Source of the DNA: a virus
Lineage: Duplodnaviria > Caudoviricetes
Virus record (IMG/VR): IMGVR_UViG_3300033068_001847
Span: 64,001 to 128,000 of that record
DNA length: 64,000 nt
Reading direction: 5' to 3' (one strand)
Shown: positions 1 through 64,000 of the stretch, one piece after another
How the letters are laid out: each line of letters opens with the position of its first letter
Position numbering within the stretch: the first letter of the stretch is position 1
Made by a program: the position numbers and the translations under genes
The notes under the pieces: generated by a model
What the model saw: the letters and a program-made list of their open reading frames with translations, nothing else
What the model was told of the DNA's origin: nothing
Databases searched by the model: none

Positions 1-204
1 TTGAGTTGTTGAAGGAGCTACGTAGTCATATAATTTAATTTCAATATTAGACCAGACACCATTTTTATAAGTTGGTTTAGTTATACTACTCACCATCCAA
101 GATTCAATACCAGTAGATACATCAAACTGTACAATAAATCGACAAATCTTTTTTAATTCGCATTCAATAAATAAATGACCAGTAGATGTTCTAAAATTAT
201 TCAT
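1..204 (-). CDS. partial ORF, tail-tube-like paralog (runs off window edge)
   Basis: Hand translation MNNFRTSTGHLFIECELKKICRFIVQFDVSTGIESWMVSSITKPTYKNGVWSNIEIKLYDYVAPSTTQ resembles the 44889..45377 product (RFQIIFPSDIGLESWMVQTASKPK...WETMDFEIIQYIGPSSSQ). Confidence 0.7.
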   Translation of the reverse strand, partial: MNNFRTSTGHLFIECELKKICRFIVQFDVSTGIESWMVSSITKPTYKNGVWSNIEIKLYDYVAPSTTQ

Positions 205-205
205 A

Positions 206-451
206 TTATTCTATTCCTGCTAATCCACTAAGGACATGTATATTCCAATTTGAGTCTCTTCCAGATTTACTTAAAAAGTAAGCTACAGATTCTTCATTAT
301 TTGGTAATGATTCAGTTTTAATAAATTCATTATAACTTGGTAAAGTATAGTGTTTCATATTACTTACAATCTGTTGTAAATTAACTTCAGTTATTAATTC
401 TTTTCTATTTAATTGAGTGAACTGATTTTCTGTTAATAATATCTTCTTCAT
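206..451 (-). CDS. hypothetical protein with MKKILLTENQF N-terminal motif
   Basis: ORF track; N-terminal motif shared with other ORFs here. Confidence 0.7.
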   Translation of the reverse strand: MKKILLTENQFTQLNRKELITEVNLQQIVSNMKHYTLPSYNEFIKTESLPNNEESVAYFLSKSGRDSNWNIHVLSGLAGIE

Positions 452-1086
452 TATCCTTTTAATGCTTTTGTTAATTTAAGGAATGTAACCGCTTCTTCTA
501 TTCTAGCTTTGATTGTCTCTTTATCTTTCAAATTTTCATTTACTACTCCAACCATACTACCTAAAATATCATATACACAATTTTCAACTAAATCTACAAA
601 ATCTGAAGTATTTGTTGGTAATTGTCCGCTAGGTTGTGATGAAGGTAAAACTGCTTCAGTTAATTTAGTAGTAGTTCCTTTAATTCCTTGGGAACGTCTT
701 TTCATTTCTTCCCTAATATCAAATATAGGTGCAACCTGTTTAGTTGCAGATGGTGAGGATTGTTGTTTTTGTCTAAGTTCTTCCTTAATAACATTTGGTT
801 TTTTTCCACCTATTAATCCTAAAATTGCTTCTGGATCAACACTGTTATACCCTTTGGCATCAGCTACACTACCCACTTCAACCATTTGAAGTGTACCATT
901 AGATCCAGCTACTTGTTTAAAATTCAATTCAGTTGCTGAAGGTAGATTTGATTCGTTAATTACTTGTGCTGCAACACGAGGATCTACCGCTCCTGTAGTT
1001 TTAGCTCTCATCAGTTCAGTTTCCTTAGTAACTGTTCCTGCCATCATAGCTGCAAGCATTGCTTTCGCACTTTGTTTATTATCCAT
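451..1086 (-). CDS. hypothetical protein
   Basis: 211 aa ORF abutting neighbours on the same strand. Confidence 0.75.
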   Translation of the reverse strand: MDNKQSAKAMLAAMMAGTVTKETELMRAKTTGAVDPRVAAQVINESNLPSATELNFKQVAGSNGTLQMVEVGSVADAKGYNSVDPEAILGLIGGKKPNVIKEELRQKQQSSPSATKQVAPIFDIREEMKRRSQGIKGTTTKLTEAVLPSSQPSGQLPTNTSDFVDLVENCVYDILGSMVGVVNENLKDKETIKARIEEAVTFLKLTKALKG

Positions 1087-1122
1087 AATATAATATATAT
1101 TTATTTAATATTTATGTAAATA

Positions 1123-1797
1123 TTAAATTTTGTCCTTATCATTTTTACCAAAGTTTACTATATTTTTGAATTTATTTCCAAACTTTGTAAACCATGACGG
1201 TGTTGAAGATGTATCAGGTGTAGGAGTACTACTAGTCGTACTTGTAGACGGTGTAGGAGTCGCTGTACTTGGCTGTTTACTAAATGGTGAAGTAGTAGAG
1301 CTTTGTGGGGTAGCTGGTGATGTGGGTGTCCCTGTAGGTGCTACCTGTTGAGCTTGACTATTACTTCCAAATGTTGCTGCCTTAAAGATAATCTTCATAT
1401 CTTTATCATTAGGGTTATACTTAGGTCTAGGTGAAGTAAACCTATCATTACCTGTTTCATTCATGGTTTTAATACCATCAATTCGAAACATACGCCAACC
1501 GGGAGTATAAGTTAATGGATCTACTTTACCCCCATTAGAACCATTCTTTCCCGGTGGATAACTATAACTCACACCATGTACTTCCCAAGCTCGTAAAACT
1601 GCATTATCGTACTGATTGATTCCATAACAGAATGGTTCTATTCGTCTCCATCCTTTTACGTAATCAGGTTTATCAGCATCAAAAGGTGATTCATAGTAAA
1701 TAGTAACCAAACGCTTATCTTCGATAGCCTTGATTATTTTATTACGTTCAACAGTTTCAGTTAATAACTCTTGATATATGTTGGTTAGTTTCAACAT
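1123..1797 (-). CDS. standalone WYL-domain protein with Ser/Thr/Pro-rich tail
   Basis: AIEDKRLVTIYY...RRIEPFCYG...LRAW...GWRMFRIDGI matches the WYL pattern; no HTH domain. Confidence 0.8.
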   Translation of the reverse strand: MLKLTNIYQELLTETVERNKIIKAIEDKRLVTIYYESPFDADKPDYVKGWRRIEPFCYGINQYDNAVLRAWEVHGVSYSYPPGKNGSNGGKVDPLTYTPGWRMFRIDGIKTMNETGNDRFTSPRPKYNPNDKDMKIIFKAATFGSNSQAQQVAPTGTPTSPATPQSSTTSPFSKQPSTATPTPSTSTTSSTPTPDTSSTPSWFTKFGNKFKNIVNFGKNDKDKI

Positions 1798-1800
1798 TAA

Positions 1801-2007
1801 TTAAATAGCATTAATATCGTAAGGTTTTTGTTTTGTCCATTCATTACGAGCTAGTTGACTTTTCCTTTCGTTTTTATCTAAAGAACTACCATCAACATTT
1901 TTTGTTGTTTCGTTAATGTTGTAAGGTGTTGCAACAGTTCTTTTGTTACGAGCTAACTCAGCAAGTCTTTCAACTTCTGCAATTTGTGATAATTTAGATT
2001 TTGCCAT
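1801..2007 (-). CDS. small hypothetical protein with internal repeat (LARN...PY.IN twice)
   Basis: ORF track. Confidence 0.7.
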   Translation of the reverse strand: MAKSKLSQIAEVERLAELARNKRTVATPYNINETTKNVDGSSLDKNERKSQLARNEWTKQKPYDINAI

Positions 2008-2012
2008 TTTAT

Positions 2013-2783
2013 TTATTTTTTATTTTCTTCAATATTATTTTTGATTTTACTAGTTAGGATTGCATTAATCTTCTTAATTTCTTCCTTAGTTTTCATAATC
2101 AAATCCTTTTTTTCTTTTAACATCTCCCGAAGTGCAACTACCTTATATTTATTAAAATCTTCACTTTCGTTGATTAAATTAAATTGCTCTTCAGTAACTA
2201 TTAACTTTACTTTCATTTCTTCATTCATTGATAAGGGTGTTAGATTGCTGTTATAATCCTTATCATGTGTTTTTCTAAATCTATTTTCCATACCAATTTC
2301 CATTGTAGTACGTTTTTGATTATCCACCATATTTCTATCTGTTGATAACACTGAATTGATCCAAGTTATTGCTGGAGTCCAGTCATCTTGGTATTCATTT
2401 TCAATATCATGTTTGAACCGTTTTACTTGTTCATAATTCATTGTAGGGTTTTGTAAAATACCTTGGATTCTTCTATTACCTTCCCCACTCTTAGATTGTA
2501 AAAACTCAACAACATTATGTGGAACATGGTATTTTTTACCAGTTATTGCTGAATTAGTTTCAACCAATTCATCTTCTTCCAAGAAAGTTGTAAGTAATCT
2601 ATTCTTACCAACTTGTTGCCTTGTAGCATCTACATAACTATCAGTTGTTGCATTAGTTTTTATCTGTTCAGGTGTTTCAACATCATCATTATTACCTATG
2701 ATATTTAAATGACTATCAATTATTTCATTAACAGAAACGTTCTCATTCAATTTTTTAAGTAATTCAGCCTTAGTTATTCTCAT
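2013..2783 (-). CDS. hypothetical (likely late/virion) protein; start moved to MRITKAELL
   Basis: ATG at 2783 lies just downstream of the TATTTATA motif (2797-2804); the ORF-track extension overlaps a terminator. Confidence 0.7.
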   Translation of the reverse strand: MRITKAELLKKLNENVSVNEIIDSHLNIIGNNDDVETPEQIKTNATTDSYVDATRQQVGKNRLLTTFLEEDELVETNSAITGKKYHVPHNVVEFLQSKSGEGNRRIQGILQNPTMNYEQVKRFKHDIENEYQDDWTPAITWINSVLSTDRNMVDNQKRTTMEIGMENRFRKTHDKDYNSNLTPLSMNEEMKVKLIVTEEQFNLINESEDFNKYKVVALREMLKEKKDLIMKTKEEIKKINAILTSKIKNNIEENKK

Positions 2784-2814
2784 CAAAGTATTTTTATATA
2801 AATAGTATAAACAT

Positions 2815-2842
2815 AAAAAAAGCAACCTGTTACAGTTGCTTT
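2815..2842 (-). terminator. intrinsic terminator after DNA polymerase
   Basis: AAAGCAAC/GTTGCTTT stem with U-tract on the minus strand. Confidence 0.7.
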
Positions 2843-2864
2843 ATTCCTCAAATTCTAAAAGTTA

Positions 2865-5800
2865 TTATACACATATTACCTCATTGTAAATATCTTTTTC
2901 TATAACTTCTAAATCTTCGAAAGATCCGAATTCAAATTTTGATAATACCCACCTCATTTCATCTAAAGGCGTTACTATCTCTTCCATTGTTGTTTCATCT
3001 AGTTTAACTAATTTGTTCGTATACTTTATAACAAGATCACCACTTAATAAATAATTCAATTCATTTTTAACTTCAATATCATTTGATTTGAAGAATTCAA
3101 TTATTCTTCGCTCTTGTTCATTCTTAATACTATTTTCTTCGGGTGTTAATAACTTAACATCAGTAAAATCCAAATGGAAATCGTTAAATATCTCTCTAGG
3201 ATCTTTTCCTTTAAGATTCCAGAATTTTACTTCTCGCTCTTCCATCTCAAATAATGGAACATTTTCATGTAACTTTGGATCATAATCCTCAGCAAATAAC
3301 ACGTCCTGTTCACTTTCACCATCCTTATTCAACGGCATACCACTAACTAATTCCATTTCTTTATCAGTAAATCTACCTCTTTTAGTTGGATCAGTTACAA
3401 TCAAATTCTCTCTAACTTCAGGACCGAAACATACGGTAAACATACTCATTCTATTATTGAAGTTGGCTATTGCACGAGGAACATTATACACCCCTGTTTT
3501 AGTTGGGTTTGTTATAATTTCCATTTCATCAATTAAATAACTATGACCAAGATCAGCATGTGATTTACGTGTTCCGTTATTTATATAATACACATTCTTA
3601 CCTAAATCAGGATCTAAATTTGCTGCAATTAATAATTCCATATGGGCTTGTCTGGACATTCCCCTACCATTTTTGTTCTTTTTATGTTCTAAATCGTATT
3701 TGTAATTTGCTACCTTTTGTTTTACTCTACTTTTATTAGCAATCTCTACAAGTGGAATCTGTTGATTATATATCCTTTCTAATTGAGAATAGTAGAGTTC
3801 AATAAATCCTTTTCCATCTCCATCTAATAATAAAGCAATTCCTGTTTTAAAGGTATTTTCAATATAAGCTTGTAATATACTGGATTTTAAACTGTTTCCT
3901 GTTATCTTAATTTTACCTTTTGGTGATTTAGTTGCGTAATTTTTACGAGCAATATTAATGGATGAAGTAAAAATACCATCCTCTTCAAGTTTCATTACAC
4001 CCTTCATATAGGTTTCATTAAACTCAGCTAATACCGCCAAATATCCTGTAATTTCTTCACCAGCTTTATTTACGTATTTAATATCATCAACATTATCAGG
4101 TAAATTAAAGTTAGCTCCATCCGTATCAATAACGATAGGTGTAAAATTATATTTCATGAAATGAGCTATCATTAATCTCAGGTACTGACGACCAGTACAA
4201 GTAATTTCCTCACCTACAATATTATCACCCCAATTAAATATTAAAGGTGATGATAATGCACCGAACTGCGAGTTCGCTAGAATTTTAATAGGTAATTGTT
4301 TAGTATTATATAATGAAGCCAATTCCTTATCTAATGGATTTCCAGTTTCCTCATATAATGCTTGGTGCTTTGCAGATAGTACTTGATATTCAATACGTCC
4401 ATCCCTGAAGTAAGTTAACATATCTTCAAGAACGTTTGTTATATCTAAAGTTGGGAAAACATCATGAGTTAATTGTATTGACGGGTATAGGGACTTGAAG
4501 TCCATTTTTAAAACGTTTGTTTTATATCCTGTTAAAAACAATCTTGATAAACCTCCCACAATGTCTCTCTTTCTATCAACAACAGGTATGGCAACATTAT
4601 TCTCATAAGAATATGTAACCATTAACATTTTCCACTTACCAGCATTACCCATTGTACTGGATCTTACATATGTAGTAGGCATTATACCACCCATCATGAA
4701 ATTTGATTGACTAAATTCATTGTCAACCATTTCAGTTTCAGTTAAGTCATCCAGAAGATACTGTTTTACGACTTCCTTACCTGTTATTAACTCAACATTA
4801 TTTTCATCATCTCCAAAAAATTCACTTATACTTACTAATTTTGGTAGGAGTGTAGATTTATCAGGACTATTCGATACCTTTCTAACTATATCCTTTAATT
4901 TAGTAATATACTCATCAGCTTTATCTTGATATTCGGTTGGAATTATATTATAATTATTGTTTACTTTGTTTATATAATAATTTTTATTATCCTTCCAGAT
5001 GGTATAGATCATATCACCCTTTACATACATACGATTTGGTTTTGCAAACCCTTTGTACTGACAAATATATTTTAGACCCCAACCTTTGATATCACTATTA
5101 ATCGCCTTAGTAGCTCTAACAGCATGGGAAATATCAATAACATTAATTCCCCACATTACTGTTTTTAAATAATTCTCAACTTCTCCACCAAACTTAATGG
5201 TAGATTTTTCACGTTTTAGTGGGCGATCTATATTTAATGAAGTTCTTACATCATAACTGATATTACCATCCTCATCACGAGTACCTAAATCAATTCCTAA
5301 TATATTAGCTCGTTTAATGATAAATTCAAAGTCAAACGCTTCAGAATTATATCCTGCAACAATTGCTGGTTTTAGATCATATATTGTTTGGAAAAATTCA
5401 ATGATCATCTTTTTTTCACTTTCAATAGGATCGTCTAAATCAATTTCAAGAACTTTTGCAAATCCTCTATTATCTTTCATTCCTATAAGGAATATGTTAC
5501 CATCTTCACCTTTTAATGAAGTGGTCTCAATATCAAATAAAAACTTATGAACTGAATCGTAAGATGTGAAACCTTTGAATAATCGTTTCCCTGTAGAAAT
5601 TAAAAATTGTTCTAAACCTGAATAGCTTAGAAACATATTATTTGGATCTTTATGGATTTTATAACCAGCTTTGAAGAAAAACTGCATTAAACTACCGAAA
5701 TTCTTATCAGTACTTACTTTATATTTAAAACCATGTTCTAATCTTGGATGATCATCAGTTCTAAGGGTGGTTACGGTAATACCATGATATTTCATGGCTT

Positions 5801-6041
5801 TATTTAATTCAACTCTATTACCGTATAATTTTTTACCTGCTTTTTTGAAATCTTTAATAAATAAAAATGGAGTAAACTTTTGTTGCTCCATGTATTTACC
5901 CTTTTCAGGGTGATCTATCATTAAAAATACTTCATTACTAGCGTAATCCCCTTCAATACCTGTAATGTACTTTTGTTCGTCTCGTCCCTCTAAGAACGTT
6001 TTAATTTTTGCAATTTTTTGTGATTTTTCTTCCTCTGTCAT
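2865..6041 (-). CDS. family B DNA polymerase with 3'-5' exonuclease
   Basis: FDIET, GYNSEAFD, YLLDD exonuclease motifs; DFKSLYPS, KILANSQFG, IDTDG polymerase motifs. Confidence 0.95.
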   Translation of the reverse strand: MTEEEKSQKIAKIKTFLEGRDEQKYITGIEGDYASNEVFLMIDHPEKGKYMEQQKFTPFLFIKDFKKAGKKLYGNRVELNKAMKYHGITVTTLRTDDHPRLEHGFKYKVSTDKNFGSLMQFFFKAGYKIHKDPNNMFLSYSGLEQFLISTGKRLFKGFTSYDSVHKFLFDIETTSLKGEDGNIFLIGMKDNRGFAKVLEIDLDDPIESEKKMIIEFFQTIYDLKPAIVAGYNSEAFDFEFIIKRANILGIDLGTRDEDGNISYDVRTSLNIDRPLKREKSTIKFGGEVENYLKTVMWGINVIDISHAVRATKAINSDIKGWGLKYICQYKGFAKPNRMYVKGDMIYTIWKDNKNYYINKVNNNYNIIPTEYQDKADEYITKLKDIVRKVSNSPDKSTLLPKLVSISEFFGDDENNVELITGKEVVKQYLLDDLTETEMVDNEFSQSNFMMGGIMPTTYVRSSTMGNAGKWKMLMVTYSYENNVAIPVVDRKRDIVGGLSRLFLTGYKTNVLKMDFKSLYPSIQLTHDVFPTLDITNVLEDMLTYFRDGRIEYQVLSAKHQALYEETGNPLDKELASLYNTKQLPIKILANSQFGALSSPLIFNWGDNIVGEEITCTGRQYLRLMIAHFMKYNFTPIVIDTDGANFNLPDNVDDIKYVNKAGEEITGYLAVLAEFNETYMKGVMKLEEDGIFTSSINIARKNYATKSPKGKIKITGNSLKSSILQAYIENTFKTGIALLLDGDGKGFIELYYSQLERIYNQQIPLVEIANKSRVKQKVANYKYDLEHKKNKNGRGMSRQAHMELLIAANLDPDLGKNVYYINNGTRKSHADLGHSYLIDEMEIITNPTKTGVYNVPRAIANFNNRMSMFTVCFGPEVRENLIVTDPTKRGRFTDKEMELVSGMPLNKDGESEQDVLFAEDYDPKLHENVPLFEMEEREVKFWNLKGKDPREIFNDFHLDFTDVKLLTPEENSIKNEQERRIIEFFKSNDIEVKNELNYLLSGDLVIKYTNKLVKLDETTMEEIVTPLDEMRWVLSKFEFGSFEDLEVIEKDIYNEVICV

Positions 6042-6095
6042 TATTTAGAAATTTTAGTTATATACATATTTAAGACCCTGTACCGGGAGTGCTAA

Positions 6096-6127
6096 CTAAA
6101 ATACTACAGAAAGAAAAAAAATCAAGT
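6096..6127 (-). promoter_or_regulatory. putative middle promoter ACTTGA-N18-TATTTTAG
   Basis: Same motif and spacing upstream of four minus-strand transcription units. Confidence 0.7.
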
Positions 6128-6128
6128 T

Positions 6129-7961
6129 TTATTTCACTTCATAAGAGAATGTAAATGAATAAATGTATGCTATATCTGTACTAGTTGTGTATGTAAAAGA
6201 TGCAGTATCATTAACTGTATTAGCTATTAATGATACTGGATTAGCTGTACTTACAGGTCCAAAACAAACACCATTTAAATCTGTTGCAACTGTAAAGTTA
6301 GATGATATTGGTAAACTTATTTCCACTGTTGTAACTGTACTAGTTCCATTTGTTGCATCAATTTCCATTTTACCATATACAGTTACTATATTATCTACTC
6401 TTGTATATTGACATTTATATGCAGTAGTACTAGTAATATTAGCAACATTTGTTAATGTCGGTGTATAAGTACCTCCAGTCATGTTTCCACCTGAACCGCT
6501 AGAAACACTACCATCAGCCATTAAATATTGACTAGAAGTTCCACCTGACTTAACAAATGATAATGCAGTTAATGTACCTGAATCACTAAGTATTATTTTA
6601 CTTACTCCATTAGTTCTAGCATTTAAAAAATCTCCAGAAGCACCACCAGTATTCTCAACAAGTAGATTATATGTTGTACCAGTACCATTATTAATGAATC
6701 TAGCGTTTTGAGTTTTTTTATAATTATTTGATTGTATGTTTGTGGGGTTATTACTTCCACCATTATTCTTTATATCTATACCATATGTTCCACCATTATT
6801 ATTTATAACTAATGCTGTATTAGCTTTATTTGTTATTGTTGCAGTCCCATTATAGTCTATACTAAATATAGTACCGTTATTATTAAATGAATTTTCAATA
6901 AAAAGACTATTCGAAAAGTTTCTAAGTCTAAAATCAGTCCTACCAGTATCTCCATATGTTATACCTGATGTAGTAAAATCAATTGATGATGATGATCCAC
7001 TTGACAATCTATTAAGTTCAATTTTTGTTGTTGTGCCTGTACTTGAAAATCGCTTAACCCCAACAAAAGTTTGATCTATAGTTGTCATTATACCACCGAA
7101 AGAAGATGATGCTGGTTCTAAATTTAATATTCCTGATGATAATGTTAAACCTGAAGCATTCGGTGTATTACCAATAATTTCTGTACTAACTCCACCACCT
7201 GTACTAACAGATCCATCTGCCATTAAATATTCTGATGATGTACCTCCTGATTTAATGAAAGCTGGTGATGTAAATGTACCCGAAGTTTTTACATTTCCGT
7301 TTAATCCTATATTAAAATAAGCATTACCTCTAGTGATATGAAAACTATTACTAGCAACACTCATAAAAGCCGCTATACCGCTACTAGGCATACCAATAGT
7401 CCAATCATCACTATTGGGACTTAATGTACCGAACGTAAGTCCAGCAGTATATCCAGTGGTAAATCTATGTATAGCTACTATAGTATTGCCACTAGGATTT
7501 TGAAAATAACTATTAGAACTGCTAAAAGTTTTAGATCCACCGATTGATTGATTTAGTGTTGTTAATATACCTCCGTTAGTTAATGAAGCTGGTTGTAATA
7601 TTAATGTACCTCCAGATATAGTTACACCTGATGAATTAGGAACGTTTCCTATAACACCTGCTGTTATTGATCCACTATCAGTAGATACACTTCCATCAGC
7701 CATAAGATACTGACTAGATGTACCTCCTGATTTAACAAATGAATTTGCTTGTATTGTAGTACCAGTTAATCCATTAGTTAATGTTCCACCTGTTAACGGT
7801 AACAATAATGTTAAACCAGAAGCTATCACATCAACATTTTCTTTTGTTAAATTAGCTAGTTCTGTAAATGTATTTCCAACATTATAAGGACTAATAGATT
7901 TATTTTTAGTCTTACTTGTAATGTTTACGGTTACACCCGTTAAAAAGGAGTTTATATTCAT
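6129..7961 (-). CDS. tail fibre / receptor-binding protein
   Basis: G/S/T/N-rich; three FxKSGGTSSxYLMADGSVS repeats; C-terminal domain shared with 15862 and 17856 ORFs. Confidence 0.75.
   Translation of the reverse strand: MNINSFLTGVTVNITSKTKNKSISPYNVGNTFTELANLTKENVDVIASGLTLLLPLTGGTLTNGLTGTTIQANSFVKSGGTSSQYLMADGSVSTDSGSITAGVIGNVPNSSGVTISGGTLILQPASLTNGGILTTLNQSIGGSKTFSSSNSYFQNPSGNTIVAIHRFTTGYTAGLTFGTLSPNSDDWTIGMPSSGIAAFMSVASNSFHITRGNAYFNIGLNGNVKTSGTFTSPAFIKSGGTSSEYLMADGSVSTGGGVSTEIIGNTPNASGLTLSSGILNLEPASSSFGGIMTTIDQTFVGVKRFSSTGTTTKIELNRLSSGSSSSIDFTTSGITYGDTGRTDFRLRNFSNSLFIENSFNNNGTIFSIDYNGTATITNKANTALVINNNGGTYGIDIKNNGGSNNPTNIQSNNYKKTQNARFINNGTGTTYNLLVENTGGASGDFLNARTNGVSKIILSDSGTLTALSFVKSGGTSSQYLMADGSVSSGSGGNMTGGTYTPTLTNVANITSTTAYKCQYTRVDNIVTVYGKMEIDATNGTSTVTTVEISLPISSNFTVATDLNGVCFGPVSTANPVSLIANTVNDTASFTYTTSTDIAYIYSFTFSYEVK
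6847..7202. repeat. 356-bp direct repeat, copy 1 (copy 2 at 17246..17601)
   Basis: Identical by eye across two tail fibre genes, offset 10399. Confidence 0.9.
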
Positions 7962-7970
7962 TTCGTATTA

Positions 7971-8435
7971 TTAATTAAATTCTTCGGTAAATGTATTATT
8001 GAAAATATCATTTCCACTTCTATTACTTCTATTATATTCATTAAATAACGAGCTTACAATATTAATATATAGATCATCGTTTATTGGAGCTATAAAAGTT
8101 CCAGTTATATTACTTTCTTCAGTGTCATAAAATTCAATTTTAAACTCACCTTTATATCTACCTATCTTATTAGTATCTTTTTCAGAGAATTTATAGTAGA
8201 TATAATATTCTTCTTCTTTCACTAAACAATCCACGCAAGGTTCTTTTAATATTATACCTGCCCTTTGTTTAGTAATTCGGTAACTATTATTTTCAACATC
8301 AAACATGGAAAATGTAATAGTACTATTTTCTAATGCGTTGTAGAATTCTTCATATAAAAAATAATTATCTTTATTTAATCGCATTACTAAAATAGGTAAT
8401 GTAGCTCCTTGTTTAATATTAAACTCTTGTATCAT
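7971..8435 (-). CDS. virion/baseplate-associated protein (BppU-N-like)
   Basis: FNIKQGATLP start and GRYKGEFKI motif; structural context. Confidence 0.5.
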   Translation of the reverse strand: MIQEFNIKQGATLPILVMRLNKDNYFLYEEFYNALENSTITFSMFDVENNSYRITKQRAGIILKEPCVDCLVKEEEYYIYYKFSEKDTNKIGRYKGEFKIEFYDTEESNITGTFIAPINDDLYINIVSSLFNEYNRSNRSGNDIFNNTFTEEFN

Positions 8436-8436
8436 T

Positions 8437-9786
8437 CTATTTAGTTAAATTTGAATTAATAATTATTTCTGATCCACCAAAATTCTCTGGTCTCCTATAA
8501 ATATCTTTGAATGTATAATAATTTCTAATAATTTCAGGAATAGTTAGGGGTCGGCTGTACATGGATGCTACTGAAATTCCACCTATAAATGATCCAGAAA
8601 ATTCACGTTCCATAAAAAGTCCAGTATCTTCACTATCAACCCCATCAAAGGTTATACTTTCAAGTAATCCTTGAGTACCACCACCGATTGAAATATTAAA
8701 GGGTACACCTTGTTGTTTACTACGATGTAATTCTAATTCTCTGAATATTGGTTCTTCAATCATTGTTTTATATACTGGTCTACCATTAACTAAGAAAGTT
8801 AATTTACCCTTTTGAGTATCTGGTATATCTTCGAATGATGTACATTCCTCTATATAATCAGCACAAAAACTTGTTAATCGTTGATTACGCTTGAATATGA
8901 TAGTTACGTTAATCCAACTATTTTCAGTATCTCCCGTAAAAATTAACGGTGTTTCTTCTTCCTTTATAGATGTAAGTGTATTACCTGAAATATCCTTGCG
9001 AACTATTACTGATTTATATCCTAGCTTATTATCTTTATAAAAGAATCCAATCCCATTTACATCATTAACAGTTGTTCCAGTATCATAGGTTAAACCTGTA
9101 CTAATTAAACTTGTATCACCCGTAACTGGTGATATTAATGTATTTTCTGAAGTAGTTTTTCCAGTTTCATTATCAATAATATTATGAAATTTATTCTCGG
9201 ATCTTGATCCCATGAAGAAAAAGAAACCCTTATTTTCTGGATAAATGCTATTCAATGAATTTGTATTTGTAGATACTTCTTGAGGGTTTAGCCAGAAATT
9301 TAAGGTAAATCCTTCCTCAGTTCTATTAGGTAACATTAAATAAGGGTAATCATACAATTTGTAAAATCCTTGATAAAATCCTCCGTCTAAACTTAAATAA
9401 CTCTTATGAATGTAAGTGTCATTTTCAAAGCTAAGATTATAATTATATGTTGATCCTGTAACTGGTTTAAGTAATAAAGTAGATCCAGTGGTGAATGTTA
9501 CAGTATCACCAGTTATGTTTTGCATATAACCAGTATCTACACCACATAAACCTAGATCTGAAATAGTAAATCCTGAACTTGTTCTACCTGTATAATTATA
9601 CAAACTGGTGATATTATTTACATCAGAGTACTCTGCAAAATCATAATAGAAAGTAAGATCATCAGTTATTAAATAACTTTCTGCTAAACTTCCTTTCTCA
9701 AAATCTAAATCCTTATCATCAGTTAAAACTAAATCAAAAGAATATATATTAACAAAATCAAATTGTAAATTTTTTGAATTATCCAT
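8437..9786 (-). CDS. virion protein with LamG/concanavalin-like C-terminal domain
   Basis: FTLNFWL...WINVTI...FLVNG...FIGGIS...YSRPLTIPEI. Confidence 0.6.
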   Translation of the reverse strand: MDNSKNLQFDFVNIYSFDLVLTDDKDLDFEKGSLAESYLITDDLTFYYDFAEYSDVNNITSLYNYTGRTSSGFTISDLGLCGVDTGYMQNITGDTVTFTTGSTLLLKPVTGSTYNYNLSFENDTYIHKSYLSLDGGFYQGFYKLYDYPYLMLPNRTEEGFTLNFWLNPQEVSTNTNSLNSIYPENKGFFFFMGSRSENKFHNIIDNETGKTTSENTLISPVTGDTSLISTGLTYDTGTTVNDVNGIGFFYKDNKLGYKSVIVRKDISGNTLTSIKEEETPLIFTGDTENSWINVTIIFKRNQRLTSFCADYIEECTSFEDIPDTQKGKLTFLVNGRPVYKTMIEEPIFRELELHRSKQQGVPFNISIGGGTQGLLESITFDGVDSEDTGLFMEREFSGSFIGGISVASMYSRPLTIPEIIRNYYTFKDIYRRPENFGGSEIIINSNLTK

Positions 9787-10479
9787 TTATAGTATTACAC
9801 CTAGTTTCTTTAAAGTTTCTGTACCAACAATACCATCTGCTGTTAAACCATTTTTAGATTGAAAGTCCGTAACCGCATCATGAGTACCCTTACCAAACCA
9901 GCCATCATTAATTAAATTATAACCATGCTTATTTAATGCATTTTGGATCTTAATTATATTACCATCCTTCATGTAAGGATTTCTTAATTTATATAAAGTT
10001 TCTTTCTTTAAAACATCACCATGTAATATTGTGAATGTATAAATTTTATTATCTTTAAATAATCCTCTAAAATCTTCTTGCATACTACCTTGAATCCAAT
10101 TCATTACTGGAGTACCATCAATATATTTTTTACCTTCAAGCTTTGTATTTTTATATTGATTTTTCGCAACTAGAATACATCCTTCGGTATCAAGATTGGT
10201 CATCCCACCATGTACTCTAACACCCTCCCATTTATCACCATTTTCAGCTATAATGGTTAATGTTTTATCATCATTATATAATAAAGGCATATCTTTCTTA
10301 TATTTTGGGGAGTAAGTCATTTTTATTTTATATTCACCATATGGTATACAAGTTTGTGCCTTGATTTTAGCATCTCTTACCGCATCTTCGATAGTTTTAC
10401 AATATTCTTTACCATCAAGAGTTATATAACCTAAAGTATCATAATCAGTTCCGAATGTTCTATATAATTTAAAATCCAT
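9787..10479 (-). CDS. DUF5675-like protein with peptidoglycan-binding domain (candidate endolysin)
   Basis: TCIPYGEY...SPKY...VRVHGG...DTEGCILV plus PG_binding_1-type DGWFGKGT..AV..FQ...GLTADGIVG.ET. Confidence 0.75.
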   Translation of the reverse strand: MDFKLYRTFGTDYDTLGYITLDGKEYCKTIEDAVRDAKIKAQTCIPYGEYKIKMTYSPKYKKDMPLLYNDDKTLTIIAENGDKWEGVRVHGGMTNLDTEGCILVAKNQYKNTKLEGKKYIDGTPVMNWIQGSMQEDFRGLFKDNKIYTFTILHGDVLKKETLYKLRNPYMKDGNIIKIQNALNKHGYNLINDGWFGKGTHDAVTDFQSKNGLTADGIVGTETLKKLGVIL

Positions 10480-10519
10480 GAGTCTTTTTCTATAAATAGT
10501 TTACAGGAGATTTATAAAC

Positions 10520-10551
10520 AAAAAAAAAGTATCACCAAATGATGATACTTT
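10520..10551 (-). terminator. intrinsic terminator
   Basis: AAAGTATCA/TGATACTTT stem with long U-tract on the minus strand. Confidence 0.65.
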
Positions 10552-10594
10552 CTCATGAAATAAACAACTACTCAGGATGAGTTTCTTTTCTAAT

Positions 10595-11020
10595 TTACTC
10601 TTCGACTACTACAGTTGTTGTGGTAATACCAGTTAAAATTACATTTAACTTATTTTTTAATCCATAATATACATCACTTATAGTATTCCCTGTAAGTGTT
10701 ATAGAATGAAAATGTGAAGGTAAATTTCTTGGTTCAATATCTACAGGTGTAGGTACTTGTAAAAAATTAGATGTATTAAAATTAAAATTACGTTCACCTG
10801 CTAAATAATCAGTATAACTTTTAAAATAATTTACTGTTACAGTTCCTGTCATTGGTGTGATCACTTCAGGTGTAATAGTAAATGCACCTTCAGGGGTATC
10901 ATGATATACAGATTGCATTATTGTAAAGTTTACAATTTTTGCAATGGGTTGTAACACTATAAATCCACTATCTACTTTACCTTCTAAAGGTTTAACATTA
11001 GTACCTATTTGTAAATACAT
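10595..11020 (-). CDS. hypothetical protein (tail fibre region)
   Basis: ORF track. Confidence 0.7.
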   Translation of the reverse strand: MYLQIGTNVKPLEGKVDSGFIVLQPIAKIVNFTIMQSVYHDTPEGAFTITPEVITPMTGTVTVNYFKSYTDYLAGERNFNFNTSNFLQVPTPVDIEPRNLPSHFHSITLTGNTISDVYYGLKNKLNVILTGITTTTVVVEE

Positions 11021-11024
11021 CTTA

Positions 11025-11195
11025 TTATTTCTTTGCTTCTGGTGCTTGTTCAGCTACCTCTAATTGTTTAATAATACCATCTAGTGTTTGTAATGCTATG
11101 ATTATATGTTGGTGATCCTGACGTGATAATTGCACGGTACTTGTTACTCTGTCTAAAATTTCCAAAGCTTGTTTTGGTGTCATTTGTTGTTCCAT
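11025..11195 (-). CDS. small hypothetical protein, 56 aa, not in ORF track
   Basis: MEQQMTPKQALEILDRVTSTVQLSRQDHQHIIIALQTLDGIIKQLEVAEQAPEAKK; TATTTATA motif at 11241-11248. Confidence 0.7.
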   Translation of the reverse strand: MEQQMTPKQALEILDRVTSTVQLSRQDHQHIIIALQTLDGIIKQLEVAEQAPEAKK

Positions 11196-11248
11196 AATTA
11201 TTTTCTTAATTTATATTAATATAATTTTTAATTTATTTTTTATAAATA

Positions 11249-11515
11249 CTATTTCTCCCAATATTTTTTTGGACAAGAAGATGCATATGGTGAAAATATT
11301 TTTTTTGATAAAACACATCCACATGCTCCACATTTAAACTGATTTAATAAAGCATTTTTATCAGTCATTGCTTTTAATAAAGCATTATCTAATTGAACCT
11401 TAAAGGGACAAGCATCACATATAGTTGCTCTATAATTTGCAATTTCTTGTTGTTCTTTACTTGGGTTAAATGAGGTAACCCATGCTGTAAATATTTCACT
11501 AATTTTAGCAATCAT
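11249..11515 (-). CDS. small Cys-rich putative Zn-binding protein
   Basis: CDACP...CGACGC...SCPKKYW. Confidence 0.7.
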   Translation of the reverse strand: MIAKISEIFTAWVTSFNPSKEQQEIANYRATICDACPFKVQLDNALLKAMTDKNALLNQFKCGACGCVLSKKIFSPYASSCPKKYWEK

Positions 11516-11556
11516 ATAAATAATATATATTTATTTATTTAATATTTAAAGTTTAT

Positions 11557-11982
11557 TTATAATAACTCACTAAAACATTCAGTAGCTTGTATAATATATC
11601 CAGTTCCACTATCAATTGTTATACCTGTAGTATATTCAGCACAAACAGATACATTACCTTCAACAGGTACACTTCCATAAGTATATCCTCCCTCACAAAT
11701 TCTATAACCAAAAATAAGTTCTGTTAAACCTGTATTATAAATTGTAAAAGTATAACAAAGTGTTGTAGAACCAGATCCTATAGGACAAGATGTTAAATCC
11801 TCATAAGGTGCTATATAATCAGGATCTGAAAATGTGTTTGTTTTAGTTGCCTGTGGGAGACCAGAAATTCTAATAGGAACATCATAAATATCCAAAGGCT
11901 CTTGATATAATGGATCTTCTATATCTACTATATCTGTTCTTACTCTTTTTAATGTAAGTACTTCTCTATTACCTGTATTCAT
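11557..11982 (-). CDS. hypothetical protein (tail fibre-associated)
   Basis: ORF track; position downstream of fibre gene. Confidence 0.65.
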   Translation of the reverse strand: MNTGNREVLTLKRVRTDIVDIEDPLYQEPLDIYDVPIRISGLPQATKTNTFSDPDYIAPYEDLTSCPIGSGSTTLCYTFTIYNTGLTELIFGYRICEGGYTYGSVPVEGNVSVCAEYTTGITIDSGTGYIIQATECFSELL

Positions 11983-12007
11983 ATTTTTTTATATTAATTA
12001 TTTTTTT

Positions 12008-12325
12008 TTAATCAGATTCACATCTTGAAGTAGCTTCTATCCATCCTCCAGTTATTACTACTGAATCATCTACACAATAAGAAGTACCTTCTATCCATCC
12101 TCCAGTAACTGCATCTACTGGTAAAAATGTTCTTTTTGGAACTAAATAATTATCACCATGACCAGCCATATTTGTACTATCAAATACATACTTTTCAATA
12201 GCTTCTGATTTAGTTACTGGTTCTTGTGAAGTCACATGGAACTGTCCCGGTTTTAAATCAAATCCACTAGTTTGTAAATCTGTAAATGTCACCATATATT
12301 TAAGACCTTTATCTACCCAAGCCAT
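12008..12325 (-). CDS. hypothetical protein with tandem TGGWIExTSxC repeat
   Basis: ORF overlaps the end of the upstream fibre gene. Confidence 0.65.
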   Translation of the reverse strand: MAWVDKGLKYMVTFTDLQTSGFDLKPGQFHVTSQEPVTKSEAIEKYVFDSTNMAGHGDNYLVPKRTFLPVDAVTGGWIEGTSYCVDDSVVITGGWIEATSRCESD

Positions 12326-15300
12326 TTAATTGTTCTTTTAATTTTTTTATTTCATCTTCTAAATCCTCTACTTTAGCAACAAGTACTGCTGTATAATTTA
12401 TTGATAGAAAACCATTGTTATTAGTAAATACTGCTTCAGGCATATAATTTTGTACTTGTTGTGCAGAATATCCATAATTAATATTAGTGCCTTTAATTGC
12501 ATCTTTCCATGTCCAAGCAATTGCTGTAATACCATTTGCACTGAATTTCTTATTAACTATATTTTTAAGTCGTATATCAGAAGTTTCAATAAAATTATCT
12601 GCTGTTATATCAGAACCTACTGTCATTGCACCATTTACGTTAGCAATAGATACTCTTGTTGTCCAAGTTCCTGTTCTAAATGTTTGAAGCTGCATATCAC
12701 CATCATCACCTAGATGAAATGCTGCACCTCTTGTAGCTGTTACAGAGTCATTAAGTTGTAACCTCGCTCCAGTTGATAGATCATCATCTGCGGCTTTTGT
12801 TATAAAAACCTGCCCGTTTTCAATACCTAAATTTTTATTGAATGCCGTATTACCTCTTCCAAGTACAGTATCTATTGTATCTACCTCAGTAAAAGAAGTT
12901 AAATAACCCGCATCATTTGTGAAATAACTAACTCCAGTAGGTTTACCAGTTACATCAGTCCATGCAGGTACATAACTTATAGATTTATATAAACCAGCAT
13001 GATTACCCCAACTATAGGCTGTATTACCATTTGAAATATCTGTAGTAGTTGGAATTACATAACCTGCTGTTAAAGTAAGTGCTAGAGTACCTGATGTTGT
13101 GATTGGATTACCTGCTATACTTAAACCAGTAGGTACACTCATATTTACTGATGTCACTGTACCTGCATTACTAGTATATCCGTTTGGATTACTTGCTAAA
13201 TAATATGTAGAGTTATCGTAACTTATTACACCTCCTGTACTTTTAACAAAACCTGTTCCTATTAAAGCATCTTGTTTTCCATGCCAAATAACAGATGATG
13301 ATATATAAGTATCAGCAATAGGAGTTCCTTGCCAAGTACCTGTACCGATTGTACCTAATGTTGTAATTGAGGTTTGACCTACATATGTTGATGCTATATC
13401 AATTGTAGGTGTTAATCCACCACCCCCTGAAACAGTTATTCTATTAGGTGTTCCAGTAGTTGTTATTGTCCAAGTTCTATCAGTTGTTAAATTTTGAGTT
13501 GAACCATTAATAGTTATATTAGTTGCAGAAGTTGTATATGTAGTAGAAGGTATTTCTTCATATGCATTGGTTGAATTATTTTTAACTACTAATGTATATC
13601 CTCCTGAACTATATGTTGTTGGATCATTGTAAATCGTTGCTTGGAACGTTTTAGATCCACTAAATGTTTGAGATCCAGTAGTTACATAACCTGAATCACT
13701 TGCACTAGCAGGAATGGAGCTTATAATACCTGTACCTGAACTATAAAATATAGGGTATGTTGCAGATAAATCAATATCTGCTCGAACTTCAGCACCAGTT
13801 CTAAATTTTAAATCACCTCCATCAGATACAATAAACTTATCAACATCTGTTGTAGCAGCCTGTAAATTGGTTATAGTGATATTAGGTGTAGTAAATCTAC
13901 CTATATCACTAAGTGTTGTTGTTGTAACTGAATTTTTAGTATATGTAAATGGGTTACCTGTAGCTGCTGTAGCATGATTTATGTTAATAGACTTTGCACC
14001 AGCAAGAGTTGTATTAATATCAATAGCAGTTCCACCTGTATTAAATATACGCACACCTGTACCAGTTGAAGTATTTGCAATATCTATACCTATACTGGTA
14101 TTTATATTACTTACATAAATACCTTTACCACTTGTATTATTACTTACACTATAACCATTCCCTGAAGAGGAATTAGAAACATGTACACCATTACCACTAC
14201 TACCATTAAAAAGATCAATACCAATACCAGTACTACTATTAGTTACACTTATACCTCTACCAGTATTTGTATTATCTACATGTAATCCTCTAGCTGTATT
14301 ACTATTGGTCAATTGGAAACCATATCCATTACTAGAATTATTTAAATAAATACCATAACCAGTACTACTATTATTAATATCTATTCCTATTCCACCAGAT
14401 ATATTATTAATATATGTTGCTTTACCTGTAGAACTATTTGTTACATCAATAGCATTATCAGTACCTGAATATATTATAGTATGACCGTAACCTGTAGTTA
14501 TTGTTTGAAGTATACTGTGGTTAGTTCCTAAATCAATATTTTTAGTTGCACCAGTATAAGGAACATATAAATCATTACCTTGACCTAATGTTATAAATTC
14601 ATCTAATTCAATAGCATCATCACCAATTACTCTTCCACTGAATCTTGCTGATATCAAATCAGTAGTAAATAAATCTAACTTATATGTGGGTGATATCCCA
14701 AATCCAATTTTATGAGTTGTATCACCTATTAAAACAACGTTATTGACTGAACTGGATAGATTATGACCAATTAATATATTATTGGTTAAAGTACTACTAG
14801 CATTAATATTATTACCAACATAAATACTATCAGATCCTGATGTAATACCGCTTGCAGTATAAGTACCTATACCAATATTTCTTGATCCAGAGGTGATTCC
14901 ACTAAAACTACCTTGACCGATACCAATAACTGAAGCACCAGTATTTGAAACATTCAAATTACCAGCATTAACACCTAAATAAAGACTAGTTTCATTAAAT
15001 GTTCCTGTAGTATGTAATATTCTATTACCATTTTTCCAAAGTGTTTTACCATAATAAAAATGATCACCTACAGTTGCATTTCCACTGATTCTAAATTTTT
15101 TATTTTCTATTACAGCATCTTGATTTCTTATAAAATTTAAATCAGCTTCTGGTTTACTATATGTATAACCAGATTGAATATATCTACCATCTAAATTTAC
15201 AATTACATTAGTTTCATCATTTTTTTTCTTTAATGTTAAATCACCATTATTAACATTAAATGTTGCTCCTGTTAAATAGATATCAATTGGTGGTGTGTAA

Positions 15301-15779
15301 GGATCTGAGTCAATTAATAACTCTCTCCATATAGTCTCTAAACGAGTCATAGGAGGATAATAAGTACCAGTGTCTATACCACCTAATTTTCCGCTAGGTA
15401 TGTTTGTAGTTAATCCAGAAAGTAATACAGGAGATTCAGATGTAGTTGCACCTGATAACATTGTAAAAACTAAAGAACTTCCAGAAACAATAACAACGTG
15501 ACCTTCATAACCTGAATAAGTAAATGGTGTATCAGTTAATTGTAAAAAACTAGTTGCACCTGATGTACCTATTCCACCAGTCATTCCACTAAGTGGTGCA
15601 GATAGTACTAAACCATATTCATCAGTAAAAAGGATGTTTGGATTATTATAACCGCCAAGTCTTGCAACTCCCGGTAGTATTAGATTTTCACCTAAATTAA
15701 TTGATCCCGCTAAAATTGCAGTTTTACCTGTTTCGATTCTAGCCTGCTTAGTTAAGTCGAGCTTTGTTATATATGCCAT
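12309..15779 (-). CDS. long tail fibre with beta-helix repeats and C-terminal intramolecular chaperone (peptidase S74-like)
   Basis: N.S.G.GI repeats; C-terminal ETSDIRLKN...YGYSAQQV...PEAV...INY plus coiled coil. Confidence 0.8.
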   Translation of the reverse strand: MAYITKLDLTKQARIETGKTAILAGSINLGENLILPGVARLGGYNNPNILFTDEYGLVLSAPLSGMTGGIGTSGATSFLQLTDTPFTYSGYEGHVVIVSGSSLVFTMLSGATTSESPVLLSGLTTNIPSGKLGGIDTGTYYPPMTRLETIWRELLIDSDPYTPPIDIYLTGATFNVNNGDLTLKKKNDETNVIVNLDGRYIQSGYTYSKPEADLNFIRNQDAVIENKKFRISGNATVGDHFYYGKTLWKNGNRILHTTGTFNETSLYLGVNAGNLNVSNTGASVIGIGQGSFSGITSGSRNIGIGTYTASGITSGSDSIYVGNNINASSTLTNNILIGHNLSSSVNNVVLIGDTTHKIGFGISPTYKLDLFTTDLISARFSGRVIGDDAIELDEFITLGQGNDLYVPYTGATKNIDLGTNHSILQTITTGYGHTIIYSGTDNAIDVTNSSTGKATYINNISGGIGIDINNSSTGYGIYLNNSSNGYGFQLTNSNTARGLHVDNTNTGRGISVTNSSTGIGIDLFNGSSGNGVHVSNSSSGNGYSVSNNTSGKGIYVSNINTSIGIDIANTSTGTGVRIFNTGGTAIDINTTLAGAKSININHATAATGNPFTYTKNSVTTTTLSDIGRFTTPNITITNLQAATTDVDKFIVSDGGDLKFRTGAEVRADIDLSATYPIFYSSGTGIISSIPASASDSGYVTTGSQTFSGSKTFQATIYNDPTTYSSGGYTLVVKNNSTNAYEEIPSTTYTTSATNITINGSTQNLTTDRTWTITTTGTPNRITVSGGGGLTPTIDIASTYVGQTSITTLGTIGTGTWQGTPIADTYISSSVIWHGKQDALIGTGFVKSTGGVISYDNSTYYLASNPNGYTSNAGTVTSVNMSVPTGLSIAGNPITTSGTLALTLTAGYVIPTTTDISNGNTAYSWGNHAGLYKSISYVPAWTDVTGKPTGVSYFTNDAGYLTSFTEVDTIDTVLGRGNTAFNKNLGIENGQVFITKAADDDLSTGARLQLNDSVTATRGAAFHLGDDGDMQLQTFRTGTWTTRVSIANVNGAMTVGSDITADNFIETSDIRLKNIVNKKFSANGITAIAWTWKDAIKGTNINYGYSAQQVQNYMPEAVFTNNNGFLSINYTAVLVAKVEDLEDEIKKLKEQLNGLGR

Positions 15780-15861
15780 GTTTCTGAATTATGTGATTTT
15801 ATATAAAATCATAAACCTTAAAAAGGATGTAATTCTTTTATATAAATAGTTCAGAAAATTA

Positions 15862-17790
15862 TTATTTAATTATATAACTAAAAGTAAATCTATGATTTTC
15901 TGATCCTAGACTATATAAAAAGCTTGTAATATTTAATAAAGCATTATCATTTGATGTATCTGCCATTATAGTTAAAACTACACTATTGTTTAAATTTGTC
16001 CATGCACCTAAACCAGATAAATCATCAGTATGTGTAAAATTTGACGGAATTGGTAAGGATAAATTTATAGTTGTTGTAGTACTGTTAGCATTAACGTCAA
16101 AATCTAAATTTCCATATACCGTTACAACATCTCCAACTCTAGTGTATGTACATGTATGGGCACTACTTGAGGTTATATTAGTAGCATTAGATAAAGTTGG
16201 AACATATGTTCCACTTAATAAATTATTAGCAGATGTATTTCCTGTTACAACTAAATTACTATTAATTTGTGTAGTACCTGATCCAGTATAATGAAATTTT
16301 ATATTACCATTACCATCCGAAATTATAATATTATCTGATATATTACCTAACATATAATTACCTGCACCAATAACAGTATTAGCTGATCCAGTACTTATCC
16401 CATTTATGTTAAATCCTACAAACGTATTCCTAATACCAGTGTTAATATTTGTACCACTACCACCACCAATTACTGTATTATATGAACCAGTACTTATTGA
16501 TGATATATTAAATGCACCTATACCGACATTCTGTTCACCACTGGTTAAATAACCACCTAATACATTACTACCAATAGCTATATTATAATTACCTGAAGGA
16601 GTACCACCAGTAGCATTTCTTAATGCACCTTCACCAAATACTAAATTTCCACTACCACCATTATCTCTACCAATACCAACGGTAATATTACCTCCAATTA
16701 AAATATTTCGATCACTTGTTAAATGTAAAACACTAGTAAAAGTATTTCCAGACCTACTAAAACCCATTCGTAATTCACCAGTACTTGCAGTTGTACCTTG
16801 AACTGGTAATGTCCAAATTCTCCATTCATTATCTTCTGGACCATTACTTGTAGTATATGCGTTACTTGTAAATCGAAGTGCTGGTGCTGGTCTTTGAGAA
16901 CCATTACTTGCTACGGTGTAATTGTCATTAGCTAATCGAAGTCCATCTGCTAATGTTGCTCCACTAACATTTAAAAGAACTAATAACCCATCATCTTGTA
17001 TTTTTAATCTTTCTACTGAAGATTTACTATAAACAAAGGGTGCACCAGTAGCTGAAACACCGTTATCAATTCTTAATCCTTCACCACTACCTATATTATA
17101 TATACCTACATTTCGACTAGCTTTATAATTATAAGATTGAAAATTAATTCCATTTGAACCATTATTATTACTAATATTTATACCAAATGCACCTTTATAA
17201 TCTACATATAATGCTGTATTTGATTTTGTATTTAAAGTAACAGAACCATTATAGTCTATACTAAATATAGTACCGTTATTATTAAATGAATTTTCAATAA
17301 AAAGACTATTCGAAAAGTTTCTAAGTCTAAAATCAGTCCTACCAGTATCTCCATATGTTATACCTGATGTAGTAAAATCAATTGATGATGATGATCCACT
17401 TGACAATCTATTAAGTTCAATTTTTGTTGTTGTGCCTGTACTTGAAAATCGCTTAACCCCAACAAAAGTTTGATCTATAGTTGTCATTATACCACCGAAA
17501 GAAGATGATGCTGGTTCTAAATTTAATATTCCTGATGATAATGTTAAACCTGAAGCATTCGGTGTATTACCAATAATTTCTGTACTAACTCCACCACCTG
17601 TTGAACCAGTAGAAGCTGTGAAATCAGCACTTAGAAAACTGCCATCACCTAAACCTAATAAAATAGTATTTGTACTTGTACCTGTAATGTTTAATGAAAT
17701 TGGTCTCTTATTATAACCAATTGTCCAATTTTCAGCAAGCGATCTAGTAACGTAATTTGGTATATCAGAAAGATTACTATTTAAACCCAT
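15862..17790 (-). CDS. tail fibre / receptor-binding protein
   Basis: TGxxNxxIG repeats; shares an identical block and a related C-terminal domain with the 6129 ORF. Confidence 0.75.
   Translation of the reverse strand: MGLNSNLSDIPNYVTRSLAENWTIGYNKRPISLNITGTSTNTILLGLGDGSFLSADFTASTGSTGGGVSTEIIGNTPNASGLTLSSGILNLEPASSSFGGIMTTIDQTFVGVKRFSSTGTTTKIELNRLSSGSSSSIDFTTSGITYGDTGRTDFRLRNFSNSLFIENSFNNNGTIFSIDYNGSVTLNTKSNTALYVDYKGAFGINISNNNGSNGINFQSYNYKASRNVGIYNIGSGEGLRIDNGVSATGAPFVYSKSSVERLKIQDDGLLVLLNVSGATLADGLRLANDNYTVASNGSQRPAPALRFTSNAYTTSNGPEDNEWRIWTLPVQGTTASTGELRMGFSRSGNTFTSVLHLTSDRNILIGGNITVGIGRDNGGSGNLVFGEGALRNATGGTPSGNYNIAIGSNVLGGYLTSGEQNVGIGAFNISSISTGSYNTVIGGGSGTNINTGIRNTFVGFNINGISTGSANTVIGAGNYMLGNISDNIIISDGNGNIKFHYTGSGTTQINSNLVVTGNTSANNLLSGTYVPTLSNATNITSSSAHTCTYTRVGDVVTVYGNLDFDVNANSTTTTINLSLPIPSNFTHTDDLSGLGAWTNLNNSVVLTIMADTSNDNALLNITSFLYSLGSENHRFTFSYIIK
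17246..17601. repeat. 356-bp direct repeat, copy 2
   Basis: Identical to 6847..7202. Confidence 0.9.
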
Positions 17791-17855
17791 TTATCTCTTT
17801 TATTATAAATATTATCATTTACAATTTTATAAGGGATAAGTTAATTAATAGTAAT

Positions 17856-20216
17856 TTATACTAATATTTCATAACTAAAACTAAATGTATATAATTGACT
17901 TACACTTGTTTGATCAAAAAATGCACTTATTTCATCATTTGTAGTATCAGCAGTTAATGAACCCAAAAAATTGTTAGGTTTACTAACCATAAGTCCATTT
18001 AAATTTTCAACAGATGTAAAATTAGAAGGTATAGGTAAACTCATTCTCATCAATCCAGTACCTGCGCCATTACTTTGAATATTAACTGATCCATGAACAG
18101 TTACAATATTACCTATTCTAATAAATTGACATATATGTGGAACTGTTGCTGTTATTCCAGATATGTGTGTTGTTGTTGGAGTGTATGTTCCTCCTGAGAT
18201 ATTATTTGCTGTTACATTACCACTAAAAGTAGCTGTTTGACCTGAACTAATTACTAATGCCTGAGTTTCGTTAGTATAAACATACCAATCAGTCCCTGAA
18301 TAACCATAATTTACTAATCCATTACCAGATGTATAAATATCCCATTTATTAGCACCAGAAGTTTTAAATTTAATTTGACTATTAGAACTTCCGTCTAATA
18401 TTAAATTTGGAGTTGAAGTTCCACTTATTGTAATATTATTACCATATAAACCAGTACCTGTTACTATAGTATTTCCAGAAACATATAATTTTTCAGTAGG
18501 TGAGGTATGGTTAATACCTAAGTTTCCATTACCATTTAAAATCATTCTGGTAGATCTAGTTTGGACTGAGTTACCTGAAGATAAAGTTTGAGATGTTCTG
18601 AATTCAATATTACTAGTTCCTGTTCCTACTCCAATACCTGCTAATAATTGTAAAGTACCTCCTGCAAGGTTATTACTACCACCACCTTGTGTTGAACCAG
18701 CACCTATTGTTAAAATTTGTCCTACAACTGTATTACTGGAATTAGTAATACCAATACTCTTACCAGCACCATTGGTAAACTCCAAATTAAAGTTAGGTGA
18801 TGTTGATATTGTACCAATACTCATATTTCCGGCAATACCGAAATGTCCTGCTGCCTGAACTTCTGCTAATGGTGTACCACTTGGTGTACCGCTAAGAATT
18901 AAAGTTTTAGTTTGTGTTTGAATGGAAAATGTTCCTGTATTATCAAAAACAAATGATGATTTTAATGCACCTGCTATTAATGCAGCAGCTTTACCAGAAC
19001 TATTATCTACTATAAATGCGGCATCTGGTGAACGAGATACTGTAAGATTACTTGTAAACCTTTTAGCTCCTGCAAATGTCTGAGCACCTGTCGTTGTAAT
19101 ACCACCAAATGATGTATTAGCGGGTTGTAAATATAAAGTATTTCCAGAAATAGTTGCACCTGAAGCATTTGGAACACTATCTATTATACCCATACTTAAG
19201 TTATATCCAGTAGAAACTGAACCGTCTGCCATAAGGTACTGACTAGATGTTCCACCAGATTTTATAAATGAATTTGCTGTTAAAGTACCTGTTAAAGTAC
19301 CACCAGTTAATGATAAGTAATTTAGTGGTGGTATCGTTGTCAAATACGTATTTGAGTCTACAGAACCATCTGCTTTAAGAAATTGTGAACTTGTACCACC
19401 TGATTTTATAAATGAATTTGATAATAAATCTCCGCTTTTACTCATTGAAGATCTTAATTGTCCATTATGTCTCCATTCTTGTATAGCACCGATCCCGGTA
19501 TTAGCTGTATTATCTGCAATGAATGTAGGTGTTGTTGTTCCTACATTTGAAACTCTTAGAGCATGACTACTATTACTTGGATAATTTATTTCTAATGAAC
19601 CTGTTGTTGATTTATCTCCTGTTAGTCCTGATTGATCCGTATTAATAGTCCAACTACCACTTGTTGATCCAGTACTAACAGTTCCATCAGCCATTAAGTA
19701 CTGCGAACTTGTACCACCTATTTTGATAAATGAATTGGCTGTAATATCTCCACTTAAACCTATAGTTGTACCTGATAATAAATTAGTAAGTGTTCCACCT
19801 GATAAGGGTAAATAAGAACCTGATGTAATTCCAGTAAGATCACTTAAAAATGCAATTGTACCACCTTTATTAGGCATAGTTACATTCCAATTAGATGAAA
19901 ATGTACCTGTTAGGAAAGATCCGTTTGTATCATCTTGACTTTTTAAACCTAAACTTTTAGTTCCAATACCATCTCCACTGATTGCTGTAAAACCACTAGT
20001 GAATGTATTTGTTACCATTAACGTAGCAAATGATGACACCATATTAAGATCACCAGTTAACGTACCACCTGTTAAAGGTAAATAATCTGATAAATCAGGA
20101 AAAGTAACAATATTTGTATGACCCGATATTGCAGATATAGGTAAAGTAGATCCTGTAATTTGAGAACCTTTTAATTTAAGTTCAACTATTTGTTCTTGTC
20201 TTATTAACGATGCCAT
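17856..20216 (-). CDS. tail fibre / receptor-binding protein
   Basis: YLPLTGGTLTG and SFIKxGGTSSQxLxADG repeats, GNLGI...P...L.V.GN motif, shared C-terminal domain. Confidence 0.75.
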   Translation of the reverse strand: MASLIRQEQIVELKLKGSQITGSTLPISAISGHTNIVTFPDLSDYLPLTGGTLTGDLNMVSSFATLMVTNTFTSGFTAISGDGIGTKSLGLKSQDDTNGSFLTGTFSSNWNVTMPNKGGTIAFLSDLTGITSGSYLPLSGGTLTNLLSGTTIGLSGDITANSFIKIGGTSSQYLMADGTVSTGSTSGSWTINTDQSGLTGDKSTTGSLEINYPSNSSHALRVSNVGTTTPTFIADNTANTGIGAIQEWRHNGQLRSSMSKSGDLLSNSFIKSGGTSSQFLKADGSVDSNTYLTTIPPLNYLSLTGGTLTGTLTANSFIKSGGTSSQYLMADGSVSTGYNLSMGIIDSVPNASGATISGNTLYLQPANTSFGGITTTGAQTFAGAKRFTSNLTVSRSPDAAFIVDNSSGKAAALIAGALKSSFVFDNTGTFSIQTQTKTLILSGTPSGTPLAEVQAAGHFGIAGNMSIGTISTSPNFNLEFTNGAGKSIGITNSSNTVVGQILTIGAGSTQGGGSNNLAGGTLQLLAGIGVGTGTSNIEFRTSQTLSSGNSVQTRSTRMILNGNGNLGINHTSPTEKLYVSGNTIVTGTGLYGNNITISGTSTPNLILDGSSNSQIKFKTSGANKWDIYTSGNGLVNYGYSGTDWYVYTNETQALVISSGQTATFSGNVTANNISGGTYTPTTTHISGITATVPHICQFIRIGNIVTVHGSVNIQSNGAGTGLMRMSLPIPSNFTSVENLNGLMVSKPNNFLGSLTADTTNDEISAFFDQTSVSQLYTFSFSYEILV

Positions 20217-20228
20217 TACTTATAAATA

Positions 20229-21107
20229 TTATGATACCTTATAATCAGCAATAATATCATCAGTTGGGAAAGGTGGAATGGTGAAGGTTATTTCATCACT
20301 TCCAGTTTCGGTATATTGATCATCACGTATTTGACGAATACCATTTAAATATATTTTTGAAGATCCAGATACAAAATTATAAGTGGTGGTAAAAACAGTA
20401 TTTACACCATCTAATACACCAGTTAATCCATAATCACTATATTCATCACCACCACTAAGACTATACCTGCCATCTAAATTTGTAATAAAAGACCCTAAAA
20501 GAGTGGTAAGAGTTAAATTACCATTTGTTGCATTAAAATCTAAATCGGTAATACTACCTCCACCACTTCCACCACCTGCACCGGGGACATAAATTACAAT
20601 ATCTATTATTTGGTCATCACTTAATGGTTCATTTAAAATAATATTATGACTAAGAGTAGTGGTATATTCACTCTCGTTTAATCTCGCACCGTTAATAAAA
20701 ATATCTAGGTAATCACTATTGAATGGAACTACTGTAGTAATTGTAGTTTGACCGTCTGTAGAAATATAGGTTTCAACAACCCTTCCAAGTCCAGACGTTG
20801 ATCCTGTTCCGATATCAGTATTATAACTAGTAATTAATACTTTATCATTATTTAATTCAATTGAGATATTCGGACCAGCTTCTAACGTATAGAACATGCG
20901 ATCTTCGAAATCAAAGGTTTGAATTAAACCTTCATCGTTTACTGATAATACTCTATTTTCTATAGATCCGTTTAATACATATGTTAAGGATGTATTACCA
21001 CTAACTACTAAATTTTCATCTAAGGTTATACTACCTCCAAAATTTGCAGTAGTACCTGATAAAATTTTTGCTTGGCGGGTTAAGTCTAATAAAGTAGTAT
21101 ATTTCAT
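20229..21107 (-). CDS. virion structural protein (fibre-associated)
   Basis: N-terminus homologous to the 12309 fibre; IFING..L...Y / IYLNG..Q...Y repeats. Confidence 0.6.
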   Translation of the reverse strand: MKYTTLLDLTRQAKILSGTTANFGGSITLDENLVVSGNTSLTYVLNGSIENRVLSVNDEGLIQTFDFEDRMFYTLEAGPNISIELNNDKVLITSYNTDIGTGSTSGLGRVVETYISTDGQTTITTVVPFNSDYLDIFINGARLNESEYTTTLSHNIILNEPLSDDQIIDIVIYVPGAGGGSGGGSITDLDFNATNGNLTLTTLLGSFITNLDGRYSLSGGDEYSDYGLTGVLDGVNTVFTTTYNFVSGSSKIYLNGIRQIRDDQYTETGSDEITFTIPPFPTDDIIADYKVS

Positions 21108-21111
21108 TTAT

Positions 21112-21162
21112 TATAAATGAGGAAAAACTACACTCAGTAAATGTAATTTTTCCTCATTTATA
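21112..21162. terminator. long inverted repeat / terminator after nrdA
   Basis: TATAAATGAGGAAAAA...TTTTTCCTCATTTATA. Confidence 0.6.
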
Positions 21163-21191
21163 AATATTAAGAAAAGGGAATTATTTAATTA

Positions 21192-23519
21192 TTATGCTGA
21201 ACATCCTACACATTCGTAGTCACCATCAGAGGATTTTGTTTGTTCAGTTTTAGTTAAATCAACACCTAAGTGCTTACCCTTCATTTCAATAGGTTCTGAT
21301 CTAAGATAATACATACCTGTTTTCAAACCTTTAGAGTGTGCATAAAAATGTGAAGAAGATAATTTACCTACTGTTGGAGTTTTCATAAAAATATTCATTG
21401 ATTGAGATTGATCAATGAAAGGTCCACGATCAGCAGCCATGTCAATCAATTCTTTCTGAGAAATTTCCCAAACTGTTTTATATTTATCTTTTATCCATTT
21501 TTCAATTACTGGAATATCTTGAATTGAACTATTATTTTTAATTATTTCATTAATTACTTCTTCAGTCCATAGACCTTCTTTTTCAAGATCTTCAACTAAA
21601 TACTTATTTGAAATTGTATAATCTCCACCTAATACTTTTCTACTATATAAATTATAATTAAATGGTTCAAAACATTCATTAGCACCTGTTAAAATGGCTG
21701 AGGATGCGGTAGGCATACCAGCACAAAATAATGAATTTACAACACCATATTTAATTACATTTTTACGTAACGATTTCCAATCCCACATACCTGACAACTG
21801 ATCTTCTGTAACTCCCCACATATCAAACTGGAAGATACCTTTACTCATTGGAGATCCTTCAAAATATTTATAAGTTTCACCAGTAGCTTTAGCAGTTTCC
21901 ATTGATTGTTCAACTGCTGCAAAGTAAATAGTTTCAGCTATTTTTTTATTTAAATCCCTAGCTTCAAGTGAAGTAAATGGTAAGTTTAATAAAGCAAATG
22001 TATCTGCTAATCCTTGAATTCCAATACCCATTGCTCGTTGTTCTAATCCACCTTTTTTACCCTCTTTGGTTGAGTATGAATTAATGTCTATTACTTTATT
22101 AAGATATTTTGCAACTATTTTAGTTTTTTCATACAATTTTTGAAAATCAAAAGCTCCATCAACTACGTAGTTTTTAAGAACTAAAGAAGCTAACGTACAA
22201 ATAGCTGTATATTCTTCATCTGTTAATACATCCTTACCAGTAGCTTCAACAATCTCATTACATAAATTTGAAGATTTAATTGTTGATATGTTTTGGTGAT
22301 TTGATTTCTTATTAATATTATCTTTAAAAGACATATAAGGCATACCAGTTTCAATTTGAGAGTCTAGGATTTTTAACCATAACTCTTTTGCAGAAACTTG
22401 AGTACCTATACCTAACTCAACCGCTTTATTATATTCAGTTTCATATTCTTCACCGTAAATTTCATATAAAGGTTTTAAACCTGCTTTCTTAATATCATCA
22501 GGACAAAATAAATACCACTCAGTGTTATAATATACTGCTTTCATAAAATTATCTGGAATCCATAAAGCAGTAAATATATCTCTTGCTCTTAATTCATCTA
22601 ATCCACCGTTTTTACGTATATCCAATAAATCTTCAATATCCTTATGCCAAGGTTCTAAGTATACTGCACATGATCCCGGTCTTTTACCACGCTGATTAAA
22701 AAATCGTAAAGCTTCGTTAATCATTTTAACGTACTTTAGCAATCCACCAGCTTTACCATCTTCTTTACCTACGTTACTTTCCTTAGAACGTATATTATGT
22801 AATGCGATTCCAATACCTTCAGCTTTTGCTGAAGATCTGCAAACTCTGTTATGTAAATCAAGTAATGAATCTGAATCATCATTACCTAACATACTTAAAT
22901 TACAAGATGCATATTGAGCATCAATAGTTCCTGCATTTAATGTAGTTGGAGTTGCACTAGAAATTTCATGTAATGATAAACTATCATATAACTCTTTAAA
23001 GTCCTCGAATGTATCAGTAACTGATAATGCAACACGAATATACATGTGTTGAGGACGTTCTAGGTTGTTCTTGTTTTTATCCTTTAATAGATAAGTACTT
23101 CTTAATTTTCCATATCCGAAGTAATCAAATAAGAAATCTCTTTCGTGTTGAACTACTTCATTAATTTGTGTATGATATTCTTTTACCTTATTTAAATACT
23201 CTTCTGTTACAATCCCTAATTCAAATAATCTTTTTGTAACCTTGTAAATATCTTCAGGTATTTCTTTATGTAGTCTCGAAATACCAATATTACCAGCTAA
23301 TCTGGAATAATCAGGATGTTTGAGGATCATTCCAGCAGCAGTTTGTCCAATAAGTTCATCTAACTGCTTAGTGGTCATGTTTGTACCAATACCTTGAGTG
23401 ACTTTTAGAAAAATTGTGTCACTATCAACTTTTAAATTCTCTGCTTGTTTCTTGATTCTATTTAAGATTTTACTTGGATTAAAATCTACTTCTGTACCGT
23501 TTCTTTTTATTATCTTCAT
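21192..23519 (-). CDS. nrdA: class Ia ribonucleotide reductase large subunit with ATP cone; start moved to MKIIKRNG
   Basis: SNLCNEI, CTLAS, MPTASS, DQSQS, KTGMYYLR motifs and C-terminal CxxC. Confidence 0.97.
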   Translation of the reverse strand: MKIIKRNGTEVDFNPSKILNRIKKQAENLKVDSDTIFLKVTQGIGTNMTTKQLDELIGQTAAGMILKHPDYSRLAGNIGISRLHKEIPEDIYKVTKRLFELGIVTEEYLNKVKEYHTQINEVVQHERDFLFDYFGYGKLRSTYLLKDKNKNNLERPQHMYIRVALSVTDTFEDFKELYDSLSLHEISSATPTTLNAGTIDAQYASCNLSMLGNDDSDSLLDLHNRVCRSSAKAEGIGIALHNIRSKESNVGKEDGKAGGLLKYVKMINEALRFFNQRGKRPGSCAVYLEPWHKDIEDLLDIRKNGGLDELRARDIFTALWIPDNFMKAVYYNTEWYLFCPDDIKKAGLKPLYEIYGEEYETEYNKAVELGIGTQVSAKELWLKILDSQIETGMPYMSFKDNINKKSNHQNISTIKSSNLCNEIVEATGKDVLTDEEYTAICTLASLVLKNYVVDGAFDFQKLYEKTKIVAKYLNKVIDINSYSTKEGKKGGLEQRAMGIGIQGLADTFALLNLPFTSLEARDLNKKIAETIYFAAVEQSMETAKATGETYKYFEGSPMSKGIFQFDMWGVTEDQLSGMWDWKSLRKNVIKYGVVNSLFCAGMPTASSAILTGANECFEPFNYNLYSRKVLGGDYTISNKYLVEDLEKEGLWTEEVINEIIKNNSSIQDIPVIEKWIKDKYKTVWEISQKELIDMAADRGPFIDQSQSMNIFMKTPTVGKLSSSHFYAHSKGLKTGMYYLRSEPIEMKGKHLGVDLTKTEQTKSSDGDYECVGCSA

Positions 23520-23606
23520 TTTTATAAATATAAAATTTACCTGATTTATTATTAAAATATTTCCAAGTAGTGCCCTATAAAAAGACAACTACTTGGAAAT
23601 TAAATA

Positions 23607-24566
23607 CTAAAATTCTTCATCAAAATTTAGTTCACCAGTTAAATCAGGTTTTTTATATTCTGTAGGTCTACCCTCGAAAAAATTCTGCTTAGATTTCAAT
23701 GCAATTTGGTTCATAAAATCTAAAGGTTGACTAACATTGAACTCAGGAGTACAACCCATTTGTATTAAAAGTTGATCTGTTACATATTCCAGATACTGAA
23801 TCATTAACTTACTGTTCATTCCTATCAGTGGCACTGGTAGAGCTTCTGTAGCGAACTCTTTTTCTATTTCCAATGCTGATAACATAATCTCTTTTATACG
23901 AGCTTGTGAGGGCTTATTTACAACATGATTATTTAATAAATGAATTGCAAAATCACAATGTAAAGTTTCATCACGTTGGATCAATGCGTTTGATTGACAT
24001 AAACCTTTCATTAATCCTTTTGATTTCAAAAAGAAAATTGATGCGAAAGAAGCAGCGAAGAAAATTCCTTCAACAGCAGCAAAAGCAATTAACCTGTCAC
24101 TGAATGAATCACTTTCAATCCAATTCAGTGCCCAATTAGCTTTTTTAGCTACAATAGGCATATTTGTGATTGCATTAAAACACTCATCCTTTTCTACAGC
24201 ATTTTTGATATAATTATCAATTAACTCTGAATACATTTGTGAATGAATATTCTCCATCATGATTTGGAATCCATAAAAGAATTTTGCTTCACTATATTGT
24301 ACTTCTCTTACAAAATTCTCAGCAATATTTTCACTTACAATCCCATCAGATGCAGCAAAAAAAGCTAAAGTATTTTTAATGAAAAATCTTTCATCATCAC
24401 TTAAATTATTCCAATCTTTTTGATCTTCACTAATATCTATTTCTTCTACCCTCCAAAATGCACTTTCCTGTATCTTATAATAATCCCAAATATCATGATG
24501 TTGAATTGGATATATTACAAATCTATTTTCTTGTTCTTGTAAGATTGGTTCTTTAATTACTGTCAT
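23607..24566 (-). CDS. nrdB: ribonucleotide reductase small subunit
   Basis: FFAASDGIV, ENIHSQMY, VEGIFF, RDETLH diiron motifs. Confidence 0.97.
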   Translation of the reverse strand: MTVIKEPILQEQENRFVIYPIQHHDIWDYYKIQESAFWRVEEIDISEDQKDWNNLSDDERFFIKNTLAFFAASDGIVSENIAENFVREVQYSEAKFFYGFQIMMENIHSQMYSELIDNYIKNAVEKDECFNAITNMPIVAKKANWALNWIESDSFSDRLIAFAAVEGIFFAASFASIFFLKSKGLMKGLCQSNALIQRDETLHCDFAIHLLNNHVVNKPSQARIKEIMLSALEIEKEFATEALPVPLIGMNSKLMIQYLEYVTDQLLIQMGCTPEFNVSQPLDFMNQIALKSKQNFFEGRPTEYKKPDLTGELNFDEEF

Positions 24567-25995
24567 TTCCTTGTGTTGTATTATTATTATTTTCTCTTAA
24601 TTTTCTTTCTTTTTGATCTTGTATTAATTTTAAAGCTTTACCAGCTTTATCTTTTCTTTCAGCTTCTAACGTATCACTCTTTTCCTGATCATATGTTAAT
24701 TGTGATACTAAACTACTAGTTGCTGTATCAAAATAAATGATATCGTTTCTGAAAGTCATATCTTTGAAGATAATACCATCTCCACCAAACCTAGATTTCA
24801 AGATTGCCATGTTAGCTAGATTCGCTGCTTTTTGCTCATTACTTTTAGCAGCCGATATAATTAAGTGAGCTACTTGAGCACGTTTAATTGATCCTTGAAT
24901 TTGATCTGATGTTACAACATCAGCACTGATACCAGATCTGTTTGTTTGGATTGCAACCCAAATTGCAATATCAAATTCATCAGCAATTGTTTCCAATTGT
25001 CTCATAATTAAACTTTCACTAGCTGTTATATCATCAGCAGTTTTACCAGCAACTAAACAATCTAAATAATCAACAATCAACATATCAATTTTACAACCCT
25101 TATTTTGTTGGAAGCGTAAATATTGTTTAATATGTTGAGTTGTTGTTGAATCTGATGGACATTTTTTAAGTATAAGTCTACCACCAGCTTTCCTTTTCTC
25201 AGCAGCAGCAGCTTTAGCTGTATCTACGTGTTTACCAATATCATTTAAAGGTATTCCAGTATTACATGAAGCATGTTTACGTTGAATGGCTTTTTTAGGA
25301 TCTTCAAAAAACATTTGAAGTACATTGAACCCTCTACTGTATGCAGTATTAGCTACTTTAGTTAGAAAAGTACTTTTACCAACACCAAGAGGTGCTAAGA
25401 ATGCAGCTAATTCACCCCTACCTAAACCTCCACCAATTTCAGCATCAATACCGGGAATTCCAGTAGGAATTGGTTTTCTGTAATCATCGGCTAATGCTTC
25501 ATCTAAATCTTCATCTACTTCTATAGAGTCATCTGTTTTATCTGCAACAGTAAGTGCCTTTCTAACAATATCTTCAATAAGATCATAACTTTCAAAGTTA
25601 CCTTTCTTGATAATGTTTTGTACTTGAGTTATTGCCTTTACAATTTCTTGTTGCTTACAAAATTTAAGTGCTAAATCTTGAGTTGATTTATCATCTTCGA
25701 GGGATTTATTCTTTACTTCATTTAGAATTTCTAATAATGAAGCTTTTTGAATATCATCATTCACCTCAGCTAGGATTGCTTCTTTTAATCCAGTAACTGT
25801 AGGTAGTGAGTTATCATATTTTTGATTCCAATCTTTAATGATTGAAATAATATGTTTACAATACTGGTTTTCAAAATACTTTGCCTGTAGTGTAGTGATT
25901 ATATTTAATCCGAATTTTCTATCACATAATATTTGGGCTACTAATTTAAGTTGGAAATCATTGCCAAGATATCCAAAATCTTTTACATCTGTCAT
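24553..25995 (-). CDS. DnaB-like (gp41-type) replicative helicase
   Basis: Walker A APLGVGKST, LIVDYLD, QTNRSG, KSRFG. Confidence 0.9.
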   Translation of the reverse strand: MTDVKDFGYLGNDFQLKLVAQILCDRKFGLNIITTLQAKYFENQYCKHIISIIKDWNQKYDNSLPTVTGLKEAILAEVNDDIQKASLLEILNEVKNKSLEDDKSTQDLALKFCKQQEIVKAITQVQNIIKKGNFESYDLIEDIVRKALTVADKTDDSIEVDEDLDEALADDYRKPIPTGIPGIDAEIGGGLGRGELAAFLAPLGVGKSTFLTKVANTAYSRGFNVLQMFFEDPKKAIQRKHASCNTGIPLNDIGKHVDTAKAAAAEKRKAGGRLILKKCPSDSTTTQHIKQYLRFQQNKGCKIDMLIVDYLDCLVAGKTADDITASESLIMRQLETIADEFDIAIWVAIQTNRSGISADVVTSDQIQGSIKRAQVAHLIISAAKSNEQKAANLANMAILKSRFGGDGIIFKDMTFRNDIIYFDTATSSLVSQLTYDQEKSDTLEAERKDKAGKALKLIQDQKERKLRENNNNTTQGNDSN

Positions 25996-26074
25996 TAAAT
26001 TTATTAACTAATAGTTAAATAATATATTATAGGTATCTTATATTATATACAGTGTTACCTATAATATTTTTGGG

Positions 26075-26269
26075 TTACATTGATTCTAAAATCGAAGTGA
26101 TCTTAGCTCGAATCTTTTTACTTTGTTCTATTGATAGAGCTTCTGAATCGAATCTGCTAAGTGTACGACATAGGTTATCAACAGCATGGATACTTTTTAT
26201 CAAAATATCTAACTTAATTGTTTCGCTTTCTAGTTTGAGATGTTCTAATCTCAATTCATCATCATTCAT
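26075..26269 (-). CDS. hypothetical protein
   Basis: ORF track; co-oriented with neighbours. Confidence 0.55.
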   Translation of the reverse strand: MNDDELRLEHLKLESETIKLDILIKSIHAVDNLCRTLSRFDSEALSIEQSKKIRAKITSILESM

Positions 26270-26271
26270 AA

Positions 26272-26559
26272 TTACTTATTTTGTTCTTCTACAAATTTCT
26301 TAGCTGACTTAATTTCGTCACGCCATTTATTCATGAATTGGTTTTCACGCAAATCATATTTACCATACATGAAGTCAAAATCACGTCTTTTCAGATCACT
26401 CTTGATTTGCTCCGTAATACTTTCTACTAGATCTCTAATATCTACAGAGTTTCTTATTTTAGGATTATAAACATCCGCATCAAAAAATCTACTACAAATC
26501 TTAAAATCATTAACAAATAGTGCAAACTCAAATTTGTTCTCTTTTCTTTTCTCTGCCAT
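26272..26559 (-). CDS. hypothetical protein
   Basis: ORF track; preceded by middle-promoter motif. Confidence 0.7.
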   Translation of the reverse strand: MAEKRKENKFEFALFVNDFKICSRFFDADVYNPKIRNSVDIRDLVESITEQIKSDLKRRDFDFMYGKYDLRENQFMNKWRDEIKSAKKFVEEQNK

Positions 26560-26591
26560 TTTATTTTATATATTTCTTATTGTTTCTTATA

Positions 26592-26623
26592 CTAAGATAA
26601 CCTGCATTTAAAATAAATCAAGT
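26592..26623 (-). promoter_or_regulatory. putative middle promoter ACTTGA-N18-TATCTTAG
   Basis: Conserved motif and spacing. Confidence 0.7.
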
Positions 26624-26627
26624 GGTG

Positions 26628-27701
26628 TTATTCACTTTCTTTCAAATATTTTTGGTATATTGCTTTTTCTTTTTTTACTATGGGTAGAAACTCTACTAAA
26701 AAGTCTTTATATCCATCAGCACCTCCCGGTAATGAATGAATAAAACCATCCTCAACCATTAATCTTAGTAAGTTTTTACCCCCACGTTCTTCATCAGACA
26801 TTGGAGATTTGGTTTGTGATTCAATTTCTTCAATACAAAGTTCAGTTAAAAAAGGTTCTTTAAGATTCACTAGTTTATAATTTAATTCAAATAAATGCTT
26901 ACCATTATAAACGTTATCAACTTTCACTGTAGTTTTTCCATCAATTAAATTTTGTAAAGCTATTAATGGTTTTTTCCTAGACTTATTAATTTCAATTGCT
27001 CGTTCATAAATATGATTAAATTCAACCTTACCACTTATTAATTCAGGAAAATGTTTCAATAAAGTTTTTTCACCAATACCATCCACACCATAAATTTTAT
27101 CTGAATCACACCCTTCAATAGCTTTAATTAAACTTGAATTATCTTGATGATAGTTAAAATATAACCAGTAATTTTTTGGAGTTACTATACTCTTTTTATT
27201 TAATAGATATAAATAAACATTATCTGATATAAGTTGACAGAAATCTCTATCGTTACTTAATATGATACATAATTCACCAGATTCACGTAGATTATCAACA
27301 TAGTAAGCTAAACAATCATCCGCTTCACAGAATTGATCTTCTATTTGTCTTATGAATAATTCTTCCGCATATTGTTTAATTCGTTCTCTTTGTTTTAATA
27401 AAGATTTATCACTATTTTCTTCCCTATCAATATCTTTTTGTGAAAGGATCATTTCACCATACCAGTTCTTATTACGATCATGTTTATATAAAGGATATAT
27501 ATCATATCGTAATCTTCCTGAATTTGCTCCATCCCAAAACAAAATAACCTTAGTTACTTGTTGTTCCATTATAATCCTTCTTAATATTTGATAGAAAGTA
27601 ATTATTGCACCGATATATCCAAAAGAAGTGTAAGTTGTTTTATTACCGTGAAACGAATACTTTAGAATATTTTGAGCATCGACACAAAGTGTTTTTTCCA
27701 T
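26628..27701 (-). CDS. 5'-3' exonuclease / T4 RNase H-like flap endonuclease
   Basis: FWDG...R..IYPLYK..R, EADD, SNDRDFCQL, GCDSDKIYGVDGIGEKT. Confidence 0.9.
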   Translation of the reverse strand: MEKTLCVDAQNILKYSFHGNKTTYTSFGYIGAIITFYQILRRIIMEQQVTKVILFWDGANSGRLRYDIYPLYKHDRNKNWYGEMILSQKDIDREENSDKSLLKQRERIKQYAEELFIRQIEDQFCEADDCLAYYVDNLRESGELCIILSNDRDFCQLISDNVYLYLLNKKSIVTPKNYWLYFNYHQDNSSLIKAIEGCDSDKIYGVDGIGEKTLLKHFPELISGKVEFNHIYERAIEINKSRKKPLIALQNLIDGKTTVKVDNVYNGKHLFELNYKLVNLKEPFLTELCIEEIESQTKSPMSDEERGGKNLLRLMVEDGFIHSLPGGADGYKDFLVEFLPIVKKEKAIYQKYLKESE

Positions 27702-27751
27702 TTTCTTTGTTATAAAAATGGTGAGCTATTTCTAACTCACCATCTATTAAA

Positions 27752-28819
27752 TTATTCTAGGTCTGAACCTAATTCTTCAGCGAAGGTTAAATCAACATTA
27801 CCTGAAATACCTAGTTTATCTAAGATGAATTTTTTATTCTCTTTTTTGTAAGCTTCAACTTCTGTAGGTAAAATAAAACCATGTGCTGTTGAAATTAATT
27901 CACCTTTATAAGATGTTCCATTTATGTGGTTTTTTTCAACAGCTACTTTGGTTTGAGTACCATAACAATAATCTTTACCATCAGCTTTTGCAAATAATTT
28001 CTTAGTTGCATGAGATTGAATACCACCGAAGTGTATGATTAATCTTGAAGCGTAGAAAAATGCTTCCCCGCCTTTATTCTTAATAACACCAGCACCTTGC
28101 ATATTATCCAACCATATTTTATTAACAACCACCATTGTGTTTGTATATGGTTTATTTTCTTTACGAGATCCGGGAATTCTTGCATTAATTAAAGATTTAA
28201 ACGCTGCTTCAATAGCACCTGCATTCCACTGATTATTACTTGATTTTGATTCAACTGATTTATCACAATCTAAAGTACCAACTGAATCCCAAAGGAAACA
28301 TACTTCACATTCTAAATCACCTTTCATCTGATCATCTAAAATTTTGTGACAGAATTGGGCAACATCTTCAATAACCGCTTCTTCCCTATCCTTACCCATT
28401 CTCTTTTTTCCAAACTCGTTAATTAAGTGATCATTATTTATATAAATAAAGAATCCATCATAATTAACGATCTCACCAGTAGATTGGTCCACAATCTCTT
28501 CATATTCAAATCCCATATCACCAGCATGTTTCCAATTCCAACCATTCTCTGTATCTATTATCACTGGTAATATTCCTTGACGTTGACAACCTATAGCTGC
28601 TTCAATTAAAGCTGTAGATTTTCCTGTATTAGAAAAACCTCTTAAAATTGTAACTGATCCTTTTGGTATACTAATACCAGTTACTGTTTGAAAGGCTGAT
28701 GATAACTGAATCCATTCTAATTCTTTATCCTTAACACCATCATCTAATTTATTTACTGCTTTGTAAGCTGATAAGTTAAAATTCTTTTTAACCAATGGCT
28801 TAACTTTCTTTTCTGACAT
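27752..28819 (-). CDS. uvsX: RecA/UvsX-like recombinase
   Basis: Walker A GFSNTGKST, IDTE, WDSVG, GGEAFFYAS, VEKNH. Confidence 0.85.
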   Translation of the reverse strand: MSEKKVKPLVKKNFNLSAYKAVNKLDDGVKDKELEWIQLSSAFQTVTGISIPKGSVTILRGFSNTGKSTALIEAAIGCQRQGILPVIIDTENGWNWKHAGDMGFEYEEIVDQSTGEIVNYDGFFIYINNDHLINEFGKKRMGKDREEAVIEDVAQFCHKILDDQMKGDLECEVCFLWDSVGTLDCDKSVESKSSNNQWNAGAIEAAFKSLINARIPGSRKENKPYTNTMVVVNKIWLDNMQGAGVIKNKGGEAFFYASRLIIHFGGIQSHATKKLFAKADGKDYCYGTQTKVAVEKNHINGTSYKGELISTAHGFILPTEVEAYKKENKKFILDKLGISGNVDLTFAEELGSDLE

Positions 28820-28893
28820 TTATTAATTTTTTATTTAGAGAATAAAAGCCCCATTTCTGGAGCTTTTATTTTATACTTTACCTATTTTAGAAA

Positions 28894-29790
28894 TTAAAAT
28901 GGTAAGTCGTCATCATCAATATCATTCGAAACTATATTAGTTTCTTCGATAGCTTCACCCTTCATTAAAGGATTTTTGTCTACACTATTTGATACTGGTG
29001 CTTTACTTTCTTGAGAAGTATTATTATCGACAGGTACTGCAACACCATCTTCTCCGGGTCTTACATATTTTTTCAATATATCATCCCAATATTGTGCTCT
29101 ACCTAATACAACATCTTCAAGATCTTGTTTAGATTTTGGTCTGAACACATCTTTCCAAGTAGTATCATCTTCAATTAAACTTTTGATCTTTTCTGGAGTT
29201 GAAGCTAAGGGTGTTTTTTCAACACAAGAGATATCTTTAACTAAAGAATTTCCACGATCATCTAACCCGCAAGTTAAAATTAAATCATATCCAGTTTCTG
29301 GATGAATAATGTTTCCATAAACATCAATTTTTGCATCAATTTTATCGAAATCACCATTTCCTTTAAAGTTCTTTTTGAACCTCCAGAATTTAACACCTTC
29401 TTCTTCTTTATTACGATCAATACCTCTAACGATATAAAACGTAGATGATCTATATTTTTTAGCTTCTTCTTTATCACCTGTAGCAACTAATCCTTGATAG
29501 GTATCACATAAAGGGCAATCATGTCCATGTTCTTCCAAACATAAAAGTTTTTGCCATTTAGTTCCAACCTTCATGTAGTGAAATTTCACTTCTTTAAAAG
29601 GAGTTCCACCTTCTTTGTTAGGAATAATACGGAATTTAAAAGTCGAATTTGTTTGACCTTTAGGTACAATCGGGAAAAAGTACTTTTTTAATAATTCACT
29701 GTTTGTGAATTTCTGATCTTCCTTTTTAGGGAATTTTTGATTTTGACCTTGAGCTTTAATAGCTGCTAAGTCATCATTGTAATCACTCAT
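28894..29790 (-). CDS. gp32-like single-stranded DNA-binding protein
   Basis: FRIIP, C...CPLC Zn site, GYDL, acidic DDDDLPF tail. Confidence 0.85.
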   Translation of the reverse strand: MSDYNDDLAAIKAQGQNQKFPKKEDQKFTNSELLKKYFFPIVPKGQTNSTFKFRIIPNKEGGTPFKEVKFHYMKVGTKWQKLLCLEEHGHDCPLCDTYQGLVATGDKEEAKKYRSSTFYIVRGIDRNKEEEGVKFWRFKKNFKGNGDFDKIDAKIDVYGNIIHPETGYDLILTCGLDDRGNSLVKDISCVEKTPLASTPEKIKSLIEDDTTWKDVFRPKSKQDLEDVVLGRAQYWDDILKKYVRPGEDGVAVPVDNNTSQESKAPVSNSVDKNPLMKGEAIEETNIVSNDIDDDDLPF

Positions 29791-29852
29791 TTGTTTTAAT
29801 TTATTTGTTTGTATATATTAATTGGCTAAACCGCCTTATCTAATTCCACTTA

Positions 29853-29884
29853 CTAAAATAGTCCACTTTTGAAATTTTTCAAGT
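29853..29884 (-). promoter_or_regulatory. putative middle promoter ACTTGA-N18-TATTTTAG
   Basis: Conserved motif and spacing. Confidence 0.7.
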
Positions 29885-29918
29885 GCGGGACTGTTTTTTT
29901 ATTTTTAATATCTCTGAC

Positions 29919-30656
29919 TTATTTTAAATCAGAGATATTTGTTTGTTCTGTTATATTTAAAGATTGTTTTATTTTGGTTGGATCATAGTTATCTATGTCG
30001 GCTTGTGTTAAAACATATTCTTTTTCTTTTGCTTCTTTGTCAGCTTCTGCATCTTCCCATCCCCAATAATCACTCAATTTAATATTATATGGATATGAAT
30101 TTTTTGAAATCATATCAAATTGTTTTTCTGGTGAAGGATTTGCAATATCTTCAACTTTTTGTGCTACTTGATCAATTTTTGAATTAACTCCTTGAATCGC
30201 TCCTAAACTGTTTTGTAATTGAGTTACTACGTTTAGTACTTCTTGAGTTTTTTGTATTTGATCGTTTAATTTAATTTCTAAATCATTAGTGTCGGCAACT
30301 GCTGGTTCAGGCATCGGCTCAGGAGCAGGTGCGGGTTCTGGAACAGGTGCTGGAGCAGGTTCAGGAGCGGGTGCTTGTTGTTGCTCTGGTGCTGCTGCTT
30401 GTTGTTGAGGTTGTTCTTGTGGAACACCTACTTCATCTTCTGGTTTAGTTGGCTCGTCCTCATCAATAATTACCTCATCACGATATTCTTCAAAAGTTGG
30501 GAAGTCGTTTTCTGTATTAGAATATTTATCTCCTATTTCTGAAAACTTAACGGGATTTTCCTCATGCATACCTCTTTCACTACCAGTAGCTTTAAAGTGA
30601 TATTCATTCAGATATTTAATTTTATTAAGAGTTTCGGTAATTAAAGTTTTTTTCAT
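29919..30656 (-). CDS. acidic Pro/Gln-rich protein; start moved to MKKTLITE
   Basis: PAPE repeats and coiled coil; ATG lies immediately after the stop of the upstream small ORF. Confidence 0.7.
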   Translation of the reverse strand: MKKTLITETLNKIKYLNEYHFKATGSERGMHEENPVKFSEIGDKYSNTENDFPTFEEYRDEVIIDEDEPTKPEDEVGVPQEQPQQQAAAPEQQQAPAPEPAPAPVPEPAPAPEPMPEPAVADTNDLEIKLNDQIQKTQEVLNVVTQLQNSLGAIQGVNSKIDQVAQKVEDIANPSPEKQFDMISKNSYPYNIKLSDYWGWEDAEADKEAKEKEYVLTQADIDNYDPTKIKQSLNITEQTNISDLK

Positions 30657-30657
30657 A

Positions 30658-30837
30658 TTATTTACTTTCGAAAAGTTGTTCTTTAAGTAATTGGCGACCA
30701 TCTTCTAAAACTAACGTTTTGTCAATGCGTTCAACCAGACCAGTTTTAGCAGGTATTACTACTTCCTTTTTTTCCTTTGTTTCAGGTTTTGATTCTTCCA
30801 AAAAGTTTTCTAAATCTTGTTTTAAATCCTTATTCAT
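30658..30837 (-). CDS. small hypothetical protein, 59 aa, not in ORF track
   Basis: MNKDLKQDLENFLEESKPETKEKKEVVIPAKTGLVERIDKTLVLEDGRQLLKEQLFESK; TATTTATA motif at 30852-30859. Confidence 0.75.
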   Translation of the reverse strand: MNKDLKQDLENFLEESKPETKEKKEVVIPAKTGLVERIDKTLVLEDGRQLLKEQLFESK

Positions 30838-30875
30838 GATATATTATTTACTATAAATATCACGATAATGGATTT

Positions 30876-31511
30876 TTAACACTTTTTAGTTTCTAAAAGA
30901 GGAATGTATTTTTTTTCGAAATCAATATTTAATATTTTCTTATAGGATTGATATACACCATCATCAGTATAATCTTCGGTAAGTGTAATATCAGAAGTAC
31001 CTAGCAGTACAAAAGTTATTTTATCAATATTAAATCTTAATTTTTTATAATAATTGATATCAATACCTAATATAAGTTTTTCTTCTTCGTTGAACATGTA
31101 AATAAAATCTTCAGTAAGATAAACACAATCATATTTATCATTATTACTATATCTTAAAACATGATCTATATTTATTATATTATCAATAATTGGATCAATA
31201 AATTGATACTTATATGGTTTAATTAAATCTTTATATAATTTTTGAACGAATTTTTCCGTATCTTCATTGAAGTATTGTAGTTTTTCATTCGGTGCAAATG
31301 TCCAGTATAGGTTAGGTTTAATTGTTCTTTTTAATATTGAGACCTGATCTCCAAACAATTCCTTACATTTATACCAGCCGATTATAAGGGTTGGACACGA
31401 TAAATCTTCAGTATACTCAGTTTCTACTGTTACTATCGTTATATTTTTCTTACTTAAAAGTTCTTTTATAGTATTATCAGATACTATAATCCTACCCAAA
31501 ATTAACTTCAT
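30876..31511 (-). CDS. hypothetical protein
   Basis: ORF track; preceded by middle-promoter motif. Confidence 0.7.
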   Translation of the reverse strand: MKLILGRIIVSDNTIKELLSKKNITIVTVETEYTEDLSCPTLIIGWYKCKELFGDQVSILKRTIKPNLYWTFAPNEKLQYFNEDTEKFVQKLYKDLIKPYKYQFIDPIIDNIINIDHVLRYSNNDKYDCVYLTEDFIYMFNEEEKLILGIDINYYKKLRFNIDKITFVLLGTSDITLTEDYTDDGVYQSYKKILNIDFEKKYIPLLETKKC

Positions 31512-31515
31512 GGAG

Positions 31516-31547
31516 CTAAAATAGGGTAGGATTTAAATTTATCAAGT
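31516..31547 (-). promoter_or_regulatory. putative middle promoter ACTTGA-N18-TATTTTAG
   Basis: Conserved motif and spacing. Confidence 0.7.
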
Positions 31548-34500
31548 TAATGGTATTTTTGTTCCATCAAATTCTACGTTGTTAATACTACCATATTTAG
31601 CAATAGCTTTATCATATAATTTTGATGTTACATATCTTGTTCCAGTAGGTGATGCTATTTCAAAATGTACTGGATCATAATAATTAGGGAAATCACCACC
31701 CCATAAGAAACCTAACGATTTAGCTAAATCAACAACACCTGTAGATATCCATATACTTTTTGATGTTTCTGAAGTAATATCTTGATTACCTCTACTTAAA
31801 TTAACATCAATAGCTAATCCGTAATTATGTGTTGAGAATCCCGGTTGTGCATTTCTGTTATCACCAGCCTGTTGAACCATTTGTTTTTCAATACCTCTGT
31901 ATGATGATGTAATTATTACTTTATAATTAGTTTCATTTTGAATAGAATGTATTAATGATATAAATTTAGATTGAACTTCAGGACGTAATTGATTTATATA
32001 ATAAATCTGATCCTTGGTTAATCCTTCTTTATTAACAATTGTACCTTCATAATATCCTAAAGCCATTGTAAACACAGACCATAATTTCTGTAAAGTATTT
32101 CCTCTTGGTCTCTGACTTTTACCTTCAGTAGCATTATTTGTTGTTCCATAAAAAGACTCACCTAATGTCCAACCTTTATATTTAGGTTTAAGACCATGTG
32201 AATTGTAGTATGGAAGTGATGCCCAAGTATTTGCTACTGTATCTAAATACTTTCTGAAATTATTTTCATTTACATTATTTAAATCTAATTTATATTTATT
32301 AAACGACTCTCTGATATAATCAATTGCTCTTTTATCTTGATTAGTTGGATTAAACGGTTCATTCTTACCGCCCTTCAACCATGAAGATTGTAAAAATTGA
32401 TATCTACCAGCAGCAGAAGGAAAATTATGTCCTAATTTATAATCTCTATTCCAAGGATTTATTAAAGTTCCACCATATAGTGTGTTATAACCATTATCTG
32501 ATTTAATTAATAATACACCCTCAGCAAAAGCAATAACATCTAAAAATGCTTTCTCTTTATTTGTTAATACTGGATTAGTATTTCTTCCGATTAAATCAAT
32601 ATCTTTTTTAGGTTTACCTGTATTTAATCCAGAATTATATACAGATCCACCATTTAAACCACTTGCACTACCAATATCTATGTTAGAAACAATTGTATAA
32701 TTAGTTACATATGGTTTTGGTACTTTTGGTACTCTAACACCCTTAAATACTGAACTAATACTGTTAGGTGTTATTTTATGATTTACTTCCAGAATTAAAT
32801 AAGTACCTTTAAACATTGCTACATTTTTTAAATCAAAGTACATGGTCGGTTGAATCATCATATTTCCCATCATACTGAAAGTAGCTGTATAACTTCTTTG
32901 TTGATATGTATTAAATAAACTATTGGATGCGGTAGTTGATGAATTCTGATCACTGTTAGCAATTTTATCTAATAAAATAATACTTTCATTGGTTTCCTTG
33001 TATTCCAACTGATCTAATTCTAATCCATAAAAGAAACTTTGATTATGTGTACCAAAATCTACATTGAATGCTTGTACTGCATCCGTTTTTAAATCTACAA
33101 TTTTATCATAATCATCACTATCATTTTTATGACTATCTCCGTTAGAAATATTAATGTCTAACTGTGAAGATGTTCCTCCAATATACATACAAATGAATTT
33201 AGGTTTAGTCTTAGTATTTACATTATGATTTGTTCCAAATACAGTTTGTATATTACTATTACTCCATAAAAGACCGCTTTCATTATAATTTATATATGAA
33301 GGTAGAGCAAAAAATTCAAAATTATTTTTAGTTAATAAATTTAATAATAATGTATAAATACTAGTATCTGCACTAGTTTGAGTTGAATATAACGGTGAAA
33401 GATCTAACATTACATCTTCACCAATATTATTAAACGATCTATCGACCATCAAAAAGTTTTCCATAGAGAGCATATTATCAATCTCATCAGGGGTATTCAA
33501 CATCCATTTATCTACAAAACTTTTAAAATTATAATATAACTCAGTTTTAAGATCTGCATTATCAATTTTTGATTTAACTTCAGACTTTTGATTATTAATT
33601 TCTTTCTTAACAATATTTTTAGATACTAGTAGTTCAGACTTTAATACATTAAAATATTCATTATATAATGTAAAATCATCTCTAAAATCAGGATTATAAT
33701 TATTATTATAATTAAACATTCTATAATCACCTACACTCATATATTTTATTTCAGTGAATTCTATTACAAAATCTGTAGCAAAGAATTCATCAATTCTATT
33801 TCCTTTTTCTTTTTCAGCATTTTTTAATTTTAACATGAAAGTACCTGTAGGATCAGAATATAAGTTATTATATTTGTTTTTAAAATTAGTATAGTAACTT
33901 ATGAATTGAGTTTTTATAAAATCAGGTATTTTTTGCCACTTAGTTACATTAGTTTTATATACTGGATATTTCTGAGTTATTACATTTAAATTTGATAATA
34001 TGAATCCCCAAGCTATTAAAACAAAATGTGGAATTTCATGGATTGCAGAAGTCCTTTTGAAATTAGGTATATCAAAAGGTGGTATTATGTGATTATCTAT
34101 TTGTAGTAGATTATCAATAAACATCTTCTCCATTAAGTTATCAAATGATGTTGCAGAACTCAATCCTGTTGTTTCTTTGAAATAGAATACTTCACCACTA
34201 ACAAATTCACTCTTATTAACAAATCCACCTTTCATTTTTTGATCAATGAAAAACGGTACATTATATTGTGATAAATAACCATTATCCTTATTTAATTTCT
34301 TTAAAGTATCATTATATTTTACAATATATTCATTATAATTACCAACTGGTGTACTAACCAACTCTGTTGATTCTTTTAATACTGGTGTACCTAAATATGC
34401 ATCAAAATCAGAACTATTTCTTATTTTAAATAAAGTATCACTATTATATTTATAATCAATTGAATCTCTGGATACTTGTTTTAAATTATCAAGTATTGGT

Positions 34501-36233
34501 ATTGAATTAAACTTAAAATCTGGACTATTAATCTGCTGTATAAAGGCATCTAATAACTTTTCCTTACCTTGAAGCACTGTTAATATATTCATTGCTTCCA
34601 GTTTAGCATGTGCGTTAACAAGTATCTTACCGTTCCTACCAGCTAATGAATCAAAATTATTTGTAATATTCAATAATATAAGACCACGATATATTATTTT
34701 ATATAATATATTATCTTTTGTGGCATCTAAATATTCATTTGGTACATCTAATATACTATCAAAAGGATTAATTGGTACGAATGTATATTCTTCATTAGTA
34801 TTTGGCTCAAAATTAATATCACTACTTGCTTTATTTAAAGCACTAACTTTCATTTTAGCGTTAATATAATTATTTACAAATACAACCTCAGCCCAAGTAG
34901 GATCTTTTGGTATTGATTTAACTTTTTTATTATTACTGTCTAATACGTAATAATCAGGAAAAGCATATTTAGGTTCTTCACCATGACTTGTATCGTTATT
35001 ACCATCACGTTCTTTCTCTGCATTAATTACAACACTTTTAAGTTCAGTAAAGAACCTTTTAGCATCATTAACAATAATACTTAATATATTTGCAAGTGTT
35101 GGACCGCCTTTAAGTTCACTATAAACTAATTTAGTTACATTTTCATCTATTTGTTTTTGACGTTGATAAATAATTACATCATTCTTATCAATAACTTGAC
35201 GAATATTTTTATCTACATTAGTTAAATCTATAGAAAAAACTTTAACATATTGATCATTTGTGAATTCAATTACTGGTAAATTTTCATATGCTGGAATATC
35301 CTTAATTATTTTAACAGCTATATTATTTTCTTTGAAGAATGTTTTTTTATCACTGATCGCAGATAGTAAATTTTCATAAACTGTTTGGTTTGGGTAATGC
35401 TCTGTAGCTAATACTTTATACTTGTAACTTACATGTATTATATTACTATTATTTTTATCCCTATTTACATAGATCAAATTATTTTGTCCTGTTGTAATAT
35501 CAGCAACATTTTTAATATCACTTATAAACCTCTCTTGGTAATTATTGCAGACTTCTAGTAGCTGACTATTTTTAAATGTTATATCATTTAAAAATTTACT
35601 ATCCTCTGCCGTTGCTGTTTTAATAATTGTTGATAATTGATTTGATTTATTTTTAAGCTCCCAAAATGTATTTGTTGCACTATCATTTAATAAAGTATTT
35701 TCATTTAAATACGGTGCAACTTCTAAATAATCCACATATAAATCTGCTAGTGGTGCAAACGTCATACCTACAAAACTAGCACTGATCTCAAAACTATTAT
35801 TATTAACAAATTTGGTTGATTGTTTTACTAAATGTAATCTATATGTAACTGATTGTCCATAATACCCCTTTAATGTTAAATCAAAAATAGGTGGTGGCAT
35901 ATCAAATATCACTTGATATTTTGAATCATGAAAATTATTAAATAAAGCTTGTCCCCTAACATCTTCGAAAATAATATCTACTTGAGGTACGTAAGAAGAT
36001 GTTATTTTAAAATCAATACTTTTAATACCGAAATTCTCTTTATTATCAGTCCAATCAGTAGTAAATTCTCCATTACTATTTGCTCCAATAAAATTAATGA
36101 TCAGAGGTTTATCGTTATTTAATTTACCTAACCTATTTCTTTTGGTTACTTTAAGTTCGGCATAAAAACTAAGATCATCTAACTTAACACTCTCACCATT
36201 ACTAAAAACACTATGTGGATCAATATTTCCCAT
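31542..36233 (-). CDS. baseplate hub-like protein with lambda-R-type lysozyme and M15 peptidase domains
   Basis: FLDVIAFAEG...YNTLYGG...SAAGRYQF...NQD...WASLP; SSYR...STHNYGLAIDV...WGGDF...DPVHFE. Confidence 0.8.
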   Translation of the reverse strand: MGNIDPHSVFSNGESVKLDDLSFYAELKVTKRNRLGKLNNDKPLIINFIGANSNGEFTTDWTDNKENFGIKSIDFKITSSYVPQVDIIFEDVRGQALFNNFHDSKYQVIFDMPPPIFDLTLKGYYGQSVTYRLHLVKQSTKFVNNNSFEISASFVGMTFAPLADLYVDYLEVAPYLNENTLLNDSATNTFWELKNKSNQLSTIIKTATAEDSKFLNDITFKNSQLLEVCNNYQERFISDIKNVADITTGQNNLIYVNRDKNNSNIIHVSYKYKVLATEHYPNQTVYENLLSAISDKKTFFKENNIAVKIIKDIPAYENLPVIEFTNDQYVKVFSIDLTNVDKNIRQVIDKNDVIIYQRQKQIDENVTKLVYSELKGGPTLANILSIIVNDAKRFFTELKSVVINAEKERDGNNDTSHGEEPKYAFPDYYVLDSNNKKVKSIPKDPTWAEVVFVNNYINAKMKVSALNKASSDINFEPNTNEEYTFVPINPFDSILDVPNEYLDATKDNILYKIIYRGLILLNITNNFDSLAGRNGKILVNAHAKLEAMNILTVLQGKEKLLDAFIQQINSPDFKFNSIPILDNLKQVSRDSIDYKYNSDTLFKIRNSSDFDAYLGTPVLKESTELVSTPVGNYNEYIVKYNDTLKKLNKDNGYLSQYNVPFFIDQKMKGGFVNKSEFVSGEVFYFKETTGLSSATSFDNLMEKMFIDNLLQIDNHIIPPFDIPNFKRTSAIHEIPHFVLIAWGFILSNLNVITQKYPVYKTNVTKWQKIPDFIKTQFISYYTNFKNKYNNLYSDPTGTFMLKLKNAEKEKGNRIDEFFATDFVIEFTEIKYMSVGDYRMFNYNNNYNPDFRDDFTLYNEYFNVLKSELLVSKNIVKKEINNQKSEVKSKIDNADLKTELYYNFKSFVDKWMLNTPDEIDNMLSMENFLMVDRSFNNIGEDVMLDLSPLYSTQTSADTSIYTLLLNLLTKNNFEFFALPSYINYNESGLLWSNSNIQTVFGTNHNVNTKTKPKFICMYIGGTSSQLDINISNGDSHKNDSDDYDKIVDLKTDAVQAFNVDFGTHNQSFFYGLELDQLEYKETNESIILLDKIANSDQNSSTTASNSLFNTYQQRSYTATFSMMGNMMIQPTMYFDLKNVAMFKGTYLILEVNHKITPNSISSVFKGVRVPKVPKPYVTNYTIVSNIDIGSASGLNGGSVYNSGLNTGKPKKDIDLIGRNTNPVLTNKEKAFLDVIAFAEGVLLIKSDNGYNTLYGGTLINPWNRDYKLGHNFPSAAGRYQFLQSSWLKGGKNEPFNPTNQDKRAIDYIRESFNKYKLDLNNVNENNFRKYLDTVANTWASLPYYNSHGLKPKYKGWTLGESFYGTTNNATEGKSQRPRGNTLQKLWSVFTMALGYYEGTIVNKEGLTKDQIYYINQLRPEVQSKFISLIHSIQNETNYKVIITSSYRGIEKQMVQQAGDNRNAQPGFSTHNYGLAIDVNLSRGNQDITSETSKSIWISTGVVDLAKSLGFLWGGDFPNYYDPVHFEIASPTGTRYVTSKLYDKAIAKYGSINNVEFDGTKIPLT

Positions 36234-36235
36234 TA

Positions 36236-36553
36236 TTAATTATTTTTTGAATAGTTTTGAGATTTATCTAAATATTCATTTATTGTTTCAGTTAATGGAT
36301 AAGGTATTCTAATGATAGTATTATTTGGTATATCATTTTCCATAATATATTGAGGGTTTGCTAAAAGAATTAACCATCCGTATGTTGGATTAGAATAAAA
36401 ATCATAACTTAATTTATCCATTCTATCCTCATTAGTTTTCCATACTACTTTCTTATCGCTACCTTTAGAATCTAACTTTATGAATGGAACAGTACTTTGT
36501 TCTCCGTTTAAACTAAACGGTTTGTATCGAGAAAAAGATAAGTTATTAATCAT
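36236..36553 (-). CDS. baseplate wedge LysM-like (gp53-like) protein
   Basis: DRMDKLSYDFY...WLILLANP...IRIP. Confidence 0.75.
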   Translation of the reverse strand: MINNLSFSRYKPFSLNGEQSTVPFIKLDSKGSDKKVVWKTNEDRMDKLSYDFYSNPTYGWLILLANPQYIMENDIPNNTIIRIPYPLTETINEYLDKSQNYSKNN

Positions 36554-36568
36554 TTATTTTAAATCTTA

Positions 36569-38986
36569 TTATATTTTATTGTAGACTTCAGTATTAGCAT
36601 AGAAATTATAATCTAATGCTGTTTGAAGTTTATTAACTGGACCACTAAGGCTACTACCACCTATTATGTTACAAGACATGTTCACTCTACATAACATCGG
36701 TTGCATACCTATACCTTCTGGATTCATATCCCATAATAGTGGTTCGTAATCAAAAGATATATTATTAATAATTATTTTAGTGTTAAAAAAATCACCTATT
36801 CTCAATACACAAACAGGTGGTCTACCAAATATTCCGTTTGAAACTGTACTACCTGAGAGTACAGTGCCTTGCTTTAAACACTGCTGTAAAAAAGTCACTC
36901 TAGTATTTAAATCCTCTGGAGTTTGGGAATGGAATACAGGGTGAAAATATTTAATATTATCACTATATGTTTTAAGTAAATTATCAGTTAACTCATCATT
37001 AGCTGTTGCTAATAATACATCTTCGTTTTGATTATATCTTTCGAAATAAAACTCATCAGAAGGATTAATAACTACTTCAGGTATTACTATTGGATCTTCA
37101 AATAAAGAACGTTGTTGATTTTTAATATCGGTTATAGTTGTATTCAATTTAGGATTTGCTTTAAGATATACATAACTTCTTCTATCCACAACATCTTCAT
37201 TTACTGTATTAACAGTAGAATTTTGATTTTTAGCTCTTTCCTCTCCGTAGAAATTAATAGTGAACTTATCATTTTTATATTGATCTAATGTAGGTTGTAC
37301 TCCATCAGAAAATACTTTATCATATGATCTCAATTTATAATTATCAATATTCGTTAAATTTGATTCAATTCTATTATATAAACTCTTACCTCTAAAAAAT
37401 GATAATAATTTATTATATTTTGCATTATCAAGTTTACTTGTGAATGTATCTATTACCACTTGATATTTCTTACCTTCTTCTGTATTTAAGAAAGCAATAA
37501 GATCATTAATACGGGCATTGAAATCATTAATAGCTTTTTGACCAGTACCAACATTATTATCTTGTGTTAACGTAGTCTTTAAAGTATAATCATTATTATC
37601 ATAATAATACTTCAATGCTTGATTAAGAGCAAAGGGGTTATTACCTGATGATAATGGTTTTGGTTTTTCAACTGGTCTTTCCTCTACCTTCTTAACATCT
37701 ATTTTACTTTTCTCCGTTGTTGATAAATTTTTAGTTAAAATATTATCTTGTTTAAAGAATTTATTATGTTCGTTGTTACTCTTATTTTTCCAACTAAATT
37801 TATTTAATTCAGAAGGGTAATCAGCAATTAGAACAAAACTAATTACACATTGACGTTCAGAACCATTATATGTATATATCGGTTCACTTCTACCAATGAA
37901 AGTTACTTTATCCCATCCTGCACTACTATTCTCACTTATTTGAAGATCATATGGTGCAAACCACATAACTCTTCCACCATTTGCTCCATGTTCTGAAGGT
38001 TTGATATCAATCTTAGCATCTTTGTAGGCTAAATTCTCAATTGAGAACATTAAATTTTTAACATCAGTTTCATTAATTGGTGCAATATTTGGGAATACAG
38101 TTTGTAATACTGAATTAGTTCCAGCATAACCATGATTATATTTCATTAAATCAGATGTTGAACCATACTTATTTTGTTTAGTAAATACTCGTAAGAATTT
38201 ACTTCCACTGTCATCAGTAGTAGTTCCACCACCTTTAGGAATTAACTTCATTTCACCATCATCACCAATATGTTTGAAAATCTTTGCAGTTGGATTGAGT
38301 TTATCCCCCGGATATTGAATAGATGGATCTGCTGGAATACCATCAGATAAACTATTTTGATTTAATAACTCATTAGTTTTAAATAATAAAGATTCTTCAA
38401 TTTGACCTTTCTTGATGCTTGCAGCATCCATATCATCTTTACCGTATTGACTATCTAATTGATCTCTATATTGATTTCTATTGATATTTTTTTGATATTC
38501 ATCTTGATATCCTTCACCTCTATTCTTTTTTAACCAATTATTACTATCTTCGTGACTGAAGTTTGAACCAATGAATGGTACGGGATTCACATCCCGTTGA
38601 TAACCTAACATAACTTGAACTAGATCAGAAAATGATTGTTTTTCTTTTCCTGATATATTCCAGTAGTTAGCTGGTTTGTTGATGTTAAAATCAATTATAT
38701 TTGATTGAGTAACACTTGGTAGTAGATTTGTACGTAGGTTTTGACCTACTCTTACAGCTAAAGCTTTAGCTAATTCTCTGTTAGCTACTTGTTGGATTGG
38801 AGTATTAGGTAATAATACTCTACTTAGTAGTGTATTTGAGAAATCAAAAGAATTGTTTGTAGCTAAACTACCAATAGTTGAAATAGTATTATTTAACCTA
38901 TTATTATCCAAACTGTATACATTCTTAGGATTGTATAGATTTAAAGATTCTAATATATTTAAATATGGTTGAGATGGTATAGGCAT
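36569..38986 (-). CDS. baseplate/tube-initiator-like protein with inserted OmpA-like domain
   Basis: FIGRSEPIYTY and PPVCVLRIGDFF tube-like segments flanking YNKLLSFFR...YGEE...DRR. Confidence 0.55.
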   Translation of the reverse strand: MPIPSQPYLNILESLNLYNPKNVYSLDNNRLNNTISTIGSLATNNSFDFSNTLLSRVLLPNTPIQQVANRELAKALAVRVGQNLRTNLLPSVTQSNIIDFNINKPANYWNISGKEKQSFSDLVQVMLGYQRDVNPVPFIGSNFSHEDSNNWLKKNRGEGYQDEYQKNINRNQYRDQLDSQYGKDDMDAASIKKGQIEESLLFKTNELLNQNSLSDGIPADPSIQYPGDKLNPTAKIFKHIGDDGEMKLIPKGGGTTTDDSGSKFLRVFTKQNKYGSTSDLMKYNHGYAGTNSVLQTVFPNIAPINETDVKNLMFSIENLAYKDAKIDIKPSEHGANGGRVMWFAPYDLQISENSSAGWDKVTFIGRSEPIYTYNGSERQCVISFVLIADYPSELNKFSWKNKSNNEHNKFFKQDNILTKNLSTTEKSKIDVKKVEERPVEKPKPLSSGNNPFALNQALKYYYDNNDYTLKTTLTQDNNVGTGQKAINDFNARINDLIAFLNTEEGKKYQVVIDTFTSKLDNAKYNKLLSFFRGKSLYNRIESNLTNIDNYKLRSYDKVFSDGVQPTLDQYKNDKFTINFYGEERAKNQNSTVNTVNEDVVDRRSYVYLKANPKLNTTITDIKNQQRSLFEDPIVIPEVVINPSDEFYFERYNQNEDVLLATANDELTDNLLKTYSDNIKYFHPVFHSQTPEDLNTRVTFLQQCLKQGTVLSGSTVSNGIFGRPPVCVLRIGDFFNTKIIINNISFDYEPLLWDMNPEGIGMQPMLCRVNMSCNIIGGSSLSGPVNKLQTALDYNFYANTEVYNKI

Positions 38987-39258
38987 TTAATAATATTTTA
39001 TACCTATAAATACAATTGAGATAATTTTTCAATTACTTTACATTAAATGAAAAAAAATAAAATTATTTTACTTTTAGACTTGACAAATAGTAATTACTAC
39101 CCTATCTTTATATTATATATATATTTAGGTAAATACTGTTAAGTTATCTCTTAAGAGATTTTAAATCTTGTATTTATTAATTTCAACTAAATATTAATTT
39201 AATTAATTCAATTTAATATCAACTTAATAACAATTTAATTCTTAGTGGAAGTCTGATC

Positions 39259-41763
39259 TTATGAAGCTGAACCTTTTCTAGCTCGTTCAATATGTAATGG
39301 TACTTGTTTACTCAACATTGAACTGACTTTTTGTCCATCTAGGTTAGCTGTAACATCAACCTGTAAGTTAATTTTTTCATCCTTGAATTTAACTTCAATT
39401 GCATCACCGAATATACTATTCAATGAATTCAATGCTGTTACCAGCGTACCAATACCTGATAATGATTCTGAAACAGCAATCAACTTATCTAATTTTTTAT
39501 CATTAATTTTCTCAATTGCGGAAGCTATATTATTAAATTGGGTTGCTGCTACTGTTAAACTATCAAAGTTAGCTCCACGTATCTTTTCACTGATATCACC
39601 AATTGAACCACTTAATTTATTTAATCCAATCCAAGCTAGTGGATTTGCAAATAATAAAGAAGTTGTACCTAGTCCAGCCATTGATAACATCAATGAATTC
39701 ATTCCCATGATCAATTTAGGATCAGTAACTTTTGATAAACTATCAAACATATCACCAAATCCCTGTGCCATGAAACCTATACCTGCTGCTGCAATACCAA
39801 CACCAGCACCAATTAATCCTATACCAGCACCAAATGCTACTAATGGACCTGCTGCAATTGGTCCAAGGGTTGCCATCACTAGAGCTAAACCACCTAACGT
39901 TACACCTAATATTGCTAATGAAACGTTTATACCAATAAGTTGATCACTATTCAATCCTTTAAAAGCTTCAGCCATTGCTGAAATACCTTTAGTTGCTAAC
40001 CAAATACCACCACCAACCATAACAACAGCAGCACCATAAGCTAATATATTCTTCCAAGCTCCACCTGCTGCTTTTCCATTTTCAGCAGCTTCAGTAGCGA
40101 ACGTAGTTGATTTACCAGTAAATCTACCAGCAGCATCTCTAGCTGGTCCAGAAGATCTACCTTTAGTAGTACCAAATAATTTTCCTGATAATAATCCCGG
40201 AGCTAATGTTTTAAGTACACCAAATATTGGAGATAATGTACCAATTAAAGCACTTGCAGCCATTAATCCAAGACCTAATTTAAATGCTCCTTTACCAAAT
40301 TCTGATTGAACAATACCATTGATTGATTTAAGTAATGGTAGAAATAAAGTTTTCATTTCGTTGATAGTATTTTTAAGTACTTCATCAAACGCCTGAGCAT
40401 CTTTAGCCCTTTCTTCCAATGATTTATTAGATTCCATCAGAGCTTTTACTTGTCCTAATGATAATTGCCTGATATCTCTAAATTCATTCGGTGATATCTG
40501 TACTTTGAAATTACCATCCTTCTGTATTTGAGCAACACCCTCAATGAATTCTTTTTCTTCTTTACCTAATTTTCCACCAAGTAAACCACCGATAGCATTT
40601 ACTTTAGCTCCTTGTTTAGCTTGTTTGATTAAATCCTCAAAGGACATACCTGTTGCATCAGCAGCAAGTCTTAATCTATTTAAATCACCAGCTTGTATTT
40701 CAAATTCACCAGTAGTTTTATTAAAATTAGCCATACCCTTGGTAAGACTTTGCATAGTCTTAGTAAATCCTTCTGCATCGTTTCTAGCTTGATATAAGAG
40801 ACTAAAAGGATCTGTCTGAGCAAACTTACCACCTATAACTTGGAGTTGAGCAGCCATGTCCACAGCACCCTCTAAAGAGTTAGCTTTATCCATAGCATTG
40901 AACACACTAGTCATATCAACTTTAAACTTCGTTGCAAACATAGACATCTTCTTTAATCCTTCAATACCACCTTTAAAAACGTATTGTTGAGATCTATCAA
41001 AATTGTCGTTTAATGCATCAATTACTTTAGTAGCTGATACTCCGAATTTAACAGAAGATTTAACAGCATCTTCATAAAAATCTTTAACTTGAGTTACTGA
41101 TTTACCGATAAGGTCAAACTTACCAACCATTTTACCTGCAATATCAGTACCCATTTTAGTACCTTTACCAATTGCTATAATATTTTTAAGATTTTCTTTG
41201 GATAATAGAACACTATTACCCATTTCATCCGTATATGATGTTTGTATTTTACCTAAATCTTCAAAAGAAACACCCATGCTCATAGCATAGCTAGAAGCTT
41301 CCATTAAATTACTGGTCATTAATTTAGCTCGATCACCAGTTAATCCTAATGTTTGATTTACATTTTTAAATGATTTATCTGCTTCAGCTAGAAAATTAAT
41401 AATATTCGGTAAGAATCCAGCAAAAGTTGCCATTGACAACTTAGTAAATTCCTTATATGACATAACTAGGATACTTGCATTTTTAATCTCCTGTCTTTGT
41501 GCCTGAAGTAATCTATTTTTTAAATCTAATTGGCGTTTGAATTCTTTATAGATTTTGTCATTTTGTGACATACCGTTTGTGACAAGTAAAGACATAGCTT
41601 TCTCAATCTCAAAGATTTCTTCCTCAGCATTCTTTAAATTACGTTTAGCATTCAGGTAACCAGTAAATTCATTGTTAATACTTCGATTAATCTCAAGTAT
41701 TTGTTTTTGTATTTCAAGTTCTTCCTGTACACTTCTTAATATATCACTACTTTTTTTAGCCAT
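39259..41763 (-). CDS. tape measure protein
   Basis: Helical Ala/Gly-rich protein with hydrophobic C-terminal segments, downstream of tube and chaperone genes. Confidence 0.75.
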   Translation of the reverse strand: MAKKSSDILRSVQEELEIQKQILEINRSINNEFTGYLNAKRNLKNAEEEIFEIEKAMSLLVTNGMSQNDKIYKEFKRQLDLKNRLLQAQRQEIKNASILVMSYKEFTKLSMATFAGFLPNIINFLAEADKSFKNVNQTLGLTGDRAKLMTSNLMEASSYAMSMGVSFEDLGKIQTSYTDEMGNSVLLSKENLKNIIAIGKGTKMGTDIAGKMVGKFDLIGKSVTQVKDFYEDAVKSSVKFGVSATKVIDALNDNFDRSQQYVFKGGIEGLKKMSMFATKFKVDMTSVFNAMDKANSLEGAVDMAAQLQVIGGKFAQTDPFSLLYQARNDAEGFTKTMQSLTKGMANFNKTTGEFEIQAGDLNRLRLAADATGMSFEDLIKQAKQGAKVNAIGGLLGGKLGKEEKEFIEGVAQIQKDGNFKVQISPNEFRDIRQLSLGQVKALMESNKSLEERAKDAQAFDEVLKNTINEMKTLFLPLLKSINGIVQSEFGKGAFKLGLGLMAASALIGTLSPIFGVLKTLAPGLLSGKLFGTTKGRSSGPARDAAGRFTGKSTTFATEAAENGKAAGGAWKNILAYGAAVVMVGGGIWLATKGISAMAEAFKGLNSDQLIGINVSLAILGVTLGGLALVMATLGPIAAGPLVAFGAGIGLIGAGVGIAAAGIGFMAQGFGDMFDSLSKVTDPKLIMGMNSLMLSMAGLGTTSLLFANPLAWIGLNKLSGSIGDISEKIRGANFDSLTVAATQFNNIASAIEKINDKKLDKLIAVSESLSGIGTLVTALNSLNSIFGDAIEVKFKDEKINLQVDVTANLDGQKVSSMLSKQVPLHIERARKGSAS

Positions 41764-41770
41764 TGATTAA

Positions 41771-42934
41771 TTAATTATCTAATCCTAATAAGTCAATTAA
41801 TTCATCCATTGATGCACAACTTTCAAAATCTGAGAAATTGCTTACCTCAACGCTTGATGTGGCTTCTATATTTAGAACCTCAAAAATTAAGTGTATTTTT
41901 TCAATATTCTGTGTATCATAAACAACATCGTATTTATAACCTCTCTCAAGTTCAGCAGGTACTTTACCTTTTAAGAATACAAATGAGTTATTCTTATCTT
42001 TTTTATTTACAAATTGATAGTTTTTTGTTAACTCCTTAAATACAAAAGTGCTTGAGTAAATATTATTTTGATTATTATAATATGATCCAGCAACGTTGTA
42101 TAACTTGTAAGTAATTTTTACTTCAGCACCTCTATGTAAAGAAGATAAATTTAAATTATTAACTGAACTAATAGATTTATCTTTTCTTCCTTTATCTGGA
42201 ATAAAATTAATGTTACCTAATCTATCTTTGATATTAGTATATGAACTTAATAATTCTGTACAACTAGATTTTAATTTCTTATATAATGAATAAATTAATC
42301 CAGCTTCACTAGTAGGATCATCAGGTAAACTCAAATCATCATTATCCATTGCAGCTTTATATTTCATAACTTCAGGATCTTCTCCATTATTCTGAAAAAT
42401 TGAAATAACTTCATCATCAATGATATATGGAACTTTATCAATAGTAACTGTATTATTATTTTTTAAGCTATTTGTTTTTTGTAATGATGTACTTTGTATT
42501 TTGTTAGGAGCTAAATTATTACTTTTTTGTTGATTAACAGAAGGTGTTTGTTGTGGTGAAACACTAGCTGATGAACTAGTAACATCTGTAAATAAATCAA
42601 GTAATTCATCAAAAGCAGCCCTATATGCAGGTTCTTTAGTTTTATTTAATTTAATACGTAATCCTTTTGCAAAATTATAAACACGTCCAGAAGGTGAACT
42701 ATTTTCATATTCACTTTCCCAACTACCATTACCAATAAGTGCAAAAACGTCCTTAACACCGGGATCGTTTCTATTTGTAAGAATATTAAAATCATCAGGT
42801 TTAATAATATATTTACCCTCAATTTTAAAATTCTTATAATAATCTACTAGTTTTTGTAAATTCGGATATTTTGATAAATCAATCGAATTGTTTAAAACAC
42901 TTTCAAATAATATAGATAATTTCAACTTATTCAT
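41771..42934 (-). CDS. hypothetical (late) protein
   Basis: ORF track; TATTTATA motif at 42939-42946. Confidence 0.7.
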   Translation of the reverse strand: MNKLKLSILFESVLNNSIDLSKYPNLQKLVDYYKNFKIEGKYIIKPDDFNILTNRNDPGVKDVFALIGNGSWESEYENSSPSGRVYNFAKGLRIKLNKTKEPAYRAAFDELLDLFTDVTSSSASVSPQQTPSVNQQKSNNLAPNKIQSTSLQKTNSLKNNNTVTIDKVPYIIDDEVISIFQNNGEDPEVMKYKAAMDNDDLSLPDDPTSEAGLIYSLYKKLKSSCTELLSSYTNIKDRLGNINFIPDKGRKDKSISSVNNLNLSSLHRGAEVKITYKLYNVAGSYYNNQNNIYSSTFVFKELTKNYQFVNKKDKNNSFVFLKGKVPAELERGYKYDVVYDTQNIEKIHLIFEVLNIEATSSVEVSNFSDFESCASMDELIDLLGLDN

Positions 42935-42947
42935 TATCTATAAATAC

Positions 42948-43793
42948 TTATTTTTGTTTTATTTGTTCATTCATTTTATGAATTTTTGCGATTAACTCAT
43001 CCTCGTTAAATTTTCTATCAAAAGTAGTCATTTTAAGAAGATCATTATTATTATAACCTTGACCTTCATTCATTAAAAAGAACATGGATTTTTTAATACT
43101 TTTATTAATTTTAGCTAAATTCTCCTGAGAATATCCAAAAAATATTTCATCCATATTGATATTTGTTTTAACTGGTTTATCGTTAATATAACAGGTGGTA
43201 GTTTTTCCAACACCAAAATTTATTGAATCAATATATCGCTTTATTTTACGCCCCTCCAGTATAGGTAAAGTATGAATAAATGTTTTTATTTTATCACGAT
43301 CAGTATCTCCATCTAAAGAATGTATGTGTGAAATATAATAATCTAATTTACTATGATTCTTGTATTTTTTTTCATCAGCTACAGTAAGTAATTTAAACTT
43401 AAGTTCATGTTTTTGAAATCTGAGTGTGTATAAATTACCATCATCAGGGAATTTATCAATATTTTTAATTGAAATATTATGTGTATCAAAGAAAAATTTC
43501 TCTTTCTTATCTTTTGTAGTTTCATCATACTCAATAATATTACCAAAAGCATTTTCACGTAACCATAAAAGAATAAAATTCTTATCATTCACCAGTAGAT
43601 CATCTACATTAATATTATTATGTTTACATACTTTATTTTCCAGTAATTTGTATAAAACATCTCCTTTATTAAATAAGTTGGGTGAGGTCATCATTAATTC
43701 ATCCTCAGTTGTTAGATAAAACACTTCAAGGTATTCTGGTGTACCTTCGTAAAATAATCCCATAGAAGGGATAGGAATAGTATCTGAAAACAT
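42948..43793 (-). CDS. baseplate hub assembly / tail chaperone (gp26-like) paralog
   Basis: IPSMGLFY...YLTTEDE...DLLVND...LRENAFG; paralog of the 43859 ORF. Confidence 0.6.
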   Translation of the reverse strand: MFSDTIPIPSMGLFYEGTPEYLEVFYLTTEDELMMTSPNLFNKGDVLYKLLENKVCKHNNINVDDLLVNDKNFILLWLRENAFGNIIEYDETTKDKKEKFFFDTHNISIKNIDKFPDDGNLYTLRFQKHELKFKLLTVADEKKYKNHSKLDYYISHIHSLDGDTDRDKIKTFIHTLPILEGRKIKRYIDSINFGVGKTTTCYINDKPVKTNINMDEIFFGYSQENLAKINKSIKKSMFFLMNEGQGYNNNDLLKMTTFDRKFNEDELIAKIHKMNEQIKQK

Positions 43794-43858
43794 ATTTTTT
43801 TAAATAAAAAAACCAACCATAATTTATGATTGGTTTATTAGGAACTTACAATTTATAT

Positions 43859-44632
43859 TTAGTCTAAGTTTTGAGGATAAAAGAAGTCAAAACCCAAAGT
43901 TAAATTATCTTTAAATTCAATACCCTTTTGAGCAGATATAAATGTATATTCTAAATCTACTTTAGGTTCAATTGAATCAATATATTTTGATAGAGCAATT
44001 CTATCTTTTGGTGGCATCACCTTAACTACTTTACTAATATAAAGTTTATCACGTTCACCTTCAATTGACATGATTTGAGTTTCAAGCTTAGTTGTTAAAT
44101 AAGGAGTAATACCTGTAGTATTGTTCTTTCTACTTTCCGCAGTGTTATTAATATAATCACCTAACCCTACGGTAATAAGTTTAAAAGTAATTCTTTTATT
44201 TAATGTTGGAAGAACAAAAGTAAATTCACCATTTTCATCAAATTCAGCACCAATACCTTTTACCTTTAATTTATTTAAATCAACCTCAGTAGCCACTAAT
44301 TCTTTTAAATCTGGATCAAATACTTTAGTTTTATAAATATGACCATATGCACTCTTTCTAAGGAATACTAAAATTTGATTAAAATCACCAATTAAAAGAT
44401 CATTTACATTAATATTTTTATCTTTGATTTTTTTCTCAACAATTTTATTGAAAACAAGACCGTTATCCATTAAGTTATTAGAATATAATATATCCTCATC
44501 TTCGGTCACCAAGTATTCAACATCAATTACATCTGGAATACCTTGATATAATTTTCCTTCACTAGGAAGTTTTACTTTATCAAATGGTACTTTAAAAATG
44601 TCGTCACTGAACTTATCTTTTATTTCACTCAT
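43859..44632 (-). CDS. baseplate hub assembly / tail chaperone (gp26-like)
   Basis: LPSEGKLY...YLVTEDED...DLLIGD...LRKSAYG...FDFFYP. Confidence 0.65.
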   Translation of the reverse strand: MSEIKDKFSDDIFKVPFDKVKLPSEGKLYQGIPDVIDVEYLVTEDEDILYSNNLMDNGLVFNKIVEKKIKDKNINVNDLLIGDFNQILVFLRKSAYGHIYKTKVFDPDLKELVATEVDLNKLKVKGIGAEFDENGEFTFVLPTLNKRITFKLITVGLGDYINNTAESRKNNTTGITPYLTTKLETQIMSIEGERDKLYISKVVKVMPPKDRIALSKYIDSIEPKVDLEYTFISAQKGIEFKDNLTLGFDFFYPQNLD

Positions 44633-44680
44633 ACTTTTAATAATATTTTATTTTATCTTATTTATAAATACCATTAAATG

Positions 44681-44712
44681 AAAAAATCCTGCAATAAGAT
44701 ATTACAGGATTT
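44681..44712 (-). terminator. intrinsic terminator
   Basis: AAATCCTG...CAGGATTT stem with A/U tract. Confidence 0.6.
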
Positions 44713-44728
44713 AATTTTATAATTTAGG

Positions 44729-44875
44729 TTATACACCTTGACCAGTGTTAGGTTTCACATATAAATGTGCACCCTTATTACTAGTCATTTTGGTTTTTGC
44801 ATGAATACCTTTTCTACGTTTCTTAGGTTTCTTTTTATATGCAGTTAGGTTTAAAGTTGTTTTTGCTTTTGCCAT
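44729..44875 (-). CDS. small highly basic protein (48 aa); start moved to MAKAKTT
   Basis: KKKPKKRRKGIHAK...YVKPNTGQG; ATG follows the tube gene stop. Confidence 0.65.
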   Translation of the reverse strand: MAKAKTTLNLTAYKKKPKKRRKGIHAKTKMTSNKGAHLYVKPNTGQGV

Positions 44876-44888
44876 TACCTTAATAAAA

Positions 44889-45377
44889 TTAGAAGCTTTG
44901 TACGCAAATTTGAGGTTGTAAAGTAAACTTAACTTTTTGTACCTCATCATCACCATGATCTAATGAACCAAAATCTGCTGTAGTCACAAAACATTTCTCC
45001 AAGATCCATTCTTCAACTGCAACACCAGTAGGGTCTAATGATTGTAAGATTATATCTCTAGCATAACCTTTGAAATAACCCATTCTTCCAGATAAAGACT
45101 CAACGTGTTGTCTAATCCACTCCATTAACTTCTGACTAGATGATGGTCCAATATACTGGATAATTTCGAAGTCCATTGTTTCCCAATTTACTTGTCCCGG
45201 AATGTAGTATTTCATATTCATAAATGGTAATTCAACAGAATTAATATTTATTTTTGGTTTACTCGCTGTTTGTACCATCCATGATTCTAAACCAATATCC
45301 GATGGGAATATAATTTGGAATCTGTTGTTTCTTAAAATTTCATATTCAAGTGGTGCTTGTCTTAATAAATCTGCCAT
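44889..45377 (-). CDS. tail tube protein (gp19-like)
   Basis: NRF...W...LDPTG..VEEW.L...FG.LD; follows the sheath gene. Confidence 0.85.
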   Translation of the reverse strand: MADLLRQAPLEYEILRNNRFQIIFPSDIGLESWMVQTASKPKININSVELPFMNMKYYIPGQVNWETMDFEIIQYIGPSSSQKLMEWIRQHVESLSGRMGYFKGYARDIILQSLDPTGVAVEEWILEKCFVTTADFGSLDHGDDEVQKVKFTLQPQICVQSF

Positions 45378-45453
45378 TTTTAGTATATTTCTTTATTAAT
45401 AAATATCATGGAAAAAAAAATATACTTTACTTTTGATAAAAAAATTAATAATA

Positions 45454-45485
45454 AAAAAAACCTGACATATTTCTATATCAGGTTT
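45454..45485 (-). terminator. intrinsic terminator after sheath
   Basis: AAACCTGA...TCAGGTTT stem with U-tract on the minus strand. Confidence 0.6.
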
Positions 45486-45508
45486 ATAATTTGTTTTAAA
45501 ATTTAAAC

Positions 45509-48154
45509 TTAGTTACCGATTGAGAATGAAGCACCTTGATCAGTTATTCCATACTCTATTGAAATATATTCAACAGCATTTGTAGGTTTAATTCTAATTG
45601 TTGCATTCAATTGTAATTGATCTCTGTCTGCATCTGTATTATTACTTTCATCACAGATTAATTCGAATGCACTAATACCTCTTTGTTTTTTTACATCACT
45701 TAGGATTGGAGTTATTAATCTCTTGAATTGATCCTGAAGTTCAACATCATTCGGTTCGAATAATAGTCTGATTGCAACAACAGAAACTAATTTATTTAAT
45801 TGAAGTAATAAACGTCTAACGTTAATACGATTTAATGCTGTATCTGCAACCTGTAACGTTTTATTACCCATAATTAACAAAGGTGATTGTGAGAATGTAC
45901 GGATAGGGTTTATTCTACCATCGTATAAAATATCACTTGCATCTTGATTAACTTTGTATTTAGTTCTCTTAGATTTTAATTGACCTCTGTTGTAACCAGC
46001 AGTTGCAAACCAAGGAGCTTTTGTTTTATCAGTTTCTGCAAAATCTCTAACTACTTCGAATGTTGGTGAAAGATAAATATTTACACCATTTTGAACATCG
46101 TTATGAGAAACCCAAGGTCCAAAAGTTGTAGTGTAGTTACTATCAATATCAGCAACATCTAAAAGATCAATTGAATCTTCAGCAGCACTAACAGCATCAA
46201 TCTGTTCACCACTATCTGTTTGATCTGGAGAAGTAACGATGTATAAAGCATCTTTTCTTTCTTCCTCTATCATGTCGATAGTTTCTTTTACTAAACCATT
46301 TTGTCTATCGTAATCAATACCCGGAGTAGCAAGTAAGTTAATTGCAACATCACTTGGGTTTGAGAAAGTTCTGATACCTTTTAAGTAAGCATAGTAATCA
46401 GATGGTAAAGATAAAGTGAATCCACTGAAGTTAGGTTGTGTAGATCTGAAGTCATCAGTATTAGTTCTGCTTGTTCTGTAAATATCCCAACCATCGAAAC
46501 CTCCTGCTGGACATAAAGTGAATTTTCTACTAGAAATTAATTCGTAATCACCACCAGTAACATCAGCTTCAGATAAGAATGATTCAGCACCAACTTCAAA
46601 TTTAGAAGCATCAGCATTAGTATCCATGTGGAAACCCTTAGTTGAACCACTGTAGATATTTTCTCCAATATAGTTAAACATATTTTGGTCAATACCAACA
46701 ATGTTACTAATACCTAAGTAAGCTTTCTTAATTTTTTCTGAAGTTAAATCGTACTCAGTTTTGTATAACATTTGTGGAATACCAGAACTAGCATAATTTT
46801 TAACTTTGTAACCTTCGAAACCAGCAGGTACTGCATCAATAGAAGCATTTGGATCTAATTCGATCATGATATACTCAGATCTGATTTCATAAAGTTCATC
46901 AGAAGTACCAACACGCTTTCCAACGAATGAAGTTAAAGCAGGATTCATTGAACATCTTCTGAATGCTTCTAAGATAGAAACATTAGCATCAGTATCATTG
47001 AAATCACGTACTATAATATCAAATTCTCTTGTAGCGAAGTTAATATTTTCAATACTAATTTTAATTTCTTTGTTCGCACTGTTACCATCAGAGATAGTAA
47101 TAATTTTGAACATTCTCTCAACTACATTACCTCTTAATTCAGAAACGATAAATGGAGTTTCAGGAGTAGCAAACTGGTGCTTATAGTCCGTTAATGAATT
47201 CTCAGCAACTAAAGTAGCTTTTAATCCGAATACTTTATCATCAGTAACTAATTGTTTTAGTTTTTTAGCGTAAATATCTTCTACGAAGATATCACCTTTG
47301 TTATCAGATGCGGTTACACCTAATACTTTACTAATAAAGTTTTGTTTACTTTCATCTAATGAAACAACATAAGTGTTATTATCAGTAGTTAAAGTAAATG
47401 CACCTAAAGCATCTTGAACAGCACCGCCATCAGATGATAATGTATCAGTTTTAAATTCTAATGCACCATCTACATATGCAGCCCTTGATCTGATTAAACC
47501 AACAGTTACGTTACTGTAACCAGTTAAAGAAGCACCAGTGATAGTTGTTAAAGTATAGTTTGCAGTTCCTTGAGTTGTACCAGAGAAAGTAACAACATTT
47601 AAACTTACTGCTTGAGCAGTAAAGCTTGAACCACCATAAGTTAAAGTACTTCCACTTGATACAGTAAAAGTTGATCCACTACTTAAAGCAGTAATTGGTA
47701 AGTTATCAAACTTAGCAGCTAAACCATTAATAGTAGAGTCACTAAATGAATTAGTAGATCCAGTAAAGGTGGTAGTTCCAGTTGTAACAACACTTCCGAT
47801 AGTTGCAGGGTCGATATCTCCAATAGTAGTAATAGTCCAAGCCTTACCAGCGTTATATCCTGATAAACCTAAGATTCTGGTTACATATAATTGATCCGAT
47901 TGAGTTAGATATTCATTTGCAATGTAAGGTAATTCATATTTAGGGACACCATTCGAAAATTTTTCAGGAGATTGTGCTCCAAATTTAGTTAAGAATTTAT
48001 TAGGATTTTTAACTAATATAGGTTCAAATGCCGGACCTTTTAACGTTTCACCAGCTACACCAAGTGTTGTAACACCTATAGATGTAGTTGCGTAAGATAA
48101 ATCAGTTTCTTTGGTGTATACACCGGGACTTACATAAATTTTATTATTTGCCAT
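45509..48154 (-). CDS. tail sheath protein (gp18-like)
   Basis: SPGVYTKETD, PWFATAGYNRG, INPI, RINVRRLL, FEPND, IKPT..VEYI. Confidence 0.95.
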   Translation of the reverse strand: MANNKIYVSPGVYTKETDLSYATTSIGVTTLGVAGETLKGPAFEPILVKNPNKFLTKFGAQSPEKFSNGVPKYELPYIANEYLTQSDQLYVTRILGLSGYNAGKAWTITTIGDIDPATIGSVVTTGTTTFTGSTNSFSDSTINGLAAKFDNLPITALSSGSTFTVSSGSTLTYGGSSFTAQAVSLNVVTFSGTTQGTANYTLTTITGASLTGYSNVTVGLIRSRAAYVDGALEFKTDTLSSDGGAVQDALGAFTLTTDNNTYVVSLDESKQNFISKVLGVTASDNKGDIFVEDIYAKKLKQLVTDDKVFGLKATLVAENSLTDYKHQFATPETPFIVSELRGNVVERMFKIITISDGNSANKEIKISIENINFATREFDIIVRDFNDTDANVSILEAFRRCSMNPALTSFVGKRVGTSDELYEIRSEYIMIELDPNASIDAVPAGFEGYKVKNYASSGIPQMLYKTEYDLTSEKIKKAYLGISNIVGIDQNMFNYIGENIYSGSTKGFHMDTNADASKFEVGAESFLSEADVTGGDYELISSRKFTLCPAGGFDGWDIYRTSRTNTDDFRSTQPNFSGFTLSLPSDYYAYLKGIRTFSNPSDVAINLLATPGIDYDRQNGLVKETIDMIEEERKDALYIVTSPDQTDSGEQIDAVSAAEDSIDLLDVADIDSNYTTTFGPWVSHNDVQNGVNIYLSPTFEVVRDFAETDKTKAPWFATAGYNRGQLKSKRTKYKVNQDASDILYDGRINPIRTFSQSPLLIMGNKTLQVADTALNRINVRRLLLQLNKLVSVVAIRLLFEPNDVELQDQFKRLITPILSDVKKQRGISAFELICDESNNTDADRDQLQLNATIRIKPTNAVEYISIEYGITDQGASFSIGN

Positions 48155-48219
48155 GTTTGTACATTATTTTTATATAAATAGTTTTCTAATTACCTAAATA
48201 GTCCTTTAAAAGAAAAAAC

Positions 48220-48250
48220 TTGTAATTTATTTTTTATTAATTTATATTTG
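48220..48250 (+). promoter_or_regulatory. Bacteroidota-type sigma-A promoter (TTG-N20-TATATTTG)
   Basis: Matches the -33/-7 consensus. Confidence 0.65.
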
Positions 48251-48254
48251 TAGA

Positions 48255-48716
48255 ATGAAACAATTGATGGCTGTTACCGCTTGGGAATTTACTGGTGATG
48301 AAATAGGTAAATTAAGAAAGTTAAATAATGGATTTACCAAATGGTATGAACATCTACCAAAATATACATTAAATACAATCACTGGTGAAATTGTAGAAGT
48401 TTATTATTACTTACAATTTATTGAATTTGGTGAAGAAAAATATCTATTATTTGATATACCATTTATTAGTAATTTACTTTCAGAAGAATTAGGTGGTGGG
48501 GTAGATTTTATAGAAAAAATTGATTTCAGACCAATATTTTCAAAATTTAATAAACATAATTTCGAAGAATATCATAGAATGATTCCCAATATGGAATATC
48601 TAGTATTTGATTTAATATACTCGCAAAGTGGGTGGGAAGTAACTGAATATAATCTTGAAATGAATTTAGTTGGATACTTAGATTCGGAAATGACTTTAAT
48701 TAAAATGGTAGATTAA
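48255..48716 (+). CDS. hypothetical protein inserted antisense in the tail module
   Basis: ORF track; own host-type promoter. Confidence 0.7.
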   Translation: MKQLMAVTAWEFTGDEIGKLRKLNNGFTKWYEHLPKYTLNTITGEIVEVYYYLQFIEFGEEKYLLFDIPFISNLLSEELGGGVDFIEKIDFRPIFSKFNKHNFEEYHRMIPNMEYLVFDLIYSQSGWEVTEYNLEMNLVGYLDSEMTLIKMVD

Positions 48717-49450
48717 TCATTCCTAGAATCAATTTTATTTCTTCGTAAACCTTTAATAACCTCAAAGTTATTACTGTCTTGAATAAATCCTTGTAGAATC
48801 ACAGTAAATGCTTGGCAATAAAATTTCTGACCATCAAAATCATTCATTGTACTTTCATCAGCAACATTATCTAGTTTTAATGGCATGTAATATCCATGAA
48901 CATTTATATAATCTTGACCACTAGCAAATTTATATTGAATCTTTTCATTAATCATATTCAGATCTAACATAAAGTGTGTAAATAATCTAATTTCAAAAGT
49001 AATATCAATAGGAATAGGTTGAGGTGTTTTATAAATATCAACACCAAATACACCATTTTCAAATGTAGGTACTTTAGAGTAAATGAAAGTCTTATTCTGA
49101 GCAATACGATATTTAATATTTTCATTAGTCCCCTGTTTCGGTGGTTCATTTCTTCTTACAGTAATAAAGGGCATAATAATATTACCATCTTGATCACTTT
49201 GTTGCCATGTTAAAGATAAATCAGCCCACTTCTCTTTCGTTAAGAAAAATACTGGAACATCTTTACCTTCCACAGTAATTTTAAATTGTTCAACTACATG
49301 ATTGAATAATTCAGTATCAAGATCTTCAAGACCTATATGTTTTGGTAAATAAACTGATTTGTCACTAATTAAATTAATAAGTTCTTCCTGTCTATCAACA
49401 CCATATGCTTCTTCAAATGTAGTTTGTGTTTTCTTTTTAGGTACAGCCAT
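48713..49450 (-). CDS. tail completion / sheath terminator (gp15-like)
   Basis: Lies between neck and sheath genes; P.I.V.R and PIPIDITF.I..F motifs. Confidence 0.6.
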   Translation of the reverse strand: MAVPKKKTQTTFEEAYGVDRQEELINLISDKSVYLPKHIGLEDLDTELFNHVVEQFKITVEGKDVPVFFLTKEKWADLSLTWQQSDQDGNIIMPFITVRRNEPPKQGTNENIKYRIAQNKTFIYSKVPTFENGVFGVDIYKTPQPIPIDITFEIRLFTHFMLDLNMINEKIQYKFASGQDYINVHGYYMPLKLDNVADESTMNDFDGQKFYCQAFTVILQGFIQDSNNFEVIKGLRRNKIDSRND

Positions 49451-49891
49451 TTATTTATTTACAAATTTTGCTATTTCATCTAAGTTATTAAATACATTAG
49501 CTTTATTCTCTTTTACTAATTTTTTAACAGCTTCTAATGATTTCAATTGTGTTTTCGAAAATTCTTTTGAATCATCCTTTTCTAAAACACAAAATAATGT
49601 TTTATCAGGACGTTTGTTAGAGTCATCAACTATTTCAGCGATACTATAAACACCATCCATTTTTGGTGTGATAACATATAATACGTAGTCACATGTTTTT
49701 CTTTTTTCTAATTCCTTCTTTGCATCATCTTCAGTCCAATCTTCAACTACTGGATTAAAGTAATTTATCTTTAATTTAGGTATTAGATCTTCTCTCCATA
49801 AACTGTTATTACACGTTCCACCTAAAAACACTTCTTTACTTGAGCTTTCAGTAATTAATTTATATTGTTGCTCTGTTAATATTACCTTCAT
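49451..49891 (-). CDS. nucleoside 2-deoxyribosyltransferase-like protein with N-terminal targeting motif
   Basis: VFLGGTC...WR...YFNPVV..W...E...D...SIAE. Confidence 0.7.
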   Translation of the reverse strand: MKVILTEQQYKLITESSSKEVFLGGTCNNSLWREDLIPKLKINYFNPVVEDWTEDDAKKELEKRKTCDYVLYVITPKMDGVYSIAEIVDDSNKRPDKTLFCVLEKDDSKEFSKTQLKSLEAVKKLVKENKANVFNNLDEIAKFVNK

Positions 49892-50349
49892 TAAAATTTA
49901 ATTATTTTGGTATCCAAGTTTATTTCGAAACTTCCGTACTTAGAAGGAAAAATTAGTTCATTATTATCAACTTCTAAACCATAAGAAGGTAATTGTATTT
50001 TATAATCCCTTCTACTATCTATTTTTACAATGAAAGGATCACTACGTTTTGCAGTATCCCAATTGTAAGCAGTTAATTTCAATTCACCAGCAACTGCAAT
50101 TATTTTAGGAACTACTTTGAATCCATTTTCTGAAAAAATAAAAGTGCAAGTCCAATCAATATTAATTACAGATTCATCCCAATTATCATATGGTTCGAAT
50201 TCAGGTTTAGAACTATCCCAATTTATGTCAGTTCCTTTTAGAGTAGAGAAGAAATGTTTATTCTCACTACCAGTAGATTGATATTGCATTACTTCATCGT
50301 TTTCACTTATAAGTTTATATTGTTCTTCAGTTACTAAAATTTTTTTCAT
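49891..50349 (-). CDS. hypothetical protein with MKKILVTEEQY motif
   Basis: ORF track. Confidence 0.7.
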   Translation of the reverse strand: MKKILVTEEQYKLISENDEVMQYQSTGSENKHFFSTLKGTDINWDSSKPEFEPYDNWDESVINIDWTCTFIFSENGFKVVPKIIAVAGELKLTAYNWDTAKRSDPFIVKIDSRRDYKIQLPSYGLEVDNNELIFPSKYGSFEINLDTKIIKF

Positions 50350-50360
50350 TCTTTTAAATA

Positions 50361-50879
50361 TTAACCAGCAAAAACATCAGAGTCTACAGGGAAACAAACA
50401 ATTCTCCTGTAATAAGATGCAAGACCACCAATCGTTTTACTATTTGATACGTTCATAGTATCTGGATCATTTACTTCATAATAAGCTAAGTTTCCGTTGC
50501 TATTTTTAAATCCGATGAAATCACCACGTTTAATATCAACACCTTTTTCCTTTAACTCATCTTCATAAATAGTAAATGTTAATTTACCTGCCCAATGTTT
50601 AGGAATATTACTATCACCTAAGTAATCATTTTCATTCTCATCCACACCCATTTTAACTTGTAATTCTATCGGTGTGTATGTTACTTTTTCAGAAGCCCTA
50701 GTTTCTCCGTATATATTATTTGTTTTAGTTTTAATACGATCTACCCGAAATAATAAAACAGTAGCTGGAATATCATTATCTAAATATTCTCGTCCTATTT
50801 TAATGTCAAAGGACATATCAGTTTTAGTAAAAAACTTACCTTCTACAATACCCGTATTTATTACTTTTCTTCTACCCAT
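50361..50879 (-). CDS. neck / head closure protein (gp14-like)
   Basis: IYGE...L...GDFI...YYEV; follows the gp13-like gene. Confidence 0.6.
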   Translation of the reverse strand: MGRRKVINTGIVEGKFFTKTDMSFDIKIGREYLDNDIPATVLLFRVDRIKTKTNNIYGETRASEKVTYTPIELQVKMGVDENENDYLGDSNIPKHWAGKLTFTIYEDELKEKGVDIKRGDFIGFKNSNGNLAYYEVNDPDTMNVSNSKTIGGLASYYRRIVCFPVDSDVFAG

Positions 50880-50881
50880 GT

Positions 50882-52003
50882 TTAGTGTATGTAAATTCCA
50901 AGTGGTGAATAACCTAATATTTTATTTAATTGTTCAGCTTCATTTGCACGTTTGGTTAATTGTGTTTCATAGCTTAGTCCATCTAATCTTTCTTTTAGTT
51001 CAGCTTTTAACGCTTCAACTTCTGATCTACCATCTTCCAGAAGGAAAGAATAATCCATTTGGATAGAAGCATCAGTTATATCAATATTACCACTATATTT
51101 ACCACGAATTAATCCTAATAATTTTTTAGCTTCAGCTAGTAAATAACGTCTGATCCATGTTTTAGAACTTGCATTTAATTTACCCCATTTAAGATTCTCA
51201 ATTGGAACATCTGAAGGTCTGGTAATAACAGCTAAATCCGCATTATCACTTAAACATTTACTCTTGTTTTTAGAATTTGTTTCATAATAAAAATACCAAA
51301 CTTGCATTCCATCTGCATTACTAGAAAAATAACTTCCTAGACCTCTTGGTTGATATTTACCTCCCGGTACTGGATATAAGTGTAATATTTTACTTCCATC
51401 TGCTTTTCCAGTAATTCTATAAGATAATTCACTCTTCATGATTTTATTCTTCATAGATCTATCAGAAGCTGCAAGTAAAGATGAATAAGCTGGAGCAACA
51501 TAACCAAACATAGTACCACCGTAACCCCACCCCCATTCATTTGCAGACCAACCTACAGGGTTTAAAGTATCATAAGCCATAAAAGATGGAGTCGCCCAAA
51601 TAACTTCATTAACTTCTCTACCTTTAGGTATTGGATAAAATTGTGTATTAGCACTTAGTATTATACAGTCTTTCTTTAATTCCCAACTTTCACCTGCTGG
51701 AGCATTAGTACCTAAACCTACCTGTCTTGAATATGCATAAGAAAATGATTTAGCAAAACTTAAATCCTTAGTAGAGAAAGCAACATTAAAATCAGAATCT
51801 TCAATACTTAATCCAGATAATGTAGACCATTGCTGATCAACTAACCAATCATTAATATATTGGGAATAATCTTCTAATGCATTACAGAATAAAGTATCTA
51901 ATTGTTCATCTGTAAGTTCTACATTACGAACACCCATACCTAATTGATGATATATGTTTTTAAATAATTTTTCTCTCTCTGGTGCGGTTATTAATGTTGC
52001 CAT
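50882..52003 (-). CDS. neck protein (gp13-like)
   Basis: LG....VELTDEQL...AL; WIRRY.LA.AK..LG.IRGKYS. Confidence 0.8.
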   Translation of the reverse strand: MATLITAPEREKLFKNIYHQLGMGVRNVELTDEQLDTLFCNALEDYSQYINDWLVDQQWSTLSGLSIEDSDFNVAFSTKDLSFAKSFSYAYSRQVGLGTNAPAGESWELKKDCIILSANTQFYPIPKGREVNEVIWATPSFMAYDTLNPVGWSANEWGWGYGGTMFGYVAPAYSSLLAASDRSMKNKIMKSELSYRITGKADGSKILHLYPVPGGKYQPRGLGSYFSSNADGMQVWYFYYETNSKNKSKCLSDNADLAVITRPSDVPIENLKWGKLNASSKTWIRRYLLAEAKKLLGLIRGKYSGNIDITDASIQMDYSFLLEDGRSEVEALKAELKERLDGLSYETQLTKRANEAEQLNKILGYSPLGIYIH

Positions 52004-52108
52004 TTATGTACTTTATCATAAATAGTTTTATACTTGATATTTATTTAACTATTGAATATATTTTGTAATGAGTGAGGTACATCCCACCAACATTAAAATA
52101 TAAATAAA

Positions 52109-52759
52109 ATGAAAAGTAGAATTAACTTAGATGTTGACTATGCAGGTCAACCATGTATTAAAATTAATCTTCAATCAAGTGAAGATATAAGAGATAAAAC
52201 CTTAACAAGGTTACTCAATCAAGTTGAATATCCTAATAATAACGGTTACAAAATAAAATTCCCGAAAAATATCTTTGTTATCGAAGAGGATTTTGATAAT
52301 AGTAGCTGTTCAAGTGGTTATGGTGAACCGGGAATAACTAAAACTCTAGTACCTATAGATCGAATAGTAGCTCAAAAATTAGGGATGATAGATCCACGCA
52401 CTTCACATTGTGATAATACTCCAGTTCGTTCTTCAATAATTGATGATATAAATAGAGTAAGAGACTTATATAGATTACTAAATTTAGAAACGTCAGATAT
52501 TGATAGAATTGAGAATATTTTGGAAACTGTACCACATTTTAAAAATAAATTAAATAAATACACATTAATCGAATATCCACAGTTTAATACTAAAGTTTTA
52601 TCTTATATTAATGAAAATGATTTCAGTGAACATATATTGATAGATAATGGAAAAATTATGAGTAAATATGATTTTGAAGAGAATTATTTAGGTAAGGTAA
52701 ATCTATCAGATACCCAAGGTTTTAATAACTCACAACAAATATCTGAAAGAATAGAATAA
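52109..52759 (+). CDS. hypothetical protein
   Basis: ORF track. Confidence 0.7.
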   Translation: MKSRINLDVDYAGQPCIKINLQSSEDIRDKTLTRLLNQVEYPNNNGYKIKFPKNIFVIEEDFDNSSCSSGYGEPGITKTLVPIDRIVAQKLGMIDPRTSHCDNTPVRSSIIDDINRVRDLYRLLNLETSDIDRIENILETVPHFKNKLNKYTLIEYPQFNTKVLSYINENDFSEHILIDNGKIMSKYDFEENYLGKVNLSDTQGFNNSQQISERIE

Positions 52760-52762
52760 AAA

Positions 52763-52793
52763 TTTGTAAATTAGAATATTTATACTATATTTG
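52763..52793 (+). promoter_or_regulatory. Bacteroidota-type promoter upstream of tRNA-Glu
   Basis: TTTG-N19-TATATTTG. Confidence 0.7.
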
Positions 52794-52866
52794 CATCAGT
52801 CTAAACATAATTGAAGTTACTCACTTGAATATTGAAACAATACTTTAATTGATTATTAGACATTTT

Positions 52867-52938
52867 GGACCGTTCGTCTAGGGGTTAGGACACGACATTT
52901 TCGATGTTGGAACAGGGGTTCGATTCCCCTACGGTCTA
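52867..52938 (+). tRNA. tRNA-Glu(TTC)
   Basis: Cloverleaf; acceptor GGACCGT/ACGGTCT; loop TT-TTC-GA; GTTCGA T loop. Confidence 0.9.
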
Positions 52939-52953
52939 CATATTATTGAATGT

Positions 52954-53184
52954 ATGAAATTACGATCAGCACAACAATTACATATCGAATGTTCAGTTGA
53001 AGAACTACAACAATTTATGATTGAAGAATTTAAAAAGAAAGGTTTTCTTGTTGGTGCAGATGATGTTAAAGTTATTAATTCAAATTTCATAGAGAAAGAT
53101 ACTACAGAATATGGTGATCACTTCCCATCTTCAAAAGTGGTTGGGTTAGAAATAACTATTGAATATGATGTAAAAGAACAATAA
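52954..53184 (+). CDS. hypothetical protein
   Basis: ORF track. Confidence 0.65.
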   Translation: MKLRSAQQLHIECSVEELQQFMIEEFKKKGFLVGADDVKVINSNFIEKDTTEYGDHFPSSKVVGLEITIEYDVKEQ

Positions 53185-53281
53185 TTAATTTTTAAAAAGG
53201 GGAATGTTATACTCCGAATACGGAAAGCAAGAAAAGATAACACTCACTTGCGCTATTAGTTATTCTAAATATTAATTATTT

Positions 53282-53361
53282 GCTCGAATGGTGGAATTGG
53301 TAGACACGCAGGACTTAAAATCCTGTCCGAAAGGGTGCGAGTTCGATTCTCGCTTCGAGTA
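53282..53361 (+). tRNA. tRNA-Leu(TAA)
   Basis: CAGGA-CT-TAA-AA-TCCTG; variable arm; T loop. Confidence 0.92.
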
Positions 53362-53389
53362 CTAAAAAATTTACTAGATATTTATGATA

Positions 53390-53632
53390 ATGAAAACGTT
53401 ATCAGAACAAATATATAGGATGAATGAATTAGCAGGAGTTATTGTTGAAGCAAATAAAACTCCTTGTCAAACACCAGATTCAACATTTCATACAGAAGTA
53501 AAAGATAATAAGATAACTTGTAGTGTAGATCTACCAATGGATTTAAATCTATCACCAGCAGATGCTAAAATATTAGAAACAAACATTCATAATGCAATGG
53601 AATTAGTTTTAGCCCCATATTTTAAAAAATAA
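53390..53632 (+). CDS. hypothetical (late) protein MKTLSEQIYRMNELAG
   Basis: TATTTATG at 53379-53386 precedes the ATG. Confidence 0.65.
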   Translation: MKTLSEQIYRMNELAGVIVEANKTPCQTPDSTFHTEVKDNKITCSVDLPMDLNLSPADAKILETNIHNAMELVLAPYFKK

Positions 53633-53675
53633 TAACACTGATAATCAACAAGTTATAAAATAAATATAAATAAAG

Positions 53676-53706
53676 TTTGCAAATTTAAAATATTTACTTA
53701 CATTTG
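53676..53706 (+). promoter_or_regulatory. Bacteroidota-type promoter for the leader/tRNA operon
   Basis: TTTG-N19-TACATTTG. Confidence 0.75.
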
Positions 53707-53726
53707 TACTATATATAATTAATAAA

Positions 53727-53834
53727 ATGAAAAATTTAAATACATATCACCGCTCTAGTTCGCTGCAACCGTATCAACACAGTTGCCCTGAAGTGGGTGC
53801 GTTAATATGTAAAGGAGGTGGAAGTACTATTTAA
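53727..53834 (+). CDS. putative attenuator leader peptide MKNLNTYHRSSSLQPYQHSCPEVGALICKGGGSTI
   Basis: A-rich start context (TAATAAA-ATG) 20 nt after the promoter; codons 7-21 match the downstream tRNAs. Confidence 0.75.
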   Translation: MKNLNTYHRSSSLQPYQHSCPEVGALICKGGGSTI

Positions 53835-53865
53835 ATACTGAAACACAATATATAAAGATGCACCC
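53795..53865 (+). promoter_or_regulatory. putative antiterminator helix GGGTGCGTT (53795-53803) : GATGCACCC (53857-53865)
   Basis: 9-bp complementarity with 2 GU pairs, overlapping the terminator 5' arm. Confidence 0.65.
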
Positions 53866-53897
53866 CAAGGATAATAGGATTCTTGGGGTTTTTCTTT
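53862..53897 (+). terminator. intrinsic terminator (attenuator) upstream of the tRNA array
   Basis: ACCCCAAGGAT/ATTCTTGGGGT 11-bp stem followed by TTTTCTTT. Confidence 0.85.
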
Positions 53898-53914
53898 GGA
53901 AGAAACTTTTAAAT

Positions 53915-53989
53915 GACTATATGGCTGAGTGGTCAAAGGCAACGGTCTGCAAAACCGTAAAACCGTTGGTTCAAATCCAACTATAGTCT
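53915..53989 (+). tRNA. tRNA-Cys(GCA)
   Basis: ACGGT-CT-GCA-AA-ACCGT; U discriminator. Confidence 0.92.
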
Positions 53990-54000
53990 CAGAAGAATAA

Positions 54001-54073
54001 CGGGTAGTAGGGAAGTTGGTATCCCGCCACATTTGGGATGTGGAGATCGCAGGTTCGAGTCCTGCTTACCCGA
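54001..54073 (+). tRNA. tRNA-Pro(TGG)
   Basis: CCACA-TT-TGG-GA-TGTGG. Confidence 0.92.
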
Positions 54074-54119
54074 CTGGTTATGGGTTCACAATAGACGTTC
54101 TTTGAATGGAATTGTACTT

Positions 54120-54202
54120 GGAAGATTGGCAGAGTGGTCGATTGCGCTAGTCTTGAAAACTAGAGGATGAAAGTCCCAAAGGTTCGAATCCTTTATCTTC
54201 CG
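54120..54202 (+). tRNA. tRNA-Ser(TGA)
   Basis: CTAGT-CT-TGA-AA-ACTAG; variable arm. Confidence 0.92.
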
Positions 54203-54341
54203 CAAACATAAAAGGTTACCCTGCTTGTTCCGTATGGGGTTATAAATGTGTATAAGTTAACGGAACTCCTGTGGTGTTGCAGCCTAAAAATTGCACTAAA
54301 TATACTGAACAGACCTTTTATCTTTATAAAAAATAGAAATA

Positions 54342-54509
54342 ATGAATAAAAATGAAAAAAAGAAACAGAAATTAAAAGAACGTATTAATGCTTTGGAGCA
54401 GATCGTATTGTTATCATTAACTAAAAAAAGTTCGAATGAAACAGAAATTAATGTACCAGCATATCAACGACAAATAAATGATCTCAAAAAAGAATTGAGA
54501 GATTTATAA
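54342..54509 (+). CDS. small coiled-coil protein, 55 aa, not in ORF track
   Basis: MNKNEKKKQKLKERINALEQIVLLSLTKKSSNETEINVPAYQRQINDLKKELRDL. Confidence 0.65.
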   Translation: MNKNEKKKQKLKERINALEQIVLLSLTKKSSNETEINVPAYQRQINDLKKELRDL

Positions 54510-54515
54510 TAAAAG

Positions 54516-54596
54516 GGGAGTGTTCCAGAGCGGTCAAATGGGACGGACTGTAAATCCGTTACTTCGGTTTCGTAGGTTCGAATCCTTCCACTCCCA
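54516..54596 (+). tRNA. tRNA-Tyr(GTA)
   Basis: ACGGA-CT-GTA-AA-TCCGT. Confidence 0.92.
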
Positions 54597-54601
54597 CAAT
54601 T

Positions 54602-54673
54602 AGTCTATTAGTTCAACGGATAGAATACCTGACTACGGATCAGGTGATAGGAGTTCGAATCTTCTATGGACTA
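54602..54673 (+). tRNA. tRNA-Arg(ACG)
   Basis: CCTGA-CT-ACG-GA-TCAGG. Confidence 0.92.
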
Positions 54674-54680
54674 CAAGAAT

Positions 54681-54760
54681 GCCCTTGTGACTTATGCAAA
54701 CTGGTACAGCTACGAGCCTTAGAACCTCGGTTTTTGAGAGTTCGAATCTCTCCAAGGGTA
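54681..54760 (+). tRNA. tRNA-Leu(TAG), atypical
   Basis: Acceptor GCCCTTG/CAAGGGT; loop CT-TAG-AA; short variable region and odd D arm. Confidence 0.8.
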
Positions 54761-54771
54761 CTTAAAATAAA

Positions 54772-54963
54772 ATGAAAATGATAACAGATATCAGATATAA
54801 CGAAGATGGTAAATTATATGCAAAATTATTAGGACATATAGATATTTACGGAACTGACTTAAATGATTTAAGAACAGCAGCTAGAGAAGCGTTTACATGT
54901 TTCTGTATAATTGCTGAAACTCATGGTCAGGGACTACAGCAGGAATTAGAAGGTTTAATCTAA
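54772..54963 (+). CDS. small protein, possible HicB-like antitoxin fold
   Basis: EDGKLYA...YGTDLNDLRTAAREAF resembles the HicB N-terminal domain pattern. Confidence 0.45.
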   Translation: MKMITDIRYNEDGKLYAKLLGHIDIYGTDLNDLRTAAREAFTCFCIIAETHGQGLQQELEGLI

Positions 54964-54968
54964 TATTT

Positions 54969-55042
54969 TGTTCTGTAGTGTAACTGGTTAACACGTCTGA
55001 TTTTGGTTCAGAAGATTCTAAGTTCGAACCTTAGCAGAACAA
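54969..55042 (+). tRNA. tRNA-Gln(TTG)
   Basis: TCTGA-TT-TTG-GT-TCAGA. Confidence 0.92.
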
Positions 55043-55104
55043 CGGGTTAGACTGTTAATAATTCATAGACTGTCATAAAAACATGGAGCGTAGAATTATA
55101 ATAT

Positions 55105-55178
55105 GGTAAATGTAGCTTAATTGGTAGAGCATCAGCTTGTGGCGTTGAGAGGTGGGGGTTCGATTCCCCTCGTTTACC
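55105..55178 (+). tRNA. tRNA-His(GTG)
   Basis: TCAGC-TT-GTG-GC-GTTGA; encoded G-1 and C73. Confidence 0.92.
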
Positions 55179-55185
55179 CAAAATT

Positions 55186-55268
55186 GGAGAATTGTCAGAG
55201 CGGTCTATCGTGCTTCTTTGCTAAAGAAGTGTGTGAAAGCACCACAGGTTCGAATCCTGTATTCTCCG
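55186..55268 (+). tRNA. tRNA-Ser(GCT)
   Basis: CTTCT-TT-GCT-AA-AGAAG; variable arm. Confidence 0.92.
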
Positions 55269-55285
55269 CTTAATTACCACAAATG

Positions 55286-55314
55286 TGCGGAGAATGTATC
55301 ACTTATTCTCCGCA
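55286..55314. terminator. hairpin between the tRNA array and convergent structural genes
   Basis: TGCGGAGAAT/ATTCTCCGCA. Confidence 0.6.
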
Positions 55315-55321
55315 TTAAATT

Positions 55322-56791
55322 TTAAGTTATAGGAAAACGATTATAACTAGCCATTGGTATAGAAGAATTACTTACAGTATCCCCATTCTGATATTTATAA
55401 GTTAATTTATCGGTTGCGCTGACAGTATTTGTACATTGTAATGTCCATGTAGTACCTGTACCAGAAATACCAGTAACTGGATTATCTGTAACACCTGTTA
55501 CATCTGTTACCACATATGCTTCATATAATGTTTGTACCATCGGAGAATCATAAACTAAAAGTACGGTAGTCCCACTAGCAGTTGCAGAAGTGATTTGTGG
55601 GAGTACAACATCTGTATTAGGATCAATTATAAAAGGATTTTCTGCATACATATTTATTAACCCTGTAGCACTATTAAATTTTACCTCAGCATTAGGAACA
55701 TTAGATTCTACTGTAACACTGATAATAGATGCGTCTGCATTCTGTACAGTAAAGGATGTATTAAAATAAACCAAATGTCTTTCTATTCCACTATATGATA
55801 AATAAGTATATAGTTTATTACCTACTATCTTGTATTGTTTATAAACACCCCTTCTAACTAATTCATAATCAAGAGCTTCTTGTGCTGTATAAATACCTGC
55901 ATTTTCATAATTAGCATGATCTTTAATTATATTACACATTGTGTGAAAGTTAGTAAGAGTATCATCCTCCCCAAGTATACCATGATAAAAATATGGCATA
56001 TATCCAAAAGCATCCCCTATACCAGTACAAGCAGCATAATGGGTATTAACTTGAGTTTCAAAATCATCAATGGCGGTTTGATTAATAGTATTACCGACAT
56101 AATATCTATAATATAGATGTCTTGTGGTATTCATTAAAGTAGGAAACCATCTATTACTAAAACCATAACCATCATCCATACCTGCTACACCCCAAGTACT
56201 CATCCAAATAGGAACATAATTAAGTGGACCTGATGCAGCATAACCAGCATCAGCACTTGGAACTACTCCCGTAGTAGCTAATAATCCAAATTTCTCCCAA
56301 AACTTTTTAGTGTTTAGGGTAATCTCACTATATAAATTAAATCCACCATGATTATAACCATGATTTGTTGGATAACATAATCTATGACCTATTACAATTG
56401 GGTTACCAGTAGTTTCTTTAGAAAATATAGGAATTAATTGTGACCACTTTGCAGCATTAGGATTACCAGAATCTTCATCATGGTCTGGATTAGCATTAAG
56501 AGCTATATTAAATTTAGCTGGTCTTTGATTTCCACAACCATCTGAATAAGTCCAAAGAGGGTAAGTATTACCATCTGCTGTTTCTACACCTTGTAAGTAT
56601 TTATGTAAATAAGTATTGTCTGATGGACCAGCATCATCAGTATATGGTATAAATCCAGTCGTCTTACCTTCTGGCATCTTATTATGTGATAAGACTACAG
56701 AAGGATTAGGTGGTGTATCAAATTCAGTTATAATAGTTATAAGTTGACTATTTTTAACTACTGGTATTTCAAAATTACCTTCTATATTCAT
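55322..56791 (-). CDS. polysaccharide deacetylase (NodB/CE4)-like protein with C-terminal Ig/SwmB-like domain
   Basis: YTDDAG, NHGYNH, FYHGI motifs; PQITSATASGTTVLLVYD. Confidence 0.55.
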   Translation of the reverse strand: MNIEGNFEIPVVKNSQLITIITEFDTPPNPSVVLSHNKMPEGKTTGFIPYTDDAGPSDNTYLHKYLQGVETADGNTYPLWTYSDGCGNQRPAKFNIALNANPDHDEDSGNPNAAKWSQLIPIFSKETTGNPIVIGHRLCYPTNHGYNHGGFNLYSEITLNTKKFWEKFGLLATTGVVPSADAGYAASGPLNYVPIWMSTWGVAGMDDGYGFSNRWFPTLMNTTRHLYYRYYVGNTINQTAIDDFETQVNTHYAACTGIGDAFGYMPYFYHGILGEDDTLTNFHTMCNIIKDHANYENAGIYTAQEALDYELVRRGVYKQYKIVGNKLYTYLSYSGIERHLVYFNTSFTVQNADASIISVTVESNVPNAEVKFNSATGLINMYAENPFIIDPNTDVVLPQITSATASGTTVLLVYDSPMVQTLYEAYVVTDVTGVTDNPVTGISGTGTTWTLQCTNTVSATDKLTYKYQNGDTVSNSSIPMASYNRFPIT

Positions 56792-57843
56792 TATGGTATT
56801 AAAATAGCTCCAAGAGATATTAAGTTATGAATTTCTGCTGGTATTTGTTCTGAATAGAATTTAATGTAAAGATCAGCTACACCTCTAACTACAGTACCAT
56901 GACTATCCCAAGTACTACCACCATCAGGAGATACTTCATAATAAATATAGTCAGCATCAATTCTCATTCTGAGTTTTAATAAAACTCCAGCAGTATAGTC
57001 AGTTGTTGCATTACTATTACCAGTACCATTTTTTACAGATATTCTATCATTACCCCAATTGAATGCAATAGCACTCAATGAGTTACCCGGTGTTACTGCT
57101 GTATCTCTGTTAGGTGATAGAGAAGCCCATAGATTTTGTCCCGGTTCTGTACCATCTATATCAAACTGTAACCAACCATTTACACCAACAGGGAAATAGT
57201 AATTTGCTCTACCTGCTGCATAAATAGAATTTTGACTTCTTACATTATTAGTAGTATCTCCTATCGTTAATTGAACAAAGTTACCAACATCATAAGCGGT
57301 AAATAAATCAATATCTTGTGTAACAGCTACAAAAACCTCACTATTTAATACATAATCAGAAGCATTACGAATATCATCAACAGCTTTAATACGTATACCC
57401 ACAGTACCTATAGCAGCATCAACATTACCAACTTCAATATATAAATTCCCATTAACATCTTCCAATACAGTTTTTTCGATTAATGAACCTCCAATATTAA
57501 TAAAACCTTCATAATCATCTACATTTGGAAATTCAGGGTTTTTAATAACATCACCAAAAATACCTAAATCATCATCAACACTACCACCAGTTGGTGCTGC
57601 TGGATTTAATAATAAAATTATTATACTTGACCCATTGTATGTATAAGCTAAATCATTACTTCCTTGAAACCCTAAAGGTATAATAGGATTTCCCTCTGTA
57701 CCATCTCCGCTAAAATATAAGCTTGATAATATACTACCACTACCGCCTGAACCAACAATTATTTGATCAGGATTAACATTATTATTTGGAGTTAATTCTG
57801 GATCATTACTATTAAAATTAAATGATGCACCTTGTTCTTTCAT
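56791..57843 (-). CDS. virion-associated beta-rich protein
   Basis: N-terminus duplicated with the next gene; likely start MKEQGASF. Confidence 0.6.
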   Translation of the reverse strand: MKEQGASFNFNSNDPELTPNNNVNPDQIIVGSGGSGSILSSLYFSGDGTEGNPIIPLGFQGSNDLAYTYNGSSIIILLLNPAAPTGGSVDDDLGIFGDVIKNPEFPNVDDYEGFINIGGSLIEKTVLEDVNGNLYIEVGNVDAAIGTVGIRIKAVDDIRNASDYVLNSEVFVAVTQDIDLFTAYDVGNFVQLTIGDTTNNVRSQNSIYAAGRANYYFPVGVNGWLQFDIDGTEPGQNLWASLSPNRDTAVTPGNSLSAIAFNWGNDRISVKNGTGNSNATTDYTAGVLLKLRMRIDADYIYYEVSPDGGSTWDSHGTVVRGVADLYIKFYSEQIPAEIHNLISLGAILIP

Positions 57844-57851
57844 AACATTTA
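57741..57851. repeat. ~110-bp near-identical repeat (other copy 58931..59041)
   Basis: Encodes the shared N-terminus MKEQGASFxFNxNDPELTPNNNVNPDQIIxGSGG. Confidence 0.85.
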
Positions 57852-57863
57852 CCAATTTTAAAA

Positions 57864-59033
57864 TTATATAGGAGTTATAGTTAATACTCCATCTACTAAT
57901 GTAATTCTATTAGTAACAGCAGTTACTGTATCAACTAAAACAATACCTTTAGCTGAATTATTAATAATTAAATCACCATTGTATATCTCAGTTTGGTTAT
58001 ATAATAATATACGTCCACTATCACCTCCATTTACACCATTACCTGCTGTAATTTGAATATCACCTCCATTTTGCGGATTAATACCAGTACCTCCATTTCC
58101 AGCTACTAGCTCTATTCCTCCACCGCCAGCATCTCCATTACCATCTGAACCAGTCATAGTTATACTATTTCCACTAGTATCAGCAGTAGTAGACGCTCCA
58201 GCTTGGAGTGTTAGATTTTGATTTTCAGAACTATATACTCCATAAAGTGTAGCAATTCCAGCATCTAAATTTGTTACTCCATCAGGATCAAATAAAATTC
58301 TAGCTGGAGCTAAAAGTAATGTGTCACTATTTAATACAATTTTCCCATTAACTTCTCCAAGACCAGCAGTAAGAACAACATCACCACCATCACCTGATGT
58401 ACTACCTCCAGCACCAGCATCTAATATTATATTACCTCCATCTCCTGTAATTCCACCATTACCAGCTAAAAGTTCTATTACTCCACCACCCCCCGAATCA
58501 TTACCTGCACTAGCTGCTAAATATATTCCATTTCCTGTAGAATCAACTGACTCTGGAGTATTACAAGTTATACTGATACTGCTTTCTAAAGGACTAGTAA
58601 TATTTTGTACCCCTAATATATCTACACCAACTTCCCCCCAACTTATTTCATTATTAGGACCTAAAGAACCATAACTAAATTCATCCCAACGTACAACATT
58701 ACCTATATCTCCTGAATAATTATTATTAAAAGTAAAAGCATTACCACCAATACCAGAAGGATTTATATAAAAACTTGTACCACTCGATAATAATGATATA
58801 TTAATATCACTTAAATTAGCTACTTCAGTACTATTTGATATTAACGATATTGAGTTTCCATCTAAAGTTCCTATTACTAAAGGACTCCCTTCTGTATTTC
58901 CACCCTGTAAAATAATTCCGTCAGGAATTGTACCACCTGAACCAGTAATTATTTGATCAGGATTAACATTATTATTTGGGGTTAATTCTGGATCATTTGT
59001 ATTAAATTCAAATGACGCACCTTGTTCTTTCAT
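57864..59033 (-). CDS. Gly-rich fibre-like virion protein; start moved to MKEQGASF
   Basis: GGxIxLxAGxG repeats; TATTTATT at 59049-59056. Confidence 0.65.
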   Translation of the reverse strand: MKEQGASFEFNTNDPELTPNNNVNPDQIITGSGGTIPDGIILQGGNTEGSPLVIGTLDGNSISLISNSTEVANLSDINISLLSSGTSFYINPSGIGGNAFTFNNNYSGDIGNVVRWDEFSYGSLGPNNEISWGEVGVDILGVQNITSPLESSISITCNTPESVDSTGNGIYLAASAGNDSGGGGVIELLAGNGGITGDGGNIILDAGAGGSTSGDGGDVVLTAGLGEVNGKIVLNSDTLLLAPARILFDPDGVTNLDAGIATLYGVYSSENQNLTLQAGASTTADTSGNSITMTGSDGNGDAGGGGIELVAGNGGTGINPQNGGDIQITAGNGVNGGDSGRILLYNQTEIYNGDLIINNSAKGIVLVDTVTAVTNRITLVDGVLTITPI

Positions 59034-59079
59034 AACATTTATTATATTAATAAATAGTTTGAAACACAATTTAAAAAGT

Positions 59080-59111
59080 TTTGTAAATTAAAAAATTTAA
59101 TACTATATTTG
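59080..59111 (+). promoter_or_regulatory. Bacteroidota-type promoter for the RNA repair operon
   Basis: TTTG-N20-TATATTTG. Confidence 0.7.
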
Positions 59112-59118
59112 CCATGTT

Positions 59119-59754
59119 ATGAAAGAGTATTTATATAAATATAAAAAAACATATCATTTAGACTTTTCAGAATCAATTACCAGTGATGATAAGATATTGA
59201 AAAGTGTAGATCACTTCCTTGGTAAAAGAATTATTGTGACTGAAAAGATGGATGGAGAATGTACATCTGTTTATACTAATTACTATCATGCCCGTTCATT
59301 GGAATCAGCAAATCATCCTTCCCAAAATCTAATCAAAGGATATTGGGCAGAACGACAATACTTAATACCTGAAGGTTGGCGAGTATGTGGTGAAAATTTA
59401 TATGCACAACATTCAATTATATATGATAATCTTGATGCTTATTTTTATTGTTTTAATACTTGGAATGATAAGAATGAATGTTTATCTTATGATGAAACTT
59501 TAGAATGGTGTGAGTTATTAAATATTGTACATGTACCAGTTTTATATGATGGGATATTTGATTATGATCTCGTTAAAAAGATTTATTTAGATTTAAATAA
59601 AGATTTACATGAGGGTATTGTAATTAGATTAGCAGATTCATTTCATTATAAAGATTTCAGCAAATCATTAGCTAAAGCGGTAAGAAAAAATCATGTTACT
59701 ACAGATGAACATTGGTCTAAACAAGTTATTATACCAAATAAATTAAAACAGTAA
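59119..59754 (+). CDS. ATP-dependent RNA ligase
   Basis: Motif I TEKMDGE, CGENLYA.HSI.Y, EGIVIR, K.VR..HV. Confidence 0.85.
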   Translation: MKEYLYKYKKTYHLDFSESITSDDKILKSVDHFLGKRIIVTEKMDGECTSVYTNYYHARSLESANHPSQNLIKGYWAERQYLIPEGWRVCGENLYAQHSIIYDNLDAYFYCFNTWNDKNECLSYDETLEWCELLNIVHVPVLYDGIFDYDLVKKIYLDLNKDLHEGIVIRLADSFHYKDFSKSLAKAVRKNHVTTDEHWSKQVIIPNKLKQ

Positions 59755-59882
59755 AATGGGAAATAAAAAATTTGATTTGATTAAGACTAACAATAATTTA
59801 ACTGAAGATATTAAATCATTGCAAGAACTTTATATAAAAAATATTTTTGAATTTAAAAATAAATTACTAATTTTACTTCCTG

Positions 59883-60077
59883 ATGTCGAAGAAAAATAAA
59901 AAGATGACTAAATCAGAGGAAATTGAATATAATATTTTATTATTTATTGAAGATTATAAAGATCAATTTAGTTATGTTCCTGATTATAGATATTTAAGAA
60001 CGTTCGCATTTCAAATGCATGAATTATTTAATAAATTAGATGAACAAGAAACAAGTAAGGGAAAAGTTCAGAAATGA
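59883..60077 (+). CDS. hypothetical protein
   Basis: ORF track. Confidence 0.5.
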   Translation: MSKKNKKMTKSEEIEYNILLFIEDYKDQFSYVPDYRYLRTFAFQMHELFNKLDEQETSKGKVQK

Positions 60078-60369
60078 TGTTTTCAAACGTGATAAAAATG
60101 AGTGTGCGATATGCGGTGATAAGTGGTCTAAATTAGATGCTCATCACATTACCAATCGTAATGAGTTTGAAAATGGTGGTTATGTATTGGAGAATGGTGT
60201 AACACTATGTGATAAAGTAGATGGTTGTCATTTTCAAGCCGAAAAATTTTTACAAACTAGGGATTATATAGGTGCATCGTATGAAATAACTCCAGATGGT
60301 TTATATGAACTAATAGGTTCATCATTTGAGAAAGCAGTTGAAGCTGATAAAAAACTAAAACAAAAATAA
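60040..60369 (+). CDS. HNH endonuclease
   Basis: RD...CAICG...DAHHI...NGVTLC...CH. Confidence 0.85.
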   Translation: MNKKQVREKFRNDVFKRDKNECAICGDKWSKLDAHHITNRNEFENGGYVLENGVTLCDKVDGCHFQAEKFLQTRDYIGASYEITPDGLYELIGSSFEKAVEADKKLKQK

Positions 60370-60370
60370 T

Positions 60371-60733
60371 ATGGGATATGATCAAAGAATATTTTTAGGT
60401 GCATGTATTAGAATACCTGCTGATAATGATGAAGTATTAAGGGAATTATTACATGAAACACATGTGGATGTACTAAGTCAGATTAATGGTCATTGGTGTA
60501 AACCAGAAGATGGTTATTATTATGTGACAGCTAATGAGTATAGAAATGGTAATGATTATGGTAAACATATTTCTGAAGGTGATAGAGAAGGTGGTGAACG
60601 TATTGACACTGGAACATTACTAATGTGGTTGAATAACTTCAATGAGGATTATAAAGAAGAAATAAGAATATTGAAAGAAGCATATGGTGATACAAGTATA
60701 ATTGCAGTTTTTTTAGTAAATGGCGGTAGTTAA
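60371..60733 (+). CDS. hypothetical protein
   Basis: ORF track. Confidence 0.7.
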   Translation: MGYDQRIFLGACIRIPADNDEVLRELLHETHVDVLSQINGHWCKPEDGYYYVTANEYRNGNDYGKHISEGDREGGERIDTGTLLMWLNNFNEDYKEEIRILKEAYGDTSIIAVFLVNGGS

Positions 60734-60744
60734 AAAATAAAGTA

Positions 60745-61662
60745 ATGAGAAAGAATAAAATCGTAAGAGTATTAATTGGACCTCCAGCCAGTGGTAAAAC
60801 TACATGGACTAAACAGTTCTTGTTGAGAAACCGTGATTGGGTGTCAGTGAATCGTGATGCCTTTCGGTTTATGTTCAGAGATGAACCTACACCTGAGCCA
60901 CGAGTAGAGGATCTTATAACTGAAATGCAAGCTGAAGCTATTGTTAAAGCTCTAAATAAAGGACTTAACGTAATAGTAGATAATACTAATTTAAGACATA
61001 AATATTTAAATGAAATTATTCAACTAGTTCAATTTAAAGCAGATGTTGAATTTCAAATATTTGATGCACCATTACATGTATGTCAGAAACGAGATAAGGA
61101 ACGTGCTAAATCAGTAGGTGATGAAGTTGTTAATAAAATGCACAACCAGTATAAAAACATCATTGATAGTTTTGGCTTTGAGAACCGTTCTAAGCGACCT
61201 TCATACGAAGATAGGTTTATTCCTCTTGTACAAGATCAAACACTCCCACAAGCTGTTATATTTGATATAGACGGTACAATAGCTTTGATGGGAAGAAGAA
61301 GTGAATATGATTGGAATAAAGTAGATGTAGATGATCCTCATGATATAGTTATTGAGCAAATAAAACTTCACCAAGATAAAGGGCGTAAGATTTTACTGGT
61401 TTCAGGTAGGGATGAAGAAGCTAGGGAAAAAACACTCTACTGGCTTGAGTATTATAATGTTTATTTTGATGAATTATTAATGCGTCCTAAAGATGATATG
61501 AGAAAAGATTATATTATTAAAAAAGAGATTTTTAATAATCAAATCAAAGACCGATATAATGTATGGGCTGTGTATGATGATCGCTTACAAGTAATTAAAA
61601 AAGCTTGGTTTGAATTAGGATTATTTTGTTTCAATGTTAATCAAGGGATGAAAGATTTTTAA
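60745..61662 (+). CDS. pseT: polynucleotide 5'-kinase / 3'-phosphatase (T4 Pnk-like)
   Basis: GPPASGKTT, NRD, DNTN kinase motifs; FDIDGT, SGR, DDR HAD phosphatase motifs. Confidence 0.92.
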   Translation: MRKNKIVRVLIGPPASGKTTWTKQFLLRNRDWVSVNRDAFRFMFRDEPTPEPRVEDLITEMQAEAIVKALNKGLNVIVDNTNLRHKYLNEIIQLVQFKADVEFQIFDAPLHVCQKRDKERAKSVGDEVVNKMHNQYKNIIDSFGFENRSKRPSYEDRFIPLVQDQTLPQAVIFDIDGTIALMGRRSEYDWNKVDVDDPHDIVIEQIKLHQDKGRKILLVSGRDEEAREKTLYWLEYYNVYFDELLMRPKDDMRKDYIIKKEIFNNQIKDRYNVWAVYDDRLQVIKKAWFELGLFCFNVNQGMKDF

Positions 61663-61922
61663 TCAACTAAGCCACTTTTTTTTAAAATACTGTAATAATT
61701 TGGGTTTTCCATTAGATGATCTAAAGCTATTTCTAAAGCTAATTTTTTATTTTTAGTATGTTCCATTTCAGTAGGTACTCCAATTTTTAATTGGGATTCT
61801 ATTTTTGAAATTGAGACTTTATGTTTTTTAGCAATAGATTCAATACTTTGATAATCACTTATACCGCCTTTTATTGTATCCGATATTTTTTTATATTGAG
61901 CTTCGGTTATTATAATTTTCAT
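61659..61922 (-). CDS. DUF5661-like small protein with MKIIITEAQY motif
   Basis: G...EMEHT...A.EIALDHL.E.P.YY; TATTTATA at 61934-61941. Confidence 0.7.
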   Translation of the reverse strand: MKIIITEAQYKKISDTIKGGISDYQSIESIAKKHKVSISKIESQLKIGVPTEMEHTKNKKLALEIALDHLMENPNYYSILKKSGLVD

Positions 61923-62005
61923 AATATGTTTTTTATAAATATTTCTAAATTAGAAAAATAATAACTATATTTGATTATTATTATGAATTATAACTTAAAA
62001 AGGTT

Positions 62006-62572
62006 ATGGAAAAGATTGAATTATTTGAAAATTTTGATATAGGTGTAGATCCAAATACGTGTTTTGATATCTTATCAAAAAATATCAAATGGCACGAAAC
62101 GTTATTGAGTGTAAATAATGAGCCAGTTAAAATTAAAAGAAAAATGGCTTATGTCTATGATAGAGTTGTAACTTATTATTATAGTACATTACACTTTGAA
62201 GGTGAATTATGGATTCCTGTATTAGAAACGATCAGAGATAAAGTAAATGGATTTACTGGTATTGAATTTAATTCAGTATTGTTGAATTACTATAAAAATG
62301 GTAAGGATGAAATAAAATGGCACTCTGATAAAGAAGAAAATTTAGGTGATATAAGCGAATCAGTTATTGCTACAGTAAATTTAGGAGCTACCAGAAAATT
62401 CTGGTATTTAAATAAAGCTACTGGTGATAAAGACTTTTACTCTGTAGCCAACGGTGGATTGTTAATGATGAATGCTGGTTTTCAAAATGAGTATTTACAT
62501 GCAATATTACCTGAAAAACAAATAAAAGATCCAAGGATTAGTTTAACATTTAGAAAAGTAACTCATGACTAA
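62006..62572 (+). CDS. AlkB-family 2OG-Fe(II) dioxygenase
   Basis: FNSVLLNYY..G.D.I.WHSD...LGATR.F...H...RISLTFR. Confidence 0.9.
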   Translation: MEKIELFENFDIGVDPNTCFDILSKNIKWHETLLSVNNEPVKIKRKMAYVYDRVVTYYYSTLHFEGELWIPVLETIRDKVNGFTGIEFNSVLLNYYKNGKDEIKWHSDKEENLGDISESVIATVNLGATRKFWYLNKATGDKDFYSVANGGLLMMNAGFQNEYLHAILPEKQIKDPRISLTFRKVTHD

Positions 62573-62861
62573 AATTTTTATAGGCGGTGAATATCAATAT
62601 GATTATAAAATACATGTTGATGATAAAAATGAAGTTCATTATCAATTATATTTTAGTAATGATGAGTTGTGGAATGAAATTAATAGAGGTAAATTAGCAT
62701 ATGAAATTGTTGATGATGGATTTAAAATTAAAACAAAAATTCAAAAAGATCTTGAATATGATGAAGCTGAAGGATACATGATATTATTACAGATTCGATA
62801 TAATTATCCAGATTCCTACTGTGAAATATTACTCTACGATAACCCTAAAAAATTAGCATAA
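62565..62861 (+). CDS. hypothetical protein
   Basis: ORF track. Confidence 0.65.
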   Translation: MTKIFIGGEYQYDYKIHVDDKNEVHYQLYFSNDELWNEINRGKLAYEIVDDGFKIKTKIQKDLEYDEAEGYMILLQIRYNYPDSYCEILLYDNPKKLA

Positions 62862-63319
62862 TGGATGAGTTTATAATAACTAAAATTCTTAAAGAAAATG
62901 TACAATTAGCAACATTTTTTGCATTAGTTATAATCTTATTTTTCACATTCTGTTTAATATATTTCTTAGTAGATTATGTCAGAAGATCATATTTCGAAAA
63001 AAGAATACCTAAATTAGCTAATATTAAAAAAGGTGATTCCTATGATTTATATATCGGTAGAGCTAATAAATGGTTAGATTTACCTGCATCAAAATGGGGA
63101 AATCCATTCTTAATGAAAAATGAATCCGAAAGAGCTAAAGTAATACTAGAGTACGAAAATCATATTTTAAATAATCCTGAATTAATTAAATCTTTACCAG
63201 AATTAGCTGGTAAAACTTTAGGATGTTACTGTTTTAATACTGATAGAAATGAAGGTAAAACTTGTCATGGATTAATTTTAATTAAATTATATAAAGAATT
63301 TGTAGTAAATAAAAAATGA
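62861..63319 (+). CDS. DUF4326-like protein with N-terminal transmembrane helix
   Basis: YIGR...SKWGNPF...EL.GKTLGCYC...CHG..L. Confidence 0.8.
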   Translation: MDEFIITKILKENVQLATFFALVIILFFTFCLIYFLVDYVRRSYFEKRIPKLANIKKGDSYDLYIGRANKWLDLPASKWGNPFLMKNESERAKVILEYENHILNNPELIKSLPELAGKTLGCYCFNTDRNEGKTCHGLILIKLYKEFVVNKK

Positions 63320-63441
63320 GAAAATTTAAACATTACTTAGGACTCACGTCCTTGGCGGTACAACTATAACAGAATAAGTTGACAAAATAAATTTTTATAT
63401 TATATTTACTTAAAAAAGTTTTTAACCTTAAACAAATAGTA

Positions 63442-63897
63442 ATGCAAGTAGTTAGAATTCTTATAATAATATTAGTTGTTTTAATTTCACCTATTTTATT
63501 AATCAGTTGGATCTTCAAGTTATATAAGAAGAAAGTTATTACCAGAAACGACAATGAAAAATATTTAATAAGATATAATTTATTTGATTGTAAATTATTT
63601 TCAGTTAAAATTCATAATATCCTTTTGAGTGATTATGATTGTTTACATGATCATCCTTGGGCATTCTTTACTTTTATTATGAAGGGAGGATATGTAGAAT
63701 ATACACCAGAAGGTAGTAGAGTCTACGGAGTGGGTAGTTTTTTATATCGTCCAGCATCTTACATACATAAACTTGAATTACATCAACCAGCTTGGACGTT
63801 TGTTATTACCTTTAAAAAAGTACGTAAATGGGGATTTTTTACAAAAAATGGTTGGGTAGAATGGTTTAATTATGTACCTGCAAATACTTGTGAATAA
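63442..63897 (+). CDS. cupin-like phage protein with N-terminal hydrophobic segment
   Basis: YLIRY...H...SD...LHDHPW.F...GGY.E...H...WGF. Confidence 0.65.
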   Translation: MQVVRILIIILVVLISPILLISWIFKLYKKKVITRNDNEKYLIRYNLFDCKLFSVKIHNILLSDYDCLHDHPWAFFTFIMKGGYVEYTPEGSRVYGVGSFLYRPASYIHKLELHQPAWTFVITFKKVRKWGFFTKNGWVEWFNYVPANTCE

Positions 63898-63899
63898 TT

Positions 63900-64000
63900 A
63901 TGTTTAATTTAAGAAAAGAAAAAGAACTCCTTAAAAAGGAATTGGAATTATATAAACAGGAAGAAATTCTTAAAGTTGATATTGAAGTACAAACGTATAG
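63900..64000 (+). CDS. partial ORF running off the window
   Basis: MFNLRKEKELLKKELELYKQEEILKVDIEVQTY, open to the edge. Confidence 0.5.
   Translation, partial: MFNLRKEKELLKKELELYKQEEILKVDIEVQTY

Follow-up and report, generated by a model that had tools for sequence, protein, structure and literature searches.

The leader-peptide attenuators of enterobacteria include trpL, hisL, leuL and pheL, and some are multivalent, as in ilvGMEDA, whose leader carries Ile, Leu and Val codons, and thr, whose leader carries Thr and Ile codons. The pheST attenuator and the hisZ leader peptide control aminoacyl-tRNA synthetase genes. T-boxes bind one uncharged tRNA directly and need no ribosome. Phage tRNA genes are usually regarded as co-transcribed with the surrounding genes, and their regulation is, to our knowledge, largely unknown. 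A published study describes leader peptide attenuation controlling the aminoacyl-tRNA synthetase gene hisS and mentions T-box riboswitches (PMC2965389). Our literature searches found such attenuation described only for amino acid and synthetase genes and returned no published description of a phage tRNA array controlled in this way, in agreement with the first-pass annotation of the DNA studied here.

We analysed a 64,000-nucleotide window (positions 64,001 to 128,000 of the IMG/VR virus record IMGVR_UViG_3300033068_001847), in which a promoter, a 35-codon ORF and an intrinsic terminator precede an array of tRNA genes. This locus is likely an attenuator of the ribosome-mediated (leader-peptide) type, acting on the transcription of a phage tRNA operon. 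The support is computational throughout and comes from four observations: the anatomy of the locus, its conservation, the correspondence of leader codons to array tRNAs, and the alternative RNA pairings. The mechanism itself is textbook; the new element would be the tRNA genes as the target of leader-peptide attenuation.

Like the ilvGMEDA and thr leaders, the modules described here combine a short leader enriched in regulatory codons (translated in the known systems) with an intrinsic terminator and a competing antiterminator, the 5' strand of which lies just after the regulatory codons, and here too one leader is predicted to sense several amino acids. The enterobacterial leaders regulate biosynthetic enzymes and use runs of a single codon, whereas the modules precede tRNAs and sample up to nine or more codon families, once or twice each. 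The modules also lie in phages with Bacteroidota-type promoters, unlike the enterobacterial operons, and in most of them the antiterminator is predicted to be the favoured structure when the leader is not translated, unlike the enterobacterial leaders; there is no sequence homology between the two groups. As with pheST, hisS and hisZ, leader attenuation would act on a translation component that serves the tested codons, but those systems concern one synthetase and one amino acid, whereas here the product is tRNA and many anticodons would be tested. Like a T-box, the modules would use transcription attenuation to report on the tRNA pool, with feedback on translation-related genes, but they would sense it through ribosome speed rather than by direct tRNA binding. 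Searching positions 52000-56000 against Rfam with E values up to 1 found only tRNAs and no T-box architecture.

Results

The features of the locus are listed in Table 1. Promoter, leader ORF and terminator lie where the first-pass annotation had placed them, with 27 nt between the leader stop codon and the terminator stem and 26 nt between the stem and the first tRNA. A sigma-70 scan gave no match at the promoter, and a motif scan found TTTG-N17-22-TAnnTTT[G/A] upstream of the leader in 14 of the 16 modules described below. By motif scan, which covers predicted promoters only, the -7 box (TAnnTTTG) is absent throughout 53707-55300. A separate promoter between the terminator and tRNA-Cys had been named as evidence against attenuation; we saw none, and the short gap there holds no -7 box. 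The upstream tRNAs Glu-TTC and Leu-TAA sit behind their own promoter at 52763, and the leader may also be entered by transcripts from it.

Table 1. Features of the leader region and tRNA array, in window coordinates.
Feature	Position	Strand	Basis or detail
Bacteroidota-type promoter	53676-53706	+	two-box form, read directly from the sequence
Promoter boxes	53676-53679 (-33); 53699-53706 (-7)	+	-33 TTTG; -7 TAcaTTTG
Leader ORF	53727-53834	+	35 codons; sequence reading and ORF call
Hairpin 1:2	53741-53811	+	MFE fold; sensor codons paired with the antiterminator strand
Sensor stretch (leader codons 7-21)	53745-53789	+	15/15 codons in boxes of the array's tRNAs
Antiterminator 5' strand (region 2)	53787-53811	+	core GGGUGCGUU at 53795-53803
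Antiterminator 3' strand (region 3)	53850-53870	+	predicted partner of region 2
Intrinsic terminator	53862-53897	+	11-bp stem 53862-72/53879-89; T-tract 53890-97; -15.7 kcal/mol
tRNA-Cys(GCA)	53915-53990	+	ARAGORN and Rfam
tRNA-Pro(TGG)	54001-54074	+	ARAGORN and Rfam
tRNA-Ser(TGA)	54120-54203	+	ARAGORN and Rfam
tRNA-Tyr(GTA)	54516-54597	+	ARAGORN and Rfam
tRNA-Arg(ACG)	54602-54674	+	ARAGORN and Rfam
Degenerate tRNA-Leu(UAG)-like element	54681-54761	+	alignment to tRNA-Leu(tag) of L006 and L007
tRNA-Gln(TTG)	54969-55043	+	ARAGORN and Rfam
tRNA-His(GTG)	55106-55179	+	ARAGORN and Rfam
tRNA-Ser(GCT)	55186-55269	+	ARAGORN and Rfam
Terminator-like hairpin closing the array	55285-55315	+	

The array had been annotated with nine tRNAs. 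Eight are called by ARAGORN and Rfam (RF00005), whereas Leu-TAG is a degenerate ortholog that falls below both thresholds and is seen by ARAGORN at a relaxed threshold only. By alignment it is orthologous to the called tRNA-Leu(tag) of the related contig L006, with which it shares an identical acceptor stem and anticodon loop; its D arm carries a 5-nt insertion, and its variable arm is 3 alignment columns shorter than that of L006 and 7 shorter than that of L007. The relaxed ARAGORN scan labelled the element Arg(ACG), but orthology and the anticodon loop point to Leu(UAG), the assignment adopted here. Genes for an RNA ligase and a polynucleotide kinase-phosphatase lie 4-6 kb downstream of the array.

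The central claim of the first-pass annotation, that every sensor codon falls in a box read by the array and that all nine tRNAs are represented, was borne out: all nine array anticodons have codons within the stretch. The 26-codon set makes up 23.3% of the codons in the 134 long ORFs of this genome, and with this usage a full in-set run has a probability of about 3e-10 per 15-codon window, stronger still than the earlier estimate of about 3e-6 under uniform usage. Of the 368,330 six-frame windows in the entire 184-kb genome, that of the leader run alone lies fully inside the set, and the longest in-set run in the 134 long ORFs is 6 codons. The GC-rich leader codons singled out earlier are indeed rare, CGC, CTG and TCG each accounting for only 2-3% of their own synonymous sets in this genome. 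If wobble is taken strictly, with U34 limited to A and G, 2 of the 15 sensor codons (TCT and CCT) are lost from the match, and their decoding by the array's tRNAs then needs a modified U34. Homologous leader ORFs occupy the same position in L006, L007, L008 and L225.

Related T4-like jumbo phages yielded 15 further such modules. Together with that of the window they give 16 promoter/leader/terminator modules on eight phage contigs, which fall into about nine homologous families and hence are not 16 independent cases. In all 16 the leader stop codon lies 20-35 nt before the stem and the terminator energy is between -10.5 and -19.3 kcal/mol; the distance from the stem to the first called tRNA is 8-195 nt, and within 50 nt in 11. 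Most leaders have a short N-terminal motif in common. Beyond it the peptide sequence differs between families, and the match to the local tRNAs is kept.

The leader codon sets track their own arrays, for example Pro/His/Gln in one module, Asp/Glu/Val/Leu/Ala/Trp in another and Lys/Tyr in a third. Array size confounds the plain proportion of leader codons that an array covers, and we used tests against each genome's own background in its place. Measured against each genome's own codon usage, enrichment for array codons has a per-module binomial p of 1e-9 to 3e-2 in 15 of the 16 modules; it is not significant in module G001b. Leaders contain codons for nearly every anticodon species of their arrays (9/9 in the window, 13/13 in G002b, 14/14 in G004d). 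Where a genome carries two to four modules, 10 of 11 leaders obtain their best score with the cognate array, and non-cognate arrays mostly score below background. The first-pass annotation had proposed a test, co-variation of sensor codons and tRNA content among relatives, and the result across the 16 modules is positive and specific within genomes.

This correspondence extends to individual isoacceptors. tRNA-Gln(CTG) occurs only in L008, as do CAG codons in the leader, and L008 lacks Arg and Leu tRNAs and has a sensor stretch free of Arg and Leu codons. Leu-TAA lies inside the array only in L225, and TTA inside the sensor stretch only there. The G002 leaders contain GTA/GTC/GTG, CTC/CTA/CTG, CCC/CCA/CCG and AAA/AAG alongside matching isoacceptors. 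Leader codons also foretold tRNAs that ARAGORN had missed, namely Glu-TTC for the (+) module of L022 and Tyr and Ser-GCT for its (-) module, all found afterwards by a relaxed scan. Two mismatches occur in L007, where the leader has Tyr and Cys codons and no such tRNA was found, and where a possible tRNA-His is accompanied by a leader lacking His codons.

The MFE fold of the window leader contains hairpin 1:2, with helices 53741-47/53805-11, 53751-57/53794-801, 53759-62/53789-92 and 53765-69/53782-86. Of the 11 positions in the terminator's 5' arm, region 3 covers 9, 8 of which it pairs, and the duplex between regions 2 and 3 has an energy of -21.7 kcal/mol. In silico, this pairing forms with a ribosome placed on codons 8-16 and is gone once the P-site is at about codon 20. 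All 16 modules have, immediately 3' of their sensor codons, a strand complementary to the terminator's 5' arm. This arm is predicted to be paired for as long as the ribosome occupies the sensor stretch and to become free when the ribosome moves beyond its end. In a composition-shuffle test computed with MFE folds, the antiterminator pairing lies above the shuffle mean in all 16 as well. Duplexes between leader and terminator arm average -13.6 kcal/mol for cognate combinations versus -8.5 kcal/mol for all pairs; the cognate leader ranks first or second for 13 of the 16 arms, and the observed cognate value was not attained in any of 20,000 permutations. The predicted antiterminator complementarity is thus one that co-varies with terminator sequence across the modules. 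The suggested likeness to trp/his/ilv-type attenuation is supported by a leader ORF enriched in array codons in 15 of 16 modules and by a terminator and a predicted ribosome-dependent antiterminator in all 16. The predicted switch of the window is less sharp than those of most relatives: with the ribosome absent, the terminator's 5' arm is predicted to stay about 60% paired, unlike in the trp model, where a leader left untranslated leads to termination.

A DNA comparison with about 50,000 phage records yielded tRNA-sized matches only and no close relative; tblastn with the gp13 homologue reached only distant cultured relatives (<27% identity); and the conserved leader-start pattern returned 120 metagenome loci, all chance matches or unrelated genes. 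Among 80 viral contigs with gp13 at 38-48% identity, no tRNAs adjoin gp13 except in L143. Useful modules came from a tRNA search of whole records. In the cultured Flavobacterium phage vB_FspM_immuto, whose tRNAs were among the DNA-similarity matches to the window, reading the sequence before tRNA-Cys revealed no evident leader/terminator module. Separately, the GenBank record of Caulobacter phage phiCbK annotates terminators directly before three tRNA blocks, and on inspection the 45-aa gp083, which precedes the Pro/Lys/Leu/Ser block, is rich in those residues and also in Ala and Thr.

Discussion

The proposed attenuator would work as follows. Transcription would begin at the 53676-53706 promoter, and a ribosome would then translate the 35-codon leader, codons 7-21 of which would be decoded by the same kinds of tRNA as the array encodes. 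With fast decoding, the ribosome would run onto 53787-53811; thus occupied, this strand could not pair with 53850-53870, and the terminator (53862-53889) would therefore form and halt transcription before tRNA-Cys. If any sensor codon were read slowly, its tRNA being scarce, uncharged or damaged, the ribosome would stall upstream, leaving 53787-53811 free to pair with the terminator's 5' arm and allowing read-through into the tRNA genes. The phage probably makes the array tRNAs only when the sensor codons are read slowly, and the outcome would be negative feedback on decoding capacity for the whole codon set. We infer the translation of the leader, the direction of the switch, and tRNA rather than amino-acid supply as its signal. 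We know of no demonstration of tight transcription-translation coupling in Bacteroidota.

A genuine switch could still report amino-acid supply or general translation capacity instead of how abundant the tRNAs are. In that case the leader would match the timing of array expression to the condition of the infected cell, and the agreement of its codons with the array would serve only to keep the test relevant to the amino acids concerned. A stalled ribosome cannot distinguish a missing tRNA from an uncharged one, as is established for trp/his-type attenuators, and amino-acid operons share this architecture. We nevertheless regard this explanation as improbable, as the regulated genes are tRNAs and an extra tRNA brings no relief from amino-acid starvation; moreover, the leaders track isoacceptors and synonymous codons, beyond amino acids alone, and each codon set matches the particular tRNA mix of its array.

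Somewhat less probable again is that the small ORF encodes a conserved micro-protein, or that the region specifies a self-terminated small regulatory RNA, in which case transcription of the array would depend on leaky read-through or on a promoter that went unrecognised. Small RNA genes typically consist of a promoter, a short RNA and a terminator, the leader region forms a hairpin, and N-terminal residues are conserved among the leaders. However, past those residues it is the local tRNA correspondence and not the peptide that is conserved between families, the leader fold without the terminator is not unusual (z-score -1.0), and the terminator lies only 8-26 nt from the first tRNA in several modules. 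Rfam gave no match to the leader region either, nor did Pfam or PHROG to the leader ORF. That an AT-rich genome should by chance yield a small ORF whose codons fit the neighbouring tRNAs is effectively refuted, since, even though the earlier test was post hoc, the run is unique in the genome and 15 other modules show the pattern with differing sets of codons.

On the attenuator reading, we tentatively raise the possibility that the modules form an inducible counter-defence and that many large phages regulate their tRNA supply block by block. Each leader might then sense many inputs at once and turn on replacement tRNA genes whenever any tRNA of its set is depleted, be it by host anticodon nucleases, by tRNA-targeting toxins or by host shut-off, and the modules might cooperate with the downstream RNA ligase and polynucleotide kinase-phosphatase. 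More broadly, leader-peptide feedback could be the means of such block-by-block regulation.

If the proposed attenuation is correct, it would extend trp/his-type control to a new class of target and would explain the terminators found directly in front of phage tRNA blocks. A leader that samples the codons of its own array would constitute a feedback loop on decoding capacity itself, with many inputs combined in one switch that is rebuilt for each array. The leader-array correspondence offers a readable clue to the tRNAs of an array, since the leader lists them, and such modules would represent a compact, programmable sensor for codon-specific translation speed. The finding bears on the role of phage-borne tRNAs, be it codon supply or escape from tRNA-targeting defences.

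Leader region and tRNA array

The window (bases 64001-128000) belongs to a 184-kb viral contig (53% complete by CheckV) of a phage with ~30% GC and T4-type virion proteins, and all ten tRNAs called by ARAGORN in the whole contig lie at a single location. The first-pass annotation had placed a promoter, a 35-codon leader ORF and a strong terminator ahead of nine tRNAs, and the sequence agrees on these three elements (see table). The promoter has the two-box form known from Bacteroides and Flavobacteria, and a sigma-70 scan returned nothing at this site. The tRNA-Cys gene starts 26 nt past the terminator stem; a motif scan revealed no separate promoter between the two, nor a further one within the array. 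A second Bacteroidota-type promoter upstream heads a unit of tRNA-Glu(TTC), a 76-aa ORF, tRNA-Leu(TAA) and an 82-aa ORF, with neither leader nor terminator. Since no terminator was found ahead of the leader promoter, transcripts from this unit may run into the attenuator.

ARAGORN and Rfam agree on eight of the nine claimed tRNAs (Cys, Pro, Ser-TGA, Tyr, Arg-ACG, Gln, His and Ser-GCT), whereas the ninth, Leu-TAG, was missed by both. At a relaxed ARAGORN threshold its segment gives a tRNA-like fold that is read differently from Leu-TAG, yet it aligns as orthologous to a tRNA-Leu(tag) that is properly called in relatives, and compared with that gene it has a 5-nt D-arm insertion and a shortened variable arm. 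On the basis of this orthology we regard the segment as a Leu-UAG gene that is degenerate or atypical and may be decaying; the leader still holds a CTG codon despite the atypical gene. Two small ORFs between the array tRNA genes matched no Pfam or PHROG family, and a similar-looking ORF can be read in the array of one relative.

Features of the window and of related phage contigs
Feature	Location	Strand	Remarks
Tail sheath	45509-48154		T4-type
gp13-like head completion protein	50882-52003		T4-type
Second promoter and its unit	52763; 52763-53632		Bacteroidota-type
Leader promoter	53676-53706		TTTG, ~19 nt, TAnnTTTG; read from sequence
Leader ORF	53727-53834		35 codons
Sensor stretch	53745-53789		leader codons 7-21
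Terminator hairpin	53862-53889		11 pairs and T-tract; -15.7 kcal/mol
Small ORF	54342-54509		55 aa
Atypical Leu-TAG	54681-54761
Small ORF	54772-54963		63 aa
RNA ligase	59119-59754		4-7 kb downstream of array
Polynucleotide kinase-phosphatase	60745-61662		kinase and HAD phosphatase domains; 4-7 kb downstream
AlkB-type 2OG-Fe(II) oxygenase	62006-62572		4-7 kb downstream
Leader	L006:8819-8920	-	next to gp13
Leader	L007:7352-7444	-	next to gp13
Leader	L008:9699-9809	-	next to gp13
Leader	L225:6876-6992	-	next to gp13
Module	L022:6618-6698	-	convergent with next
Module	L022:5174-5257	+
Modules	L229:1621-1689, 5874-5966, 17121-17213
Module	L230:5438-5563
Modules	L232:1673-1747, 3823-3915
Module	L233:2528-2656
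Module	L234:3430-3510
Module	L235:1951-2031
Small ORF in array	L008:~7230-7465	-	by reading of sequence alone
Synthetase-like (two) and L12-like proteins	L008:31-1656 and 5349-6542		precomputed Pfam matches
Anticodon-CTA tRNA	L230:15908-15982		record G002
Anticodon-CTA tRNA	L233:12387-12464		record G004
Anticodon-CTA tRNA	L237:1380-1453		record G003

Sensor codons against the genomic background

The 15 sensor codons had been noted to fall in boxes read by the nine tRNAs. The 26 codons of these boxes account for 23.3% of codon usage across 134 long ORFs of the phage, and at this usage such a run has p ~3e-10 per window, against the ~3e-6 first estimated. Of the genome's 368,330 six-frame windows, this run alone is fully in-set and alone represents all nine tRNAs; real genes have no in-set run longer than 6 codons. 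Strict wobble rules leave 13 of the 15 codons covered. Of the sensor codons noted as GC-rich, CGC, CTG and TCG are very rare in this phage, each at 2-3% of its synonymous set (CGC 2% of Arg, CTG 2% of Leu), and TGC is 9% of Cys. The array, including tRNA-Arg(ACG) and tRNA-Leu(UAG), serves codon boxes that the phage itself rarely uses.

Modules in related phages

No close relative was found in the phage record collection; a protein search with the gp13 homologue returned many metagenomic relatives. Four contigs (L006, L007, L008 and L225; 54-73% gp13 identity) carry the same arrangement of leader ORF, terminator and tRNAs adjoining gp13, and their leader ORFs have a similar N-terminus. A pattern scan of viral contigs located L022, with two modules. 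Among distant relatives, a whole-record search gave 65 tRNA-model matches in G002 (complete, 357 kb) and 36 in G004 (349 kb), and fetched tRNA-region stretches held nine more modules. The 16 modules, the window's included, form about nine homologous families, and combined p-values overstate their independence. A two-box promoter lies just upstream of 14 of the 16 leaders. In many relatives the terminator lies only 8-26 nt from the first tRNA, so the arrays must depend on read-through.

Beside its array, the 388-kb relative L008 encodes a ribosomal L12-like protein and two proteins resembling aminoacyl-tRNA synthetases, and three related jumbo phages carry an anticodon-CTA tRNA, a reader of the TAG stop, such that TAG could be recoded in them; no such tRNA was found in the window's own genome.

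Leader codons track the tRNAs

Leader composition differs widely between modules, and each leader tracks its own array. In G002, a leader of Pro/His/Gln codons precedes nine Pro/His/Gln tRNAs, one of Asp/Glu/Val/Leu/Ala/Trp codons precedes seventeen tRNAs of those six, a Lys/Tyr-rich leader precedes six Lys/Tyr tRNAs, and the leader before a Thr/Cys/Asn/Ile/Ser/Phe/Gly block is rich in the codons of those residues. The two L022 leaders have almost no sensor codons in common, and each fits its own side. Measured against each genome's own codon usage, 15 of the 16 leaders are enriched (binomial p 1e-9 to 3e-2), with a cognate codon for nearly every anticodon species. In multi-module genomes the cognate array scored highest for 10 of 11 leaders (~4 expected by chance, from group sizes), and non-cognate arrays mostly fell below background. 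The predicted co-variation of sensor codons with tRNA content is thus borne out in relatives. Leader codons also indicated tRNAs that ARAGORN missed at default and a relaxed scan recovered, namely Glu-TTC in the plus-strand module of L022 and Tyr and Ser-GCT in its minus-strand module. One exception is L007, whose leader contains Tyr and Cys codons and in whose fetched DNA Tyr and Cys tRNAs were not found; another is L235, which reaches significance only with the inclusion of a Gly tRNA 1.4 kb further along.

The correspondence extends to isoacceptors. G002 leaders carry GTA/GTC/GTG, CTC/CTA/CTG, CCC/CCA/CCG and AAA/AAG alongside matching anticodons. CAG occurs only in the L008 leader and Gln-CTG only in L008, which is also without Arg and Leu tRNAs and whose sensor stretch contains no codon for either residue; L225 has Leu-TAA in its array and TTA in its sensor stretch. 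Because leaders track isoacceptors and, in the window's family, the presence or absence of tRNAs, these sequences argue for tRNAs, not amino acids, as the thing matched.

A predicted RNA switch

In the minimum-energy fold of the window leader, the sensor codons pair with 53779-53811 and the terminator is formed. The stalled state was modelled by placing a ribosome on codons 8-16 and removing the RNA beneath it, with the terminator 3' arm not yet made. Here 53787-53811 pairs with 53850-53870 (core 53795-53803 with 53857-53865), a predicted antiterminator that takes up 8 of the terminator's 11 5'-arm nucleotides and is gone with the P-site at ~codon 20 or later. In the same scan, the 5' arm is 50-90% paired in all 16 modules with the ribosome in the sensor stretch, lower at the very first codons in two (~40% in G002c, less in L235), and pairing drops to ~0-40% within two to four codons of where the stretch ends. 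The partner strand always follows directly after the sensor codons, is rich in Gly codons (GGN) and overlaps the stop codon in two modules.

Pairing lies above the composition-shuffle mean in 16 of 16 modules, with modest individual p-values. The duplex of leader and terminator arm averages -13.6 kcal/mol for cognate pairs versus -8.5 for all pairs, and for 13 of 16 arms the cognate leader is among the top two, matched by 0 of 20,000 permutations. On this evidence antiterminator and terminator co-vary. The model departs from trp in one respect: in ribosome-free RNA most modules are still predicted to form the antiterminator (pairing of 0.60 for the window), and the simplest logic of the model would make it the default state, removed by a fast ribosome.

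Discussion

The comparative and predicted structural evidence supports the attenuator interpretation first proposed, and the system is best read as ribosome-mediated attenuation of the classical kind, acting on tRNA genes. Wherever a sensor codon is decoded slowly, the ribosome would be held back, the antiterminator would form and the array would be transcribed; with fast decoding, the ribosome would cover the antiterminator strand, the terminator would form and transcription would stop. We infer leader translation, the in vivo direction of the switch and its physiological signal.

The design works like the multivalent ilv and thr operon attenuators and like the leaders that control the synthetase genes pheST and hisS; leader-peptide control of hisS has been described (PMC2965389). 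The window's leader region is not a T-box according to Rfam. Full-text searches turned up no paper in which a leader peptide controls tRNA genes or phage tRNA arrays, an absence from the searched library that is no proof, and we regard the system as a known mechanism in a new variant, with tRNA genes as its target. In Caulobacter phage phiCbK (L240; JX100813, 47000-53000), GenBank annotates rho-independent terminators directly ahead of three tRNA blocks, and gp083, a 45-aa hypothetical protein before a Pro/Lys/Leu/Ser block, is by inspection rich in Ser, Leu, Pro and Lys, but also in Ala and Thr. This phage is a possible cultured test system.

Beside its array L006 has the same RNA ligase, kinase-phosphatase and AlkB-type genes as the window, and L225 has an RNA ligase there. 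In phage T4, the kinase-phosphatase and RNA ligase mend tRNA cleaved by an anticodon nuclease, and the window's three-gene set resembles a tRNA repair kit of the T4 type. Since the T4 enzymes repair nuclease-cut tRNA, the neighbourhood of the array fits, as circumstantial evidence, selection by tRNA-targeting defences.

Follow-up and report, generated by a model that had tools for sequence, protein, structure and literature searches.

Between a promoter-like site and a block of phage tRNA genes, the locus studied here carries a short open reading frame and an intrinsic terminator, and this arrangement raises the question of how, and in response to which signal, the tRNA genes are transcribed. 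Why phages carry tRNA genes at all is debated, with codon compensation and escape from tRNA-targeting defences among the proposed reasons (e.g. PMC10264068). The locus lies in a stretch of 64,000 nucleotides (positions 64,001 to 128,000 of IMG/VR record IMGVR_UViG_3300033068_001847), called the window hereafter, to which coordinates refer unless another sequence is named. The source record is a 184-kb myovirus with 29% G+C, and this value together with genes lacking Shine-Dalgarno sites suggested a host among the Bacteroidota, which remains a presumption. A first-pass annotation, made from sequence alone, had read the region as a switch of mutually exclusive antiterminator and terminator helices under ribosome control. 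We found this trp-type 1:2 / 2:3 / 3:4 interpretation supported, with all sequence-level expectations met, and we consider it likely that the locus encodes a leader-peptide (ribosome-mediated) transcription attenuator that gates the tRNA operon. Translation of the leader, stalling of ribosomes on it and read-through of the terminator are inferences.

The leader and the tRNA unit

The order on the plus strand is a promoter-like site, a 35-codon ORF, a terminator, a gap of 25 nt from its U tract to tRNA-Cys, the tRNA unit and a second terminator. The elements of this layout other than the first terminator are the following:

53676 to 53706, plus strand: promoter-like site of the Bacteroidota type, found as a pattern match (TTTG at 53676-53679, 19 nt, TAcaTTTG at 53699-53706); activity not shown
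53727 to 53834, plus strand: leader ORF of 35 codons with its stop at 53832-53834, preceded by A-rich sequence without a Shine-Dalgarno site, like the phage's other genes; translation inferred
53745 to 53789, plus strand: sensor run, leader codons 7-21 (Y H R S S S L Q P Y Q H S C P)
53915 to 55269, plus strand: tRNA unit, proposed to be regulated, with 8 tRNAs, 1 aberrant tRNA-like element and 2 small ORFs
54342 to 54509 and 54772 to 54963, plus strand: the small ORFs interspersed in the tRNA unit
55285 to 55315, plus strand: terminator at the end of the unit

Transcription is inferred to start about 15 nt ahead of the 35-codon ORF. Only two TAnnTTTG boxes were found in 52700-55400, one at 52786 preceding un-gated genes for tRNA-Glu and tRNA-Leu(UAA) and the other at 53699 preceding the leader. 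A motif-based search, the only kind carried out, revealed no -7 box within the tRNA unit before its end terminator, and the tRNAs should therefore be expressed only via read-through of the strong terminator behind the leader. Three sites in the window were nearly alike (TTTGyAAATT...TAnaTTTG), namely 52763-52793, 53676-53706 and 59080-59111, which precede tRNA-Glu, the leader and an RNA ligase gene, respectively, and which possibly form one promoter class.

The tRNA unit encodes, in this order, tRNA-Cys, Pro, Ser(UGA), Tyr, Arg(ACG), the aberrant tRNA-like element, Gln, His and Ser(GCU). In the aberrant element (54681-54761) the acceptor stem is perfect, and a T arm and the discriminator A73 are present. 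The element scored 19.8 bits in Rfam (cut-off 29) and was not called by ARAGORN at default settings; relaxed settings returned Arg(ACG) with a poor anticodon stem. A reading as Leu(UAG) is also possible and gives a good anticodon stem at the cost of an overlong D region. Whether it is a ninth tRNA is uncertain. The UAG reading would fit the CTG codon of the leader as well as the CTA and CTT codons of the variants described below.

The leader codons match the tRNAs encoded behind the terminator. Among all 15-codon windows without a stop in the six frames of the 184-kb genome (137,694 windows), the sensor run ranked first for codons read by the downstream tRNAs. The match is 14/15 if U34 reads a whole four-codon box, 12/15 under strict wobble, and 15/15 when the tRNA-like element with its UAG anticodon hairpin is counted; the TCT and CCT codons need four-way U34 reading, and CTG is matched by the aberrant element only. 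All 8 tRNAs are represented in the run, which is the case within 15 codons at just 3 loci genome-wide. The run also contains several of the rarest codons of the phage, CGC, TCG, CTG, TGC and CCG (per 1000 codons, 0.5 for CGC, 0.7 for TGC, 1.5 for CTG and 1.9 for TCG), and codon usage of the leader ORF differs from that of the phage's own genes. Cysteine has a single codon in the run, at the borderline position 20. The codon-tRNA match is thus shown, while translation of the ORF is inferred; the leader peptide was absent from the protein collection searched. A perfect Shine-Dalgarno-like AAGGAGGTG is present within the leader tail (53814-53821), though the genes of this phage do not use such sites.

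Exclusive helices and the position of the ribosome

The RNA elements of the proposed switch, which partly overlap each other and the leader ORF, are the following:

53741 to 53811, plus strand: 1:2 hairpin (anti-antiterminator) of 71 nt, its 5' half over the sensor codons and its 3' half including region 2
53787 to 53811, plus strand: region 2, the 5' arm of the antiterminator, with the core GGGUGCGUU at 53795-53803 (leader codons 23-26)
53849 to 53870, plus strand: region 3, the 3' arm of the antiterminator, with the core GAUGCACCC at 53857-53865, overlapping the 5' arm of the terminator from 53862
53862 to 53897, plus strand: intrinsic terminator (3:4) with an 11-bp stem (53862-53872 / 53879-53889), a 6-nt loop and a U5CU3 tract

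According to the first-pass annotation, GGGTGCGTT (53795-53803) pairs with GATGCACCC (53857-53865), and the latter includes the ACCC base of the terminator stem. Both claims held: the helix has 9 pairs, two of them G-U, at -13.8 kcal/mol, and ACCC occupies 53862-53865 of the stem 53862-53889. The helix had been understated, and its real extent is a longer, interrupted one of 15 bp (-19.2 kcal/mol) that continues past a 2x2 internal loop by pairing of 53806-53811 with 53849-53854. G53793-C53866 and CCU (53787-89) with AGG (53868-70) may be added optionally. The 2:3 helix can take up as many as 9 of the 11 bases in the terminator 5' arm (shared positions 53862-53870), and the hairpin 53795-53865 alone (-19.2 kcal/mol) is on par with the terminator (-15.7 kcal/mol for the core and -19.4 with its outer extension). 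The best duplex between leader and region 3 reached -21.7 kcal/mol; dinucleotide-shuffled leaders gave -10.7 on average (sd 2.5), and none of the 2000 shuffles reached the value of the real leader. The claim of mutually exclusive antiterminator and terminator helices therefore held, and the complementarity exceeds chance. As another measure we had tried the fraction of the terminator 5' arm that is paired upstream, and discarded it as too noisy.

A possible 1:2 protector helix had been drawn between CACCGCT (53748-53754) and AGTGGGTG. As drawn it failed, being weak (-6.3 kcal/mol) and in a different register from the minimum-energy fold. A 1:2 helix nevertheless exists, as the larger hairpin 53741-53811 (-23.6 kcal/mol, z = -3.2, 3/1000 shuffles), in which CGCUCUA (53751-57) pairs with UGGG.UGCG (53794-53801). 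Region 2 is therefore common to the 1:2 and 2:3 helices. It is possible that this hairpin doubles as a pause hairpin. The remaining claims held as made: the quoted sequences were all found at the positions given for them, as were the ORF, its stop at 53834 and the repeats of Y, H, S, Q and P among the sensor codons.

In the proposed mechanism, the input would be the decoding rate at codons served by the controlled tRNAs. During smooth decoding the ribosome would cover region 2 (codons 23-26) and enter the would-be antiterminator loop up to the stop at 53832-53834; region 3 would stay free, the 3:4 terminator would form and the tRNA genes would remain untranscribed. If any of the sensed tRNAs were scarce, the ribosome would stall in codons 7-20 and occupy region 1, leaving region 2 exposed. 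Once region 3 is made, region 2 would pair with it (up to 15-19 pairs, about -19 kcal/mol), thereby sequestering the terminator 5' arm and letting RNA polymerase read into the tRNA genes. In the absence of translation, region 2 would be held in the 1:2 hairpin, with termination as the outcome. The physiological trigger is inferred; depletion of tRNAs by host nucleases and a mismatch between codons and supply are candidates.

We modelled the effect of the ribosome by folding with a masked footprint, from A-site-15 to A-site+12, in which pairs spanning the ribosome were forbidden, on a transcript that stops short of the terminator 3' arm (pre-arm-4 transcript). The antiterminator had a probability of 0.77-0.99 with the A site at codons 2-20, of 0.03 at codon 21, of 0 at codons 22-36, and of 0.17 without a ribosome. 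The last permissive codon shifted only between 19 and 21 for 3' edges of the footprint from A+15 to A+9. With this boundary, the sensor run (codons 7-21) occupies the permissive zone right up to its limit. The last 9 codons of the leader and its stop sit within the 37-nt antiterminator loop, so that a ribosome proceeding without a stall would hinder closure of the helix. It had been claimed that a ribosome moving on to the stop would disrupt the 2:3 pairing and that one stalled in codons 7-21 would mostly leave it free; masked folding supported this as a prediction of the model, with the boundary at the end of that run. The placement of the sensor codons relative to the ribosome footprint is thus shown, and stalling at them is inferred.

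When the full transcript was folded at equilibrium, the terminator had a probability of at least 0.84 at every ribosome position. The first-pass annotation had named dominance of the terminator regardless of masking as an outcome that would refute its reading, and at equilibrium this outcome was formally met. We applied the same script to E. coli trpL (NC_000913.3). On the pre-arm-4 transcript the antiterminator reached 0.94 at codons 8-12, both Trp codons included, and 0.00 without a ribosome, and at equilibrium the terminator was at least 0.94 everywhere. This refutation test is non-discriminating, because a proven attenuator gives the same equilibrium outcome. The model predicts that the choice between terminator and antiterminator must be kinetic, as in trp, and it depends on folding kinetics and on ribosome-polymerase coupling. 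Such coupling of transcription and translation is inferred for the presumed Bacteroidota host, and to our knowledge there are no studies of ribosome-polymerase coupling in this group.

Relatives, variants and cultured phages

The phage stands isolated in the public collections searched, and only one relative with the full element was found. This relative, a 1.8-kb Logan contig (L020), was reached through a homologue of the 55-aa ORF in the tRNA unit. Its block from leader to terminator is nearly invariant, against a mean column identity of 85% for the entire alignment, while the tRNA genes behind the leader are visibly more diverged than the leader block. Region 2, region 3 and both terminator arms are identical, and the terminator differs in the loop only. 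The leader frame stays open despite changes in the tail, with a deletion of 3 nt in frame; the tail of the leader peptide itself is not conserved. The -7 box of the promoter-like site is identical in this relative and unchanged in a variant from run X2. Conservation of the element in a relative is thus shown. No covariation was seen in the 2:3 helix, both arms being invariant in this sole full relative.

Sensor codons 10-11 are changed from TCT AGT to CTT TCC in L020, and in the X2 variant CAC is replaced by CTA at codon 8, TCT by CAT at codon 10 and AGT by TCC at codon 11. All of the changed codons remain in the set Y, H, R, S, L, Q, P and C. We estimated the chance of four replacements staying in the set at roughly 0.004-0.03. 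The 1:2 hairpin re-forms in L020 in a shifted register (-21.2 kcal/mol) and also in the partial X2 variant. The ribosome boundary is unchanged in L020, and on the pre-arm-4 transcript the antiterminator is favoured there also without a ribosome. The default of termination in the absence of translation is therefore not robust, and the role of the 1:2 hairpin, which in L020 is weaker relative to 2:3, is less certain. In the terminator, the variants from runs X1 and X2 lack exactly U53872 and A53879, both partners of the loop-closing pair. The comparison with these two variants was partial, with 2 differences and 2 gaps in 53760-53817 unresolved, and it does not bear on covariation in the 1:2 and 2:3 helices. 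The aberrant tRNA-like element was kept in run X2 (4 differences).

Comparison of 53560-54350 with L020:230-1045 revealed mosaic conservation. The leader and attenuator and a 127-nt element are nearly identical, divergence appears far greater in the genes for tRNA-Cys, Pro and Ser, and upstream of the promoter the two sequences carry unrelated genes. The 127-nt element is the spacer 54205-54331 between tRNA-Ser(UGA) and the 55-aa ORF. It is missing in the X2 relative, where TTAATG stands in its place; its fold was not unusually stable (z = -1.06) and it had no Rfam match. Directly 3' of its tRNA-Pro, L020 has a match to an HDV-like ribozyme (L020:719-788, RF02682, 37.5 bits, gathering score 44), for which the window holds no counterpart after its own tRNA-Pro. 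After tRNA-Tyr, the array of L020 is interrupted by an ORF (L020:1358-1825) whose HNH-endonuclease signature is weak (16.8 bits for Pfam HNH, under the cut-off).

Other searches yielded little. The codon-degenerate leader pattern had no match in viral_contigs, the 24-mer of region 2 none in genome_contigs, and for the 63-aa ORF no homologues were found. The 82-aa neighbour had no relatives in viral_contigs, and the 373-aa neighbour had one 35%-identical relative each in viral_contigs and metagenome_contigs. The genome that carries one of these 35% relatives (G001) has its tRNA array elsewhere, with no terminator on the tRNA strand. A 22-mer of tRNA-Cys matched four unrelated phage contigs (L015-L018), and in the array gaps inspected in two of them, L016 and L017, there was no obvious leader-plus-terminator cassette. 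No comparable leader was present on the contig of a GC-richer phage (L021) with a 53%-identical homologue of the 55-aa ORF. Judged by G001, L016 and L017, and as far as the inspected gaps go, the leader device is not universal.

The same layout was found in two cultured phages. Cellulophaga phage phi4:1 (NC_021788.1) carries an unannotated 22-codon ORF (87065-87133; L025:5066-5134) starting M K I Q R L H L Q E L E Q P, preceded by a TTTG...TAtgTTTG site. Eleven consecutive codons (Q R L H L Q E L E Q P) match, isoacceptor by isoacceptor, all 7 tRNAs past the terminator, which are tRNA-Pro, Glu, Gln, His, Leu(UAG), Leu(UAA) and Arg(ACG). Its region 2, UCGGGAGG, follows directly after the run and pairs with the terminator 5' arm (-11.8 kcal/mol). 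This leader begins about 5 nt past the -7 box, and its mRNA is possibly leaderless. Further along, 30 of the 39 residues of phi4:1 gp075 (87989-88108; L025:5990-6109) belong to the set of the next 11 tRNAs, and a terminator follows. The gene is annotated as 'hypothetical protein', and its annotated TTG start falls inside a promoter-like site.

Caulobacter phage phiCbK (JX100813) has an ORF with the run QFVRQIQVVRNI (Q F V R Q I Q V V R N I) ahead of an annotated terminator and of tRNA-Phe, Val, Ile, Ile, Val, Gln, Gln and Gly, and codons 19-22 of this leader form an 11-bp complement of the terminator 5' arm. In phiCbK gp083, P, K, L and S make up 23 of 45 residues, and the gene precedes tRNA genes for Pro, Pro, Lys, Lys, Leu (three) and Ser (two). 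The leaders of both phages share with the one in the window a promoter, a mini-ORF that spells the downstream tRNAs, a region 2 after the run, a terminator and a tRNA block, but they have no sequence similarity to it and differ in tRNA sets and leader lengths. No description of the phi4:1 and phiCbK leaders was found in the literature searched.

Known systems, rival explanations and biological meaning

The element meets in its sequence what is expected of an attenuator: a leader ORF with regulatory codons, a terminator before the genes, a 2:3 helix exclusive with 3:4, and a 1:2 helix over the sensor codons. The expectation that regulatory codons match what the operon supplies is met in a modified sense, since the operon encodes the tRNAs rather than making the amino acid. 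In E. coli and Salmonella, trpL, hisL, leuL, pheL, thrL and ilvL likewise combine a short translated leader, a run of regulatory codons, exclusive 1:2 / 2:3 / 3:4 helices and an intrinsic terminator. Rare codons as sensors are another shared trait, the CUA codons of leuL being rare sensor codons, and trpL behaved likewise in the footprint model. Leaders responding to several amino acids exist among them as well, thrL and ilvL being multivalent. Unlike these attenuators of amino-acid operons, the phage element would regulate tRNA genes and not biosynthetic enzymes, and its leader samples seven or eight amino acids with one or few codons each, mirroring the tRNA repertoire. Its ORF also extends 9 codons beyond region 2, with the stop in the antiterminator loop and not just before region 2. 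None of the Rfam leader families (Trp_leader, His_leader, Leu_leader, Thr_leader etc.) matched in 52500-55500, where only tRNAs were found at E up to 1.

Two other systems are close in logic. The pheM leader of E. coli pheST is a case of leader-peptide attenuation of an aminoacyl-tRNA synthetase. As proposed for the phage, ribosome-mediated attenuation there controls a decoding component according to the decoding of matching codons; pheM-pheST involves one amino acid and a protein product, whereas the phage element involves many codon families and tRNA products. T-box elements also make a terminator/antiterminator decision that reports tRNA state, but they bind uncharged tRNA directly, without translation, through Stem I, a specifier loop and the T-box sequence; no Rfam T-box match was obtained in 52500-55500. 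We found no description of leader-peptide control of tRNA genes in the full-text literature searched.

Three rival explanations were considered, each of which we regard as very unlikely. In the first, the locus is an attenuator that works differently, either through another antiterminator, such as pairing of the Shine-Dalgarno-like GGAGGUGG (53814-53821) with CACCCC (53860-53866), or through steric occlusion of the terminator by the ribosome. In its favour, region 3 pairs with GGAGGUGG and not with region 2 in the untranslated pre-arm-4 fold of the window. Against it, GGAGGUGG is replaced by GGAGAUGU in L020 and is thus not conserved, whereas region 2 is identical there. It lies at codons 30-32, where codon-specific control by a ribosome stalled on the sensor codons is not expected. 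With regard to occlusion, repression by a terminating ribosome requires a distance of few base pairs (PMC4824070), and the stop codon ends 27 nt before the stem, which is too far.

The second rival holds that an ordinary or chance ORF precedes a leaky terminator, that the tRNAs are made by constitutive partial read-through or with the help of a phage antitermination factor, and that the codon match is coincidental. There are no expression data to exclude this, leader ORFs of such type are not called by gene finders, and the peptide tail is unconserved. Against it stand the first rank of the sensor run among 137,694 windows with placement exactly before the array and coverage of all 8 tRNAs, the ORF codon usage unlike that of phage genes, and a complementarity that beats 2000 of 2000 shuffles. 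The codon-matched layout moreover recurs in phi4:1 and phiCbK with other tRNA sets, and altered sensor codons remain in the set. The third rival places a hidden promoter, specific to the phage, in the conserved AATATATAAAG block (53846-53856), from which transcription would start inside the terminator 5' arm and make the tRNAs leader-independent. In its favour, the block is identical in L020 and AT-rich in the manner of a -10 element. Against it, the motif does not recur genome-wide (TATATAAAG has 6 occurrences per strand, compared to 5.8 expected, and AATATATAAAG has one), and the block is accounted for as the 3' arm of the 6-bp extension of the antiterminator.

The preferred reading thus remains a ribosome-mediated attenuator ahead of the tRNA operon. 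About 4-7 kb downstream of the tRNA unit, at 59119-62572, the same strand encodes an RNA ligase (PHROG 24030/34045) as well as a polynucleotide kinase (PHROG 505) and a repair protein of AlkB-like type (PHROG 21963). This neighbourhood is compatible with a role related to tRNA damage, possibly so and without proof.

A bolder reading, which we put forward only as a possibility, is that phage tRNA arrays are inducible regulons, in which a multi-codon leader reads live decoding capacity and switches on replacement tRNAs and co-transcribed small ORFs only when needed. Capacity would fall via cleavage of host tRNA by anticodon nucleases, decay of host tRNA or codon-usage mismatch. RNA ligase, polynucleotide kinase and AlkB-like genes are encoded about 4 kb downstream of the unit, and on this reading the attenuator might even be part of a counter-defence circuit widespread in tRNA-rich phages. 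Leaders of this kind are missed or mis-annotated by gene callers, and phi4:1 and phiCbK, which share the layout, offer cultured systems for direct tests. If the proposed attenuator is true, classical attenuation would gain a new class of target genes and a sensor with many inputs instead of one or three amino acids. The phage would then gauge the decoding of its codons and supply tRNAs on demand, and the debate on why phages carry tRNA genes would turn into a testable circuit.
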